A stretch of 62,610 bases of DNA, filler included, from Hausera hauseri (lineage: Eukaryota), in assembly GCA_046269625.1 (NCBI GenBank). It is 10 parts of 10 records of this genome, joined end to end, with 100 filler letters (N's around TTAATTAATTAA, not from the genome) between each part and the next. Parts side by side here need not be neighbours in the genome. Positions count along the whole stretch, not along the records: positions 1 to 6,574 come from JBJURY010085213.1; 9 more parts are not named here. One strand, written 5' to 3'. Positions 1 through 62,610 of this stretch are shown here, piece after piece. Positions within the stretch are counted from its first letter, which is position 1, and every line of letters begins with the position of its first letter. The notes beneath the pieces are model-generated. The model saw nothing but the letters and a program-made list of their open reading frames with translations, had not been told where the DNA came from and made no database searches. Both the position numbers and the translations under genes were made by a program.

Positions 1-1030
1 TTTAATGATTTACATTCGATTTGTTGCGTATCCTTCATAAGTGTTACTTTTTGTCTATTATGTAAGGATCGACAGTTATCTCTATATTGTAGTTTAATCT
101 GTCCTCGACAAAGAATGCTATCTTATCTCGCTGCAGTAAGTATTTGATAGAAATACTTTCCGGTTGCTTTCTGGGCCTTTTACTCGTGACGATTTTAGTA
201 GTCGTACTGGTCGTCGTCGTTGTTTTGACTGGAACTTCCCAGATCAGTCTCCGGATGGTATCCTCTTAGATAGACACTTGATTGGTTCGGTCTAGTTTTA
301 TACAGGTCAAACTGTATTTTGTATCTGTATCCCTGGGGAATTTTACAAAATGGGTTTGGGTTCCATCGATTAATGGCACAATATTCGTTGGTGGAGTTGA
401 TTTCTTCAGTGATATAAATCGAACCGAGATCTGGTAGGATTCTGTTAAACTTGTTCAAGTTTTAATCTGAATACAGGTATTTTCCAAATCCTTGGAGACT
501 TCATCTATATTTTCATCTAATAATCTAATTTGAGGGTCAGTACTTTGAATCACGTCGGATAATTTTATACTATCCTATAAGGCTTTCTATGGCATAGTTA
601 TTTCAATCAGTGGTCGTATGTCTGCTCGAATGACTTCATAGGGGTAATAATAGATAAGTATTGTATATCTGTATGTTCGTCCGAAATTTAGTTCGCAGCA
701 TTTTCTATAAATTCCATATCCAAACTCACAATCTTTTATCCTTTCACTATTTTGATCGGTAAACTTTATACGAAATTTCATATATTCTCTGGTAGCCTTG
801 TCGGTTTGGAACCAGATACAGAGCTTTTTCCAATCTGCGTCATATGCTTTCATTGTTTTTAGATTTTCCACGTCATTTTGTCCTTCCAGGCGTTGTTGTT
901 CCTCTTTGATTTTAGCTTCCCTTTCACTTTTGCTAATTCCATATACATCTGTTAAACTGGATTCGCTATTATCCCACCATTGCGCTTTAGTCTTGGGAAC
1001 ATAAGAGGAGATTAATGATAATGCCAAGAT
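1..1030 (-). pseudogene. Post-integrase surface-protein extension of copy A (signal-like segment, Cys-rich domains, start of the FN3-like domain), disrupted
   Basis: ILALSLISSYVPKTKAQWW follows IN in frame (ORF 587..2086). Then CIWF...DCEF.YG.YRKCC.L.FG.TY, and YCAI...CKIPQGYRYKIQFDLY...NQSSVYL (195..458). These align to the C-terminal extension of ORF 27283..31164. Confidence 0.85.
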
Positions 1031-2200
1031 TGTTTTCCTTTTTTCTTGATTGGAGTTAGATCGCAAATTGTAACGTTTTTCTGGTCTTATTTCTGTTTTA
1101 ATAACTCTCTGTATAGATACTACCTCTTCTTTTCCATTTTTGTTAATGTAAACAGTAGTTGGTGTGGTTCGAATAACTTCGTAAAGCCCTAGTCCAGTAC
1201 GAGTAAGTTTTAATGATGTACCTTTTGTCGCGACTGGATAGTGTACGTAAACCCAGTTCCCTTTTTCTAAATCGTGAAGTTTGGCCTTTTTATCATATTG
1301 CTTCTTAAACTGCTCTTGATACTCGAGAGTAAGCGTCTTAGCTATCTCCCAACACCTCTGTAGTCTCATTGATAAGACTTCCGCGAAGTTCGGCTCTAAA
1401 TCTTCTGGATTTGCGTGATACGGAGTCATTACTAAGTCCGTAGGTAATATTGTTTCGCATCCATACATCATAAAAAATGATGTAAATCCAGTGGCGGGAT
1501 GTATGGTAGTATTGATAGCAAATTGTGTTCCTTCCAAAAATTCATCCCAGTCCTTTTGATCCTTCGCTACTACAATTGGTAAGAACCGTAGAACTGTTGC
1601 ATTCATGAGTTCGACCATTCCGTTACACTGAGGGTGATATGCGGTAGTGGTCAACCGTTCGATCTCAAAGATCTTAGAAATTTTATCAAATAACTTACTT
1701 GTAAAATTTCTTCCTCTATCGGTTAATATTTGATCAGGGGGTCCGTATTTACAGATAACTTTTCTTACTACTGCATCTACTAGAGTTTCTGCCTTTTGGT
1801 CAATTAGTGCTATTAATTCAACGAAGTGTGTTAGTCGATCCACACATGTTAAAATATATTTGTTATTTTTGTGAGTCGTGGATAAGAGTCCTACTATATC
1901 CATAGACATAGCGTACATAGGTCTGTCTGGTACGTCGATCGGTTTCAATTCTGCTACATAGTTTTTTACTTTCTTCTGCTTCGTCGCACAGACTTCACAA
2001 GCGTCTACCCAGTTTTTCACGTCGATATAAACGCTTGGCCAGTAATACTTATTGAATATTCTTTCTAATGTTTTCTTCAATGACATGTCCAGCTAAATGT
2101 GAATCATGTTCATCCATTAATACTTCTGTTCGTAATTCTTTTGGAATGACTACCAGTTTCTGTCCTTTTAGTTCGTAATATAAAATATTGTCTTGATTCG
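1031..2200 (-). pseudogene. Integrase (HHCC zinc finger + DDE core) of copy A
   Basis: ORF 587..2086: YYWP...CEVC, MSMDIVG, ILTDRGRNF, TTAYHPQCNGMVE, ending RYNLRS. There is a frameshift near 2086. Confidence 0.92.
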
Positions 2201-2225
2201 ATGCAAAATATTTATGCCCGTGTCT

Positions 2226-4635
2226 TTATAAGTGTTTCTTTAGCTGACGTCCTTTTGGTATTTCATCTTGCTCGGCAAATTTAACTATTTGTTGGATAAC
2301 TTTATCTTTAGCTTGTTCTGCAGAGATTCTGATTGTCTTATTTAGTGTTAAGGTCCGTTGTCGTTCGACCAATTCTTCGAGTTGGGCTTTCTTCATTGTT
2401 GTAATCGTTTTTGTCTTTGCCTTAAGTCTCGACAAAGTATCTGCGTCATTATGTTTACTTCCGGGTTTATATTGAAATTCGATATTATATCTAGAGATTT
2501 CCTCGATCCACCGATTTAGTCTACATGTCGGGTTGTTGGCCCGTCCTTTTAACGTTGTAATAGACTTATGATCAGTGATTATAATAATTTCCTGCCCATA
2601 AACGTAAAAATTAAAAGGCCTTAAAGCTTGTTTCACCGTTAGCGTCTCTAGTTCAGTAATTGAGCAGTTTTTTGCGGCTTTCTTGAGCGATCGTCCTCCA
2701 CATGCAATTGGATGTTCCAATTTTTCATCTTCTCTTTTCTGAGCCAATTCGTAACCAATTCCTTCTTTGCTCGTATATGTTTTATTATAAATGGTAAATT
2801 AAAATCGGGATATCTTAACACTGGTTCGCTTGTTAAAATTTTCTTTTTTTCGTTGAACGCTTTCTGTTCGATATCGGTCCATTTCCACTTGATTTCTTTT
2901 TCAATAGCCGATATAATGGCGCGTTTATTTTCGAGTTGTCTGGCACATAATTGGCATAATACCCACATAGTCCTAACCAATGTCTTAATTCTTTCTGATT
3001 TTGGGGATCCATACAATCTGATATTTTGTTTAGTAAAGATTTATCTGGCTTCGATCCTCCTTCTCTAACTATATGTCCTAGATAAGATACAGCATTTTGT
3101 GCCCATTTACATTTCTTGGGATTCAGCTTCAATCCGGCCTGTTCTAACCGCATAAGAGTATCTTGGATGTCCTTTAGGTGTTCCTCTTCTGTTCTTGATG
3201 CTATCATTACATCGTCTAAATAGGCAAACGCGTGATCTAGTCCCATTAACATCTTATTCATCATTTTGGTGTAGATAGCTTGGCCGGTTGTTATGCCGAA
3301 CGGCATGACGTTAAATTCATAAACTCCATCATGCGTTTTGAACGCTGTTTTATAACGATCATCTTCTTCAATTTCCACTTGCCAATATCCGTATTGTAAA
3401 TCCACTATGGTAAACCACTTTGCTCGTGATAATCTGTCTAGAGCTTCTTTTACTGATGTTAGTGGGCATGAGTCTTTCATCATAAGCATGTTCAGGGCTC
3501 GGTAATCTATACAGAATCGATGTTTAGTAATACCTTTTTTCTTAACCATGAGTATTGGTTAGTGCCAGGACCGGTAGCTTGGTCGTATTACGTCAGCCTT
3601 CAACATACGTTCTACGTCTTTAGTTATTTCGGGCCTTAATGAATGAGGCGGTGGATACCATTTTGGCATCTTTTCCTCTTCCAAGTCAATTTCGTCATTG
3701 GAGCCACGTTTCTTTTTTAATGGAATCGTTAATCTTAGAGTTTTTGCTCTGCCTATATCTTCCTCGTTTTGGGCAATAATAGACTTATATTTGCATAATA
3801 ATTTGTAAATTTGACAATATGCTTCTGGTGAAAATTTTATCTCAACATGAGGTGGGAACTCAGCATATTTGTATGGTTTTTCTTCAATTGTTATTGCCGA
3901 TACTTTATAAGTATGACCCAATGTAGTACTGGCGTACAACTTTACGGAGGTTGGTGCATTATTAGCTAATCTGACTGGTACTCTTCCTGTCGTTACCCTT
4001 GTCAAAATTTTTTTATGTATGATATTTGGATTAACATCTTCTTGTGGCTCAAAATATACTGGTTGATCGTCCTCTTCTCGGATCTGGGCATAAATTGGCA
4101 CTTCGGTTCTGGGCGGAATATTTTCTTCGACAGGAATCTATACTTCTCCTAGTTTCCTTTCTTTTATTGTCTTAATTCCTTTTACTGGTCCGAGTTCAAG
4201 TAGTTTCCCAGTCTGTAAATTTATCTCAATATTGGGTAATTGTTTCAGTATATCGCAACCTAACACTACATCATCGGTTAGTTGGTCAATTACCGCAAAC
4301 TCGTGTCGAAAAATTTGACCCATTAATTGAACTAACGGACTCCATTTAAACTTTGGTTTGGATTCTTGCTCGAAGGCTCCTATGCTGCTTGGATCTTATG
4401 ACGATTCTGGCTGCAGTTGTTTTCTTAGTGTCGGCAGTATTGATTCTAATTTGATAAACGATTTTTCCGATCCTGTGTCAATTAAGGCATAAACTTCCCA
4501 ATCCTCTATGGTAACTTTTGTGAAGGGTCTTCCTTCCATAACTGTTCCATAACAACTTGACACGTCCTTTGGTCGTTTAATTGAAGAAATCTTATGTCCG
4601 TTATTTCTGATATATTCAGCCAACTGTTTCAGCAC
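2226..4635 (-). pseudogene. Aspartic protease, spacer, reverse transcriptase and RNase H of copy A (premature stops and frameshifts)
   Basis: ALIDTGSEKS (4396..4635); RFCIDYRALN...GYWQV...MPFG...YLDDV (2833..3549); PIACGGRSL...IITDHK...DADTLSR (2226..2747). Confidence 0.93.
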
Positions 4636-5118
4636 TTCATTCGGTTATAAGTCGTTGATTGCTATGCTATCTACATTGTTTTTAATTAATTGTTCTTGTA
4701 CTATTGGCTTTTGGAGCGATTTCGTTCCTTGTATTCCCCAAACTGTCGATCGTGACTCTATATTACGAGCTATTCTTGGTGAGTATAATATTCTATGGTC
4801 ATCTTCCGCTCGTCGTTGATTAGTGATCTGCATTTTCTGTAATACTCCGTGTTGTTTTGTTCCTTCAGAGGTGTCTTCATAGCTAAAGGGTTTACGACAG
4901 AATTCCGATTTGTATGACATCATAGATGTTCTATCGCAATCCTCATATATTGGAGCTGCTGGTGGAATGATGGGCAAGGGTGCCTTAATTACTGAATACG
5001 TTTTGTGTCTGTTTTGTCTGAGGATCGCTTCTCCTCCCTTAGGCTCATCATCGTCTGAGTTATCTTTTCGTGTTATTGATTTCTTAGCTTTGTGTTTCAA
5101 TAGAAACATGGGTCTTGC

Positions 5119-6574
5119 TTATCGTTTATAATTATAGTAGCCGACATGGCGTTCAACGTCATTTTTCCATCGATTTTCTTCGTACGCTTTAAGCATTTTA
5201 CCGAACGGGGTGATAATTGAGGTTAAAATCTTACAGGAAAATCCTGTTTGCGTGAATATTTCGTACCCTTTTATAACTGCTTGGATTACCACTTTTACCA
5301 GTTGTACCAAGAAATAGATTGCTAAAAATCCAGATGCGGCTTGACCAAAAATCAAAAAATCTTCCCCATATTTTGTATAATATTTTTATGGTTACCCTTT
5401 GGTAATGGTTCGCACAAAGCAGGGATTTCCATTTAGCCTGGTAGCGGGTATCATTAACTACCGATGCTATAGCTCGGTTTAATTCGTGTGTTCGCTGTCG
5501 TGGAAAAGCAAGAAAGTGGCGAAAAGCTTCGATTTCTTTAGGCCTGTAAATACCTTTTTTAGATGTATTTTGAAACTTGTCATCAGTAATTCCTTTTTCT
5601 AAATTAGTTCCAGTTAATTTTTTAGGAATGATAGTGACACCTCCATTAAGTAAGCTAACTTAATCCGTTTCGCTACGTCTGAACATCGGTTCACCCAAAC
5701 TTGCCTTACAATCCTTTAGGATTGTTGGTTGCGTTGCGTTGTCTAGGGGCATGGCTAAGCGTGGAGTATTCTGGTAGATTACAGGTAGTTCTTGTATGCA
5801 TCGTTTCTCTTCGACATTGATTGGTACGTCTCTTTTCTCACATTCATATGTCAGTAGAACCTCGCCAGCAACTCGGCCAAAGATTCCTTCTCTAATGGGA
5901 ATAATAGGTGAGGCTTACTCAGGATTCGCATAAATAATGGATAATTTTGTCCTCATAATTTCCGTATCCAATTTGCAATCATTAATTATCATTTTATGGT
6001 ATAGCTCGGCTATCTCGACTTATCCTTTATAATAGAAATAATCGTCTCGGTTTTTCAGATAATCTTCGATTCTAATGTCTTGTGTTTCTAAGTTGTATGT
6101 TTTCGCGTTTGTCTCCGTTTCTGCGACGAAGAACGCTTCGTAGTTAGTGGTGAACATTACTACTTCGTAACGTGAAATCATTTCCTTTTTTATGAATTTC
6201 AAACCATGTTGATCGGAGATTAATATCGTAGTAGTGCTCTGATACGTTTTCACGTGCTCTTGAACTGATATAATATTTGTTTACGTACCTTTTCCCAGTA
6301 GTTTCATTAAATTTCAATTCCTTAATCTTAATAAAATTACAGCCTTTTTCAGCGGGCGGTTCCCATATGACGACCGAACTCCTGAAAGCACAGGTTCCGT
6401 CTTGTATATGACATTTTTGATTCTCGGTATAGAGCTTAGTGACGCTATGGAACATCACTTTCTGGACTCGCATTTCCGATTTGTAAAAATCTACTATTAC
6501 TACGTTTGCTTCTAATCCTTTTCCAGTGTCATATTCCGCTCCACTACAGTGCCCATTATGCATATCTAGCCTTC
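5119..6574 (-). pseudogene. Chuvirus/Jingchuvirales-like class III fusion glycoprotein (N-terminus cut off by the contig end)
   Basis: Manual translation across stops and frameshifts gives GHCSG, C...DGTC....VVIW, NDCKLD, GRVAGEVLLTYEC, RCIQELPV, GIYRPKEIEAFRHFLAFP, then the hydrophobic C-terminus FGQAASGFLAIYFLVQLVKVVIQAVIKGY...GFSCKILTS. This ordered motif series is characteristic of chuviral glycoproteins. Confidence 0.82.
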
Positions 6575-6674
6575 NNNNNNNNNNNNNNNNNNNNNNNNNN
6601 NNNNNNNNNNNNNNNNNNTTAATTAATTAANNNNNNNNNNNNNNNNNNNNNNNNNNNNNNNNNNNNNNNNNNNN
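6575..6674. other. Artificial contig linker (44 N + TTAATTAATTAA + 44 N); also at 10934-11033, 16286-16385, 21342-21441, 31167-31266, 39809-39908, 44131-44230, 51593-51692, 57564-57663
   Basis: The same 100-nt spacer occurs nine times. TTAATTAATTAA places stops in all six frames, and content usually changes abruptly across each spacer. Confidence 0.98.
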
Positions 6675-9470
6675 GGATCCTTTTATCAGAATTTACCTTT
6701 AAGATTTTAGCATATTCCTTGAGTAAAAGCTTAGGTACCGTACTGGAAGTCGTATCTTCGCTAGCTAACTTAATTAAGGTAGGAACTAGATGTCTCAATT
6801 GATTTTCGGTGAGGTCCGCTTCAATTAATTGAATTAAATCTTTTTCGATTTGTACCGGGTCCAGCAGCATTTTTACGTTGAACCTTTGGTCCCGAGAATA
6901 TACCTTCATTTCATCCAATCGTAATGGGGTTTTAGGATTCTCGGCAATCATTGCGTCTAAATATGCCTCCAATTCTGTTTCATTCTCGTTATCTGGCGGT
7001 TGATAGTCCTTTGACGGTGCATCAATTGGTTTATCCACACTTGTGGCCCATGTGGTTTTTCTGAGTTCTTGTAGTTTCTGTTGGATTTGGACCATTTTCA
7101 TCATTCAGAAACATCTCCCACTAGCGGATGTTCGGTGGAGCAGTTTTAACAACGAACGTAATTCTTCGGGTCAAATTAATCCCTTTTCTTGATATTTCGT
7201 TAGTTCAGACGTGACATCTCTTTGCCATCTTTGAACAAATTGTGACTTGTCAGCCTTTTCTGTTTCTGTAAGGGCTTATTTGTTTTTAAAAACTTCGAGT
7301 TCTCTAGCTAGTTCGTCTAATCTCATCGCTCTCTGTTTCATCTAAATGCAAGTTTCTTCGACTTGCTGTATTTGTTGCAACAATTGTCTTTACTTCTCGT
7401 CACCAATTTCTGCCATTTCTGCCATCAATAGCGCTAATTCGTACATATCCTTATTACTTTTTGAATACAGATCTATCGCATCTAATAATTTTTTACAAAC
7501 TTGATCTCTTCGAAGCTAAGGTGGTGGTCATTCTTTATTTTAATAAGTTCGGTACGATGTCTCTGATCCGTTCCGTTTATCCATTCTTGTAGCTGGTGTA
7601 AGAGCTTCACCGTTTCTTGAACGATCGACCGATGTTTTGGGCAAAAGTTTAAGGTTTTAAGATCTCGAATCAAGATTTCTTCGATAGGTTTGGCTGTCAA
7701 CCACCGTATTCCTTTCAGGAGGACATCTCGTAATCGCGGATGGAAATCGCAAGTCGCATTTCGCTTCCGCATGAAGTTTGTTTTTTCGATCATTTTATAT
7801 ATATCGTCTAGTATTATCATTTCTTGTTTCTTTTCAATAAAGTCCAATTGACGCGGTGCCTCGAATTGGGTTCGGATGTCAATTTCTGCTTTAATCGTAT
7901 CTAGATTTCGGGCGTCTGCTTCCAATTGCTTCTTTACTGTAGGTTCCCTCTCCGGAAATTTATTCTTCCGTCTGTTTATTAAGTCGCTTAACCTTGGTAT
8001 TACCTTGGACCATTTGTTCAACTGATTGGCAATTTCTTGCTTCGCTAAGATTGCTTTGTTTAACATTTTGCAAGCATCCTCTAGTTCATCATGTGGACCT
8101 TTAATAAAATCGATGACCCAACAGGCATAGTCAAACTCATCCTTGTATTTATCGAACTCGAGGATACAAGCCAGTTGGCTGCATAATCCTATTCCTTAGA
8201 CCATATATCTGCAACGGTTTTTCGGCTTTAATCCTAATACTATTTTCCAAACTTGTGTATTTCTTTGATGCCGTCGAAGCGACCTTTATCATTTCCATCA
8301 AGGGTGGAATATCTACACAACCTATGCCCAATATCTCTAGTTCATTTGCATCTCGTTCTTTTACCGGCTTTCCCTTATGTTGTTCGACTATTGCAAATCC
8401 AATTTCATTCATGACACGCTCTAAATTACGTACGGCTCTTTTAAATTTTGGGTTCGTTTCTAATGTAATTAACAGCAACTAAGCCTGGTTGATTCTAGCT
8501 ACAATGTCTTGAGTAGTTTTATCCTACATCTCCGGAAATTTCGTCTTGCTTTAAATCCACCGTTCTAATTCGGGTTTCCATTGAACTAGTGTTTCTTTTG
8601 CCACTTCTTCAGTCTGATCTAAGTCTATAGCTTCCTTTAGTTTCCCTTCACTATATAGCTTCATTTTTTTATATAATCTCTCTACAAACTGTTGTTCCTT
8701 GACAGAAATATCCACTTGCTCACTTATTGCTTTAAGTTTCTCCAGATTCTGTTGCATTACCTCTGAGTTGAGACAATTCATCCTCATTCTTCTTAATTCT
8801 TCAGCATTTTTCCATGAGCGTCTGATTATCCACTTCTTAGGATCAAGTTTTTCCTCTTGTTCTATTTCCTGTTCGCTAGTAGGTAAGGGACATACATCAT
8901 TTATCTCATTTACAGGTTTCGTCAGCTCATCGTATTCGCTATGCATAGCAAGTTAAATTCCGGACCGTTCGAGGTGCACTCTATGTCGCTTTCTAATGAG
9001 ATTTAGGTTTCTCTCCTTGTGCTCGGCTTCTCCTTAAACATTGGGGATCTTGAACGATCTTTAGGTTTTCACCTCAATGATGGACTACGGCCTTTATTCT
9101 TGGTAATTTTAAGTATACGCAGTTGTAGAAACTCTTTTCTTTTGTCGGCCTCGGCCTCCTTGGTTACGTTTTTATAGCATACTCGGGTTCTACATCTAAA
9201 TCTACTTTATCTGGAGTCTCAGGGTTTCCTGTTTCGATTGACCCTTTGTCTACCGTAGGAACGTTCTTTTTCCGTGCCATATCACTCAGCCTTGGTGGGG
9301 CAATGGAACGTTCATATTTCGTTTCCGGTTCGCGCATACCGTGATAAACTTTTAATTATCGTAACTTATGCTCGTACTCATTCCTAGCCACTAAGACTTT
9401 AGAGTCTTTAGTATCAGGTTGGGCCTTTAAAAAACGTTGTAAATCTTGTATCTCAATGATCATACCCGTG
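6675..9470 (-). pseudogene. Long decayed alpha-helical/coiled-coil coding region downstream of gag, product unknown
   Basis: Successive minus-strand E/K/L/Q-rich ORF fragments (8551..8946, 8149..8478, 7482..8066, 6675..7104), several in one frame separated by isolated stops. No DTG/DSG or YxDD motif seen. Confidence 0.6.
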
Positions 9471-9472
9471 TC

Positions 9473-10676
9473 TCAACGGACGCCGTAAATGGCTTCTAAG
9501 TTTTCGTTTTTAATAACATTAGTTTTACTAGGTTCGACAAACGAAGCACTTGGCGGGTTTGGAAAGGATCTTGCTATATGTCCTTCTTGTCCGCATGTAT
9601 AACAAACTAAGTTGCCGTTTCTACCGATTCTTTGTCGTCCATCTTCCTTTAACGGAGATTTCGATCTACTCGGATTTCTATTGTAGCCTTGCTGCGACGG
9701 AGTCTGCGTAGGGTCTTCATATTGGCGATTATTGTAACTTCGGCTGTCACTCTGTAGGTTAAAACTTTTGGGGCCATCTAGGCGTTTATCCGTATGATAG
9801 CTTGATTTACTAGAAAAAATATTTCCATTATTATCAAAATTTTGATTACTGTATCGCTCGGTTCTGCGATCATAATTACCGTTCTTGTTCCGATCCCCAT
9901 AATTCTTGTTAAATCGTCTATCATTTCTATTCTTCCGATTTCTATCGCCTCGATCACATTGATCACTATTTCTATCATTTCTGTCATTGTTTCTGGCATA
10001 TCTATCCAATGCAATTTCTAAGTCCTGGGCCAATTGCAATGTCCTATCAAAATTCTCCGGGCGTGCTAAAATCAATTGCTTTACTATGTCTTTAGACCAA
10101 ATACCATTTATTAATTGCGTCATCATAATGACACATAAATCTAGGGGACTTCTTTTTTCTGCGGCTGCGCGTTCTGCTTCATTTTTAGCCTTTGCTATGT
10201 TCGCTATCCTTAAGGTGCTTAAGTAACTGTTTGCCAATTTCTTTAAAGCAAAAGAAAATTGGGTTATCGATTCACCCTTTTGTTGAACTCTTCTGAAAAG
10301 CCATGAGATTTTGTTGCGGAGTTACAGTCGGCATTAATTTTCGATTCAGGACTCCTATCAGTGAGGACCAAGTTTTCTTCTCATCATCCGTGAGTTCTCT
10401 ATAGGCATCAGCGGCCAAATTCTTTAAATATAACGACAAACGTTTAATCATCACGTTAGCTGCTAGTCCAGCACCTTCTGCATGCAACTTATATGTCTTT
10501 AAGAATTCATTAAGTCCGTCCGGGTCTCCGTCGTACGCCGGAAGATTTTGCGAATCAAATGTAAAAATATCCAGTTTTTGAGCTATTGCTTGATTTTCAA
10601 CCATATTTTCAACGTTTGTTACATTTTGCTTAACTACCTTACGAGTTCTAGTTTTCTTATCCGGCTTTAAATTCAA
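9473..10676 (-). pseudogene. gag: Ty3/gypsy Gag (capsid + R/N/D-rich linker + degenerate zinc knuckle), frameshifted
   Basis: LPAYDGDPDGLNEFL...LSLYLKNLAADAYREL...TWSSL; QLINGI...ARPENFDRTLQLAQDLE; CYTCGQEGHIARSF (CCHC with the last Cys replaced by Phe). Confidence 0.88.
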
Positions 10677-11454
10677 AGGGCTGTTCGATAGCGTCTAGAT
10701 CAATAGGTTCAGTGTTAATTAAGTTTGATTCAGATAAAGTGCGTCTACTCAACGTCTCACCTTGTCTATATACTTTATTGCTTGTTTCGCGAAAGTTAAT
10801 ATTCTCCTTACCGTTTAGAATGAGATTTAAGTTATCTTCTGACTTATGTCTATCAATATTCGTTCTTGACTCAATAATATGTCGTTATAATACTGAGGGT
10901 TTTCTTTTAGTCCCAAATTTAATTTCACAAATTNNNNNNNNNNNNNNNNNNNNNNNNNNNNNNNNNNNNNNNNNNNNTTAATTAATTAANNNNNNNNNNN
11001 NNNNNNNNNNNNNNNNNNNNNNNNNNNNNNNNNATGTTACATCTTAAGAAAATATTACACAATTTAATTATAAGTAATGTGTAAAGGATCACTTATCTCC
11101 AGAAATCTGGTTGAGTGCAAAAAGGCTATAAAAGCTGACAGAGAGAATTGACCCGGTAGCTTTGGATTAATACAGAAACCTGAAACGACTGACTTTGATG
11201 CTTTGAGCAGAAGCATCAAAGTCAAGTTTATTTATTTGTGTTTGGTTTTATTTGCATAATATGTCATAAACAAAAGGTATATTTTAATTTCTTCTGTTTG
11301 GTTATTGTACATTTAAGTGACATAACATGTCGATTCAGAGTCAAGTATATGAAAATTCGCTCACACCCTCCAAAGGTACCCTTTCATTCATCTCCGTTAA
11401 TTCTCAAACAGTTACGTTAAGTGTTAATTGATCTGCATGGGTACTCATTCTCTC

Positions 11455-11993
11455 TCAAGCACCCATTAATGAGTAGTCAGTATTTCCAGATTTCTTACGA
11501 CGTAGAAGAGAGACGATCAAGAATGTAATTCCACCCCCAACAACCACACCTCCGATAACACCACCAATGACAGCTCCAACATTCACAGAGCTTCCAGTTG
11601 GTCCACCCTGAGGGAACGCAGTGCACACAAAAGAGAGAGAATCGGATATGTATGAGCCAGTTGGACAGCCAAAGTCTTGACACACGGACCGATAGGATAG
11701 ACATTTTCTTGTCTTTGGCGCACCAAGGGCGTTACAACCTGTTCTAATAAACTCCTCAGGTGTAAGATAACACATACCTGCAGGACTCTGCGGCGCAGAT
11801 GTCGCAACGAACCGTTTGAAGTCCGATAGAAGTACACGAGTTGCGACGTATCGATTATTGTTCACGTCAATGCCCGTTAAAGGAACTGGATTGGTGACGA
11901 ACGGACCGCCATTGGGTGTCTGGATAATGGTTGAAAACATCACTCGCACGTAATATTGACCGAGGTCCGAGAGAAGCTCGACAAAATATGAAT
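11455..11993 (-). CDS. Probable last exon of a type I membrane protein (Cys-rich juxtamembrane region, TM helix, short tail with YSLM)
   Basis: Open frame 11455..12027, GC-richer than its flanks, six Cys, TM GAVIGGVIGGVVVGGGITFLIVSLL followed by RRKK. A candidate acceptor ttttacag ends at 11994. Confidence 0.6.
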
Positions 11994-12607
11994 CTGTAAA
12001 ATTGTAATAAAACCTATATAGCCGCACCTTTCACATTTACTGTGGATTCGATACTATTAAACATAATATGTTGTACATATCTGACTATTTTATATAAAAA
12101 TAATAATTTCAATTTAAAAGTGAAGTAAATTGTTGAAGGGTATTGTAATTTCAAAAATTCGTAAAACTTATTTGGAAGCTTATGTAAAAATTTTTCAAAT
12201 CCAGGACAATAATGATCCATCAAAAATATAAGAACATTCGAAGTAATAATTAAAAAATGAAATAACAAATAATTTATAAAATATAATTTGTATTAAACAA
12301 AATCATCTAATTCACCAGCATCATCAGGACACCCACAATAATTATCAACATCAAAAATCCTGCTCATGCTGTACCAAACAAACAAAGTTTCTTGGAATTC
12401 ACAGATTTGTGATGATCAGCTGTTGTACTCACTTCTTTCTCAGCATTCGCAACATATCTCTGCAATTTCAATATTATTTGCAGTTCTATCCATCTCGTTA
12501 CCTTGCTCATAAACTAACGCACTCAATTTTCCAAACATGTCTTCAGTTTGCACAAGATCAAGCTGAATACAAAACTGACACTAAAAAATCCACAAAATAA
12601 ATAAATA

Positions 12608-13041
12608 AAACGTCTTCGTTTGTGAGATCACCTTTCTATTGATAGTTGGGTACCTACATATACATAGAGTACAGTATATTGTGTGTACGAGGTTCAAAAA
12701 GATGAGTAGACAACGCTTAGTTTGTGTCGAAATATCTGTCCGACCTATGTTCTCTGATGAAGATCTTAGTATGATCAAAATATTAGAACGTTCATATCCT
12801 GCAACATTATTGTCCTCTAAAAGACATGTATATATAGTTTATAACCTTATATGTTGCTCCTAAAGAACTCTACTGATAACTTATACTAACTGGCTTGGAC
12901 AAGGATTTACCAAATAACAGCATCCAGTAGACACTGATTAGACAAACGATTCTGTCTTAAACGTCTTCATTTGTGAGATCACCTTTCTATTGATAGTTGG
13001 TTACCTACATATACCTAGAGTACAACATATTGTGTGTGCGA
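12608..13041. repeat. Imperfect 83-bp direct repeat pair (12608-12690 and 12959-13041)
   Basis: Both copies read aaacgtcttc(g/a)tttgtgagatcacctttctattgatagttgg(g/t)tacctacatatac(a/c)tagagtaca..atattgtgtgt(a/g)cga. Confidence 0.9.
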
Positions 13042-13116
13042 ATGTGCAAAATGTAACAAACTCACCGAAATAAAATCATACATGACAACAATATGACGAA
13101 TTAATATATTTCAAAT

Positions 13117-13481
13117 TCATAGAAGTGTTCGTAATGCAAGCCACAATAAACAGTAATGTCCATACAGTATAGTCATTGGATGTTGACTATGAAGTCAATT
13201 ATGTTCAACATTATGACAATTTGATGTTTATCTTTCAATTTGTGAAACTAACGATGAAGGATAGTAAAATCCAAGTGGATCGAATACTTTTACGACAATA
13301 AGATGTACGTACACATCAATCCAATGTTCGCCCTGTAACGACGACGTGTGTGTATTGACAATAAAACCGCCACCGCCAGTTTGTCGTAAGTCACGCTGCA
13401 CATGGTCCAGTAGAAATCATCGCGAAATTTCGCATCCAAGAGCAGTTTTCCATGGTGACTGAGCTCCGTGGAGCTAAACAT
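13117..13481 (-). pseudogene. Adenain-like cysteine protease (Polinton PRO)
   Basis: Manual translation: FIVNTHTSSLQGEHWIDVYV...VFDPLG...HSQHPMTILYGHYCLLW. This matches the GEHW / FDxxG / Q..CGxYC pattern, with the catalytic Cys changed to Tyr and two internal stops. Confidence 0.8.
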
Positions 13482-13552
13482 AAAACGTGATTTAAGCATA
13501 ACAATAATAATAATAAATTACTTCATGGTACTAACAAAAGACACATCCGATT

Positions 13553-14745
13553 TTATTTATACAATGAGGGTTCCATTTTCATTATTTCTACCTCGACATC
13601 AAATACACCGTAGATGTACATCACGGTAGACTGGTCTAGCACTTTAGCAAACTGAACCTCTAATCTTGGGTTTCCCTGTTGAGGTAGTTGAGCCTGTTCA
13701 GCGTCATAATCCGAAGCTAGGTCAAAAGTAAAGAACGGATAGGTGTACGTGAACAAATCCTTCGATATACCTTTGTTGAGATTTTTATTCAACAAACCCA
13801 TGTTGAGGACGATAGGTTGCACCTATGTGCAAACAATTAACTGTCTCGAAGTTTTGCTTATACGCCTCAACAAAATCCGCATTCTTGCCCAAACGGATAT
13901 AATTCGCATTGCTATGGGTAAACGTTTCAGAATTGGTGGTACAACTGCCGGTTTGTTGAGTAGTTGTTTGAAATGTAACAAGGAAAAATTTTGCCAATCG
14001 CATACAGCAAGATAACGCGTCCTTATATAACTACATCGAACCTTTTGGTACGGTGTAAAACACGAGTTCTGTGCGTTGTAATGGATGACAGGCATTTTGT
14101 GTTCCCAAACCCAATCGATATCCCATGAACACAGATGGTTCTATTTTTACATGACGAACGTATAATAGTGCCTCGGTAATTTTCGGTATAGGTTTGAGAT
14201 TTGTAACTGCAGTTTTCAAGCAAAAGACATTGTCGTTATGTTTAAGCCTAATTATGTCTTTAACACCGTGTATTATGTATTTCGGCTAATCGAAAAAGTT
14301 AAAATACAACCGTTCACACATTTTAAATGCTTTTGATTCTGACACCTATATCTGTTAATTTACTGCTGTGGCATCGTATCCAATGGTTTTCCTCAAATGA
14401 GTCGTTTTCATGTCTGTACTGTAATTCAACGCCATTTCAATGAGAGCTTTGATACTATACAGACTGATATAGCCTTCAGTTTTAACATTCTTCACAATCA
14501 GTGAAGTTTCCTAGAACAGTGTGAGGAAAAAGTAATTAGCTGGTGTGATGACCTCTGTTGCAGCCAGAACCGTTGTTGCATGCTTTTCAAAAATGACTTT
14601 TACACGTATTAGAGTATCATTCAAATCCAAATATTCTTGTCCGATGCCATTACGTTGAATTGAATGTCAATGTTGTCATCTGTCGAAACAATGAATGGGG
14701 TAGATTTCCTCAAACGTCGCATTGTCAGTAACGACTTGTGGAGTG
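13553..14745 (-). pseudogene. Polinton major capsid protein (double jelly-roll, hexon-like)
   Basis: Fragments QEYLDLNDTLIRVKV, KITEALLYVRHVKIEPSV...HPLQRTELVFYTVPKGS and FFTFDLASD...GNPRLEVQFAKVL...MYIYGVFDVEVEI. Confidence 0.85.
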
Positions 14746-14766
14746 ACTTTGTCAACTATACACAAT

Positions 14767-15130
14767 TCAATCGAAAATCGTACGTCCACTACGTTTCTTT
14801 ATAGTTGAAAAGCTAGATGATGCTCTACTTTTACCACTATCACGTCTTCTCAAACAAATACCCGTGATTTGTTTTTGAACTGATTCAACGACTTCCGGTA
14901 CAGCATTTTTTATTTCTACCCAGGCGTGTTCTTTTAGGGTTGGTAGAATCAATTTCTTTTAATGTTGCACATCCCGTGCCATTTTTGCAACAACGGCTCC
15001 AATACGTTTCAATATCGGAAATGCTAAACGTGCCAAAATACGCAACCATTCAGAACCGTACTGTTTACCAATGAAGCACGGCTATTCACCCCCTGCTGAG
15101 GTTTATTGTAAATGCAAACGAGTTCAGAAT
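14767..15130 (-). pseudogene. Polinton small basic structural protein (QxGxG-type) between penton and hexon
   Basis: QYGSEWLRIFARLAFPILKRIG..., basic C-terminus ending KKRSGRTIFD, and the expected position in the module. Confidence 0.6.
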
Positions 15131-15139
15131 CAATTATAT

Positions 15140-16175
15140 TTTCGACGGAAATAAAGAGTTAGAGGTGTTGTGGTACCCTATGGAAATTCAATAAAGTAAT
15201 CCGAATCACATATAATATTGACTTCAACATTGTTTATAGAAGTATATGCCACGGGTAGGTACCTTCGAATATCGAACTTGACAATGGCATTGTCACCAGC
15301 AGTATACTGGTTACTTTCCGGACAAATCGCACGCAGTAGTGGTACACGTACTCCACAGACAAAAATGGGTTCGCTGAGGTTCGTGTATATGTACATTTGA
15401 TGTAGTCCATTTTTCAGTTTTGGTTTAAATGTCGCAACATGTGTCTTCTCCGAAAAAAACCGCTGTTTTTCAAAACACATTACCATAGTCAAAGCCTTAT
15501 CCAACGAAATTTCGACTACATCTTTGCTTAGTTCAAATGTGAAGTACCCATTTGTATCTGATTTGAAATTTTTAATTAAATGTTTGTACCTTATAGCCGA
15601 AAAGTGTCGGCAGAGATCCACTACAGATTCACGAGAGACATTATCGCCAATTAGTATACCTGATTCAAACACCATTGATATATTTTGTCCATTGAAGACA
15701 ACGTTCACAGTTGTTTCAAGATTTGTATTTTGCTCATTAGCAAAAATACTTGCACCTTTGACTTTTGTATTTTTAAATCCGAATATTTTGGCCATTTCAA
15801 TGGATGCGAAGCGGATAGTAAATTCAATTTTATAATCAAACCGTGCTTTTCCATCTTTTAGGATAACACGGATTCTATCTTCTTTTATACCCTTACTCAA
15901 GTAGCTGTAAAAATGTAAAAGATTCCGGGCAACAGTTTATTATCTCCAATTTGTTGATTATATTATTCAGTTGCCATGACATGGTAAGTCGTGCAATAAG
16001 CTATTTTCGTAGTGCCTTTCAATATTACCGGTACACAGGGAAAGTTAAATTCTGCGAGAGCAACTGCAAATGTTTGTATAAATCCAATGGACTATCACAA
16101 TCTACAACGTATTGATTGGCCGAATTATTCGGACGAGTCTCAGGAAAAATGTTGCTAGGTAACACAATGTAAAGA
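15140..16175 (-). pseudogene. Polinton minor capsid protein (penton, single jelly-roll)
   Basis: N-terminal LYIVLPSNIFPETRPNNSANQY; C-terminal MYIYTNLSEPIFVCGVRVPLLRAI...YLPV...INNVEVNI...IEFP...LTLYFRR (ORF 15178..15900). Confidence 0.85.
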
Positions 16176-16193
16176 ATCACATTCTCAATAATT

Positions 16194-16214
16194 ATGATGA
16201 TGATAATAATGATA

Positions 16215-16285
<71 letters not shown>
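16194..16285. repeat. (GAT)n microsatellite at the contig end
   Basis: Direct reading. Confidence 0.97.
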
Positions 16286-16385
16286 NNNNNNNNNNNNNNN
16301 NNNNNNNNNNNNNNNNNNNNNNNNNNNNNTTAATTAATTAANNNNNNNNNNNNNNNNNNNNNNNNNNNNNNNNNNNNNNNNNNNN

Positions 16386-18871
16386 GTTCGACATCTGTGT
16401 ATACCGAATAAGGTATTTAACTCTTTAAAAAGCGATGATTCGAACTGTGAACCCCTATCAGTGGTAATGCGCAAGGGCGTACCAAAACGGGATATCCATC
16501 CGTTAAGAAACTGTTTAGCAATTGTTTTAGCTGTTATATCCCTAATTGGATAAACTTCCGGCCATTTGGAAAAACGGTCTACACAAGTGAGACAATACCG
16601 ATTACCATCGGAAGGAGGCAACGGACCTACTATATCCAGGTGTATATGCTGAAAACGAGCACTTGGGGGAATAAATTTTCCAAATGGGCTTTTGGTATGC
16701 CGTGTAATTTTGCATTTCTGGCAACTGATACAAGCTCGAACCCATTCCTTAATATCCCTGGAGATTGATGGCCACACATACCTTTGACTAATAAGTTTCA
16801 GTGTTGCTCTACCACCTGGGTGTGATAAAGAATGCAACTTATGAAAGACTACACGCCTGAGACTGTCTGGAACATAAGGTCTCACTATACCAGTTGACAC
16901 ATCACAATGTAACTGCACGGATGGTTCTCCCACTGGCATTGGCTTAAGCTCTAAAGATGTTTTCCTTTTATTTAACATGATTTCTTTCAATTCAGAATCT
17001 GTTTTCTGCTCCTCAGCCATTAACTCATAGTCAATTTGTGTGGGCATATTAATAGACATAATTTGTATCCGCGATAAGGCATCAGCTACCATGTTATCGC
17101 TACCCTTGATATATCTAATATCGGTTGAAAATTGCCCCACAAATTCTAACTGACGAGCCTGACGAGGAGAACATTTGTCATCTCGTTGCCTAAATGCAAA
17201 TGTCAGCGGTTTATGATCTGTATATATAACAAACGGACGCCCCTCCACCATATGCCGAAAATACTTAACAGCAGCATAAACAGCTAATAACTCTCTATCG
17301 TACGCGCTGTACTTTTGCTGAGCCCCTGTTAATTTTTTTGAAAAAAAACCTAAGGGCTGCCAACCTTTCTCGACCCCCTGGTGGAGTGCCGCTCCAATAG
17401 CTATTTCAGATGCATCCACAACAATTGCCATCTGTGCATTCAAAACAGGATGTGCTAAAAAAGTAACCTTTTCCAGGTCAGATTTACATTTATAAAATGC
17501 TGCTTTTGCATCCTCTGTCCACTGTATCTGACGTTTATCCTTCTTTTTGGCACCTTTTAAATAATGAGTTAACGGTATTTGTTTCGCCGCAGCATATGGT
17601 AAAAATTTTCTATAGTAATTAAGCATGGCTAAGAATCGCCTCAATTCCTGAATTGTATTTGGCAACGGAAATTTAGTAATGGCCTCCACTTTCTCTGGTA
17701 AAGGTTTAATACCTTCAGCAGATATGATATGACCAAGAAATTTAACCGTTGGTTTCCCCAAAACACATTTAGAAGGATTAAGTTTAATACCAAATTGCTT
17801 AAAGCGCTCAAATACCTCTGTCAAATGTTCTTTGTGTTGCACTGAATTTTTAGAACTAATTAAGACATCGTCAAAATAAGGTATACAATAATCTAAACCA
17901 TTTAACACATAGTTTATAAAACGTTGAAATGTTGATGACGCATTACACAATCCGAATGGCATATAAAGAAATTCAAAAAGACCAAACGGTGTAATCACAG
18001 CAGTTTTAGGAATGTCCTCTGGTTTAACTGGTATTTGATGGTAGGCTTTAGTTAAATCTAATGTGGAAAAAATAGTTTGACCATCCAATAGCTGTAGGCA
18101 GTCATGGATATGCGGAACTGGATACCTATCAGGCACAGTAATTGCATTTAGTTTCCTATAGTCACCGCATGGTCTCCAATCTCCATCCTTTTTTAAAACC
18201 ATATGGAGAGGACTTGCCCAACAGCTCTTTGAAGGTCGACACACGCCTGAAGAGACTAAAAATTCAAATTCTCTCCTGGCAGCTTTCAACTTATCTCCAA
18301 AAAGCCTACGAGGTTTCACTGCAATCGGTGAACCATTTGTCTGAATGGAGTGCACGATATCGTGTTTTATTTCCCTAGGAGTCATAGTTGGCTCAACTAG
18401 CATGGGAAATTTTGCCAATAGGTGGTGATATTCTGTATCCTCCCCTATTATTTTAACACTATTACTATGCTCTACCATAACAACACCTGTTGCTTTCAAA
18501 CCAGTCAGAGGATCTATTAATTTTTTATTTTTAAGATCGACTATAAGTCCAAAGTGTCTTAGAAAATCAGCTCCTAATATCGGTTTAACAACTCCCGCTA
18601 TAATAAATGGCCAATGGAATGCTCGTCTTAAACCTAGGTCTAATCTAATTAACTTTTGCCCATAGGTAGAAATTCCAGCGCCATTTGCCGCGTACAGTTG
18701 CAACCGAGAAGGCTTAGAATTTGCCTGTTTAAAGGTAATTGGCAACACAGAAATATTGGCGCCTGTGTCAATTAAATATGACACCCCTGATACCTTATCA
18801 GTTATGTATAACTTATTAACTTTAGATGCGCCGTCGCCCGTTACGGCGAGCGACGGCTGTCCGTGTTTTCC
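16386..18871 (-). CDS. pol: Pol (PR-RT-RNase H-IN N-terminal part), -1 frame relative to gag; continues at 21264-20601
   Basis: [56 protein letters not shown]; no internal stops. Confidence 0.95.
18830..18871 (-). promoter_or_regulatory. -1 ribosomal frameshift signal: G GAA AAC (18871-18865), 7-nt spacer, 11-bp stem-loop (18857-18830)
   Basis: The minus strand reads TCG GAA AAC ACGGACA GCCGTCGCTCG-CCGTAA-CGGGCGACGGC. The pol frame opens just upstream of the heptamer and is -1 to gag. Confidence 0.85.
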
Positions 18872-19611
18872 GATTTATAAGTACAGGGTGGAATGCACTT
18901 TCGCGCCTTCTGTTTATACTTCTCGTGATACCAACAAAATTTCTTTTCGCGACGAACTGGACTCCTAGATCTATCAAAAGATTTCCTACGCGTACTGCGA
19001 TATCGCTCACGTGAACGCGCCTCAAGTTTAGCCAATCTGGCTGAAATGTCACTCAACGCACCCTGTATATCATCCTTTTGTGCTGTAACGGCCTGTATAC
19101 AATTTGTATCATTCGTGACGGCCATTATGCCATCAGCCATTTCGGCCAATTTTTCCAGATTATCGGAAGAAACCGCGAGAATCTGCTGAACTTGAGCCGG
19201 CAGTCTTTGAAGGAACAGAGATTTTAAAAGCTCTTCTGTAATCCTATTCCCTGCCTTTGACTTCATTTCCAGCAGTAATCGTGACGGCTTCCTATCACCT
19301 AATTGCATACCTGAAATTAAATCACGAAGTCTCTGTTGTTCGGTTACTGTAAATTGTGTACACAAACGTTTTTTTAATAAGGTATATGGTTTCTGCTTAT
19401 CTGGATTTAAAAGTATATCCTCCACTATTACCAACTCTTCCGGCTGCAAAGCCGCTACAGTGTGATAGTATTTAGTGGTTTCATCCGTGACTTTTGCCAG
19501 GTGGAACTGGCTATCCATCTGTGCAAACCATACCTCAGGGTTCGCTCGCCAAAAAGGCGGTGGCTTAACTGCCACATGATGTAAATTAACTTGATTCCCA
19601 ACTTCTGTCAT
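18841..19611 (-). CDS. gag: Gag with CHCC zinc motif (CsRn1 lineage)
   Basis: [46 protein letters not shown]...KCIPPC. Probable start is MTEVG. Confidence 0.93.
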
Positions 19612-19955
19612 TATAACACATATAATTTTCAAGGAAAAAAAAAAGTAACTCAACTTGTATTTAAAATAGTTTTTGCAACGTGGAACAACTCAAGACTTCA
19701 ATCGAATTGCTATTGAATAAGAAATATACTCACACATCCTTCTATTGTTTAACTTACTGCAGACGCATTATTCCTTTGCAAGCTTCAAGCATTTCCAACT
19801 GGAAAAATCAACTTAGAACTCTCAGTGTCATTTGCGGCAGCCTTCTTCATCAATTGGGAATTTACCTTTACAAGGCCTGGAAAATTCTGTATGAACATTT
19901 GGTGCAAAAAAAAAAATGTAAATTCTGTTAATGCAGCGGTCAGTTCATCAAGCTC

Positions 19956-19973
19956 AAACGTCCAAGATCACCA
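19956..19973 (-). promoter_or_regulatory. Putative primer-binding site (TGGTGATCTTGGACG...)
   Basis: TGGTGA begins 5 nt after the LTR-terminal CCTACA. It resembles, but does not exactly match, the tRNA-Trp-type PBS of CsRn1 elements. Confidence 0.55.
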
Positions 19974-19978
19974 GTTCA

Positions 19979-20583
19979 TGTAGGAACCCACTTGAATCCT
20001 CGGCTATTTAAGACAATAAAATTGTATTAAATGGTTAACGAAGCTAACAACCCGGATACTTATCCGTGAACTCCTACAGAATGATTCCCTGATTTGAAAA
20101 GGTCCGCTTCCATCTTGAAAGATTTCTTAAAGGAACTTCCAGTTGATTCATAAAGACATTACTACAAAGATAACTTTTAAATTAAACCATTTATTAACAC
20201 TGTTAATAGTCAAACAATAAAATAAAAACATAATTAAATAAATAAATAGGCAACTTAGCCTTTCAAACTAAAGAGTCATAATCCGCAACTAGTTGCTAGC
20301 CACCTCAGTAGCTAATGAAGCTGCTAACACATCCGTAGACTCTGTATTTATACTTCTTTCGGCAACAAATTAGCATAATCCAGCCTTTACGTTATTTCAG
20401 TAATTTCAAACTCGTAAAACAATCAGTCAGATATTCAAATCGCTTGCCTGCATCCAGGGCTACGCAACTCGCAAGTTCGAACAACGTCATTTGGAGAACC
20501 CTCGGATAATCCTCAGATAATTCATCCACGCATGACGTTAAAGAGAAACAAACATTTCTCTGGGGATAAACAAGATCCCTACA
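19979..20583 (-). repeat. Single LTR (~605 bp), TGTAGG...CCTACA
   Basis: Inverted termini TGTAGG/CCTACA, preceded by a polypurine tract and followed by a TGG PBS-like motif. Confidence 0.8.
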
Positions 20584-20600
20584 TAGCCCCCCCCTCAGTG
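20584..20600 (-). promoter_or_regulatory. Polypurine tract (GA + G-run + CTA) immediately 5' of the LTR
   Basis: It lies between the integrase stop (20601) and the LTR-initial TG. Confidence 0.85.
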
Positions 20601-21341
20601 TCAACGATACATCTCCTGGCACTGAGTACGGAAGCGTATGGTTCGTCCTGAACGTGTGCACATTTGTCCTTTTTGAGAATTATCTTTATCCGTCTGGACG
20701 CCAGGCTCAATAACTAAAGGTTGATGTGCAGGATTAGTTATTTCAAACGGTTTTTCATAAAATACAAAAGCTGGTTTAAGTCTATCAATACTTATAGAAA
20801 CTTCCTTATTCTTGATTAATACAATAAAAAATTTCTTATTTCTTTTAATGACTGTATAAGGTCCTTCATAAGGAGGTTGTAACCCCTTCTTCATGGCATC
20901 TATTCTTATAAAAACGTGTGTAGCTGTTAATAGATCCTTTGAAATAAAAATTCCACGCTGGGTCTGCTGTCTGTCCTTGGGAGGCATCATTTTCTGCATT
21001 ACCTCTCTTAATTGCCCCACGTAAGTCGCAGGATCTGGAGAAGAATTTACAGGACACACGATTTCACTCGGTAATCGTAGTGTCGTGCCATAGACCGCTT
21101 CAGCTGACGTAGCCTGCAGATCTTCACGCCACACTGAACGAAACCCCAGCAAAATAAATGGTATGCAAGCTGACCATTTGACATTAGCATAGGTCATAAT
21201 TGCCGCTTTTAATTGCCGATGGAGCCGTTCCACCTGACCGTTAGCCGCTGGATGGTAAGCTGTAGTTCGACATCTGTGTATACCGAATAAGGTATTTAAC
21301 TCTTTAAAAAGCGATGATTCGAACTGTGAACCCCTATCAGT
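20601..21341 (-). CDS. pol: Integrase C-terminal part with GPY/F motif (continuation of pol across the circular join)
   Basis: TTAYHPAANGQVERLHRQLK...LQPPYEGPY...SIDRLKPA...TRSGR. Confidence 0.93.
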   Translation of the reverse strand, partial: TDRGSQFESSLFKELNTLFGIHRCRTTAYHPAANGQVERLHRQLKAAIMTYANVKWSACIPFILLGFRSVWREDLQATSAEAVYGTTLRLPSEIVCPVNSSPDPATYVGQLREVMQKMMPPKDRQQTQRGIFISKDLLTATHVFIRIDAMKKGLQPPYEGPYTVIKRNKKFFIVLIKNKEVSISIDRLKPAFVFYEKPFEITNPAHQPLVIEPGVQTDKDNSQKGQMCTRSGRTIRFRTQCQEMYR

Positions 21342-21450
21342 NNNNNNNNNNNNNNNNNNNNNNNNNNNNNNNNNNNNNNNNNNNNTTAATTAATTAANNN
21401 NNNNNNNNNNNNNNNNNNNNNNNNNNNNNNNNNNNNNNNNNGAAAAGTTC

Positions 21451-22467
21451 TTATTGATTTTGCAAATGAAGGAAATTCAATCGGAATAAAGCGGATTCTG
21501 TTACAACAATTTCTTTTAAGACAACAAAAATAAATAAACACAAAAATAATGAGCTAGTTGAATTGGGTGGTAAAAACATCACATCAATAAATTTCAAGTC
21601 TACTTGTATTCTATGAGCTGTACAATTATCTATGACCAACAGAACCTTTTTTTGCAATTTAATCAGTTTTAAATCCCAATCCAATAACCATTTATTAAAA
21701 ATGTTATTGTTCATCCAAGCATTTGAAGAATTATAGTAGTCAACTAAAGAAGAATATGAGAAACCTTTGAAACACCTTGGTTTAGAAAATTTACCTATAA
21801 CAACGGGTTTTAATTTATGACTACCTGTCATATTTACGCAAAACAAGACAGAGATTCTATCTTTCAATATTTTATAACCATTCCTAACCTTTTTACATAC
21901 CGATTTAGACGGAATAATTTTGTAGAAGATGCCTGTTTCATCGGCATTATAAACATTTTCAGGACCATATTCTTCAATTTTGGATTTAAGTTCATTTAAA
22001 AAATCTTCAGGTTGCATGCTTGACATAGCATGTGATTCACCATGTAAATTTCTTAACTTCAACAAATTTCTTACCTTAAAACTTCTTAACCATCCATTTG
22101 AGGATTTAAAATCTTGTATGCCATTTGAATGGGCTATTTGAACAGCCTTTTCTTTTATTATATTATCCGTAATGATAGCACCTCTTTCTTCAAGTCTATC
22201 AATCCATGCGGACAATTCTTTGTCTAAAACATTAAACTTTAAAACTGGAATTCGCCAACCACTTTTGTGCACAAGATCAGCATTTTCAATCAAAAAATCC
22301 TTGTTTCTCCTGATATCATTAATAGTTCTTCTTGAAAGTTCTTTTTTAAACTTGCCTGAAAAAACCTCTGCCACTTTGTTGTCTGAATAAACAGGATAAG
22401 ATTCAATGTACTTCAAAATTTCAATTTTTTTAATAACAGTTAACTTTACACACTTTCGCTTTACCAT
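21451..22467 (-). mobile_element. pogo/Tigger (CENP-B-like HTH + DDE) transposase, C-terminally truncated
   Basis: FKSSNGWLRSFK, LHGES, YNADETG, KDRISVL, KPRCF, NAWM, LLVIDNCTAH, FLPPNSTS. Similarity stops before the expected QPxD motif. Confidence 0.9.
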
Positions 22468-22569
22468 AAATAAGCTGCAATTAAAAATTTAAAAAAGAAC
22501 AATTAAAACAACTTTATTATGTTAAAAATTAAAAAAATCATTAGAAATGTTTTTAAAAGATGTGGCGGT

Positions 22570-24070
22570 TAGGAGTATGCCTAATTCAGCTAGGTAAAGA
22601 CGTCGTCTGTGCGTTTTATTCTTGTTCCACTCTGGATAAACAATAGCGTGCAAAACATAGCCATTATACTGCGATAAATCCAACAAATTGACAAACACAA
22701 TGATATGCTACCTTCTGCTAACAAATTTTACCGAGTACGTCCTAACTCTTTCGTCCACAGCATCCACACCTCCTTTGGTAACATTGTAATAATTCACCAC
22801 CGCAGGCTTTTTCTTACACATGGCAATACAGAAACGTCGCCTTGTTGAACTGAACACAAGGACAACTATTGCCGGCTTCGCTTTATAGGACAGCAGTTTA
22901 AATTTGTCCCTCCGAGAAAATAAATGTTTGTCAAAAATGTCTTGCGGCCGTGGTATTGGATAAGCTCCTTAGGCACCTCCTTTCTGTTTCGCCTCATTGT
23001 ACCAACTAAAGCTAGAACAGAGCTCTAGCTAACGAAATACTGGTAAAAATTGTCACTCATTATGTTCCGACCTGTGACGTAAAGAAATTGAGTCCAATCC
23101 ATAACTACCCTTCCTCCTAAGTCTATTTCTGGTTCCAGGTCTTCTTTACCGCAGTACATTTGCAAATTTACGCAGTAATAGTTTGATGAGTCACAAAGCA
23201 GCCAGAACTTAAGGCCATATTTTGACGGTTTCCTTGGCATGTATTGCTTATATGGGCACCTACCTTTTATGGGTACATGTGTTCGTCTACCGTAAGACAT
23301 TCGTGTGGAATGAAATCACGCTGAGAATTAATCCGTCGATAAGCAAACGACAGACAGCTAATTTATCTCTAGTCAAACGAGCAGCCCTGGTTTCCGTATT
23401 ATCAAAACGCAAATGACCGTATAGTTTTGAACCTGGTTAGCGATATTGTTTTGGAAAATATTGACCGCCCTTTATCTTCTGACCAGAGTTCATCAACTAC
23501 CTCCCCAGTAGCCTTATACACACCGAGTAATATCAACAGTCCTAAGAATGCATCAAGTTCTGCATTATCCATATCTGTCCAAGCGTCTCCAGCAACACGT
23601 CTAATCTCTTAGTTTTCACCAGGATCGTGCACGTTATTTCATTGTCAAATATCACCCTAAATATGTCTAGTATTGGGTTACTCATAATTCTACTGGTGGC
23701 CCACGTGGTGATGCCAGGTCGTGTTGTTAAAATGTTTTTTGTCTGCCAGCCTACCTACAACTGTCGGCATAAGTGTGCTTCACATCTCACCACTACTAAT
23801 AATAAATGAACCTACCTCAATCGATCCCACGAGCATGACGCTTCTTCCAATATCTGCATCTTATTCGTCTGAGGTTTCACTTTCTTTTGTATCTTCCATC
23901 ATTCTTTCATCAACTTACATAAAGCATACCACATATCATTAAAACAAACCATATGATATATCGTCTATCAAAGTTTATGTTATGACTTACAGCATCAGTC
24001 GAACTTCCGTCGTCATCATTTTCATTATCACTTCTGTCCAACTGTGTCCAAGTAGTTCTCTCAAAGCCAT
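22570..24070 (-). pseudogene. piggyBac (PGBD4-like) transposase remnant
   Basis: WTDMDNAELDAFLGLLILLG, LRFDN, KGRCPYKQYMPRKPSKYGLKFWLLCDS, SDNFY, VGTMRRNR, YNVTKGGVDAVD across stops and frameshifts. Ends are approximate. Confidence 0.88.
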
Positions 24071-24837
24071 AGATTTAGATAATCTTGTCGGTCGTGATAT
24101 GACATCAAATGACAAATTCAGTTGTAATCTAAATACCCTGTATATAAAGTAAATACTCATGATAAGACGTAATCACTTCGTCAAGATAAAACAGTATTCA
24201 TATTTATATGCACAAGTTACAATGTAAAGTAGATGCATCAAACAGTACATAAAATATACATCAAATGAAAGTGTACCAAAAAGGACCCCCAAAATCTTTC
24301 TCATAACATGAATTTTTGTCCACCCCAAAAGTAGGAATCTAGTGGCCCTATAACAGTTTGTGTATACCGTAAAAATATTAAGTCACTAAAAGTCATTCAC
24401 GTAACATGTACGTTTACCAAATAATAAGTAATTACTTAAAAGGACCTCACAAAATGTTTGCGGTTTAAATAAATAATATTAGGCGGTTGTTTTTATTTTT
24501 TTTATTCAAAATTGATGTTTTTGATTATCATTGGTATTTATACCAAACCAGTCAAGATGATTGGTGCATTTTTCTGTGATGGAATAAGTTTTGCGCAGTT
24601 ATAATAAATTATAAATGCTGTGTAAATACAGTACGATCAAAAAATGTTATGCGGGTAATAATGACACATTATGACAGAGTTCGTGATGACGATAAATTCA
24701 TAATTCTGGGACAATAAGCTATAAATTTTCAGTCGTTCATTGAATTTTGAGGGGTGTTGGCTGTGAAATTTTGTTGAAAATACTGGAAACATTTCTTTGG
24801 ATACCGAAATAATCAAAACTATTGTTTAGTAAGAAAA

Positions 24838-27180
24838 CTAAACATAGCCAGTTATTCTCTCGTCTAAATCGGAAATGGATTCGTGGCGTTCTCGAACTGT
24901 TACGGAATTTGTTTCCAAACTATAACTGTAGTGGGGTTTTATTCTAACGACTCGCGTATAGCTTCCGTTCGAGTAATACTTAAGCTCTGTAGCTTCAGCC
25001 CGACATACTGGACACGTGGTCTTCCCATTGTCGAGGGTCCATTTTTCGAGGCAGTCTCTGCAATATTTATGTCGGCAATTTTTGTTATCGAGGATTACAT
25101 AACCTTGTTGTAAGTTAGCTTCGCAGACGGGACATTCGTTTTCTTCCTTGCCCCAATCGTCCCGATCCAAGTCTACTTGGATGGTTAGCTCAATCGGCTC
25201 AAATACAAGGCCGTCTTTATCTTGATATAGATACCCATGGATTATCTTTTGTTTCGGGTTAACGGAGCTTTTTCTGGGATCACAATCAACTTGTATTAAT
25301 GTCCAGTCGGCCATGAGGTCCTTATCTAAGTCGGGAATGATTCCTTCCATTCTATATTTCTTGTATTGTTTCTTCAGTAGAACTCGAATTTGTCTATCTA
25401 CTGGCACTATTATCTTTCCTGTCCTTTTTGAGCGAAAAATTGAGGTTAGGTAGGTTCCGAGTTTGCTGTTTTCCCATACATAAGTATTTTCAAATACTTC
25501 TCGGTTTGGTGCGATTTTGATGAAAAACATGGCCTCCTTTATTATCTTTTTACTGTAGTACTCTGTGGTGATTAGCATCTTTGGAAATTCCTTTGTAGTT
25601 CTATAGTGTGCGTCCTCTTTATTTCTTTTCGATATCAAGGTATTGATCTCAGTTATTAGGGGACTCCTAATTCCCCTTTTCAATGGCTGTATATCTTGGG
25701 AAGTGCCTGATTGATTTTTCTGAATCTCCGTTCCTAATTCTCCGTCTATTTTCCGTCTTTTAAACAAGTAATTGTATATCGATAGGGTTTTCCTGCTTTT
25801 AGGTTTTTCTTCGACTTTCGTACCTTCGGTCGAGGTTCCGGGCCTCATTGCTTCCATGTCCTCCCTGGTTTTTATCACATCTCCTTTTGGTATTTTCTCT
25901 TTTCGAGCGTTCCGCGTTTTTGTATTCTCTTTGATGGTCCGTTCTGGTACTGTGATGTGGAGACTATGTTGGTCCGTTAACTGGACAGATCGAATTGGGG
26001 AATAAAGCTTTATGCCCTTTCTATGTTTTCCGTCTATTCGCTCTGGAACTATCGAGTTGCGTAAGTTTTCTATGGGATTCTTTGGGGTCCACTCGTGTTC
26101 CCACTTTAATTTGACATATATCTCCCGCAAGTGTTTGGACCGTTGGCTGGCCGTCATAAGTCTGGGTATCTTGCTTTGATCATCACTCATGGCCTCAATA
26201 GCTAATTTGAGAATTGCTTCTGGTGCTGTAGGTGGATTTCTCCCTTGTATTGTTTTTTTCATCCGTTCTTGAACTATTGGGTGATGGGCTATTTCCCTAA
26301 ATCCGGCAATATTTGCATCGGATATTTCTAATAGCTCCATGTTGTACTGTGCGTAATATCCAGTTACCATACATCCGTATAGGCAATGTTCTAATTCTGA
26401 TCGTACCTGATAGCTGTCTTTCCCATTTATTAATTGGTCTTTCCTTAAACCTGTTACTTCTGCATATGTTTCTTGAACATGCTTCCGGGGGTTTATAATA
26501 GTTGAATATATTTCTTCTCCATTTCTCTCTCTGACTGATACATCTATAGGAATTCCGTATCCATCGTCTCCTCTACCGCAATTTATCGCTATGATTCTTA
26601 TATTCCGTCCATCTTGGACTAATCTGTATGCTTGTCGGTGTCTATCCTTTTCTTCCTCGGTTGGTGTCTGTATGAACTGTAACGCTGGCAAACCTAAGTT
26701 GCAGCTTTCTTTACTAGTTACTTCGAACATCAACTTGACGGGTAGTACCGCTACTCGAAATTCTATCTCATACTTAACGGATTCTAAACCTTGTCCGCTG
26801 ATCTTAAACGTGCTGAACCGATACTGGCGCCCTTCATCGTTATTCCATGGCTGGTTCTTTATTCTATAATAAATCTCTCCATCCGCGAGGTGTATAAAGA
26901 GATTCTCCACTCGGTTTACTTTATTATGAATTAACTCCTTCAGATCGTACGATTTGGCTTGATGGTTGTCTCTCATAGCATATAACAGGACGGTACGGTT
27001 GTCCTCTGTAGTGCCTTTTAAATCGTTGGGTATTTCAGTCACTTTTTGATATCCCAGGTATGCTTTTGTCTGCATTGCGTCGTTGATTCTTCTGTATAAT
27101 CCTTTGGATTTCGGAATGAGGACTGTTCCGTATTCTTGTAGAAAGGCGTCGATCCTAGGTCGGCTGTTCGTACTTACCAT
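24838..27180 (-). CDS. 780-aa accessory protein: unknown N-terminal domain, inactive REX4/ISG20-like DEDDh exonuclease fold (~26110-26605), basic linker, C3HC4 RING finger (~25000-25134)
   Basis: IIAINCG..IDVSVR..NGEEIYSTIINP...VTGLRKDQL..GKDSYQVRSELEHCLYGCMVTGY..YNMELL..LKLAIEAM..KIPRLMTASQRSKHLREIY follows REX4-like spacing but lacks the acidic/His catalytic residues. The RING is CPVC-x15-CRHKYCRDC-x12-CPVC. Confidence 0.85.
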   Translation of the reverse strand: MVSTNSRPRIDAFLQEYGTVLIPKSKGLYRRINDAMQTKAYLGYQKVTEIPNDLKGTTEDNRTVLLYAMRDNHQAKSYDLKELIHNKVNRVENLFIHLADGEIYYRIKNQPWNNDEGRQYRFSTFKISGQGLESVKYEIEFRVAVLPVKLMFEVTSKESCNLGLPALQFIQTPTEEEKDRHRQAYRLVQDGRNIRIIAINCGRGDDGYGIPIDVSVRERNGEEIYSTIINPRKHVQETYAEVTGLRKDQLINGKDSYQVRSELEHCLYGCMVTGYYAQYNMELLEISDANIAGFREIAHHPIVQERMKKTIQGRNPPTAPEAILKLAIEAMSDDQSKIPRLMTASQRSKHLREIYVKLKWEHEWTPKNPIENLRNSIVPERIDGKHRKGIKLYSPIRSVQLTDQHSLHITVPERTIKENTKTRNARKEKIPKGDVIKTREDMEAMRPGTSTEGTKVEEKPKSRKTLSIYNYLFKRRKIDGELGTEIQKNQSGTSQDIQPLKRGIRSPLITEINTLISKRNKEDAHYRTTKEFPKMLITTEYYSKKIIKEAMFFIKIAPNREVFENTYVWENSKLGTYLTSIFRSKRTGKIIVPVDRQIRVLLKKQYKKYRMEGIIPDLDKDLMADWTLIQVDCDPRKSSVNPKQKIIHGYLYQDKDGLVFEPIELTIQVDLDRDDWGKEENECPVCEANLQQGYVILDNKNCRHKYCRDCLEKWTLDNGKTTCPVCRAEATELKYYSNGSYTRVVRIKPHYSYSLETNSVTVRERHESISDLDERITGYV

Positions 27181-27181
27181 T

Positions 27182-27210
27182 CTAAAAACAAATACAAAAT
27201 AAGGGTCAAT
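27182..27210 (-). promoter_or_regulatory. Putative splice acceptor for the accessory ORF
   Basis: TTGAC-CCTTATTTTGTATTTGTTTTTAG|A ATG GTA AGT. The homologous site in copy C is ATTAAC-CT(n)ATTTTAG|C AGA GTA AGT ATG (49161-49195), in the same phase. Confidence 0.7.
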
Positions 27211-27282
27211 CCTGAAACAAAGTATTGTTCTAAATTTGAACCAATTCTTTGTTTGATGGTGGAATAACCCAATCTGTAGTTG

Positions 27283-30200
27283 TCAGGTTATTCCATCATT
27301 GATTTCATCCTGTGGTACCATCACCCTTAATTCCCTTTCATTAATTTTATGACGCTTAATACAACAATTTTTGGCAATTAATCGAAAAATCGCAATGATC
27401 ATTACGAGAGCGAACACTGATATACCAATAAGCGATATTAGTGACATCGTTGTCCATTTATTTGAATTCTCTATTTTGACGGTAGTTATAATTTTGTCAT
27501 TTGCTTTGTCCTCATTTGATAGTTGCTTCATAGAAATTTCGTTTAAAGTTCGTGCTGTAAATACTACACTTTGTTTACTTTCTGCTTTCATTTGTATTAT
27601 ATAATTTGTCCTAGGTTTTAATCCGATACATTTAATTTGACGACTGCCACTTGGCAGTATGACTTTCTGGTCATTATACAATGTTCGACAGCTTATTCTT
27701 ACTTCGTATTTAAGTTTTTCTTCCGCAACGAATGTTATCTCGTTTTGTTGTGCCAGATATTTTACCGGGATCGTTTCTAATTTTTCTGATGGTGATCCGG
27801 TTGTTCGGTAGAGTCTAATAGGAACTGGGGTAATTTTATTCCTTTTTATAATCGTAGTTTTGTTCATATTTGGTTTCGGCATAATCCCTTTGAATAAATA
27901 ATTCAATAGGTAGCTTCCTAAGAAAATACTTGACTGATTGATTCTTACTTCATACAAGTCTAGTCGAATTTTATATCCATGTGCTTGAGGCGTTTTGCAG
28001 CATCTGTCGGGCCTTTCTGAGTCAATCTGACAATATTGTTGATGTAAAATCGGTTTGTCTTCCTTGAAAAAGTTAACTGTGATTACTCGTCCTTTAACCA
28101 GCCGTCTTTTAGTGTTGATTTGAACACATCGATCTTTTTGGTTTTCTTCTACGTTTTCTATATTTTCCTCTAACATTCGTTTGAGTGGGTCCATAGACTG
28201 GAGTAAGTCCTCCGAATCGGTACTTCGGTAATCTTCATAGTTTTGAGGTAGCACTAAATATGAATTCAAGATTATTTCCGCTTTTACTTTATCACAGTTT
28301 GGTGGATATAATTGGTATCGCACAGTATAAGAATGTCCATATTTCACGTTACAACAAGTCGTATCATCTTCTGACTCGAATCTACATTCGCTTTCTTCAT
28401 GGTTCGATATATCACGGAACAGTATCCGAGTTTGTCCTTCACGTAAATCTGGTAATCTGAATCCGACACATGGGGTTTCTGGTGAAAAGTAATCAATTGT
28501 TATAGCTCGTAAGAATTTTTCATCTCTTGGTTCTATTTTATTTTCGGGCAATTTTTCTGGAGGTTTTAACTCATTTAACCCAATTTTTCTAATCCCATAT
28601 ACATCACTTAATGAACTTTCATCGATCCACCATTGTGCTTGAGTCTTGGGCGTTAATGCAGCAATTAATGATAAGGCTACTATGATTTGAGCATACGATA
28701 CTGGTCTGGTGATAATTGATGAGGTCTTATTTTCACGTGGTCTCAGATTGTACTGTTTGATCGGTTTTATGTCTGTTTTAACTACTCTTTGCACTGATAC
28801 AACTTCTTCCTTTCCATTTTTATTAACATATACTGTGGTCGGCGTTGTTCGGACTACTTCGTATGGTCCTCTTCCGGTACGTGTTAATTTCAAGGATGTA
28901 CCTTTTTTGGCTACCGGATAATGTATGTAAACCCAATTTCCTTTCTCCAGATCGTGAGGCTTGATTTTTTTATCATATTGTTTCTTAAATTGTTCTTGAT
29001 ATTCGAGTGATAGTGTTTTCGCGACTTCCCAACATTTCTGCAATCTTGTTTGTAGAACTTCTGCAAAGTTTTGTTCTAAATCCTCTAAGTTCTTTTCATA
29101 TGGCGTCATGCCTAGGTCTGTGGGTAAGATTGCTTCTCGTCCGTACATCATGAAAAATGGTGTAAATCCTGTTGCTGGATGTGGGGTAGTGTTAATTGCG
29201 AACTGAGTTCCTTCTAGGAATTCATCCCAATCCTTTTGGTCCTTTGCCACTACCGTTGATAATATTCGAATAACTGTTGCATTCATTCGCTCTACCATTC
29301 CGTTGCATTGAGGGTGATATGCAGTTGTCGTTAAACGTTCGATTTCAAATATTTTAGTGATCTTCTCAAATAATTCACTTGTAAAGTTTCTTCCTCTGTC
29401 TGTTAGTATCTGTTCTGGTGGTCCATATCTGCAAATAATTTTCCTTACTACTGCATCGGCTAAGGTTTCTGCTTTCTGATCTATCAGCGCTACTAGTTCA
29501 ACGAAATGCGTTAATCGGTCTACGCATGTTAGGATATATCTGTTATTTCTGTGTGTTTTAGGCAAGGGTCCCACTATGTCCATTGACATAGCTTGCATTG
29601 GCCTATCTGGCACGTTTATGGGTTTTAATTCCGCTACATAGCCCTTTGATTTCTTTTGTTTAGTAGCACAAACTTCGCAGGCTCCTACCCAATTCTTCAC
29701 ATCGATATAGATGCTTGGCCAATAATATTTATTCAGTATCCTTTCTAACGTCTTTTTCCAGGACATATGTCCGGCTAAATATGAATCGTGTTCCGCCATA
29801 AGCACTTCAGGTCGTAATTCCTTGGGAATAACTATCAATCTCCGTCCTTTTCGTTCGTAGTATAAGACGTTATCTTGATTTGACACATGATATTTATGTC
29901 CGTGTTTTTGTAGGTGCTTTTTCAATTGTCGTCCTTTCGGTAGCTTATTGTCTTGTACGAACTCAATAATTTGTTGAATGACCGTATCCTTAGTTTGTTC
30001 GGCTGTGATTCTAACTGTTTTGTCTAATATTAGAGTCTTCTGTCGTTCAATCAGTTGCTCGAGTTGTGGTTTCTTAAATACTGTAATCGCACTGGTTTTT
30101 GTTTTAAGCCTTGACAGTGCATCGGCATCAACGTGTTTGCTACCAGGTTTATACTGAAATTCGATATTATATCTCGAGATTTCTTCAATCCATCGATTTA

Positions 30201-31166
30201 ATCTACACGTTGGATTATTAGCTCGTCCCTTTATCGTCGTAACTGCTTTATGATCCGTTACTATGATTATTTTTTGTCCATAAACGTAGACATTAAAATG
30301 TCGTAGTGCTTCTTTCACAGCTAATGTTTCTAATTCGGTGACCGAATAGTTCTTTTCTGCTTTCTTTAGTGAACGTCCTCCGTATGCTATTGGATGTTCT
30401 AATTCCTCGTCTTCACGTTTCTGAGCCAGTTCATATCCTATGCCTTCCTTACTTGCGTCCGTTTTGATGATAAATGGTAGATTGAAATCTGGATATCTTA
30501 GGACTGGTTCACTAGTTAAAATCTTTTTCATTTCGTCGAATGCCTTTTGTTCTACTTCTGTCCATTTCCACTTAATTCCTTTCTTGAGTAATCGGTACAG
30601 CGGAGCATTAATTTTTGAGTTGTCCGGCACGTAAGTGGCGTAATAACCGCATAGACCTAACCAATGTCTCAACTCTTTCTGATTTTGCGGTTCCATACAG
30701 TCCGATATTTTATTTAGCAATGATTTATCAGGTTTCGATCCTCCTTCTCCAACTATGTGTCCAAGATACGATACGGCATTTTGTGCCCATTTACATTTCT
30801 TTGGATTTAATTTTAGTCCGGCTTGTTCTAGTCGCATAAGTGTATCTTCGACATCCTTTAAATGTTCTTCTTCTGTTTTTGATGCTACCATCACGTCATC
30901 TAAGTATGCGAATGCATGGTCAAGTCCCATGAGCATCTTATTCATCATTCTGGTAAAAATAGCTGGTCCTGTGGTGATACCAAAAGGCATAACATTAAAT
31001 TCATATACACCATCGTGTGTTTTAAACGCCGTTTTATATCGATCTTCTTCTTCGATTTCCACTTGCCAATATCCCGATTGTAAGTCGAGAGTGGTAAACC
31101 ATTTTGCTCCTGATAATCTGTCGAGGGCTTCCTTTACTGATGGTAAAGGGAACGAGTCCTTCATCA
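27283..31166 (-). CDS. pol: Pol polyprotein (RT, RNase H, IN) with an in-frame ~470-aa type I membrane protein extension (27283-28695); 5' truncated
   Basis: YLDD, TDAS/ELE/TDHK, H..GH..CEVC, DDE, GPY, YNLRP. Then signal-like YAQIIVALSLIAALTPKTQA, two C..C-x8-9-CC..Y repeats, FN3-like GLKPRTNYIIQMKA, TM WTTMSLISLIGISVFALVMIIAIF and tail KNCC. Confidence 0.95.
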
Positions 31167-31266
31167 NNNNNNNNNNNNNNNNNNNNNNNNNNNNNNNNNN
31201 NNNNNNNNNNTTAATTAATTAANNNNNNNNNNNNNNNNNNNNNNNNNNNNNNNNNNNNNNNNNNNN

Positions 31267-34200
31267 TTTCTCTCTCCCTCTCTTTCTCTCCCTCTCTCTT
31301 TCTCCCTCTTTCTCTCTGTAGCTCTCTGTTCCTATCTTTCCCCTCTCTCTCTCCTTCTCTTCCTCTCTCTCTCTCATAATCTCTTTCTCGCTCTTCCTCT
31401 CTCCCTCTCTCTTCCTCTCTCTCTTCTTTTCTCTCTCCTTCTCTCTCTACCTCTCCCTCTCCCTCTCTCTCTCCCTCTCTCTTTCCTTCTCTCCCACTCT
31501 CTACCTCTGTTTCTCCCTCTCTCTCACTTATTTTCTGTCCCTCTTTGTCCCTGCATCTTTCTCCCTCTTTCTGTCTCTTTCTCTCTCTCTACATATGTCC
31601 TTCTAACACTCCCCCTCTCTCCCTCTCTATCACTCTCTTTCGTCTTTTCTTTCTATCTCTCCCTCTCTCCCTCTGTTTCTCCCTGTCTCTCTCACTCTCT
31701 CTCTCCCTCTCTCTCTCTCCCTTTCTCTCTCCTCCCGTTAACTGTCCCTTTCTCTCTCCCTCTCTCTATCTCTCTCTCCCCCTCTCTCTCTCCCTGTCTC
31801 TCCCTCTATCACTCTCCCTCTCTCTTGGTCTCTCTTTCTACATCTGTCTCTCTTACAGACTCTCTCATTCTCACTATCTCTCTCTTTCCCTTTCTCTTTC
31901 TCCCTTCCTCTCTCTCTGTGTCTCTCTCACTCTCTCTCTCTCTGTCCCTCTCACTTTCTCTCCCTCTCTCACTATTTCCTTCTCACCCTCTCCGTCTCTC
32001 TCCGTCTCTCCCCTTTCTCTCGCTCTCCCTCGATCCCTCTCTCCCTGTCTCTCTCTCCATCTCTCTTTCTCGCTCTCTCCCCTCTCTCTCTTCCTTCCTC
32101 TTTCTCTCATTCTCCCTCTCTCTCTCTCTATCCCTTTCTCTCTACCTCCCTCTCTTCTCTTTCTCTCTTCCTTTCTCTCTCCCTCTCTCTGTCCCTCTCT
32201 CTGTCCCTCTCTGCCACTCTATCTCTGTTTATATCTGTCAATCACTCTCTCTCTGTCTATCTCATTCTGGCTTACACTCTTTCTCTCTCTCTGTCGCGCT
32301 TCCCCTCTCTCTGTCCTTCTCTCCCTCTCCCTTTTTCTCTCTCTCACTGCCTCGCTCTCTCCCCCTCTCTCTCGCTCTCTATCTCTTCCTCACTATCTCT
32401 CCCTTTCTTGCTCTCTGTCCCTCTCTCAACCTGTCTCTCCCTCCCTCACTCTCACTCTCTCTTTTTCTCTCTCTCTCCATCTCTCTCTCTACCTCTCTCT
32501 CTCCTTCTCTTTCGCTGTCTCTTTCTTTCTATATCTATCTCCCTCTCTCAATCGCTCTCTCTTTCTCTCTCCTCCACTCCTTCTCTCTCCCGCTCTCGTT
32601 CTCCCCCTATCTCTCTCCCTCTCTCTCTCCCTCTCTCTGGCCCTCTCTTTCACTCTCCCTCTCTATATCTCTCTCTCTCGCTCTCTGCCTTTCTCTCTCT
32701 CTCCCTCTCCCTCCCTACCTGTCTCTCCCCCTCTGTCTACCTTTCTCTCTCCCTCTCTCCCTCTCGACCGCTCTCTTCCTGTCTTTCTCACTTTATCGCT
32801 CTCACGCTCTCTCTCGCTGCCTCTCTTTCTCTCCTCTCCCCATCTATCTCTCTTTCCCTCCCTCTCCCTTTCTCCCTCTCCCTCTCTCTCACCCTGTAAC
32901 ATTTTATTTCTCTCCTTCTCTCCTTCGCTCTTTCTCTCCCTCTCTCTCTTTCCGTCTCTCTATTCCTCTTTCTCTCGCCCAATTTCTCACGCGCCCAGTT
33001 CTCCCTCTCTCTCTACCTTTCTCACTCTCTCCGTCTCACTCTCGGCTGCTCTCTCTCTTTCGCTCACTCTGCCTGTCTTTCTCTCTCCCTCTCTTTCTCT
33101 CCCTCTCTCTTTCTCCCTCTTTCTCTCTGTAGCTCTCTGTTCCTATCTTTCCCCCTCTCTCTCTCCTTCTCTTCCTCTCTCTCTCTCTCATAATCTCTTT
33201 CTCGCTCTTCCTCTCTCCCTCTCTCTAACTCTCCCTCTCTCTTCCTCTCTCTTTTCCTCTCTCTCTCTCATTCTCTCTCTACCTCTCCCTCTCCCTCTCT
33301 CTCTCCCTCTCTTCCTCCTCTGTCTCTCAGTCTCCCACTCTCTCTCACTTTCTCTCCCTCTATCTGTCCCTCTCCCTCTCCCTCGGTCCATCTCTCTGTC
33401 CTTCTCTCTCTCCCTTTCTCTCTCCCTTTCTCTCTCCCTTTCTCTCTCCCTCTCTCTCCTACACTCTCCCTCTCTCTTTCTCTATCACTTTCTCTTTCAC
33501 ACTCCCTTTCCCTCTCTCTCTCGCCCTCTCTTTCACTCTCCCTCTCTCTTTCTCTCTCTCTCTCTCTACATTTCTCTCTCTCTACGTCTCACTCTCTGCC
33601 TCTCTCTTTTTGCTGCTCTCTCTCTCTCTCTGTTTCTGTCTCTCTCTCTCCCTTTCTCTCTCCCTCCGCTTCCTTGACTCTCTCTCCGCCCCTCTCTCGC
33701 TCTCTCTCTCCCTCTCTTTCTTTCGCTCCCTCTCTCCCTCCATCTGTTTCTCCCTCTCTCTTTCTCCCTCTCGCTGTCAATCCCGCTCCCTTTTACTCTT
33801 TCTCCCTTTATCTTTCTCCTTCACTCTTTCTCGCCCTCACTCTCACTGTCCCTCGCTATCCCTCTGTCTCTTTCTCGCGCTCTATTCCTGTTTCTCTCCC
33901 CCCATGTCTCTCACGCTCTCTCTCCCTCTCTTTCTCTTTCCCTCTCTCTCTGCATCTCCCTCTCCCTTTCTCGCTCTCTATCTCTCTCGCTCTCTCTCCC
34001 TCCCTCTGTCCTTCTCTCTCACCCTCTCTCCCTCTCTCTTTTCTTTCTTTCTCTATGCCGGTCTCTTTTTCTCTTTCTCCTCCTATCTCTCTCCTTCCCT
34101 CTCCCCTTCTCTCTCTCCTTATCTCACTCTATCTCTCCCTCCTCTCTTTCCCTTTCTCGCTCATCCTCTCTCTCTCACTTTCTACCTCTCTCTCTCCCTC

Positions 34201-37200
34201 TCTTTCTCTCCCTCTCGCTCTTCCTCTCTCTATCTCTATATATCTCTTTCCCTCTCTTTCTTTCCCTCTCTCTCTCTTTCTTTCTCTCTGCAGCTCTCTG
34301 TCTTTATCTCCCTCTCTCTCCATCTCTCCCTTTCTCTCTCACTCTATCTCTCTATCCCTTTCTCTCTCGATCTCTCTCCCTCTCCCAGTCCATTTCTCTC
34401 TCGCCCTCTCTCACTCTTCTTATCCCTCTCTACTTTCCTCTTTCTCTCCGACTCACTCTTTGCTCTCTCTCTCTCTCTCCCGCTTTCTTTCCCCCTCTCT
34501 CTCTCCCTCTACCTCAATAACTTTCTCTCCCTTTCTCTCTACCTCTCTTTCTCTCCCGCTCTCTCTCCCGCTCTCTTCCTGTCTCTCTCCCTTTATCTCT
34601 CGCACGCTCTCTCTCTCTCTCTCTGACACACTTTCTCTCCCTCCCTGTATCCCACTCTCTCTACCTCTCTCTCCCTCTCTTTCTCCTCTGTCTCTCAGTC
34701 TCCCACTCTCTCTCACTTTCTCTCCCTCTCTCTGTCCCTCTCCCTCCCTCTGTCCATCTCTATCTGTTCCTCTCTCTCTCTTTCTTTCTTCCTCTCTCTC
34801 TCCCACTCTTCCTCCCACTCTCTCTCTCCCTTTTTCTCTCCCTCTCTCTCTTCCTCTCTTTCCGTCACTTTCCCTCTCTCTTTCTCTATCCCTTTCTCTC
34901 TCTCTCACTCCCTCTGCCTTTCTCGCTCTATCTCTCTCGCCCTCTTTCCCTGTCTCTCTCTCCCTCTCTCTCGCCCTCTCATTCACTCTCCATCTCTCTC
35001 CCTCTCTCACTCTCTTTTCCTCTCACTCTCTGTTTCTCGCTCTCTCTCTCCCTCTCTCCCTCTCTCCCTCTCTTTCTCCCTGTCTCTCTCTATCCCACTC
35101 TCTTTTTCTCTTTCTCCCTCTATCTCTATCACTCTCTCTCTCCCTATCTCACTCTATCTCTCTCCTCCCTTTCCCCTTCTCTCCCTCTTCCTCTCTCTCT
35201 CTACCTCGCTCTCTGACCCTCTCTTTCGCTCCCTCCCTATCCTTCCCTCTTTCTCGCTGCAGCTCTCAGTCCCTATCCCTCCCTCTCTCTCCCTCTCTCC
35301 CCCTCTCTTTCTTTCTCGCTCTCTTTCTTTTGCGCTCTATCTTTCTCTCAGTCTCCCTCTCTTTCTCTCACTCTCTTTCTCCCTCTCGCTCTCACTCTCT
35401 CTCTTCCCCTCTCGCCCTTTCCCTCTGTCCCTTTCTCTCTGTCCCCCTCTGTCTGCCTCCCGCTCTCTCCCTCTCTCTCCCTTTCTCTCTCCCTCTCTCT
35501 CGCCCCTTCTCTCGCGCTGTCTTTATCTCGCTCTCTCTCCCCTCTCTCTTTCTCTACCTGTGCCTCCCTCCCTCTCTCTCTGCCCTTCTGTCTTGCTCCC
35601 TCTCTCCATCTATCTCTCTCCTTCTCTCTCCCTTTCTCTCTCTCACTCTCTCTCTCCCTCTCTTTTTCTCCCTCTCTCTTTCTATACCGCTCTCTTTTTC
35701 TCTTTCTCCCTCTATCCCTCTCATTCTCTCTCGCCCTCTCTATCACTGTCCCTCTCTCTACCTCTCACCCTTTCTGGCGCTCTATTTCTGTCTCTCTCCC
35801 TCTCTCTCTAGCCCTGTCTTGAACACTCCCTCTCTATCTCACTCTCTCTCTGCCTTTCTCTCTCTCCGACTGACTCTCTGCCTCCCTCTCTCCTGCTCTC
35901 TCCCTCACTTTCTCTCTCCCTCTTTCTCTTCTTCATTTTCCCTATCCCTCTCCCTCCCTCACTCTCTCTCCTTAATTCTCTCACCCTCACTCTCTCTCCC
36001 GCTCTCTTTCTGTCTCTTACCTGCCATTTCTCTCACGCTCTCTCTCTCCTTCTCTCATTCCCTCTCTCCCTTTATCTCTCTCTCCCTTTCTCTCTCTCCC
36101 TCTATCCCTCCCTCTAACTCTCTCTTTCTCGCTTTCTCTCTATCTCGCTCTTTCCCTTTCTCTCCCCCTCTCTCTCCCTCCCTCTCTATCTCCCTCTCTC
36201 TCTCCCACTCTCTCATTCGCCTTCTCTCTGACACACTCTCTCCCTCTTTCTCCCTCTCCCTCACTCACTCTCTTTTCCTCTCTCCCTTCCTCTCTCTCTA
36301 TATATATCTCTCTCTCCCTCTCTTTCTTTCCCTCTCTCCCTCTTTTCCTTTCTCTCTGCAGCTCTCTGTCTTTACCTCTACNNNNNNNNNNNNNNNNNNN
36401 NNNNNNNNNNNNNNNNNNNNNNNNNNNNNNNNNNNNNNNNNNNNNNNNNNNNNNNNNNNNNNNNNNNNNNNNNNNNNNNNNNNNNNNNNNNNNNNNNNNN
36501 NNNNNNNNNNNNNNNNNNNNNNNNNNNNNNNNNNNNNNNNNNNNNNNNNNNNNNNNNNNNNNNCCCTCTATCTTCCTCTATCACCCTCTCTTTCTCTCTG
36601 TCACTCTCTTTCTCTTTCTCTCTCTCCGTATTTCTCTCTCCATTTCTCTCTCTCTTTCCTTTGTCTCCCTATCTCTCGCTCCCGCTCTCTATATGCCGCT
36701 CTCTCTGTCTCCATCTCTGTCACTCTTTCTCACTTTCCCTCCCTCTCTTCATCTTATTCTCTCTCTCACTCTCTCTCTGTCGCTCTTGATCTCTCTNNNN
36801 NNNNNNNNNNNNNNNNNNNNNNNNNNNNNNNNNNNNNNNNNNNNNNNNNNNNNNNNNNNNNNNNNNNNNNNNNNNNNNNNNNNNNNNNNNNNNNNNNNNN
36901 NNNNNNNNNNNNNNNNNNNNNNNNNNNNNNNNNNNCCTCTCTCTCTACCTCACTCTCTCTCCCTCTTTTTCTCCGCTACCTATCAGTCTACCACTCTCTC
37001 TCACTTTTTCTCACTCTCTCCGTCCCTCTTTCTGACTCCCTCTCTCTCGCGTTCTGTCTCCCTCTCTCCCTCCCTCTCTCCCTCTCTCTTTTTCTCTACA
37101 TCTCGCTATCTCTCTCACTCTCTCCCTCTCACTCTCCCTCTGTCTCTCTACCTCTCTCTATCTCTCTCACTCTTTCCTTCTCTCTCTCCCTCTCTCTCAC

Positions 37201-39808
37201 TCCCTCCTTTTCTCTATTCCTCTCTCTCCCTCTTTCCCTCTCTCTCCTTCTCTTTCTCTCTCTCCCTCTATCTTTCTCCCTTTCTCTACATCCCTCTCTC
37301 TGTCCCTCTCTTACTCTATCCCGCTGTTTTCGTTTCTTTCTCCTTCTATCTCTCTCACTTTCTCTCTTCCTCTCTCTGTTTCTCTCCACATCTCTCTCTC
37401 TNNNNNNNNNNNNNNNNNNNNNNNNNNNNNNNNNNNNNNNNNNNNNNNNNNNNNNNNNNNNNNNNNNNNNNNNNNNNNNNNNNNNNNNNNNNNNNNNNNN
37501 NNNNNNNNNNNNNNNNNNNNNNNNNNNNNNNNNNNNNNTCTCTCCTCCTCTCCGTCTTTCTCCCTCACTCTATTTAACTCTCTCTCGCTCTCTCTTTCTC
37601 CATCTCTCTCTCCCTCTCTCTCTTCCTCTCGCTCTCTTTCTCGCTCCCTCTCTCTCTGCATCTCTCACATACGCTCTCTCTTCCTCTCTATATCCATCTC
37701 TCTCCCACTTTCTCTATCTCCCTCTCTTTCTCTATCCCTGTCTCTGTCACCCTCACTCTCACTTTTTCTCACTTTCTCTCACTCTCTCCCTTTCTTTCTC
37801 TCTCCGCCTCCCTCTCACTCTCACTCCCTCTCCCTGTCGCTCTTGCTCTCTCTCCCTCTCTCTCTCTCTCAATCTCTCTCCCTGCCTCGATCTATATTCC
37901 TCTCTATCTCTGTCTGTCTCTCCCTCACTCTCCATCTCTCTCACCCTGTATTTCTTTCTCTCCCTCTATCTCTCTCTCCTTTCTCTCTGTTTCTGTCTCC
38001 CCCCTCTGCCGTTCTCCGACTTTCTCTCTGTCCCTCACTCTCAGTCCCTCTGCCTCTTTCTCCCTCTCTCTCTCTATCCATCTCTCTATCTCTCCTGCTC
38101 TCTTTCTGTCTCTCTCCCTCCACTTCTCTCACCCTCTTTCTCGCCCACTCTCTCATTCCCTCTTTCCGTCTATCTCTCACTCCCCTTCTCTCTCTCCCTC
38201 TCCCTCCCTCTTTCACTCTCTTTCTCGCTTTCTCTCTCTCTCGCTCTCTCGCTCTCTCCCCCTCTCTCTCCCTCTCGCTCTCTCTTGTTCTCCCTCTCTC
38301 TCTCACACTCTCTTCCTCTCTCTCTCTTCCTCTATATATATATATATATATCTCCCTCTCTTTCTTCCCCTCTCTCTTTTTTTCTTTCTCTCTGTAGCTC
38401 TCTGTCTTTATCTTTACATCTCTCTCTCTCTCCATCTCTCCCTTTCTCTCTCTCTATCTCTCTATCCCTTTCTCTCTCTTTCGCTCTCTCCCTCTCTCCT
38501 CGTCTCTCACTCTCTTTTCCTCGCTCTCTCTCGCTCTCTCTACCTCTCTCTCCCTCTCACTGTGTCCCTCTCTTTGTCGCCCTCTCTCTCTTCCTTGTTT
38601 CTCTCTCCCTCTCTCTCCGTATATCTCTTTCACTCTCTCTCTCTGCCGCTTTACCTCTCCCTCTATCTCTCCCTTCCCCTCTCTCTTTCTTTGTCTCTCT
38701 CTCCCTCTCCCTCTTTCTCTCCTCCTCTCTCTCTCCCTTTCTCTCACCCTCTTTTCCTCCCTCACTCTCTCGCCCCTCCCTTTCTCTCTCCCATCGCTTT
38801 CTCTGTCTTTCTGTCCCACACTCCCTCTCTCTCACGCTCCCTCCTTCTGTCTCCCTCTCTCTCCCTTTCTGTCTCCCTCTCTCTATCCCTCTCACTCTCT
38901 CTCCCGATCTCTTTTTCTCTACCTCCCTCTATCTCTCTCCCTCTCTCCCTCTCTCTTTCTCTCCCACTATCTCTCTATCCCTCATCCTGTCTCCAACTCT
39001 CTCACTTTTTCTCACTTTCTCTTCCTCTCTCCATTTCCCTCTCACTTTCTGTCTCCCTCTCACTGACTCTCTCTCTCCTTTTCTCTCTCGCCCTCTAAAT
39101 CTCTTTCTCCCTCTCTCTTTCTCTCTCTATCTAGGTCTCTCACTCTCTCTTCCTCTCTCTCTATCTCTCTTCCCGTCTCTCCCTATCTCTCCCTCTCCTT
39201 TTCTCCCTCTCTCACCCTCTTTCTCTCTCTTTGTCTCACTCTCCCTCTCTATCAATCTCTCTCTCAGTCTCTCTTTCTCCCTCTCTCTCCCTCTCTCTCT
39301 CTTTCTCCCTGTCCTTCTCTCTCTCCCTCCTTCTCTCTCCCTCTCTCACCCTCTCCCTCTCTCTGTGCCTCTCTCTCTCCTTATCTCTCTCCCTCCACTC
39401 TCTTTTTCTCCTTCTTTCCCTCTCGCTCTCTCCCTCTATGTCCCTGTCTATCCCTCTCTTTCTATCCTTGTCTCTCTCTCATTCTGTGTCCCTCTCTCTC
39501 CCTCTCTCTTTCTCCATTTCTATCCCTCCCTCTCTGTCCCTCTCTCTCCTACTCTCACCCTCTCCCTCCTTCTCTCTTTTCTCTCCCTCTCTCTGCTACT
39601 CTCTCTCCCTCTCTCCCTCTCTCTTCCTCCCGCTCTCCTTCTGGCTCTCTCTTTCAATCGCTCTCCCTTTCTCTCTCTCCCTCTCTCCCTCTCTCTCTGT
39701 CTCCCCCTCTCTCTCGCCCTCCTCATTCTCTCCCCCCTCTACCTCTCTCTCGCTCTCTGTCTCCCTTTCTTACTTTCCCTTTCTCTGTCTCTCTCTCTTT
39801 CTCTCGCT
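31267..39808. repeat. Degenerate (CT)n/(GA)n polypyrimidine-polypurine array, ~8.5 kb with internal gaps
   Basis: Almost entirely C/T on the + strand. All ORFs here are L/S/P or R/E/G artefacts. Confidence 0.97.
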
Positions 39809-42800
39809 NNNNNNNNNNNNNNNNNNNNNNNNNNNNNNNNNNNNNNNNNNNNTTAATTAATTAANNNNNNNNNNNNNNNNNNNNNNNNNNNNNNNNNNNN
39901 NNNNNNNNTAATTGAAATAAGTCCAAAGAGTTTTTAAAGTGTTTATTTATCCATTATTTAAACAAATTAAAATAAATAATAATTTACTTATTATTTATTT
40001 TTGCTGCTCCATTACTGTGCGACTGGACAAAATGTTTACTAGCAGACATACCAAATGATCTGAACACCGAAAATCAACCACGAATGAATAACCAAAAAAG
40101 AACACTCCTCTAACCATATTTAGTTTTAATTTAACTGAGCAATGGATGCCAAACAATAAACACAATTGCACAAGATCTTAAAAGCAACACATAAATTAAT
40201 TGCAATGACAATATTCAGTGGAAATGTCATTCGATCATGTTGTCTTCCCAGTACTGAATAGTTCGTTTATAAAAGAATATCTTTAAGTTTAGACAGTAGT
40301 TAAATTGTATCACTATTTTGGCAACCATTTATAAAATCGTCTTTATCCTGATTTTCAGGTAACACACCAATTTGTTAAATCTTTCGGAAATATTCTCTAT
40401 CTAATACATTAACTTGTTATTTTCATTTGTTTCTTTAATATTTTCCAAGTTTGTCAAAGAACATCACAACAAAACACATCAACATATGGCGGGGAAAATC
40501 ACTACACCGATCCACTGACCACCAGCGCGATCCACACTCTACACACTACAGTCCCCTCGAGTGTTCCGGTTATTTTTACCTATAACTCTCAAATCATTTT
40601 TTTGACCTTATCGTATGGAAAATGTCCAGCGCGAGGCCTGTTTGAAAAGGTGCCTTCTCTACGATTTGGGAGATTTTATGTTGTACGAGGGCGATGTGCC
40701 TCGTAACCAGTTTATTGTTGACAATAGGGTGGATTTCATAAGAACGGCGGCTGATTATGCCTTTGGGTCTGTTTTGCCTCCTTCCTATGTTCATATTTCT
40801 GATTAACCTTCTACCTCGTATACTATTGACCCTGCTGTAGTAGACATAGCTTATGAGGTACCGGCTTATGTGAATAACATTGAGGTTTTCCATCATCATC
40901 CTCATTAAATAATGTCACCATATCATATGTGTGCCAATGCTTGTGAGAATGTTGATTATACTGTCTCCCCAAAGGTGATATTTCCTCTTATGTGAGTGAA
41001 CATAATATGGATTTCAATAGCCTCTATCAGGATTTTGGCATTGACAACCATGTGACTCAATGATGTAATGTTTGTTCAATTGTACATTGTTTTGAGCATC
41101 AATATATGTATATAGTCTTTTGTCTTGTTATTTTATTATAATTATGACTGGATTATTTTTTTACATCTCTACATGTCGATGGTTTTCTTTTCGACCTGAT
41201 TAAAATTTATAATTATGATGGGTGATTATCTGCAAGGAGTGAAAATACGTTACAATATGCCCCGGAAGAACTTATATGCAGCACGTTAATTTAGTGCATT
41301 CCGATTTGGCTTCTATTATTTATCGCGTATTATGTTCCTATGATCAACTGGCTATTCAATGTCATATTGAAGAACCATTGTGTTTAGTGGGACAAATGCA
41401 TGCCATCCTTGAAGATAATCCGATATATACGTCAAGTGAAGTTCGTGAAGCTAAGCAATATGTGATGAATTGCATAGAAAAATGATTAATGCCACAGATC
41501 GGATTTTTCCTAGTTATGATTTCGGTAATGACTGTTTGCTGTGTCATAATAATCTTGATAGTAAGCGTTAAGGATTGTTGAAATTATGGCACGACGAATT
41601 ACGACGATTTAGGTCAGTGGGTTAAACCGAATTATGCTTGGCAGTGTCTCCCTAATTCTGAGTATTGGCGTAGTTGTTATAAACCGTCTGATTCTGATGG
41701 TGATGGTAACTGTGTTTTGGTTTAATAAATATTTCGTGTTATATGGTTATTTATTTATAAGACATATAAGCATAGAACATTATTTGTACAACATTTACAG
41801 TTTTTAAATAAAATGTTTTTGCGTATAAAGTTTAATATTCGTATCACTTCTGCGTCGTCGTAATTGATGGGCACTGAAAACTGTATAGGGGTATTCATGT
41901 GTATTAGTAATCTTCAGACCACGAACACATCATATAAGCTGCTGATATGTCTAAAGGGGCACTCGTTACTGGCAAAATCATAGGCTTCTTTGCTAATTTC
42001 GCATAGTGTTGGAATTTATTTTCTGCACGTGTTAACTGACTGCCTTCCATTAGCATTAGGCAGTATTGGGCGTTAAACTATTCTAATACGATTTCTTCTC
42101 CGACGTAGATGTCTTTTCAAATTAAATCTTGGCACCAGAAGTTTGATCGACTGAGAATATTGTGTATTTCCCCCACGTTTTTGTTTTCGGTCAGTCGGTT
42201 TATGAAGAATGATTTCCTGCAATTTCTTGTACTATATTTGCTATATTGTTTTGACAAATGGTACAAAATGGACTTTGTAACAATTGGAACATTTACACTT
42301 GTTTAAATACAACAAGGTACAAATTTATTTCTACATATCTTTATACTGCAATTTGATTGGCTAAAATTTACTATAAATAAAGTATTCTGTTCTACAAAAG
42401 TGACAAATTATTTCAAACGAAAAAATGGTGGTATATATCGTTACTTCTTTTTCTTGTCTTATTTCTTATTCTACAATTGCGATTACAATTATTGTACTAG
42501 CCAAATTCATTCGCCGGATAAATGCGACAAAACCATGGCCAAGTATTATGGCCTTCAGTTGGATGGATCACTGTTTTTCATCTGTCCAGAATGTGAAGTG
42601 ATTTCTGGACTACAATTCCCAAAATTCAAATATCAGCATCAGGATCACCTATCTTATTTCACAAAATCGAAAAAAATCAATTCTCAAAGGCCATATGGAT
42701 ATGATTAGAATGGTCAAACAATTCGTTGCAGACCAACAAGTGCAACTAACAACAACTACTCAACAACAACCAGTCAAACGGACAATGAAGCCTAATCGGT

Positions 42801-42819
42801 GTAAATAAGGAACGTAAAC

Positions 42820-44130
42820 TTGATGAACATTAAAAAGTTTGTACAAAAGATTAGACTCGATGTACAATCTGTTGTTGATAATAATTATTTCAAGCTTTGT
42901 TTTGATATTGCGCCCTACCAACGGATATCTACTCGACTGCCTGATGAAATACTGCCTACCTTACATCTGTACACTTCTAGATTTCCATTTTGTAAGATTC
43001 AACACGGTCTTGAGATTCTGTTTACTAATGCTGAAGGCGACTTTAAGAAGGCTTATATTTCACATAGGGCTGTTCCCTATGAGCAGTGTTATCCTGATTT
43101 CGTATCTGTTAGTTTTCAGGAGAAAATTGAGAATTTCGCAGAAATGGGCAGTGGATGGAATGTGGTTAAGATATTGAAATACTGTTTTCATATAGTCAAA
43201 ACAAGCCCGCTATCCTACTTGTCTAGTAAGTCCTATATTTCAACACCCGACGCTTTGAAAATGAATCGGCCGTTCTTAATGTACAGAATGAGGAAACTTT
43301 GTGTTTCTTGTACTCCATTCTTGCAGTAACCATGTATTCTTCTATTGACTATAATAGATTTAGGGTTGGCAATTACACTCCTTACGTAGGCGAACTGACA
43401 TATTCTTTAGATGACATGCCGATGAAAATATGCAAAATAGACAAATTTGAGAGGCAGAATCTACAGTTGCCAATTAATGTCTTTTTCTACCATGTGGAGG
43501 ATGATATTGACTTTTATGAGGACATAGTAAAAATCCATTCGTTGGTACTTTGTATCGCAGCAAAAATGCGAATGGTTCTGTAGTAAATTTGCTGATTTTG
43601 GAAAATGATAATCACTTTCACTATGTAGCTGCCCGTAATCTTAAGCGGTTATTAAATATGAACAGTAAGAAAATCCGTATTCAATGTAAACATTGGTGTG
43701 AAAAATGTTTGCATGGCTTTAGGCTCGATACAGCTTACACTAGGAATTTGCCAATGTGTATGTCTTCTGTTAAGAGCATGACTTTGTACAAAATGCCCGA
43801 AAATAAATTTTGTGAATTTAAGGACTGGGCCAAATCTATAAGTCCTCCTTTCGTTGTATATTCCGACTTTGAATCTGTTCTGTGTCCTGACGATAAAGTC
43901 AAGCATATTCATTTGCCTGCTGCAGCCCGTCTCTTGTTACTAACACCAACAGGTATTGAATATAGGCAATTTGTAGGTGAAAATTGTATTGTTGAGTTTC
44001 TGGTCTTTTTAGAGGAAATGATTAAGAAACTTGTTTTTCCATGGTATGAAAATGCAAAAAAAACGATGATCCCGTTAACACCCGTTGAATGGTTTCGGTT
44101 TAGAAACACCAAAGCATGTTATCTTTGCCA
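42820..44130 (+). pseudogene. Polinton/Maverick protein-primed DNA polymerase B, N-terminal region (frameshifted, truncated by the contig end)
   Basis: GSGW, SYISTP, CFLYSILA, IDKFERQN..PINVF, VNLLIL...HYV..NLKRLL, CEKCLHGF, PFVVYSDFES (ExoI), GENCIVEF, MIPLT...CYLC. Confidence 0.88.
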
Positions 44131-44230
44131 NNNNNNNNNNNNNNNNNNNNNNNNNNNNNNNNNNNNNNNNNNNNTTAATTAATTAANNNNNNNNNNNNNN
44201 NNNNNNNNNNNNNNNNNNNNNNNNNNNNNN

Positions 44231-47200
44231 GATAGCACCAAGCTATTACGGTACAGTAATCGAAGGCAGGCCCTTCGCAAAGATTCAATTGGAAGATTGG
44301 GAGGTTTATGCATTAATATATGCAGGATTTGAAATATTACTGATAAAATATGATTCGATACCACAATTCTTAGGAAAACAATTATATCCACCTCCTACGA
44401 CAGACCCAAGAAGCATTGGAGCTTTTGGACAATCATCGAAGAGTAAATTCCGTTGGAAACCAGAAATTCACATAATGGGACAATCTGTTCACCATGAATT
44501 CTCAGTAATGGAGCAATTAACGGATGATGTAGTGTTAGGGTGTGACATATTGAGACAACTACTTAATATGGCAATCGATTTCAATGCAGGCAAGTTGATA
44601 AAACTTGGCTCAATAAAAGGAGTTAAAACCGCTAAGGACAGAAAATTTGGAGAAGTGTGGATTCCAGTGGATGAAACCATACCACCCAGAACAGAAATCC
44701 TAATATATACTTAGATACGTCAGGATGACGATCAGCCAATATATTTTGAACCAAAGGAATCGCTCGATCCAAACCTCGTGCTCAGCAATGTTTTGACAAG
44801 AGTATCAACGGGCCGTGTGCCAATCAAGATAGCCAATAACGAACTAACCCCGATCACGCTGTACGTTAATACCACTTTGGGACACACGTGTAGAGTATCA
44901 TCAATCACTATTGAGGAGAAACCATATAAAGGTGTCGAATTTCCTCAACACGTGGAGACTAAGTTTTCACCAGAATCATATTGTCAATTTTACGAATTAC
45001 TCTGTCGCTATAGATCGATTATCGCGAAGGATGAAGAAAATATTGGCCGAGCCAAAACCTTAAGGCTTACGATTCCGCTTAAGAAAAAGCCAGGATCTAA
45101 CGACGAAATAGTCTTAGAGAATCAAAAGATACCGAAGTGGTACCATTCTCCACACTCGTTAAGGCCAGAGATAACCAGAGGTTTAACGAATGTTAAAGGC
45201 AGACATAATAAGGTCACGTTATAGATTATGGTATTTACCTATACTCATGGTTATAAAGAAAGGTATCAGTAAACACCGATTTTTCATCGGCTATCGAGCA
45301 TTAAACACACTTATGATGAAGAATTTCTTCCAGTTACCATCGGTAAAGGAAGCTTTGGATAAACTTTCTGGAGCTAAATGGTTTACCACGCTCGATTCTC
45401 AATCTGGATATTGGCAAGTAGAAATAGAGGAGGAAGATCGTTACAAAACGGCATTTAAGACACACGATGGTATATACGAATTTAATGTTATGCCATTTGG
45501 AATAACTACCGGATTAACCATCTTTACCCGTATGATGAACAAGATGCTAATAGGACTGGATCACGCGTTCGCTTACTTGAACGACGTCATGATTGCGTCG
45601 AAAACGGAAGAAGATCATTCAAAAGACATCGAAGGTACACTCATGAGATTGGAGCAAGCTGGATTAAAACTGAATCCCAAGAAATGCAAATGGGTTCAAA
45701 ATGCTGTATCGTACCTTGGACATATAGTTGAAGAAGGAGGGTCGAAGCCGGACAAATCACTATTAAGTAAGATATCAGATTGCATGGAACCTCAGAATCA
45801 GAAAGAATTAAGACATTGGTTGGGTTTATGTGGATATTATGCCACTTACGTACCGGATAACGCGAAGATAAAGGCACTTTATATCGTTTACTTAAAAAAG
45901 GGATCAAAGGGAAATGGACCGATGTCAGACAAAAAGCTTTTGATGAAATGAAGAAAATTCTAACTAGTGAACCCGTTCTAAGATATCCTGACTTCAACCT
46001 ACCGTTCATAATCAAAAAGGATGCCAGTAATGAAGGTATCGTATATGAATTAGATCCGAATCGAAAAGACGAGGAGCTAGAATACCCGATTGCATACGGA
46101 GGACGCTCCATAAAAAAGCGGAGAAGAAGAATTCTGTTACGGAGTTTGAAACATTAGCCGTAAAAGACGCACTGCGACATTTTAACGTGTACGTATATGG
46201 ACAGAGGATCGTAATCGTTACTGATCATGAGGCAGTTACGTTTCTAAAGGGTCGAGCGAATAATCCCACTTGTAGACTGAACAGATGGATTGAGGAAATC
46301 TCACGTTACAATATTGAATTTCAATACAAACCCGGAAATAAACATGTCGATGCTGATGCATTATCAAGACTTAAGACCAAAACGAGTGCCATTACGATAA
46401 TGAGGAAAACCCACCTCGAAGATTTAGTAGAAAGACAACGGACTCTTGTTCTGGATAAAGCATTACGGATCTCTATCGAACAAAAGAAGGACGGAGTCAT
46501 AAAACAAATTATTGAGTTAGTAGACACCGGTAAAGTGCCGAAAGGCCACCAGTTGAGAAAACATTTACGGAGATATGGTAATAAATATTGCTTAACAGGA
46601 GATTTGAATTGTGGAAATGTGTTATACTATGAACGAAAAGGACGGAAATTAGTTGTCATACCAAAATGGTTACGTACAGAAGTGCTAATGGCTGCACATG
46701 ATTCATACTTAGCTTCACATATGTCATAGGAAAAGACATCGGAAAGGGTATTAAATAAGTATTATTGACCGAGCATTTACATTAACGTGAGAAATTGGGT
46801 AAATGCTTGTGAAGTGCGTGCAACAAAGCAGAAAAAATAAAAAACTACGTCACTGAGCTTAAACCTATCGACGTGCCCGATCGATCAATGCAAGCAATGT
46901 CTATGGATATTGTTGGACCATTACCTACGATTCACAAGAATAACAAATATACCTTGACCTGTGTAGACCAATTGACTCATTTCGTTGAGCTTATAGCGTT
47001 ATTAGACCAAAAGGCCGAGATTTTGGCAGAAGCAGTAGTCCGGAAAATCATTTGCAGATATGGGCCACCCAAGCAAATCTTGACAGACCGAGGAAGAAAC
47101 TTTACGAGCGAATTATTCGACAAAATTACCAAAATTTTTGAGATTGAACGATTAACCACCACAGCTTACCATCCCCAATGTAATGAAATGGTTGAACGAA

Positions 47201-47750
47201 TGAATGCAACCGTTATACGAATCTTATCGATTGTAGTCGCAAAGGACCCGAAGGACAGGGATGAGTTCTTAGAAGGTATACAGTTTGCCATTAATACTAG
47301 TCCACATTCTGCGACAGTATTCACTGCATTTTTTATGATGTATGGAAGAGAATCGGTGCTTTCTACAGGTTTAGAACGGATCCCATACACAACAAGAACA
47401 GAAGATTTGAAACAAAATTTTGTCGAGGTATTGCAACTGCGATTACACAAGTGTTGGGAAATAGCCAAAGAATTATCTAAAGAATACCGGGAACAATTCA
47501 AGAAGCAGTATGATAAGAAGACTAAACCACACGATCTAGAACCCGGAAATTGGATTTATGTCCACTATTCAGTAGCAAAGAAAGGCACGTCTCTTAAGCT
47601 TACCAGGACAGGCAGAGGACCGTATGAAGTTATTAAAGCTACGTCGACCACAGTCTATATGAATAAAAAAGGCAAGGAAGAGGTCATATCAATTCAGCTA
47701 GTAGTTAAAACGGAAATAAGGCCAAACAAACACTACAATTTGCGTTCGAC
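44231..47750 (+). pseudogene. pol: Pol (PR, spacer, RT, RNase H, IN) of copy C
   Basis: EDWEVYALIYAG (dead PR site), GYWQV..MPFG..YLND, VTDH, MDIVGP/TDRG, GPY, HYNLRS. Confidence 0.93.
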
Positions 47751-47789
47751 CAAAACAAATAAAGGGACAAAAACGTCATCAATAGTAAC

Positions 47790-49088
47790 TAGACCAATGT
47801 ATAATGTACAAATAGTCCTGGCCATATCGTTAATCTCTTCGTATATACCCACAGTAAAATCGATCGCTCAAACCGAAAAACAAAAGGATATCCGAAACTT
47901 ACAGTCACTTAGAGTATGCGATATGGATTGGAGAAAACCATGTCATGGTTTGAAGCAAGCGAGCCTATTCGGAGTCGCGTGAAATTTCAATTAATATTTG
48001 TAACCAGGGACATGATGAAAACGTGCGATTTTCCGTACGGAGTTCATAGGAAATGTTGCAGTTTGGATTTTGGACAAACCTACAAATACGGATTTCAAAT
48101 GTTTTATTCTTATCAGTTTGGGGCTCGAGCCTACATAAGTAGGGAACTGTCAATAAGAATGCCCCAACAATAGGACGCAAATCAAGCTAAGACAGACAAA
48201 ATAAATCGAAGCACAGATCCAGTTAATAGGCTCTTAGATTACAACATTATTGGGATTCACAAGGACTTGAAGAACCAGTGTATTCGAATTGAGACCAAAA
48301 TCTGACTGCCAGGAGACAAAGAAATTTCTGTCCAGTTTACACCGCTGAACACTTCTATTCCTAAACCAGAGTATTGTTCATTGGCCAAACGACGTCATAC
48401 TGTGTGCTGTGTACTGATAATAGGACAAGAGTATCGGTTGCAATTCGATTTGTACGATACATATCCAGGAGAACCAAGTATCTATTTAAGAGGATACCGT
48501 CCAAAGGTCGAAATATGGAGGCTTCCATTCCCGACCACTACGAGAAAACCGTCTACTGCTCCGAGTACAACTCGCATTACCATAATCGTCACTTTGGTCA
48601 AAATGCCGGGAAACATACCGGTTAAAATTTTATCAAAAAGTGATAAAATTCTATTTTTCGCTAAAGAGATGTCGAATCAAGATGTCAAAATTAAATGTCA
48701 TACCCTGCACACTAACCAAGTTGTGATCCTGAGAAAGAATAGCCAGGAAACTGAATGCAGGTCATTACGGCTGCAACATGACTATATAATTAGAATTACT
48801 GCAAAGGGTAAGAACCCTAAAACTTTTACAGTACGAAATCTTGGCAATAAATTTGAAGTAATGCCGTATAAAGATATCAGTACTGAAAATGTGTTTACCA
48901 CGGAAAGTTTTATCGAGCCGAATAATTTACCGATAATAGCTATATTTAGTTTGTCAATTTTAGTTCTTATCATATTAACAGCGATGAATTTTCTAGTTTT
49001 CAAAAATTGTAATAAGCGCTGTAGAAATCGGAAGTGAGGTAAATGGATAAAAGGGCACCAAGACAGACTTTATGATAGCATAAACTAA
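47790..49088 (+). pseudogene. Surface-protein extension of copy C
   Basis: IVLAISLISSYIP, TCDFPYGVHRKCCSLDFGQTY, VCCVL..GQEYRLQFDLY, T/P-rich stalk, CRSLRLQHDYIIRITA, TM IIAIFSLSILVLIILTAMNFLVF. Confidence 0.85.
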
Positions 49089-49182
49089 CAACTACAGATC
49101 GGGTTATCCTATCGTCGGACAGAGAAAGATGTTTGTTTCCAAACGGTGATTTGTCTTAGGATTAACCTTTTTTTTATTTTAG

Positions 49183-51592
49183 CAGAGTAAGTATGGCCGA
49201 GAAGGCGAAGAATACAGCAGTCAGTTCCAATTTCGATATCGATGATTTCTTCCAGCAACACGTCACTGTTCTGAAACCACTGTCCAAAAGTTTATACCGA
49301 CAAATTGGAGAAAACCTAAAAATCCAGAACTATCTAGAGTTCAACCAAGAGAGTAAAATACCAAGCGGACTAAAATGGGGCTTAGAGGAGAATCGACTGG
49401 TCCGATTATATACCATGAGAAATCCCAAGGATGCACGGACATGCCTTTTAAGAAATCTAATTCCATATGAGCCGACACATCAGCAATTGTACGTACATGT
49501 CACTCATGGAGAAATTCAATACAGGATCGTAGAACAATCCTGAAGTACGCAAAAAGGGCAGCAGTGGAAGTTTAGTACTTATGAGCTATGTTGCTATAGC
49601 CTCATGAATTATGCTTTGTAATTTAGGATCGCGGACCTTCCGACCAAAATCATGATCGAGATGAAGTGTCGAACAGACATAATGAAGCCGCTACCACCGT
49701 TATTATATGTACAGAAACTATTGGAAGACGAGATAGATTAGAATGGAGAATCCTACAGATTAGTTTCAGACGGTAGAAACATCAGAATATTGACCGTGAA
49801 CTATGGAAAAAAAGATAAAAGATGGAATGCTCCAATTGAGGTCTCTATCAGAAATATTAATGGAGAAGAGATCCTAAATAAAATAATAGCGCCTGAAGTT
49901 AGAATAAAGAACAGTTTTCCCCATGTCACACGAATTACGAAAGTTCAGCTTGAAAAAGGAAAGGATTTTTTGGAGCTCCAAAAAGTTATAAGCCATTGCT
50001 TATATGGTTACGTTGTTACCGGATTCCGAATGCACGAAGCGCTGGAGTGACTAGGAATTAGGCAAGAATACATAGCCGGAATTCGAGAAGTGAGCCGGAA
50101 CCCAGCCGTTGTGAGCCAAGTAGAAAATACTTTGATGCGGAAAAGATGTTGTCTGCTTCCCTCCTCAGCATCCAGCGAATCGCAATTTAAAATGATGCTA
50201 GAAGCCATGAATGGCGAACGATTCAAATTCCCTAAGCTGATGACAGCAAGTCAACGGACCAAATTTATAAAGGACATCTATGATAATTTACGGTGGAATC
50301 ACGAATGGAAACCCAAAAATCCCATACAGAATGCGATATCTGACAACATCCCCAAGGCACTGATACAAAAATTTCGAAAAGGGTTTAGTGAATACCCGGG
50401 GTATAGACAGATCGAACCCTAAGGATACAATCGACTTCTAGTAACAATCCATAACAATCCAATGGAAGCCCAAAACAACCGACAGAAACAATCAACCAGT
50501 AAGGCCCAAGAAGAAAAGGCAGTAAAATCCGATAATTTAGAAAACCCGAGAAGACAAAAGACGAAAACTTCCTTCCTAGAATACATTAGTAAAAAAAAAG
50601 CAAGACCAGTAAAAGACCAATAGACGAAAATAAGGTAGCGACAGATAGCAAAATCCCGGAAGAACCCACAAATGATACAAAGGAAATATCGAACAAACGC
50701 GAAACAAAAGAAAATAACAAAAATCAATTATGAATTACCAAAACCGGATCCATTAAGACGGAAGTTAATGTTCTTCGGAAAAACGGGGAAGAAGACACCC
50801 CAATTATCGTTACAGAATTTGGTCAAGTGAAAGAATATAAAAGAATTCTGGTCATGGTCAAGTATTATAGCAAAGGGAAAATTAAAGAGGCTATATTTTA
50901 CGTGTCTACTGTCCCTATAAGGATAATCAGTGGAAATGGATATGCCAGAGAAGATCGCACTATCGGCAGATACCTAGCCCCTGTATTCTAATCAAAGAGT
51001 GGCACCAACAGACTAACGATTCCTGTGGATACCCAAGTTAGAATTTAATTAAAAAGACAATACAAGAAGACTGGAATACCCGATCTGGATCAACAAGAAA
51101 TAGTCGAATGGACCTTAGTCGCGGTATCCGACGATCCGAGAAAAAGCTCGATAGACCCCAATCAAAAGAGATTGTACGGATACTTGTATCAAGACAAAAA
51201 GGACTGGCATTTGAAAGAATAGAAGTGGACGAAAACCTTGTGGACATTGATGCAGCTGAAAAAGCAGAGTGTTCCCATGTGACGCAGATCTTTATCAAGG
51301 ATTTGTGGTGCTAGACAACAAAGACTGCAGTCACAAATATTTTGCCGCTACTCTTTGGAAACGTGGACCCTGAAAAATGGGAAAATGACCTGCCCAGTAT
51401 GCAGAGCTGAAGCTACCAGGCTCAAATACTACTCAAATGGAGAAAATAAGAAGATAGTAGAGATACTACCCGAACAGGCCACTACATCCTATCATATTGA
51501 CTTGCAATCACAGTCGAATGAATCGGATTCGGAAGCGTACTTACGCGGACGAATGGACCAATTACGCCGATTTCCCGGCATCTCTACTGACG
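49183..51592 (+). pseudogene. Pseudo-exonuclease/RING accessory ORF of copy C
   Basis: IDDFFQQH..L.P.SK.LYR.I, LTVNYG..PIEVSIR..NGEEI, HCLYG, KLMTASQR, WNHEWKPKNPI, LDNKDCSHKY..WTLKNGKMTCPVCRAEA all match ORF 24838..27180. Confidence 0.9.
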
Positions 51593-51692
51593 NNNNNNNN
51601 NNNNNNNNNNNNNNNNNNNNNNNNNNNNNNNNNNNNTTAATTAATTAANNNNNNNNNNNNNNNNNNNNNNNNNNNNNNNNNNNNNNNNNNNN

Positions 51693-54600
51693 GGAACCGG
51701 AGAAAATGTAGTAGGAGTAGAGTCAGGAGCAGAAACAGAAGGAAATGTAGGAGTCAGAAAATTTGTCGACGTTTCAGTTGGAGAGGTGTCATCCACAAAA
51801 AAGGCGGGTTTCACATTATTTATATGGACTGCTAATTCCTTTCCGTCCTTAAGAATTATCGCGTTGTGGGAGTGCAGTTGAATTAGCTTATAGGGTCCTA
51901 GATACTGCGGTTGAAACCCACAAGGTGTTTGATTACGTAACCAAACGAACTTTGCAGAATACAAATTGTCGGGCAAATACGTTTTATTGTTATGTAGTAT
52001 TCTACAGAACGAGTCTTTACTGACTTCAATGAAATGGTCCTGTGCTGCTTTGATCTTTTCATCTGTAGGCATATTATCTAGTGCGGTTAACTCGAACAAT
52101 GAGCGAACAGGTGTTCCAAATAATGCTTCGGTAGGTGAGCATCCTGTGGAAGTGGATGGCGTGTTCCGCCAACCAAGCAGAACCAAAGGAAGAAGAACAG
52201 TCCAACTACTGTTGGATTCAGCGAGAAATTTTAACGACGTTTTCAGGGTTCTGTGGAATCTCTCAATAAGACCGTTCGATTGGGGATGATAAGGCGTAAT
52301 GTGTATATGACGGATTTCCAATCTACTGACAAGTGATTTGAATAGGTTGGACTCGAATTGGGGGCCTTGGTCCGAAATGATAAATCTAGGAGATCCAAAC
52401 CTGCTGATCCAAGTGCGGATGAAAACTTCGGCTATAGTATCCGTGTTAGTGCTATAGGGATAGCTTCTGGCCAACGTGAGGCGCGATCCATCATGGTCAA
52501 AATGAATTGATGACCGTTGTCTAGATGAAGAGGACTGACGATATCTATATGTACTGACTCAAAACGTGATGTACAAGGGAAATGATATAGTGGTGGCTTT
52601 AGATGGTTGGTAATTTTAGATTTTTGGCAAGCCACGCACTCCTTAACCCATGCTTGCACATCGGAACGCATTGTCGGCCATATTACTTGCCGGTGGAGTA
52701 GGCGAAAAGTTGCCTTAGCACCAGGATGATGTAGTGAATGTACGCTGTTAAACGCTTGCTGTTGTAAAGGTGGTGCGAGAATTATTACGGAATGGCCTGT
52801 TTTGGAAGTGTCGAAAGCTCCGCCGTCAATGATGTTGTAAGATCGGAGAGATTTAAGCATGTCTGAAGGTGGTTGATTTTCTTGCAGCTGATCTTATGTG
52901 AATATAGGTTTAAAATTGATTGAGCTAACAGATCTTGAAAGGAAATCGGCAACTAACTTGTTTACACCGTTAATGTGTTTTATCTTAAAACTGAACGTCG
53001 AAAAGTATGAAATTTGACGTTCCTGTCCACATGATGGGTATTTCATCGTAATGACCTTGATTAAAGGTTTCTGATCGGTCTGTATGATGAAACATCGAGC
53101 AGTTAGTAAATGTGAAAAGTGTTTTAAAGCAAGAACTATCGCTAGTAGTTCTCGGTCGAACGTGGAGTATCTAGTTTCGGGAGGTGTTAACTTGCGTGAA
53201 AAAAATTCCAAAGGCTGGTTCTCACCCTTATAGATTTGATGAAGTACGGCGCCCACAGCGGTGGTGGAGGCGTCTGTAGTGAGGATCAGCTGTGCATCAT
53301 GCTTGGGAAAAGCTAATATTTCCACAGTTTTTAAACCTTCTCTTAGCTTTTCGAATTTGTTTACAAGTTCAGGAGTCCATTGTATTGGTTGGTGTTTTTT
53401 TCCACCACTAAGGTGAGCAAAATGTGCGGTAAGTTCAGAGCAGTGTGGCATGTACTTGTGGACGAAATGCAAAGTGCCCAAAAAGCTCCTAATTTCTGAT
53501 GTTGTACGAGGTAGATCCACGTTTTTTAAGGCTTCAACTCGGTCAGACTGAGGCGAGTGACCTTCGGCAGAAACAATGTAGCCAAGAAAATGTATGCGCT
53601 TCTGGAAAAAATGATATTTGGCGAAATTTATCTGCAGGTTATGCTGGTGTAAGCATTGAAAGATTGATCTGAGGTGTTCTTTATGTTGTTTGGTTGAGGA
53701 AGAAACAATTAATACGTCATCGATATAAGGATGAGCATATGGAAAATCGGAAAGGGTAGTATCGATGTGGCGTTGGAAAGTCTGCGCAGCATTCCGTAAG
53801 CCAAAATGCATGTACAGTTATCCGTATAGGCCAAAAGGAGTAGTGACGGCTGTTTTTTCGATATCCTCGGGTGCCACAGGAATTTGATGGTAGGCTTTGG
53901 ATAAATCAATGGTGGAATAAATGGCAGTCGAGTGGAGATGGCGTCAGATATCCTTAATGAGTGGCAACGGATATGCATCCATTATTGTCAAAGTGTTCAA
54001 CTGACGGTAATCACTACATGGTCGAAAAGTTCCGACCTTCTTTTGTACGACATGTAGTGGTGACGACCATGGTGATTTGGAGCGACGTACAATTCCGGAA
54101 CGTTCTAGTTCTAGAAATTCGGCTTCAACTGCCTGTCTTCGACGAGGAGATAAAGGACACACCTTTTGGCGGATAGGTCTTTGATGTTGTGTCACAATGT
54201 GGTGAAAAGTGGTATTTGCTGGTGTAAAAGACGTATCTTTTTAAATAACTCTAGAACAAGATACGTGGATGAATTGCTGCAGGCTTGCAGGTAGTTGTGA
54301 AAAGTTTGCTGGCAGCGAGGAGGTCTTACCGGTAACTTTGGCGGTATCAGTAACAGTAGCAATTCAGACGTTATTTGGTGGTCGAGAATAAAGTGGTATT
54401 CGATGCAAGATGGTAGTATTGAAGATGGTATTGTAGTTTGTAGTTTTATCGAAGGATTTGGCAGTGGTAACAAAATCACCTTCATCGCTGTGCAAACCCC
54501 AATCGTCAATAACATTGTTCTTTAGTGATTTATAAAACAAGGTGACATGGTTGTAAGGAAAAGGTTTGTTTAACGATTTTTTAATATCGGCTTTTGAGCT

Positions 54601-55980
54601 GCATTCACCCCTACGACAGCCGAAATTGTATCGTCGTGATCGAATCGCTTCTTATTGCTAGCACCTGTTAAGCAACATCGTTTGCAATCGACAAGGAGGT
54701 TATAATAAGAAAGTAAATCGGATTCTAAAATGGCTGTTTGGACATTTGCGACGGTAAATGCCCAGTGGAACGTTTGAGTAAATTTCGGAAGGATAAAAGA
54801 AAGCTTACATGTACCGGAAACATGTAGTAGTTGTCGCGAAGCTTTAAATAAAGTTTTAATTTTGGATGAAGTGTGTTGAGTTGGAAAGGTGAGCGGTAGT
54901 AAAAAAATCGCTGCGCCTGAATCGATAAGAAAATGTATGTGTTGAAGTGTCGGTGCGATAGTGGAGGCTTTTAATGTGAACACGGCGAAAGAAAATTTTC
55001 GGCTATTAGGAAGTGAAGAGTGGCCTTCGCCAGTGCTCGCCGAAAATTCTGGCGGCGAAGTTAGTTTTTTGAAAACGGGAAACCTGAGCGACTGTTAGAA
55101 ACGAAAGTTGTGCGTTCGTCATTTGCATGGTGGGGTTTGTTTTTAAACGTGCAACCTGGAATGCATTTGCGTGCATTATGTCTGAATTTTAAATGATATA
55201 TGCAAATGACGTTGTCCGTATGGTATCTTTGATCATAAAATTTGCACCATAGTTGGCAATTTTTGTGCGCTACTATCAAACTTACCGTGGTAATAGCAAA
55301 TCAGTGATCGTTCAGGTGAAGGTGAACGACCACGAGATACTGAACGGTTACGGTCACGTAAAAAACCCTCACGCCGAGTCAATGAAATCTTGTTCAGTTT
55401 ATTGTTGATGGTGTTGATTGCGTGTTGTAGTGCCTCATTTTCGGCACGTAAATGATTCAACTGGTGCTTAATAGAAGTATGTTGTTGATTGTCATCGGTC
55501 CTAATAGCGGCTGATATGATGGGTTGTAATTGGATTTGTAAGACTTCGTGTGTTTTATCTGCCAATTCAGACAGTTTATCTAAGGCTGTAGAATCTTCAA
55601 CAACGGTAAGTAAAGCCCTAATTTGAATGGGTAAGGCATTAAGGAAATATTGTCGAAGTAGATCCGGATTGTGTTCCTTGGTGACGCCTAGAGTACGTAA
55701 GTGAGCCAACGAAGTGCGTAGGAAATCGCTAGATTTTTGTGTCCCCATTGCGTTTTCGTTAACGAAGCGCTGCATTATCGAATCAATTGATGGTTCTGTC
55801 TGTTTTAACACAGCATCGAACAGTTGGGTACAAGGGTCAGAGTGTTGAAAGATGTCCAGTAAGTTGTGGATTGAGGCCTTTATAGAATTTGGTAGAAGGT
55901 AAATTAGATTATGGGCTTTGGATAACAAGTCTGTAATACCGTTGGACTGTAACCAGAGTTGATGGAAGTGGAGCCAAGTT
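51693..55980 (-). mobile_element. Decayed CsRn1-type Ty3/gypsy element: gag (55061-55980), PR (54570-54983), RT-RNase H (52894-54200), IN (51693-52860)
   Basis: FLNALP, ICYYHGKF and CIYHLKF..ARKCIPGC (gag); FLIDSGA; PWSSPLH, FGLRNAAQTFQR, YIDD, TDAS, DRELL; HSLHHPG..CVAC, SDQG, YHPQSNGLIERFH, GPY. Confidence 0.92.
55025..55070 (-). promoter_or_regulatory. Candidate -1 frameshift signal at the gag end (A AAA AAC plus downstream structure)
   Basis: The minus strand reads TCA AAA AAC TAA CTTCGCCGCCAGAATTTTCGGCGAGCACTGGCGAAG. CTTCGCC can pair with GGCGAAG, or TCGCCG/CGGCGA plus CCAG/CTGG can form a pseudoknot. Confidence 0.65.
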
Positions 55981-57663
55981 TTTTTAGACCTCTCATTGTC
56001 TATAAAATATTCAGAATTTGTATCGGTTGAAGTAGGTGGATGGTTGATTTGGGGTAGTAGAGAATGGATTTCGGTTTTGTGGTCACCTTATCGGTGATAT
56101 CACTGGTTGATGGAGAAATACTGCTGCGGATTCTAGGGTTGATATGTATACACAGATAGTTATGAGAGGCCATGATGTGTGGAAGGTCGACTAAAATGAA
56201 ATCGTTGTGAGTCAGATAGAAATCGCTGTAGGCAGAGGTATTATGAATGATACCGTATAGTTGTGATGTTTCGATACGTTGTCTGATACGTACTATTTGT
56301 ATTAGATTATTATTAACATAAAAGTAGAGGTGAAATAATGGTGATGTACTGTAAACCGGGTCGTGTGATATATCGATGTGATCCTTTGAAGGTAAGACAG
56401 TTGCTGTGTCTGTTGAAGAATATGTCCAGTCTGTGGACTCACTATGGTTAATGGATCTATTGCTTCTATAAGTGATGCACGTTGAAAGAATTTGACAATA
56501 ACTAAAAAAATTCGGATCCTGTTTACAATCAGAAGCTCTAGGCAGGTAATCGCTATCATCAGAAGAAAAAGTCAGGCTGGCTTTGCTATAATGTGCCTTG
56601 ATTCCACCTCGTTTCATTGCAGATATATTAATCTATGTAAAGTCATCAGTGTCGGATTTTGTAGGTATACAGGATAATCAGTTATTGCTATCTCTTTTGT
56701 GCACGGTAATATGCAACATAGTATACGCGGCTGTAGTAATGAACGATAAGATAGCAAACTTTTATGAGGTGAATGGACAGGAAAGATGACATAAAAAGAA
56801 AACTTTAAGTAAATGAATCTTAAGCAACGACTGCAAAGGTGGGCTATGTGGCAAAGGGGTGAAGTTGTGCCAACAGCGAACATGTCAAGAATAAAAACGT
56901 TTGAAAAAAAAAACAAGAAAAAGGGATCGCTACTGAGAAATGAATTAAAAAAATGGTTGCGTAACGAATAATAAGTAATTAAAAATCCTACCTCATCGTG
57001 CATTGGTCTCTCCACGGTTGGCAGTAACGTTCTGTGCCCTGGGCACGGCAGATCAACTTTTCCATATCGTGTCGTCTTGTGAGCGGTCTGAATACACAAT
57101 GACTTTGTCAGAGAACCCGCCAGTTTGTAATATGTTGTCTACTTTCATCGAAATTTTTCTGCTTGGCGCCATTTGACAGACGTCTATAATCAAACATTTT
57201 GGTTGCAATTAAATGATTCGACGATTCCGCGTAATAACGGAGTCGATTCTGAAACGATGGATATTTCTTAGATGGATCCAAATCGATTTTTCGGGTCTCC
57301 ACACAAAAAACAGACACAATGAGTCTTATCTTTGCAGATTCGTATCTGTTTACCAGCCGGTTCAATTCTATCGTTAAGAACTGTTGGCAGTAATGTGATT
57401 GTCATAAATTGATGATCAGTAAAAGGTGATTGGGTTAACCGTTCTTCGAAATACAGGGTGGTTTCTGTTTTGAGCGCCGACCAATACTTTTGGATAATAC
57501 GATTACTGTCCATTTCATGCACTATTTCACAAAACCGACAACGATAACTGTCTTGTTTAATGTNNNNNNNNNNNNNNNNNNNNNNNNNNNNNNNNNNNNN
57601 NNNNNNNTTAATTAATTAANNNNNNNNNNNNNNNNNNNNNNNNNNNNNNNNNNNNNNNNNNNN

Positions 57664-60475
57664 ATCAAAAATCCTCAATTCGGAAGCGTTCCATCGAGAA
57701 TTGAATAAAATTCTCGATCAGCAATTGAGAGAGGGAGCCACATGCGGTGGCAAGGCAGGATCGGGCAATGAGGCTGCTGCAGCGACTGCTCTGTTGGAAA
57801 TATCGAATTTACTCGTGCCACAGGCCCGATTGGGATGTTCTGTGTTCAACAGGGGTGCTACGATGCCGATTATTCCGATAAACGACATGCGAGTGACCGA
57901 CAAACACGTCAGCAAGGCCGAACGGTTATTGAGATGCAAATTAGCTTCGGTTTATCGATTGATTGATTTGCACGGATGGGCAACGGGGATGATCATGCAT
58001 GGATCGGTGAGAATTGGTTCCAGTGAAGATGAGTTTCTTGTGGGGGGACACGGACTGATGAATCATGAAGTGACGGCTCGCAGTTTGTTGCTGGTGAATA
58101 TCAATGGTAATCAGTTATTGTTTAATATTGTGTAATAATGTGTGTACGCGTGTGTTGGATAAGTGGATGAGTCAGTGTGCATGTCAGACACGTGTTTGTT
58201 TACTGTTGTCATTGAATTGCAGGTGAGACTGATGACGAAAATGGACGTATTGACCTAGCCGCATGGGTTCTCCATTCAGCAATTCACATGGCTGACCAGT
58301 CGTATCGATGCGTTCTGCATGTCCGTACACCAGCAGTCATTGCGGTACTGACTAATTCATTCACTCAATCATTGAACACCGCAGGTTTCGTGCATGAAAA
58401 ATGGACTCATTCCAATCTGTGAGGAGGCCGCCATGTTGGGTTATGTGCCAATTTACGAATGGGGTGCAGCCAGTGAAGGTGGTGCCGACTGGACTGAACG
58501 ACTGCAATTGGAAAGATCGGCACTCGGCACATCATTGGGAAATAGTAAATGTGTTTTAGTGCGTAATGAGGGACTGCTCGTCCGTGGGAAATCTGTTGAG
58601 GATGCGTGGAATGTGTTGAGTTTGGCTGTACATTCGTGTGAAACACAAGTTCGATTGGCATCGAGTATTGGGTCGAGTAACGTACAGACTTTGCCACCGA
58701 CTGTGCAAGTTAATGACGAATTGGACATGCCGGCTGATTTGCGGTTTGAGGCACTGATGCGTGCGTTGGATGCAACTGGCTACCGTACGGGTTATTTGTT
58801 CCGTCATGCAGCGGTGCTGGCTGATCAGCGACAACAGCCTGGTGGATTACAGCAGCAACTGTCGTATGGGGATGATGGGAATTTGGCGGATATGGAGGAT
58901 GATGATGAGGATGTGGAGATTCCTCCTTCGGCAACGTCCTTTTCTATCCGTGCTGATGGGTTTGTTAATTTTATGTCTAATTTAAATTCCAATTAATTAA
59001 TTGGAATTTAATTAATAATTTATTGTAGAATAATGCATTAATTCGTTGAAATTTCGTTATCTTTACAATTGGCACACGTTGACAGAGACGATACAACCGG
59101 CAAACCACGTGGACCACAACCCCAATGGCTGCTCAACATGCCCAATGACTACGTTCGTGAAGAAGTCCAGGAACCGGGTCCGCAGACTGGCCGAAAGACT
59201 GTCGTATGGCGAGCAGTCAGTGCCGACCAACGCCAAACCAGTGGCCTTGTGGAGGCTTGCAAATCCCCAAATCAATTTGCACCGCAAGGCCGTGATCCAA
59301 ATGAATTTCGTCAGCAGCAACGGAAAGTCAAAGCGAAATATTTTAAGGACGAAACATCAGCGGGACATCAGTCGAAAGTTTTACGAGATCTGGACAAAAC
59401 AGAGGCTCCACCGGGCGATGCCGATGCAGCAACTCGTGTCGTGTTGGTGGGTGCAGTTAGTAAAGGAATCATCGACAAACGTCATCGTAATGATCCCAGT
59501 GTTTATCAGAGTTGTTTCTCACCAAATCCGTTTGATCGAATGACGGATAGTGATTTGCGTCAGTATGAACGTCAGGTGTACGGATTGGGTTTGGATGAAG
59601 GACACGAGGATGTGGGTGGAATAGCGTTGCCAGGTACGTGGTAATTTGAATTTATAATTTTGGTAGTTTTTGATTTGATTATTTTACATTTAATTAAATA
59701 ATTTAATTAATTAATTAATTAATATTCATAAATTTAATTAAATAATTTAATTAATTAATTAATATTCATAAATTTAATTAAATAGTTTAATTAATTAATT
59801 ATTTATTTATTTACTTAAAATTTAATTAAATAGTTTAAATAATTAATTATTTAAAATTTAATTAAATAATTTAATTTAATAATTTAATTAATTAATTAAA
59901 ATTAATTAATTGATTTAATTAAAAAGTTAATAGCATGAAATTTCCATTGCAACGCCGTCATTTGTGACGTATTAAGGTGTAAACATTACGATTCCATCTG
60001 ATGGAGCAGCAACGGCAACATTATCATCAAGTTAAATGAAACAAGGTAAGTTGTATGCATACATGCCCTCATTTTGTCCCCCCCGTCCTCCCGTCCTCCC
60101 GTCATTATTGTGCATGATAAAATTGTTACATTGCAGATGACAATGAAATGATAATGACTGCAGCACGTTCTGTGCATGAACAACAATCAATGGGCATTGG
60201 TAAGTGGCAACAATTTGCATGACATAAAATATGACATTGGGCATACAAAACGGGGACATTTTTATTGTTATTTAGAAATTACACCTGCTCCATCATCATT
60301 GAGTCCATCTGCTGCAGTAGCCATTGACACCATCAGATCAGATACGAGTGGTGCTGACATGAGTCATGACGATACTGAAAAGGAGGGACAAAAGGCAGCC
60401 ACTGATAAATCTGCTGGCAAAAAGAAGAAAAAGAAATTGAAGGAAATGTTCTCTTTCCGCAAATCGAAAAAATGA
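57664..60475 (+). CDS. add: Adducin (hts/add-1 family), 5' truncated; exons <57664-58106, 58223-58344, 58385-58959, 59086-59633, 60137-60199, 60276-60475
   Basis: ILNSEAFHREL, IIPIND, ERLLRCKLASVYRLIDLHGW, LHSAIH, FEALMRALDATGYRTGY, DVEIPP, WLLNMPNDY, PNQFAP..PNEF, SKGII, PNPF, and a MARCKS-like end KKKKKKLKEMFSFRKSKK. The GT-AG introns listed keep the frame; the 59086 acceptor and the 63-nt exon are less certain. Confidence 0.92.
59686..59930. repeat. Intronic, nearly pure A/T TTAA/TTAATTAA-based repeat
   Basis: Direct reading; includes tandem copies of aattaattaatattcataaatttaattaaata. Confidence 0.9.
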
Positions 60476-60499
60476 CCGCCGAATGTCTTGCGGTTGTGT

Positions 60500-62610: not shown

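Follow-up and report, generated by a model that had tools for sequence, protein, structure and literature searches.

The giant gypsy-like planarian elements Burro / GYPSM1 are described, in the section devoted to Burro by Arkhipova and Yushenova (2019, PMC6431247), as having one long ORF that encodes Gag, an env placed in frame between gag and pol, and PR-RT-RH-IN. In the same section, the Burro env is likened to the fusion glycoproteins of arthropod and fish mononegaviruses, and accessory domains, including RING, are listed (PMC6431247). GAG-ENV-POL errantiviruses with an HSV/gB-type Env are reported from Nematoda, Bryozoa, and Platyhelminthes in the text of Chary and Hayashi (eLife 2026, PMC13524379), where nematode NERVs are cited for a 'flipped order of ENV and POL'. 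The passages on Anakin in Dezordi et al. (2020, PMC7642597) describe mosquito BEL/Pao elements with a chuvirus-like glycoprotein. The expectation that env normally follows pol, from which the sequence-only reading of the present locus set out, thus has published exceptions: the fusion of an env to a downstream pol is a rare but already published layout, with an in-frame env between gag and pol having been reported in 2019 (PMC6431247).

Results

Copy A and its features

The window, by which we mean the whole stretch of 62,610 nucleotides of Hausera hauseri DNA that was analysed, contains a decayed member of an abundant Ty3/gypsy retroelement, here referred to as copy A; this copy is dead. Our main reading, to which we assign a probability of about 0.75, is that the family retains, in frame upstream of the protease, a fusion glycoprotein of chuvirus type and that its ancestor most likely made a single Gag-Env-Pol polyprotein with four predicted passes through the ER membrane and a tethered Pol. 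Siblings were examined in run X1, a public run with many sibling copies that is possibly the window's own source and in which depth sums do not equal copy numbers. The features are as follows.

9473..10700, minus strand: Gag, broken by frameshifts; N-terminal capsid-like part at about 10245-10682, CCHC at about 9560-9640
6675..9400, minus strand: extended stretch from Gag to Env, decayed and rich in helices; no Pfam match above cut-off
6575..6674, no strand: assembly gap (N), with N runs at 6575-6618 and 6631-6674
5122..6574, minus strand: Env, a chuvirus/mononegavirus-type fusion glycoprotein (HSV-gB-type class), in three frames; PF24664
5272..5328, minus strand: Env membrane anchor (TM1), mean hydropathy 2.26
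5119..5121, minus strand: decay stop peculiar to this copy; in 38 X1 contigs, 1662.6 of 1762.9 summed depth has another base at the first position of the codon
4648..5118, minus strand: open linker from Env tail to protease, 157 codons without a stop; no Pfam match
4645..4647, minus strand: stop absent from most siblings; in 15 X1 contigs, 324.3 of 377.7 summed depth has a sense codon
4141..4644, minus strand: aspartyl protease (PR), D-T-G near 4477-4479, decay stop at 4396; RVP, E 2.7e-5
3562..4137, minus strand: PR-RT spacer, open frame aligned to copy C and relatives; no Pfam match
2229..3558, minus strand: RT and RNase H, breaks near 2900 and 2785; RVT_1, E 7.8e-34; RT_RNaseH, E 2.1e-21
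977..2092, minus strand: integrase, in frame into the signal-like segment SP2; rve, E 1.9e-15; Integrase_H2C2, E 3.4e-9
1..976, minus strand: second predicted ectodomain, decayed, running off the window; homologous to copies B and C
27283..31164, minus strand: copy B, open RT-RH-IN-SP2-ectodomain-TM2 frame of 1293 codons
24838..27282, minus strand: accessory ORF after copy B with a C-terminal RING finger; zf-RING_2, E 1e-8
44231..51592, plus strand: copy C, PR-RT-RH-IN with post-integrase cassette and RING ORF, decayed and bounded by N gaps

A Pfam profile search found gypsy-type domains in the order PR-RT-RH-IN, as in Ty3/gypsy elements (Metaviridae), and a Gag with a capsid-like part and a CCHC knuckle, likewise a Ty3/gypsy feature, lies upstream, linked across the N gap. 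env is situated between gag and pol, as in the GAG-ENV-POL errantiviruses, and is in frame with pol in one ORF, as in Burro / GYPSM1, with the point of Gag-to-Env continuity falling in the gap. An Anakin-type Pao Gag-Pol backbone was rejected, as the Integrase_H2C2 and RT_RNaseH matches are of the gypsy type and no Pao-family match was obtained with Pfam. Only Pol domains were matched among the 60 rows listed in PDB sequence searches. No matching terminal repeat was found within the window, which copy A runs off and in which all copies end in N gaps. The RT of copy B, in which SP2 lies near 28640-28716 and TM2 at 27385-27441, is 91% identical to that of copy A, and a decayed homolog of the RING ORF follows copy C.

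The Env glycoprotein

A search of the glycoprotein translation, with X at stops, against the chuviral/Monjiviricetes fusion profile supported its proposed identity: PF24664 (Monjiviricetes_fusion) matched 5357-6142 (E 7.9e-19, profile 287-544) and 5122-5355 (E 3.2e-10, profile 546-602). With PF24664 above the cut-off, Env is by sequence of the chuvirus-related HSV/gB type (class III) found in errantiviruses; the relative P0061 also matches Glycoprotein_B, below the cut-off (E 1.4e-4). The stretch 6144-6572 had no PF24664 match, but 6285-6572 can be aligned with Env from the relative P0047 at 30% identity (E 1e-10). Position 6560 aligns about 145 residues into the P0047 Env, and the N-terminal ~150 residues of Env and its internal signal are expected to fall in the N gap at 6575-6674. 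The Env frame is broken near 6240-6285 and near 5355, the latter break not being common to 16,737 of 22,752 depth in X1. Env is 21-33% identical to that of 13 intact relatives, with invariant cysteines. The class III fold of errantivirus Env comprises five domains, fusion loops, and cysteine bridges. A structure model of the decayed fragment 5357-6142 had a pLDDT of 43.8, and Foldseek with this low-confidence model gave no match at E 0.001; in the listed rows, all with E above 0.7, class III fusogens made up the top 4 and 22 of 43.

The Env-Pol frame and its stops

The glycoprotein end, linker, PR, spacer, and RT had been proposed to share one minus-strand frame, and this was confirmed. Of the 841 codons that this frame holds from 5355 to 2833, only those at 5119, 4645, 4396, 4138, 3559, and 2833 are stops, compared with 76 and 63 stops in the other two minus frames over the same span. 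Between 4396 and 5355, there are 3 stops, whereas shuffled sequences average 22.3 and none of 2000 has so few; the linker at 4645-5118 has 1 versus a shuffled average of 10.0 (2 of 2000 as low). TM1 is the sole 19-residue window above threshold in a hydropathy scan of the frame from 5355 to 2836, and it is separated from the protease by 265 residues, compared with 71-642 in relatives. Pol leaves the Env-tail frame near 2900, with further breaks near 2785 and 2085. Together with the PF24664, RVP, and RVT_1 matches, the frame counts establish that Env lies upstream of PR in the Pol reading frame.

Each of the stops at 4396, 4138, and 3559 aligns to a sense codon in copy C and is decay, as had been suggested; stop 3559 is, in addition, not common to 14,327 of 14,340 depth in X1. 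The stops at 5119 and 4645 are beyond the reach of the other copies, since copy C begins at the PR N terminus in an N gap and copy B begins inside RT. The sequence-only reading had allowed that these two might be genuine. Comparison of codons 5119-5121 and 4645-4647 with the contigs of sibling copies, based on all 29 rows listed with the threshold set at 75%, contradicted this: a sense codon stands at 5119 in about 94% of the X1 summed depth and at 4645 in about 86%, and both stops are decay. The 19,723 X1 contigs placed on 1-6574 cover all 30 bins, the summed depths of Env and linker resemble that of PR, and one contig spans 4949-5319 gap-free, bridging the Env tail to the linker. Next to stop 4645, the stretch 4604-4625 is variable, X1 depth drops to 59, and 22 contigs have loose ends at 4602; because sibling contigs are thin and variable there, the frame can be followed from linker to PR only in this copy and in the relatives. 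In this copy, an ATG at 5107-5109 directly follows the Env tail.

Intact relatives and Gag

PF24664 was found in 16 of 91 long Pol relatives (2264-5000 aa), N-terminal to RT in all 16 and with a protease motif between the Env anchor and RT in every case. These are intact Env-PR-RT-RH-IN single ORFs, open over 2300-4100 codons and only 32-44% identical in Pol, and several were assembled many times at equal length (the P0049 cluster has 21 members). For relative P0044, Ty3 Gag-Pol ranks first among PDB matches. In a preliminary quick tree, copy B is a long branch that joins the Env clade (SH-aLRT 86); the tree holds 41 rows, 52 having been dropped as having <560 aligned residues or as surplus Cordylochernes gene models. 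Homologs of the Env tail-linker-PR region were absent from 2894 proteins of 710-2025 aa, a length range that excludes full polyproteins.

The N termini of 10 of the 16 Env-Pol polyproteins match the window Gag by tblastn (best E 1e-13), which itself has a Pfam zf-CCHC match (E 2.1e-5). Within the window, the link from Gag to Env exists only by way of the N gap, which is an unsized assembly gap. In relatives, Env is preceded by a stretch of about the same length and begins at about residue 1100-1250 (P0037, P0040, P0043, and P0051). One frame and four ORFs scanned in the decayed 6676-9000 had no BCL2, BIR, MATH, Ubl, or ankyrin match, and no usable Atlas match was obtained for 7485-8195. The decay of stops 5119 and 4645, the 16 intact relatives, and the Gag matches to 10 of these lead us to the single Gag-Env-Pol polyprotein in the ancestor. 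The earlier proposal of a glycoprotein-Pol polyprotein therefore stands as regards the fusion, the stops being mostly sense in siblings and 16 of 91 relatives being intact, but not as regards its start, since the polyprotein most likely begins with Gag and not with the glycoprotein.

A predicted second membrane protein behind the integrase

In the window's copies, sequence features predict a second membrane protein, consisting of a signal-like segment, an ectodomain, and an anchor, fused after the integrase. SP2 of copy A, at about 977-1030, has an 11-residue hydropathy peak of 2.06, weaker than that of copy B. Of the 16 relatives, 11 have paired post-integrase hydrophobic segments and 5 do not; P0057, which is without Env, also carries a pair. 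Pfam has no family for the second ectodomain, and a single-sequence model had a pLDDT of 38.9; in the Atlas, the ectodomain resembles fibronectin type III clusters (0.84), which is a lead only. A profile made from the final module in copies B and C picked up, after 4 rounds, 37 separate stretches of such modules, located in these two copies and in the tails of relatives from the Env clade, with weak pairwise support (E 1e-4 to 1e-2 in an 18-sequence set, discounting the copy A row, which is mostly in the wrong frame). None of 6507 candidate proteins of 711-2263 aa, a range that excludes full polyproteins, was a post-integrase homolog. Searches of the text of freely available papers found no report of a membrane cassette behind an integrase.

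Discussion

Proposed topology and processing

Topology was derived from a hydropathy scan with segments assigned by hand. A hydrophobic segment precedes Env in 14 of the 16 relatives and another lies at the Env end in 15 of 16 at the threshold applied, with weaker ones in the rest. Charge bias agrees with the topology at SP1 (8 of 11), SP2 (12 of 14), and TM2 (10 of 12) and is uninformative across TM1, with ties in 9 of 14. We propose that Gag and the spacer would be synthesised in the cytosol and that an internal signal, SP1, would direct Env into the ER lumen, with host signal peptidase separating Gag from Env. TM1 would bring the chain back to the cytosol, so that PR-RT-RH-IN hang from the Env anchor; we infer from these sequence features that Pol is on the cytosolic side. 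SP2 would then re-enter the lumen, releasing a second type I membrane protein and leaving Pol as a cytosolic loop tethered at both ends. Env, rather than a Gag-Pol fusion, might carry Pol to the budding site, and Env oligomerisation could bring the protease domains together and let the element's own protease free Pol. Pol had earlier been pictured as the tail of a membrane-anchored fusogen. Its anchoring behind Env is retained here, but the free tail is not, as the second signal-ectodomain-anchor cassette behind the integrase makes Pol probably a loop anchored at both ends. Three protease motifs occur in 7 of the 16 relatives, the additional motifs being placed directly after TM1 and directly before SP2; these count in favour of a doubly tethered Pol, since this is where it would need cutting.

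If signal peptidase does cut Gag from Env-Pol, the enzymes must be packaged via the envelope protein, and Gag, Env, and Pol could not be tuned by frameshifting; it is this processing logic that could matter. To our knowledge, packaging of enzymes as envelope-protein cargo is not a known route for retroviruses. A wider proposal, which we put forward tentatively and would not favour at even odds, is of a gypsy clade with a flavivirus-style four-pass polyprotein that would yield a class III fusogen before Pol and, behind the integrase, a fibronectin-like protein that evolves fast and acts in attachment or as a decoy, signal peptidase severing Gag from Pol and the enzymes being packaged as Env cargo. 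The predicted second membrane protein, which is conserved, could be the partner that binds the receptor for the gB-type fusogen. Public assemblies contain intact natural relatives, so topology and cleavage are testable on fragments.

Alternative explanations

Retroelements usually require far more Gag and Env than Pol, and it is conceivable, if unlikely, that the ORF is continuous in the DNA while the working Pol is not an Env tail, being made instead from a spliced, env-skipping Gag-Pol or Pol message or by recoding at 4604-4625 that sets the Env:Pol ratio. The variability and poor sibling coverage of that stretch, and the ATG right behind the Env tail, would suit such an arrangement. However, another base stands at 5107 in 1071 of 1138 X1 depth, so the ATG is not common to most siblings, the whole ORF is kept open in the 16 relatives, and the extra proteases of 7 of them adjoin both anchors.

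That env and pol are separate ORFs, with stop 5119 (or 4645) genuine and the frame common by chance or for readthrough, is very improbable. A common frame has a chance of one in three per junction, and 5119 lies about 50 codons past the anchor, a plausible tail length; this explanation is nevertheless largely refuted by the sense codons in siblings at both positions, and the decay of three other in-frame stops and the fusion in relatives also speak against it. Least credible of all is that an ordinary gypsy pol merely stands next to a glycoprotein of other origin, be it a separate chuvirus-derived insertion, the tail of another element, or the product of chimeric assembly. A gap lies directly upstream in what is a fragmented assembly, and solo chuvirus glycoproteins in mosquito genomes are described in part of PMC7642597; against this, sibling contigs densely cover Env, linker, and PR, some bridging the Env tail to the linker, and the same order with a matching Gag recurs in distant intact relatives. 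The single Gag-Env-Pol polyprotein remains our preferred reading.

Comparison with known systems

The nematode NERVs, said to have been described by Sacco et al. in J Gen Virol in 2022, reportedly have a continuous gag-env-pro-pol ORF. Like the window element, they are said to be metaviruses with an env, captured from an RNA virus, ahead of pro-pol; by description only, they reportedly differ in being nematode restricted and in having other accessory ORFs. Anakin shares with the window element a chuvirus-like glycoprotein inside an LTR retroelement, as described in the relevant passages of PMC7642597. Troyka was rejected as a match, none of these elements encoding an envelope according to the pertinent text of PMC12440569.

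The errantiviruses of PMC13524379, as characterised in its text, have in common with the window element a Ty3/gypsy Pol, the order gag-env-pol, a gB-type chuvirus-related Env, and a multicopy state, and their Env ectodomain is flanked by a signal and an anchor or by two membrane segments, as is predicted here. In that text, the errantivirus genes are not treated as one polyprotein ('polyprotein' and 'single ORF' being absent from it), and neither 'fibronectin' nor 'RING' appears. Burro, known to us by description only, shares Gag, an in-frame env before pol, a mononegavirus-like env, PR-RT-RH-IN, and RING, and relative P0037 resembles it in carrying ubiquitin-like and ankyrin domains; no named Burro protein was among the matches of the Pol relative search. 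For the apoptosis/ubiquitin accessory domains of the Burro polyprotein (BCL2, BIR, MATH, Ubl, and ankyrin), no Pfam match was obtained in those frames of the window's copies that were scanned. Unlike in Burro, their RING is in a separate downstream ORF, and they have a predicted post-integrase membrane cassette, which the Burro section of PMC6431247 does not mention. As the env-before-pol layout is rare but published, our finding adds one more member to such elements, together with firm evidence that they are one ORF.

RESULTS

Env, protease, and Pol in one frame. In copy A, the decayed minus-strand element at the start of the window, the minus-strand frame from 5355 to 2833 spans 841 codons and contains six stops (5119, 4645, 4396, 4138, 3559, and 2833), compared with 76 and 63 stops in the remaining two minus frames of the same span. 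The part from the Env tail to the protease (PR) holds 3 stops, against 22.3 in shuffled DNA (0 of 2,000 shuffles as low), and the linker by itself 1, against 10.0 (2 of 2,000 as low). This bears out the sequence-only reading, which had placed the Env tail, linker, PR, and reverse transcriptase (RT) in one frame, and alignment to the decayed copy C (plus strand) confirmed its statement that sense codons stand opposite stops 4396, 4138, and 3559. The Env-PR junction lies beyond the reach of copies B and C.

The chuvirus-like glycoprotein that had been proposed upstream of PR was recovered in a Pfam search as PF24664 (Monjiviricetes_fusion), matched in two pieces (E values of 7.9e-19 and 3.2e-10); downstream of it lie matches to RVP, RVT_1, RNase H, and integrase. 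The glycoprotein of copy A is itself spread across three frames, and its N-terminus falls inside the N gap at 6575-6674. The Env piece adjoining this gap had no Pfam match; it aligns with the Env of one relative (E value of 1e-10). Structure modeling did not bear out a class III fold for Env: the model of the fragment was poor (pLDDT of 43.8), and its Foldseek matches, headed by GP64 and gB, were none of them significant. Several 100-base gaps, including that at 6575-6674, consist of 44 N, a 12-base AT palindrome, and 44 N; gaps of this form are scaffold fillers, and the true length is not given by the filler.

Sibling copies were drawn from one public sequencing run, X1, possibly the window's own source. 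At 80% likeness, 19,723 contigs fell on 1-6574, covering 30 of 30 bins. Summed depth, which is not a copy number, was about 1,800 to 14,500 over Env and the linker and 9,600 to 11,300 over PR, values of the same order. A single contig spans 4949-5319 without a gap, from the Env tail into the linker. Of the depth, 14,327 of 14,340 lacks stop 3559; for the frame break close to 5355, the corresponding figure is 16,737 of 22,752. In the complete list for 4560-5200, which used a 75% threshold and has 29 places, the 5119 stop is altered at its first position in 1,662.6 of 1,762.9 of the depth (38 contigs), and codon 4645 is sense in 324.3 of 377.7 (15 contigs). Because most sibling depth departs from them in this way, both stops are decay of copy A and not genuine, as had been thought possible. 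Positions 4604-4625 are variable and thinly covered (depth of 59), and frame continuity from the linker into PR is thus only presumptive for most siblings.

Intact relatives. The RT-RNase H-integrase region of copy B (minus strand) matched 91 proteins among those of 2,264 to 5,000 amino acids; the 16 carrying PF24664 and 8 others were rescanned. In all 16 carriers, the glycoprotein is N-terminal to RT within one ORF of 2,327 to 4,057 amino acids, and a protease motif sits between the anchor and RT. A Gag or knuckle match lies near the N-terminus in 6 of the 16 (one below the cutoff), and the Gag region of the window (10682-9560) matches the N-termini of 10 (E values of 1e-13 to 0.007). Several cluster members, many of identical length, were found for 8 of 10 relatives looked up. 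All but one of the seven best full-length blastp matches are Env-bearing proteins. In a quick tree (41 rows; 52 dropped), copy B forms a long branch, unresolved, beside a group with 14 of the 16 (SH-aLRT of 86), and its placement is weak. Seven of the 16 (P0042, P0043, P0047, P0048, P0049, P0051, and P0052) carry three aspartyl-protease motifs, one following the Env anchor, one in its usual position, and one following integrase.

A predicted membrane cassette after integrase. In copy B, integrase is followed in frame by a signal-like segment (SP2), an ectodomain of 390 residues that contains cysteines, a strongly hydrophobic anchor (TM2), and a short tail; decayed homologs are present in copies A and C. 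A matching pair of hydrophobic segments occurs in 11 of the 16 relatives, the first segment only in P0044, and none in four. In three of these four, no more than 8 residues separate the protein end from a Y-N-L-R motif; copies A and B have this motif about 15 residues upstream of the signal-like segment. Since these three relatives end near the motif, the cassette looks to have been appended onto an otherwise normal integrase terminus. Several relatives show weak matches to its modules, and an Atlas search of the second ectodomain suggested fibronectin type III, below the reliable range of Atlas. The ectodomain has been exchanged between lineages, being an Ig domain in P0044 (residues 2481-2554), a short cysteine-rich domain in the P0036 and P0039 tails, and repeated beta modules in other relatives. 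P0037 carries ubiquitin-like and ankyrin inserts. A gypsy polyprotein that lacks PF24664, P0057, also shows a pair of hydrophobic segments downstream of integrase (near 2411 and 3039). A search of openly accessible article text found no account of a membrane cassette in this position.

Other features of the window
24838-27282, minus strand: accessory ORF of 814 codons directly after the polyprotein stop; RING finger at its end (E value of 1e-8), no Pfam family outside it
about 49160-51500, plus strand: homolog of the accessory ORF
31257-39860 and 60400-62610: very long tracts of CT-rich sequence and of simple repeats with short periods, producing spurious long ORFs
16334-19689, minus strand: unrelated retroelement copy, DUF7041 at 18844-19689
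52100-57100, minus strand: second unrelated retroelement copy, RT and integrase matches near 52-54 kb
21451-22488, minus strand: Tc5/pogo-type DDE transposase
42800-44130, plus strand: decayed frames unrelated to copy C, which starts past the gap; no Pfam match above the cutoff; presumably resembling a Polinton-type DNA polymerase region

DISCUSSION

The original observation is real and was correctly read. Onto the observed gene order, frame, stop decay, intact relatives, and four hydrophobic segments, we place a topology whose steps follow standard ER biology. Gag would lie in the cytosol; the signal-like segment before Env (SP1) would start translocation and be cleaved by signal peptidase, Env would fold in the lumen, and the Env anchor (TM1) would halt transfer, leaving PR, RT, RNase H, and integrase cytosolic. 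SP2 would then restart translocation, yielding a second type I protein retained by TM2. The charge distribution shows the positive-inside pattern expected of this topology at SP1 (8 of 11), SP2 (12 of 14), and TM2 (10 of 12); at TM1 it is uninformative (ties in 9 of 14). The extra proteases that 7 of 16 relatives have after TM1 and before SP2 are consistent with a predicted Pol loop that would need cutting from two anchors.

The main rival to this fused product is that Pol is made without Env, via splicing or recoding. That env and pol are separate ORFs, as stops 5119 and 4645 might suggest, is largely excluded by the absence of these stops from most sibling depth and by the fusion of both genes in single ORFs of relatives. 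Chance juxtaposition of a glycoprotein with pol is largely excluded as well, given that sibling contigs cover Env, linker, and PR and that Env precedes RT in every one of the 16 intact relatives.

The main weight of the finding lies in a testable processing model and a conserved second membrane protein. The element is another GAG-ENV-POL, Burro-like gypsy element, of a layout already known. For nematode NERVs, a single ORF was reportedly claimed by Sacco et al. in 2022. Arkhipova and Yushenova (PMC6431247) present planarian Burro/GYPSM1 as the first example of an env that is in frame and lies between gag and pol, its env matching mononegavirus fusion proteins. Chary and Hayashi (PMC13524379) describe, for Nematoda, Bryozoa, and Platyhelminthes, the GAG-ENV-POL order with an Env of the HSV/gB type, as well as chuvirus-like glycoproteins adjoining gypsy pol. 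Anakin (PMC7642597) has its glycoprotein in common with the copy A element, whereas its backbone is Pao.

Follow-up and report, generated by a model that had tools for sequence, protein, structure and literature searches.

To our knowledge, few animal LTR retrotransposons have been found to encode suppressors of host defence. Viral RING E3s, among them herpesvirus ICP0, represent C3HC4 RINGs encoded by mobile elements and are plausible anti-defence ligases. The capture of accessory genes by retroelements is already known from several systems. In bdelloid rotifers, the LTR retrotransposons Juno and Vesta and the Terminons carry a DEDDy ORF3 (PMC5408684), and Ty3/Gypsy elements of Phalaenopsis carry an AlkB-type ORF whose product actively demethylates m6A and is close to the ALKBs of plants (PMC9289625). 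The giant planarian gypsy element Burro/GYPSM1 has its env between gag and pol, and its cargo comprises an AIR1 RING Zn-finger motif, MATH and Ubi/SUMO-like sequences (PMC6431247). Errantiviruses of the GAG-ENV-POL type with an HSV/gB-type env have been described in Platyhelminthes, Nematoda and Bryozoa (PMC13524379). On the host side, amniote PML-I joins a RING-B-box-coiled coil to a dead DEDDh domain designated “PXL” (PMC10123124, PMC13659232); this domain binds G-rich RNA and ssDNA, for which a positive surface is needed (PMC13659232), and PML-I promotes the proteasomal loss of L1 ORF1p (PMC10123124).

The window, a stretch of 62,610 nucleotides from Hausera hauseri (GCA_046269625.1), consists of short contigs chained by 100-base spacers, so that adjacency across the spacers is not proven. 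The gene described here, referred to as the accessory ORF, lies on the contig at 21442-31166, which holds the following main features:

27283..31164, minus strand: Ty3/Gypsy pol (RT-RNase H-integrase, by Pfam domains), with its 5' end cut by the contig end
27361..28716, minus strand: post-integrase membrane-protein cassette in frame with pol, with a signal-like hydrophobic segment, repeats that contain Cys and a transmembrane helix at the C-terminus
24838..27180, minus strand: accessory ORF, 780 aa, intact, composed of an AlkB-like barrel, a dead DEDDh domain, a basic linker, a middle domain and a C3HC4 RING

The best solved relative of this pol is Ty3 Gag-Pol (E 7e-103), and a Pfam scan of the membrane cassette gave no family. 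The accessory ORF starts 102 bases after the end of pol on the same strand and is a single uninterrupted, intronless reading frame that holds all its domains. Its stop is followed by about 1.2 kb with no recognised feature, a broken piggyBac transposase and a further ORF that presumably resembles a Tigger-type transposase. No LTR was found on this contig, which misses the 5' part of the element, and no polypurine tract or repeat was found after the stop of the accessory ORF.

Two more contigs of the window carry copies of the element, each with one feature of particular relevance:

49238..51474, plus strand: second copy of the accessory ORF, broken by stops and frameshifts, also inside the RING, and placed behind pol and a membrane cassette
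5179..6298, minus strand: broken class III-type fusion glycoprotein (PF24664; E 4e-20 and 6e-10) in copy A, upstream of protease-RT

On the second contig (44231-51592, plus strand), pol, the membrane cassette and the broken homologue follow one another in the order seen on the contig of the accessory ORF, to which the broken copy is 37-40% identical. Copy A (1-6574) has a pol that is 77% identical and runs off the stretch before an accessory ORF would start. It supplies the upstream protease, which together with the RT-RNase H-integrase on the contig of the accessory ORF gives the domain order of Ty3/Gypsy elements. The class III-type glycoprotein upstream of protease-RT in copy A agrees with the GAG-ENV-POL order described for gB-type errantiviruses (PMC13524379) and for Burro (PMC6431247). 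The glycoprotein and the accessory ORF sit on separate contigs of the window, the latter contig lacking env; the element as a whole probably encodes one. The main text of the errantivirus paper contains none of the terms exonuclease, DEDD, RING, AlkB, accessory and oxygenase (PMC13524379).

Sequencing depth agrees with this arrangement. In run X1, possibly the source sample, the summed contig depth, a quantity that gives no copy number, ranged from 1,155 to 5,978 over the six bins that fall entirely within the ORF. The bin containing the 3' end of the ORF had 1,302, and beyond it the depth was 11-96 across nine bins, from 21767 to 24691; runs X2-X4 gave smaller shares. We read from this no more than a repetition of the ORF along with pol, in which the 3' flank of the ORF has no part. 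A contig of X1 spans 24308-24915 without differences at a depth of 6.4, an exact contig within pol having a depth of 135.6, which hints that this copy of the accessory ORF lacks the 3' end shared by the others and that its last residues, after the RING, may be atypical. Evidence from other genomes comes from short metagenome loci of the active-looking relatives described below. None of the 13 matched the pol of the window; when the upstream long ORF was scanned in three of them, a retroviral aspartyl protease passed the cut-off in one (L010), and hence at least some active relatives also reside in retroelement-like DNA. Searches by pattern returned no locus of the RING-bearing clade from metagenome or viral contigs and, from viral contigs, none of the active clade either.

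These data bear on the possibility that the ORF is a host gene that happens to lie beside the element, or a fusion that arose by chance in a single copy, as the missing LTR and the 13 loci that do not match the pol might suggest. Such an origin is largely refuted, and we give it hardly any credence: an intronless frame lies directly behind pol on the same strand, the same order recurs on a second contig at synonymous saturation, the X1 depth is high across the ORF bins and collapses beyond them, and the locus L010 has a retroviral protease upstream. The accessory ORF belongs to a Ty3/Gypsy retroelement, the setting that had been assumed when the locus was read from its sequence.

A word search found one relative of the accessory ORF among 2,755 candidates, P0001 (870 aa, 42%, RING present). 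A profile made from these two proteins without the RING matched, out of 1.84 billion proteins, 35 with E no higher than 0.001; 27 of them, together with the near-copy P0036, were aligned with aa 1-380 of the ORF, and the eight left out look like DEDDh proteins of hosts or bacteria, either stand-alone or with multiple repeats. The ORF divides as follows:

26704..27153, minus strand: aa 10-159, predicted AlkB/2OG-Fe(II)-oxygenase-like double-stranded beta-helix (model and fold search)
26089..26604, minus strand: aa 193-364, predicted ISG20/REX4-type DEDDh fold (family profile, model and fold search)
25609..26088, minus strand: aa 365-524, basic linker, poorly conserved, net charge +14
25156..25608, minus strand: aa 525-675, conserved middle domain of ~150 aa, found only in the accessory ORF, P0001 and the broken copy
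25000..25134, minus strand: aa 683-727, C3HC4 RING (Pfam and ligand spacing)

The usable structure model is limited to aa 1-380 (pLDDT 84.9, pTM 0.78), its alignment being rich in active relatives, which biases it toward the ancestral fold; a full-length fold from a two-row alignment had a pLDDT of 28.9 and was discarded. The model presents the barrel and the DEDDh domain as a two-domain unit, and they are predicted to pack as one. The barrel and the ~150-aa domain before the RING are additions to the sequence-only reading.

An N-terminal domain preceding the DEDDh domain is common to 24 rows of the family alignment. In fold comparisons, the model of aa 1-159 matched AlkB-type oxygenases, namely Ofd2 (Z 10.8, rmsd 3.9, 139 aligned), ALKBH6 (Z 10.1, rmsd 3.3, 139 aligned), ALKBH5 (Z 9.7) and E. 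coli AlkB (Z 8.8), and Foldseek gave cupin and 2OG-oxygenase matches near E 0.001; the barrel is predicted to be a double-stranded beta-helix with AlkB-type topology. The HxD/E...H metal triad and the 2OG-binding Arg are absent from the accessory ORF. Across the 24 rows, H97 (21/24) is the single His position that is conserved, an E or D occupies the last strand in 23, and a scattered HxD/E/H string occurs in five; Y29, I50-P51-N52, K55, R62, H97, G101 and E153 are the barrel positions kept in 18-23 rows. Kinship with E. coli AlkB at the sequence level was considered and dropped, since hhalign gave no match, and for the same reason the residue register between the barrel and AlkB follows strand order only. 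The barrel has a net charge of +2. The Phalaenopsis AlkB ORF is likewise an accessory gene of a gypsy element with a 2OG-oxygenase fold, but the barrel differs from it in having neither a metal triad nor detectable sequence similarity to AlkB.

The DEDDh assignment gains much from the family. Taken alone, the accessory ORF gave a weak match with ISG20L2 (E 0.011), none with Pfam RNase_T, and RNase_T clusters at 0.92 in an Atlas search; the family profile matched ISG20L2 at E 8e-28. The model of aa 193-364 aligned with ISG20 (Z 18.8, rmsd 2.6, 157 aligned), ISG20L2 (Z 18.1) and DnaQ proteins (about 15), with a Foldseek E of 5e-9, and the domain is predicted to have a DnaQ-like RNase H fold of the ISG20/REX4 type. 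The five catalytic columns (D, E, D, H, D) hold A198, N200, N280, M342 and R347, so none of the five residues is kept. The ExoI register follows the family alignment and a profile made solely from 12 active-looking relatives, without the accessory ORF, which matches aa 24-376 at 101.9 bits and places A198 and N200 in the acidic columns; the pairwise register with ISG20L2 puts N200/G202 there, two residues off, and no acid appears in either. The sequence-only reading was right that ExoI lacks acidic residues and had the register shifted by these two positions. Judged by its residues, aa 193-364 is a pseudo-nuclease and not an enzyme member of the DEDDh 3'-5' exonucleases, as that reading had proposed. 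Both the accessory ORF and its broken copy (49238-51474) contain the motif strings that it quoted, and LMTASQR at ExoIII is common to the two; its further claim that this replacement is conserved fails in the intact relative P0001, which differs at 5/7 positions.

Could the domain still cut nucleic acid through a non-canonical site? Some DEDD-fold proteins, such as Maelstrom, use other chemistry, and the fold is fully kept. Against this, the five columns hold no acid or His, and P0001, also devoid of all five residues, has replacements that differ from those of the accessory ORF at 3/5 columns; we regard residual cleavage as very improbable. With a net charge of -1, the composition of the domain does not imply RNA binding. 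As for precedents, the rotifer ORF3 resembles the accessory ORF in being a 3' DnaQ-like exonuclease ORF behind pol in an LTR element of an invertebrate (PMC5408684). It differs in being an RNase D-like DEDDy protein with intact residues, for which the main text never mentions a RING (PMC5408684), whereas the accessory ORF encodes a dead DEDDh domain of the ISG20/REX4-like type, not a DEDDy one, in one chain with an AlkB-like barrel and a RING.

The C-terminal RING matched both zf-C3HC4 (E 5e-7) and zf-RING_2 (E 1e-8) above the curated cut-off and has all eight Zn ligands with C3HC4 spacing (C683, C686, C702, H704, C707, C710, C723 and C726), in line with the complete RING first noticed in the sequence. 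It carries V685, W714, P724 and R727, which we take to be the hydrophobic E2-contact positions and the linchpin Arg of active RINGs, contacting E2 and ubiquitin. The RING of P0001 has the identical ligand pattern with W, P and R present, and the broken copy shows W..CPVCR; the E2-contact and linchpin positions are thus retained wherever the three RING copies can be read. Compared with P0001, the RING is among the best-kept regions of the accessory ORF. Viral RINGs such as ICP0 offer a parallel in being encoded by a mobile element; the likeness to them is that of RINGs in general, an equine herpesvirus RING (E 0.14) ranking below many host RINGs. Burro provides another parallel, by description only, as a large gypsy element with ubiquitin-related cargo; that cargo lies mostly in the polyprotein, and the section of the paper on it describes no exonuclease or oxygenase among it (PMC6431247). 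Upstream of the RING, the linker has a KRRK motif at aa 474-477, a possible nuclear signal. The middle domain had no Atlas match, no Pfam match and no shorter relatives, and a proposed kinship with the beta-rich tails of other family members was rejected: of the 500 shuffles made, 287 scored, and 175 of these exceeded the -3.5 bits of the ORF. Both the accessory ORF and P0001 have, ahead of the RING, an acidic SIM-like V-D-L-D stretch that is too short to count.

The complete RING with its contact residues leads us to read the protein as an E3, with the front module or the middle domain picking the substrate. Our best reading, to which we would give about even chances from sequence, model and analogy, is that the accessory ORF encodes a ubiquitin ligase that its dead module brings to a host restriction factor or to the nucleic-acid complex of the element itself.

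The distribution of the dead module in the family bears on this reading. All five nuclease residues are kept in 17 of the 26 fully covered rows, a count that takes E for D at ExoII and includes the near-copy P0036, and are not all kept in the other nine; three further rows are partial. Pfam detected a RING in one of the 35 matches, P0001, the next closest, P0002, ending inside the DEDDh domain; the fusion of a dead domain with a RING is seen in three sequences only, the accessory ORF, the broken copy and P0001. A search for longer proteins containing the DEDDh part scored none, which is weak evidence. The accessory ORF, P0001 and P0002 form one clade with 100/100 support and a long branch. As the RING-bearing clade and the broken copy are both dead, the catalytic loss predates their split. 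The loss had been called ancestral in the sequence-only reading, which holds for the two copies and P0001/P0002 and does not extend to the whole family with its 17 intact rows. Catalytic loss required five changes on the DEDDh tree and three on the two-domain tree; a single origin was not rejected (p-AU 0.095, with long branches).

Among the nine fully covered dead rows, seven have no RING, so the dead module must do something without a ligase, which counts against our best reading. The same recurrence of RING-less dead versions favours a protein that acts as a decoy or cap, the dead DEDDh domain shielding the 3' ends of element RNA or cDNA or sequestering partners of host exonucleases, and the RING serving for dimerisation or self-turnover only. 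Dead DEDD proteins that retain RNA binding are known, including Exuperantia and PXL, along with Maelstrom and EXD1 (PMC5408684). The retention of the E2-contact and linchpin positions in all three RINGs speaks against so modest a role for the RING, and the DEDDh domain is not basic; a decoy or cap appears to us rather unlikely.

Selection was assessed by comparing the two copies of the accessory ORF. Their pS is 0.77-0.82 (saturated), and pN is 0.37 for the barrel (175 codons), 0.38 for the DEDDh domain (172) and 0.31 for the middle block (139); since pS is saturated and the decay of the broken copy inflates pN, the ratio gives no exact dN/dS. Synonymous changes account for 10 of the 12 listed variant rows in the ORF, these being the best supported of some 1,900 and no random sample. 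On this comparison of sequences, the accessory ORF is under purifying selection, as had been expected. It diverges far faster than the pol parts, for which pN is 0.08 (RT) and 0.15 (integrase).

Such fast divergence, of the sort that conflict genes tend to show, weighs against a housekeeping ligase, aimed at no host defence factor, whose RING would tag Gag, Pol or membrane proteins of the element itself or of competing elements and thereby time assembly or limit copy number. Close relatives among gypsy elements are also not known to need such a gene for replication. In favour of this alternative, PML-I turns a RING and a dead DEDDh domain on a retroelement protein, and the present element has membrane cassettes and probably an env, proteins whose traffic commonly uses ubiquitin. 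On balance, we consider it, too, rather unlikely.

For a ligase with a docking module, PML-I provides a works-like model, since it likewise combines a RING and a dead DEDDh domain in one chain and has active relatives in its family. It differs in being a host restriction factor with an N-terminal RING in a TRIM and a TREX1/Exuperantia-like domain with a SAM-like subdomain, whereas the accessory ORF is an element gene with an ISG20-like domain and a C-terminal RING; the two are convergent and not homologous as a whole. Under our best reading, an ancestral element-borne 3' exonuclease would have lost catalysis with its binding surface kept, and the RING-bearing clade alone would then have gained a further domain and the RING, whereby binding would lead to ubiquitination. 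From general RING biology, the RING would bind a host E2-ubiquitin. The target may, as a guess, be a host protein of silencing or nucleic-acid clearance encountered on the RNA, cDNA or chromatin of the element; in view of the basic motif, this might take place in the nucleus. Two features count against the dead module as the docking arm: the net charges of -1 and +2 for the DEDDh domain and the barrel, in view of the positive surface needed by the PML domain, and the middle domain, which adjoins the RING and could be the real substrate-binding part. We are doubtful about a more specific version, in which the element would have built a nucleic-acid-guided degrader mirroring PML-I, the AlkB-like and DEDDh folds, captured from RNA processing and then disabled, reading element RNA or cDNA, possibly modified bases through a repurposed AlkB-like pocket with the conserved His97 and Glu153, and the RING destroying the bound host silencing or clearing protein.

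The piRNA pathway, which the sequence-only reading had suggested as a target, received no support; were the host a parasitic flatworm, this target would be doubtful, such worms having no Piwi (PMC8191739). In that case, the identity of the substrates might reveal what stands in for the Piwi pathway, a question left open by PMC8191739, and, if the degrader reading is true, they would name transposon-defence proteins of a host perhaps without Piwi. Full-text searches of openly accessible papers turned up no retroelement described as carrying a module of AlkB-like and DEDDh domains, or the fusion of this module with a RING, and the accessory ORF is apparently undescribed in print. The intact RING-bearing frame makes a pull-down of substrates possible, and active-looking, dead and dead-plus-RING versions of the module occur within one family, a natural series for studying a possible path from enzyme to adaptor to ligase.

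The pol of the Ty3/Gypsy element bearing the accessory ORF is continued in frame, past the integrase, by a membrane cassette that comprises a signal-like segment, Cys-containing repeats and a transmembrane helix. The cassette and other parts of this or possibly related elements were located as follows:

27361-28716 (-), membrane cassette continuing the integrase
1-1050 (-), membrane cassette, further occurrence
47860-49010 (+), membrane cassette, further occurrence
5179-6298 (-), in copy A, the third copy of the element: broken fusion glycoprotein of class III type, located upstream of protease-RT
6675-10933 (-), broken gag whose zinc knuckle maps to about 9569-9607

Between the two window copies compared, the cassette diverges fastest of all parts of the element (pN 0.47), and searches with it against families and structures returned no match to either. 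By eye, its Cys-containing repeats may be fibronectin-III-like. The glycoprotein of copy A occupies the position of an env between gag and pol. After the zinc knuckle of the broken gag comes over 2.5 kb of coding sequence with coiled-coil-like character; this region may represent the 5' portion of the large family to which the element belongs.

The window also contains other mobile elements and fragments of a host gene:

22656-23587 (-), broken piggyBac-type transposase (PF13843), downstream of the accessory ORF
21451-22467 (-), ORF that we take to be Tigger-like, also downstream
16386-21341 (-), more distantly related gypsy element
51693-55775 (-), more distantly related gypsy element
15178-15795 (-), possibly Polinton/Maverick-like ORF
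42823-44182 (+), possibly Polinton/Maverick-like ORF
58394-59644 (+), adducin-like fragments with a match to the class II aldolase fold (E 4e-10)

Both distant gypsy elements have a short gag and an ordinary pol, and the adducin-like fragments could serve to place the host taxon.

Among the database relatives, P0005, P0026 and P0027 carry three or four REX4-like DEDDh domains in tandem, several of them degenerate. In three metagenome loci, members of the AlkB-like plus DEDDh family that retain catalytic residues have these neighbors:

L010 3-1679, retroviral protease fused to ~430 residues without assignment
L001 1773-2204 and 2669-3058, short coiled-coil ORF, in duplicate
L002 588-1166, short coiled-coil ORF

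The protease fusion lies directly upstream of the family member, with no RT between them, and the coiled-coil ORFs are flanked by a signal-peptide membrane protein and the family member.

Follow-up and report, generated by a model that had tools for sequence, protein, structure and literature searches.

The pol frame of a Ty3/gypsy element in the genome of Hausera hauseri runs past the integrase into what appears to be a second, non-fusogenic surface protein with FN3-like units, which would be cut off by signal peptidase and would bind a molecule on the host surface; on balance, we favour this account as a whole. The extension of the integrase is a real, selected feature, and the layout of the element belongs to the GAG-ENV-POL-type gypsy elements. 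We found no earlier description of a signal-FN3-transmembrane unit, with a RING protein possibly added by readthrough, after a gypsy integrase.

The window, which is the whole stretch of DNA that was analysed (62,610 nucleotides, filler included), consists of contigs joined end to end by N44-TTAATTAATTAA-N44 linkers. Related Ty3/gypsy elements lie on three separate contigs: copy A (1-6574, minus strand), copy B (within 21442-31166, minus strand) and copy C (44231-51592, plus strand). The contigs end within the element, with B starting inside pol and C starting inside or at pol. The pol part of copy B (28753..31218, minus strand) comprises a reverse transcriptase (RT), inside which the contig begins, RNase H (RH) and integrase (IN), with Pfam matches to RVT_1, RT_RNaseH_2, Integrase_H2C2 and rve (E 7e-34 to 2e-14). 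The protease motif was found in copies A and C. The PR-RT-RH-IN order, the gypsy-type RNase H and the H2C2 integrase, as identified with Pfam, place the elements in Ty3/gypsy.

Several other features were observed in the window. A domain between protease and RT (3850-4137, minus strand; 44715-45221, plus strand) resembles the dUTPase-like insert of Burro and has no Pfam match. A broken gag with a CCHC knuckle, followed by ~2.5 kb of coiled-coil-like ORF remnants, lies at 6675-10933 (minus strand) and may represent the 5' portion of a large element. The end of a Cys-rich transmembrane protein without a Pfam match is found at 11455-12030 (minus strand), and the ORF at 15178-15936 (minus strand) is one that we take, by eye, to recall a Polinton minor capsid protein. 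Broken ORFs at 42800-44130 (plus strand) look by eye like a Polinton-type DNA polymerase region, again with no Pfam match. The flank of copy B (21451-23700, minus strand) holds a Tc5/pogo transposase and, by eye, also a decayed piggyBac-like transposase. Two further gypsy elements with a short gag (16334-21389 and 51693-56100, both minus strand) show no extension after the integrase, and a class II aldolase/adducin-like gene lies in two pieces at 57620-58996 (plus strand).

A single frame of copy B (31218..27283, minus strand) encodes RT, RNase H and integrase and then continues for 489 codons from YNLRP (28752) without a stop. The stops expected in this extension had a mean of 36.5 and a minimum of 19 in 2000 shuffles of the same bases, vs 0 observed. 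The initial annotation had claimed that no stop follows YNLRP, and for copy B this holds, with 489 open codons against at least 19 stops in each of the 2000 shuffles. The hydrophobic segment, the TQA|QWW junction, LKPRTNYIIQMKA (27621), the transmembrane segment and the CC tail of copy B all lie where it had placed them. Its statement that the in-frame fusion to the integrase is retained in all three copies is correct from the integrase to the signal and fails beyond it. Copy C departs from the frame directly after the signal, and copy A has a stop after domain 1 (587-589) with continuation in other frames, so that only B is open throughout. The extension of copy A (1..1070, minus strand) thus retains the signal and unit 1 in frame with the integrase, with units 2 and 3 in broken pieces. 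Copy C (47740..51592, plus strand) retains the signal, a broken three-unit ectodomain, the transmembrane segment, a stop with CAACTA at 49086 and a broken ORF2. One contig from run X1, which may be the source sample, spans 27367-28887 and crosses the integrase junction with 0 differences. Its depth is 135.6 vs 6.4 for the flank contig, although contig depth does not equal copy number; this depth suggests that the extension of B belongs to a young group of near-identical copies.

The integrase C-terminal YNLRP, a basic linker and a signal-peptide-like segment ending T-Q-A occupy 28636..28752 (minus strand), as judged by hydropathy and inspection, and a possible cut in copy B lies at TQA|QWW (28636/28635). 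The segment is also in frame with the integrase in A, where it ends T-K-A, and in C, where it ends V-K-S. Cleavable signal peptides have a basic n-region, a short h-region and small residues at -3 and -1. The residues at -3 and -1 are small in the signals of all three copies, and inspection and hydropathy found the whole pattern in each of them. The transmembrane anchor (27376..27456, minus strand; hydropathy 2.94 in B and 2.77 in C) is followed by a short basic tail with Cys-Cys (27286..27375, minus strand), at the place of which copy C has KNC. The 19-residue hydropathy peak of the signal-like segment in copy B is 1.62 vs 2.94 for the transmembrane anchor. Along the element, peaks occur at the env transmembrane segment (2.26, in A), the signal (1.62) and the anchor (2.94), with none in RT-RH-IN (no peak of 1.5 or more at 28753..31218 of B) and none in ORF2. 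This alternation of hydrophobic segments in A and B fits a membrane-threaded polyprotein. That the FN3 unit has its own start or is reached by splicing was considered and rejected for B and A, because there is no Met (none after aa 704 ahead of the signal in B and none in the linker of copy A) and no splice-acceptor-like site near the signal in copy B.

In the topology that we propose, Env would lie in the lumen and be held by its transmembrane segment, PR-RT-RH-IN would lie in the cytosol, and an internal signal would return the chain to the lumen for the FN3 units, followed by the anchor and a cytosolic tail. Host signal peptidase would likely cut the type I FN3 protein off this membrane-threaded polyprotein, as the signal pattern suggests, and the integrase would then be freed from the signal stub by the protease of the element or by an intramembrane protease. 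That a surface protein is made from the polyprotein is, in our judgement, highly probable.

The ectodomain of copy B contains a four-Cys unit 1 (28243..28521, minus strand), predicted to be an FN3-like beta-sandwich by AlphaFold2 (AF2), Foldseek and VIA, a homologous unit 2 (27874..28143, minus strand; leave-one-out 39.5 bits vs ≤8.5 for shuffles) and a weakly FN3-like unit 3 (27535..27786, minus strand; Pfam fn3 E 0.026). Each of the six Cys-domain instances in the window scored 36-40 bits when compared with a profile built from the remaining five, and 500 shuffles reached at most 9.8. The two Cys repeats described earlier are therefore true repeats, with four Cys in each domain of copy B, and the pattern given for them is loose in places: domain 2 of B has A for G/H and domain 2 of A has FC for CC. 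The AlphaFold2 model of unit 1, built from a six-row alignment, has seven strands (pLDDT 73.8, pTM 0.63) in the 3+4 sandwich of an FN3 domain. By title, 43 of the 46 PDB rows listed by Foldseek for unit 1 are FN3 domains, monobodies or cytokine receptors; among the matches listed, the TM-score reached 0.63 and the best E was 0.024, with none <0.001. VIA aligned the whole domain at Z 8.0 (rmsd 3.0 over 90 residues) to 7.0, with cytokine receptors and fibronectin first; bacterial Ig-like domains tied with these, and a Z of 7-8 may mean merely a common arrangement. Against a viral structure library, phage tail FN3-like proteins came first and the bunyavirus Gn rows were weak (TM-score about 0.4).

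The curated Pfam fn3 cut-off was not reached, units 1 and 2 having no match and unit 3 scoring 15.2 bits against a cut-off of 25, and profile comparison found no similarity between units 1-2 and unit 3 (probability 0.5%). In Atlas, the whole extension adjoins arthropod and chordate FN3-transmembrane clusters at 0.87-0.91 with low recognition, and no match above 0.81 came up when units 1-2 were searched by themselves. Modelled from a single sequence, the whole ectodomain gave a structure of poor quality (pLDDT 37), the VIA search with this model reached Z 6.7 without a clear family, and unit 3 was not modelled with confidence. A search of the PDB by sequence found nothing significant for the extension. 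From the model, units 1 and 2 are likely FN3-like sandwiches, and we are confident that the extension has an FN3-type fold. The earlier division into Cys repeats plus one FN3-like domain has to be revised: the Cys-repeat domains are themselves predicted to be FN3-like, so the ectodomain would consist of three FN3-like units. The layout of a type I membrane protein with FN3-like, beta-sandwich domains is supported by the fold prediction and the structural matches. Structure prediction and Foldseek, proposed as a check for FN3 or cytokine-receptor folds, returned an FN3-like beta-sandwich for unit 1. In keeping with the impression that the region does not resemble an F-type, phlebovirus or gB-type env, no Pfam family came under E 0.01 and the fold lists are of FN3 type, absence from a list not being exclusion. 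Neither outcome that the initial annotation had set against its own reading was seen: a signal and a beta-sandwich are predicted, and no known env family was matched.

Before the protease, copy A carries a gene for a fusion glycoprotein of chuvirus/gB type, which is broken and encodes one transmembrane segment (5272..6574, minus strand). With X at its stops, the translation of 5402-6280 matched PF24664 (Monjiviricetes fusion glycoprotein) at E 3.5e-19. The gene has 4 stops in 334 codons, and its transmembrane segment (hydropathy 2.26) and the protease motif share one frame. An env of this type before pol was found in copy A only, and its linkage to the extension on one contig is shown for the broken A alone because B and C do not reach the env region. 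The summed X1 depth of env (3e3-1.4e4) is of the same order as that of the integrase (1.1e4-1.8e4), so env looks family-wide. Given this gB-type fusion gene, the extension is likely a second, non-fusogenic surface protein, and no fusogen was prominent in any fold list for the ectodomain.

Downstream of the tail and in the same frame as pol lies ORF2 (24838..27282, minus strand), which encodes a DEDDh-exonuclease-like domain and a C3HC4 RING and lacks a transmembrane segment (hydropathy ≤1.27). The RING (about 25000-25134, minus strand) has the C3HC4 ligand pattern and scores above the Pfam cut-off (E 1e-8). The exonuclease-like domain (about 26320-26600, minus strand) matched ISG20L2 at E 0.014 as a single sequence and at 0.0011 with a two-copy profile. 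The ISG20L2 DxE aligns to NCG in B and NYG in C, which is not the pattern of an active DEDDh exonuclease, and the domain seems inactive by this alignment. About 300 nt after ORF2, at 24500-24545 (minus strand), TATA-like and AATAAA motifs lie ~45 nt apart at single-copy-level depth; no LTR was identified.

The terminal stop is followed by CAACUA and a 3' stem-loop (27190..27285, minus strand), which is likely a readthrough signal, judging from the rarity of CARYYA and the fold z-score. CAACTA stands directly 3' of the stop in both B and C, whereas CARYYA follows 16 of the 6167 stop triplets in the window (0.26%). The 22-nt stop motif has 2 occurrences in the window vs 0 in 100 shuffles, the pattern having been drawn from these two sites. 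The stem begins 12 nt 3' of the stop (z -3.9 in B and -2.1 in C), and none of its 19 predicted pairs is broken and 2 are changed on both sides, in a comparison of two sequences only. Among X1 contigs, summed depth in the 3' half peaks in the bin containing the stop (28203, with neighbours at 1342 and 1841), and 0 of the 12 listed indels fall between the stop and the ATG. In B, the stop is in frame with ORF2, with 34 open in-frame codons; a similar peptide is found in C. The TMV-type arrangement of an in-frame stop with CARYYA is thus present in B and C, with the downstream ORF in frame in B and not in the decayed C. In copy C, an extra stop lies 17 codons ahead of the CAACTA stop, ORF2 is out of frame with the latter (101 nt from stop to GTAAGT vs 108 in B), and six other frame changes occur in ~6.2 kb. 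A second hairpin with the stop in its loop is possible in B (27268-27297, minus strand) and competes with the 3' stem; it is absent from the best fold of C.

CAR-YYA is a known TMV-type readthrough context, and SIRE1 has an in-frame stop between pol and env (PMC2194720); 3' stems are known readthrough signals in benyviruses and alphaviruses (PMC3159437). The in-frame stop after pol, the CARYYA and the 3' stem are shared with the present element (PMC2194720, PMC3159437). Unlike in SIRE1, the stop here follows the tail of a transmembrane protein, and what readthrough would append is a cytosolic RING ORF instead of an env. We propose that most ribosomes would stop after the short tail and a few percent would read through UGA-CAACUA, adding the pseudo-exonuclease-RING ORF to it, which the motifs around the stop make rather probable.

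The same segment contains features of a splice acceptor. A branch-point-like motif, a U-rich tract and an AG just before the first ORF2 ATG, then GTAAGT, lie at 27172..27210 (minus strand). Of the 204 YAG in 6.3 kb of B, no other is an acceptor-like site with a branch motif, and the site is also present in C in the same codon phase. GTAAGT, a perfect donor, is seen four bases after the acceptor-like AG (27172-27182, minus strand; 49182-49192, plus strand). Because both copies have these elements shortly before an ATG, a spliced RNA for ORF2 is likely too, and such an RNA may make ORF2 on its own. The branch-point-like motif lies within the 3' arm of the stem, and the stem may therefore regulate splicing instead. 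It is accordingly possible, though rather unlikely, that the surface protein is the same and that no readthrough takes place, with soluble ORF2 made only from spliced RNA and the kept RNA segment controlling splicing. The uniqueness and conserved phase of the acceptor-like site, its overlap with the stem and the loss of frame between stop and ORF2 in copy C all fit this explanation, but it leaves unexplained why so rare a context as CAACTA follows the stop in both copies, and why 34 in-frame codons are open in B with a similar peptide in C. Readthrough and splicing can coexist as routes to ORF2, and we retain readthrough as the favoured one.

The ectodomain varies far more than the integrase. 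Amino acid identity between copies is 25-49% in the ectodomain domains vs 76-84% in the integrase. For copy B, the summed depth of X1 contigs is 144-173 in the ectodomain vs >1e4 in the integrase (85% likeness), and for copy A the ectodomain has 350-800 (80% likeness); no other coding part is shared as little among X1 contigs. We read this low sharing as fast change of an exposed domain, with loss in many relatives as the alternative. A binder of a host surface molecule fits best, because the protein is of type I, would be made in equal numbers with a gB-type fusogen and has a fast-changing, receptor-like ectodomain, and we lean towards host-surface binding as its role. The short form would then assist the gB-type fusogen by attachment or receptor binding, and whatever the ectodomain binds would be ubiquitinated and removed by the long form, leading to superinfection exclusion or immune evasion. 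The complete scheme, in which one threaded polyprotein provides a two-glycoprotein entry system (gB-type fusogen and FN3 receptor binder) and a readthrough receptor-type ubiquitin ligase that clears the host target, is a tentative one and unlikely to be right in every part.

Distinctly unlikely is a decoy or blocker of host immune or cytokine-type signalling on the expressing cell, with no part in particle entry. Cytokine receptors are among the top fold matches, and fast change among relatives is also what a decoy might show, but a shared fold shows no function, and the ectodomain has no sequence match to any receptor. The mark of class I cytokine receptors is the WSXWS motif, and this motif is absent from the translation of the extension. 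Protein searches found no host-gene donor of the ectodomain, and descent from a named host receptor is unsupported.

It appears improbable that the signal-like segment stays uncleaved as a membrane tether for Pol or integrase, with a mainly structural ectodomain. The integrase is directly followed by this hydrophobic segment in each of the three copies, and conservation of the segment (45-70% identity between copies) exceeds that of the domains. Yet the segment is short and weak for a transmembrane segment (1.62), its end has a conserved Pro and small residues at -3 and -1, and the retention of three domains would call for a further explanation. That the extension is neutral captured DNA or an artefact of assembly is very improbable and largely refuted: two of the three copies are broken, the contigs are short, and B is possibly a collapsed repeat, but the same layout recurs in three long-diverged copies with pN < pS, and one X1 contig spans the junction without differences at a depth far above that of the flank. 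In the extension, pN (0.23-0.52) was below pS (0.55-0.80) in 11/11 comparisons among the three copies, with a protein-guided alignment that lowers pN. Values of pS in the integrase among the copies are 0.74-0.81, and no dN/dS estimate is given because synonymous sites are near saturation.

We compared this arrangement, a signal-peptidase-released FN3 surface protein after the integrase, with known systems. GAG-ENV-POL Ty3/gypsy errantiviruses with an HSV/gB-type env have been described in Nematoda, Bryozoa and Platyhelminthes (Chary and Hayashi, PMC13524379) and, like copy A, carry a chuvirus/gB-type env before the protease. According to the main text of that survey, the chromodomain is the only named domain C-terminal to the integrase. 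The main text of PMC13524379 makes no mention of fibronectin, fused, RING, readthrough or accessory; its figures and sequence files may hold such elements unremarked. Burro/GYPSM1, a giant gypsy of planarians, encodes a single large polyprotein in which env sits between gag and pol without a change of frame (PMC6431247). Its accessory ubiquitin-related domains include a RING, as in ORF2 here; its env is reported to be gypsy-Env/mononegavirus-like, and no signal-FN3-transmembrane unit after the integrase is described for it (PMC6431247, section 7). The abstract and section 3.2 of PMC5408684 name no such ORF, and the literature, mostly at the level of titles and the starts of abstracts, yielded no description of an FN3 unit after integrase.

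Searches for relatives gave few leads. No relative of the extension was found among 4392 candidates from proteins of 710-2261 aa or 4781 candidates from proteins of 260-828 aa, nor any relative by domain profile among 6437 candidates from proteins of 164-2000 aa; these negatives are weak evidence of absence because the searches need shared words. Among viral contigs, nothing related to the extension, the integrase or the stop motif turned up. A metagenome scan found five loci at 32-35% integrase identity, none with the four-Cys domain. One unrelated metagenome gypsy element (L003:3-6161, plus strand; integrase 33% identical) encodes integrase, chromodomain, a signal-like segment, an F-type-looking env and a transmembrane segment in one ORF. 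As in copy B, its integrase frame continues via a signal-like segment to an ectodomain with a transmembrane segment; the ectodomain looks F-type by eye and does not match the four-Cys domain. The receptor-type RING ligases RNF43/ZNRF3 and the viral MARCH ligases K3/K5 join an ectodomain or transmembrane segment to a cytosolic RING. The readthrough form would share the transmembrane segment and the cytosolic RING with them and differ in its ectodomain. Unlike in these ligases, the RING here would lie ~780 residues from the transmembrane segment, behind a nuclease-like domain, and only after recoding.

Searches limited to gag, pol and env would miss a unit of this kind. For the gB-carrying errantiviruses, the entry route is described as unknown, since herpes gB needs partner glycoproteins (PMC13524379, an eLife survey, main text). 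For the gB-type fusogen, the predicted second surface protein encoded further along the same polyprotein is an immediate candidate for such a partner. The element would also be a retroelement that carries a receptor-like fold and possibly, by recoding, a membrane-anchored ubiquitin ligase, a means of host manipulation that is otherwise known from large DNA viruses.
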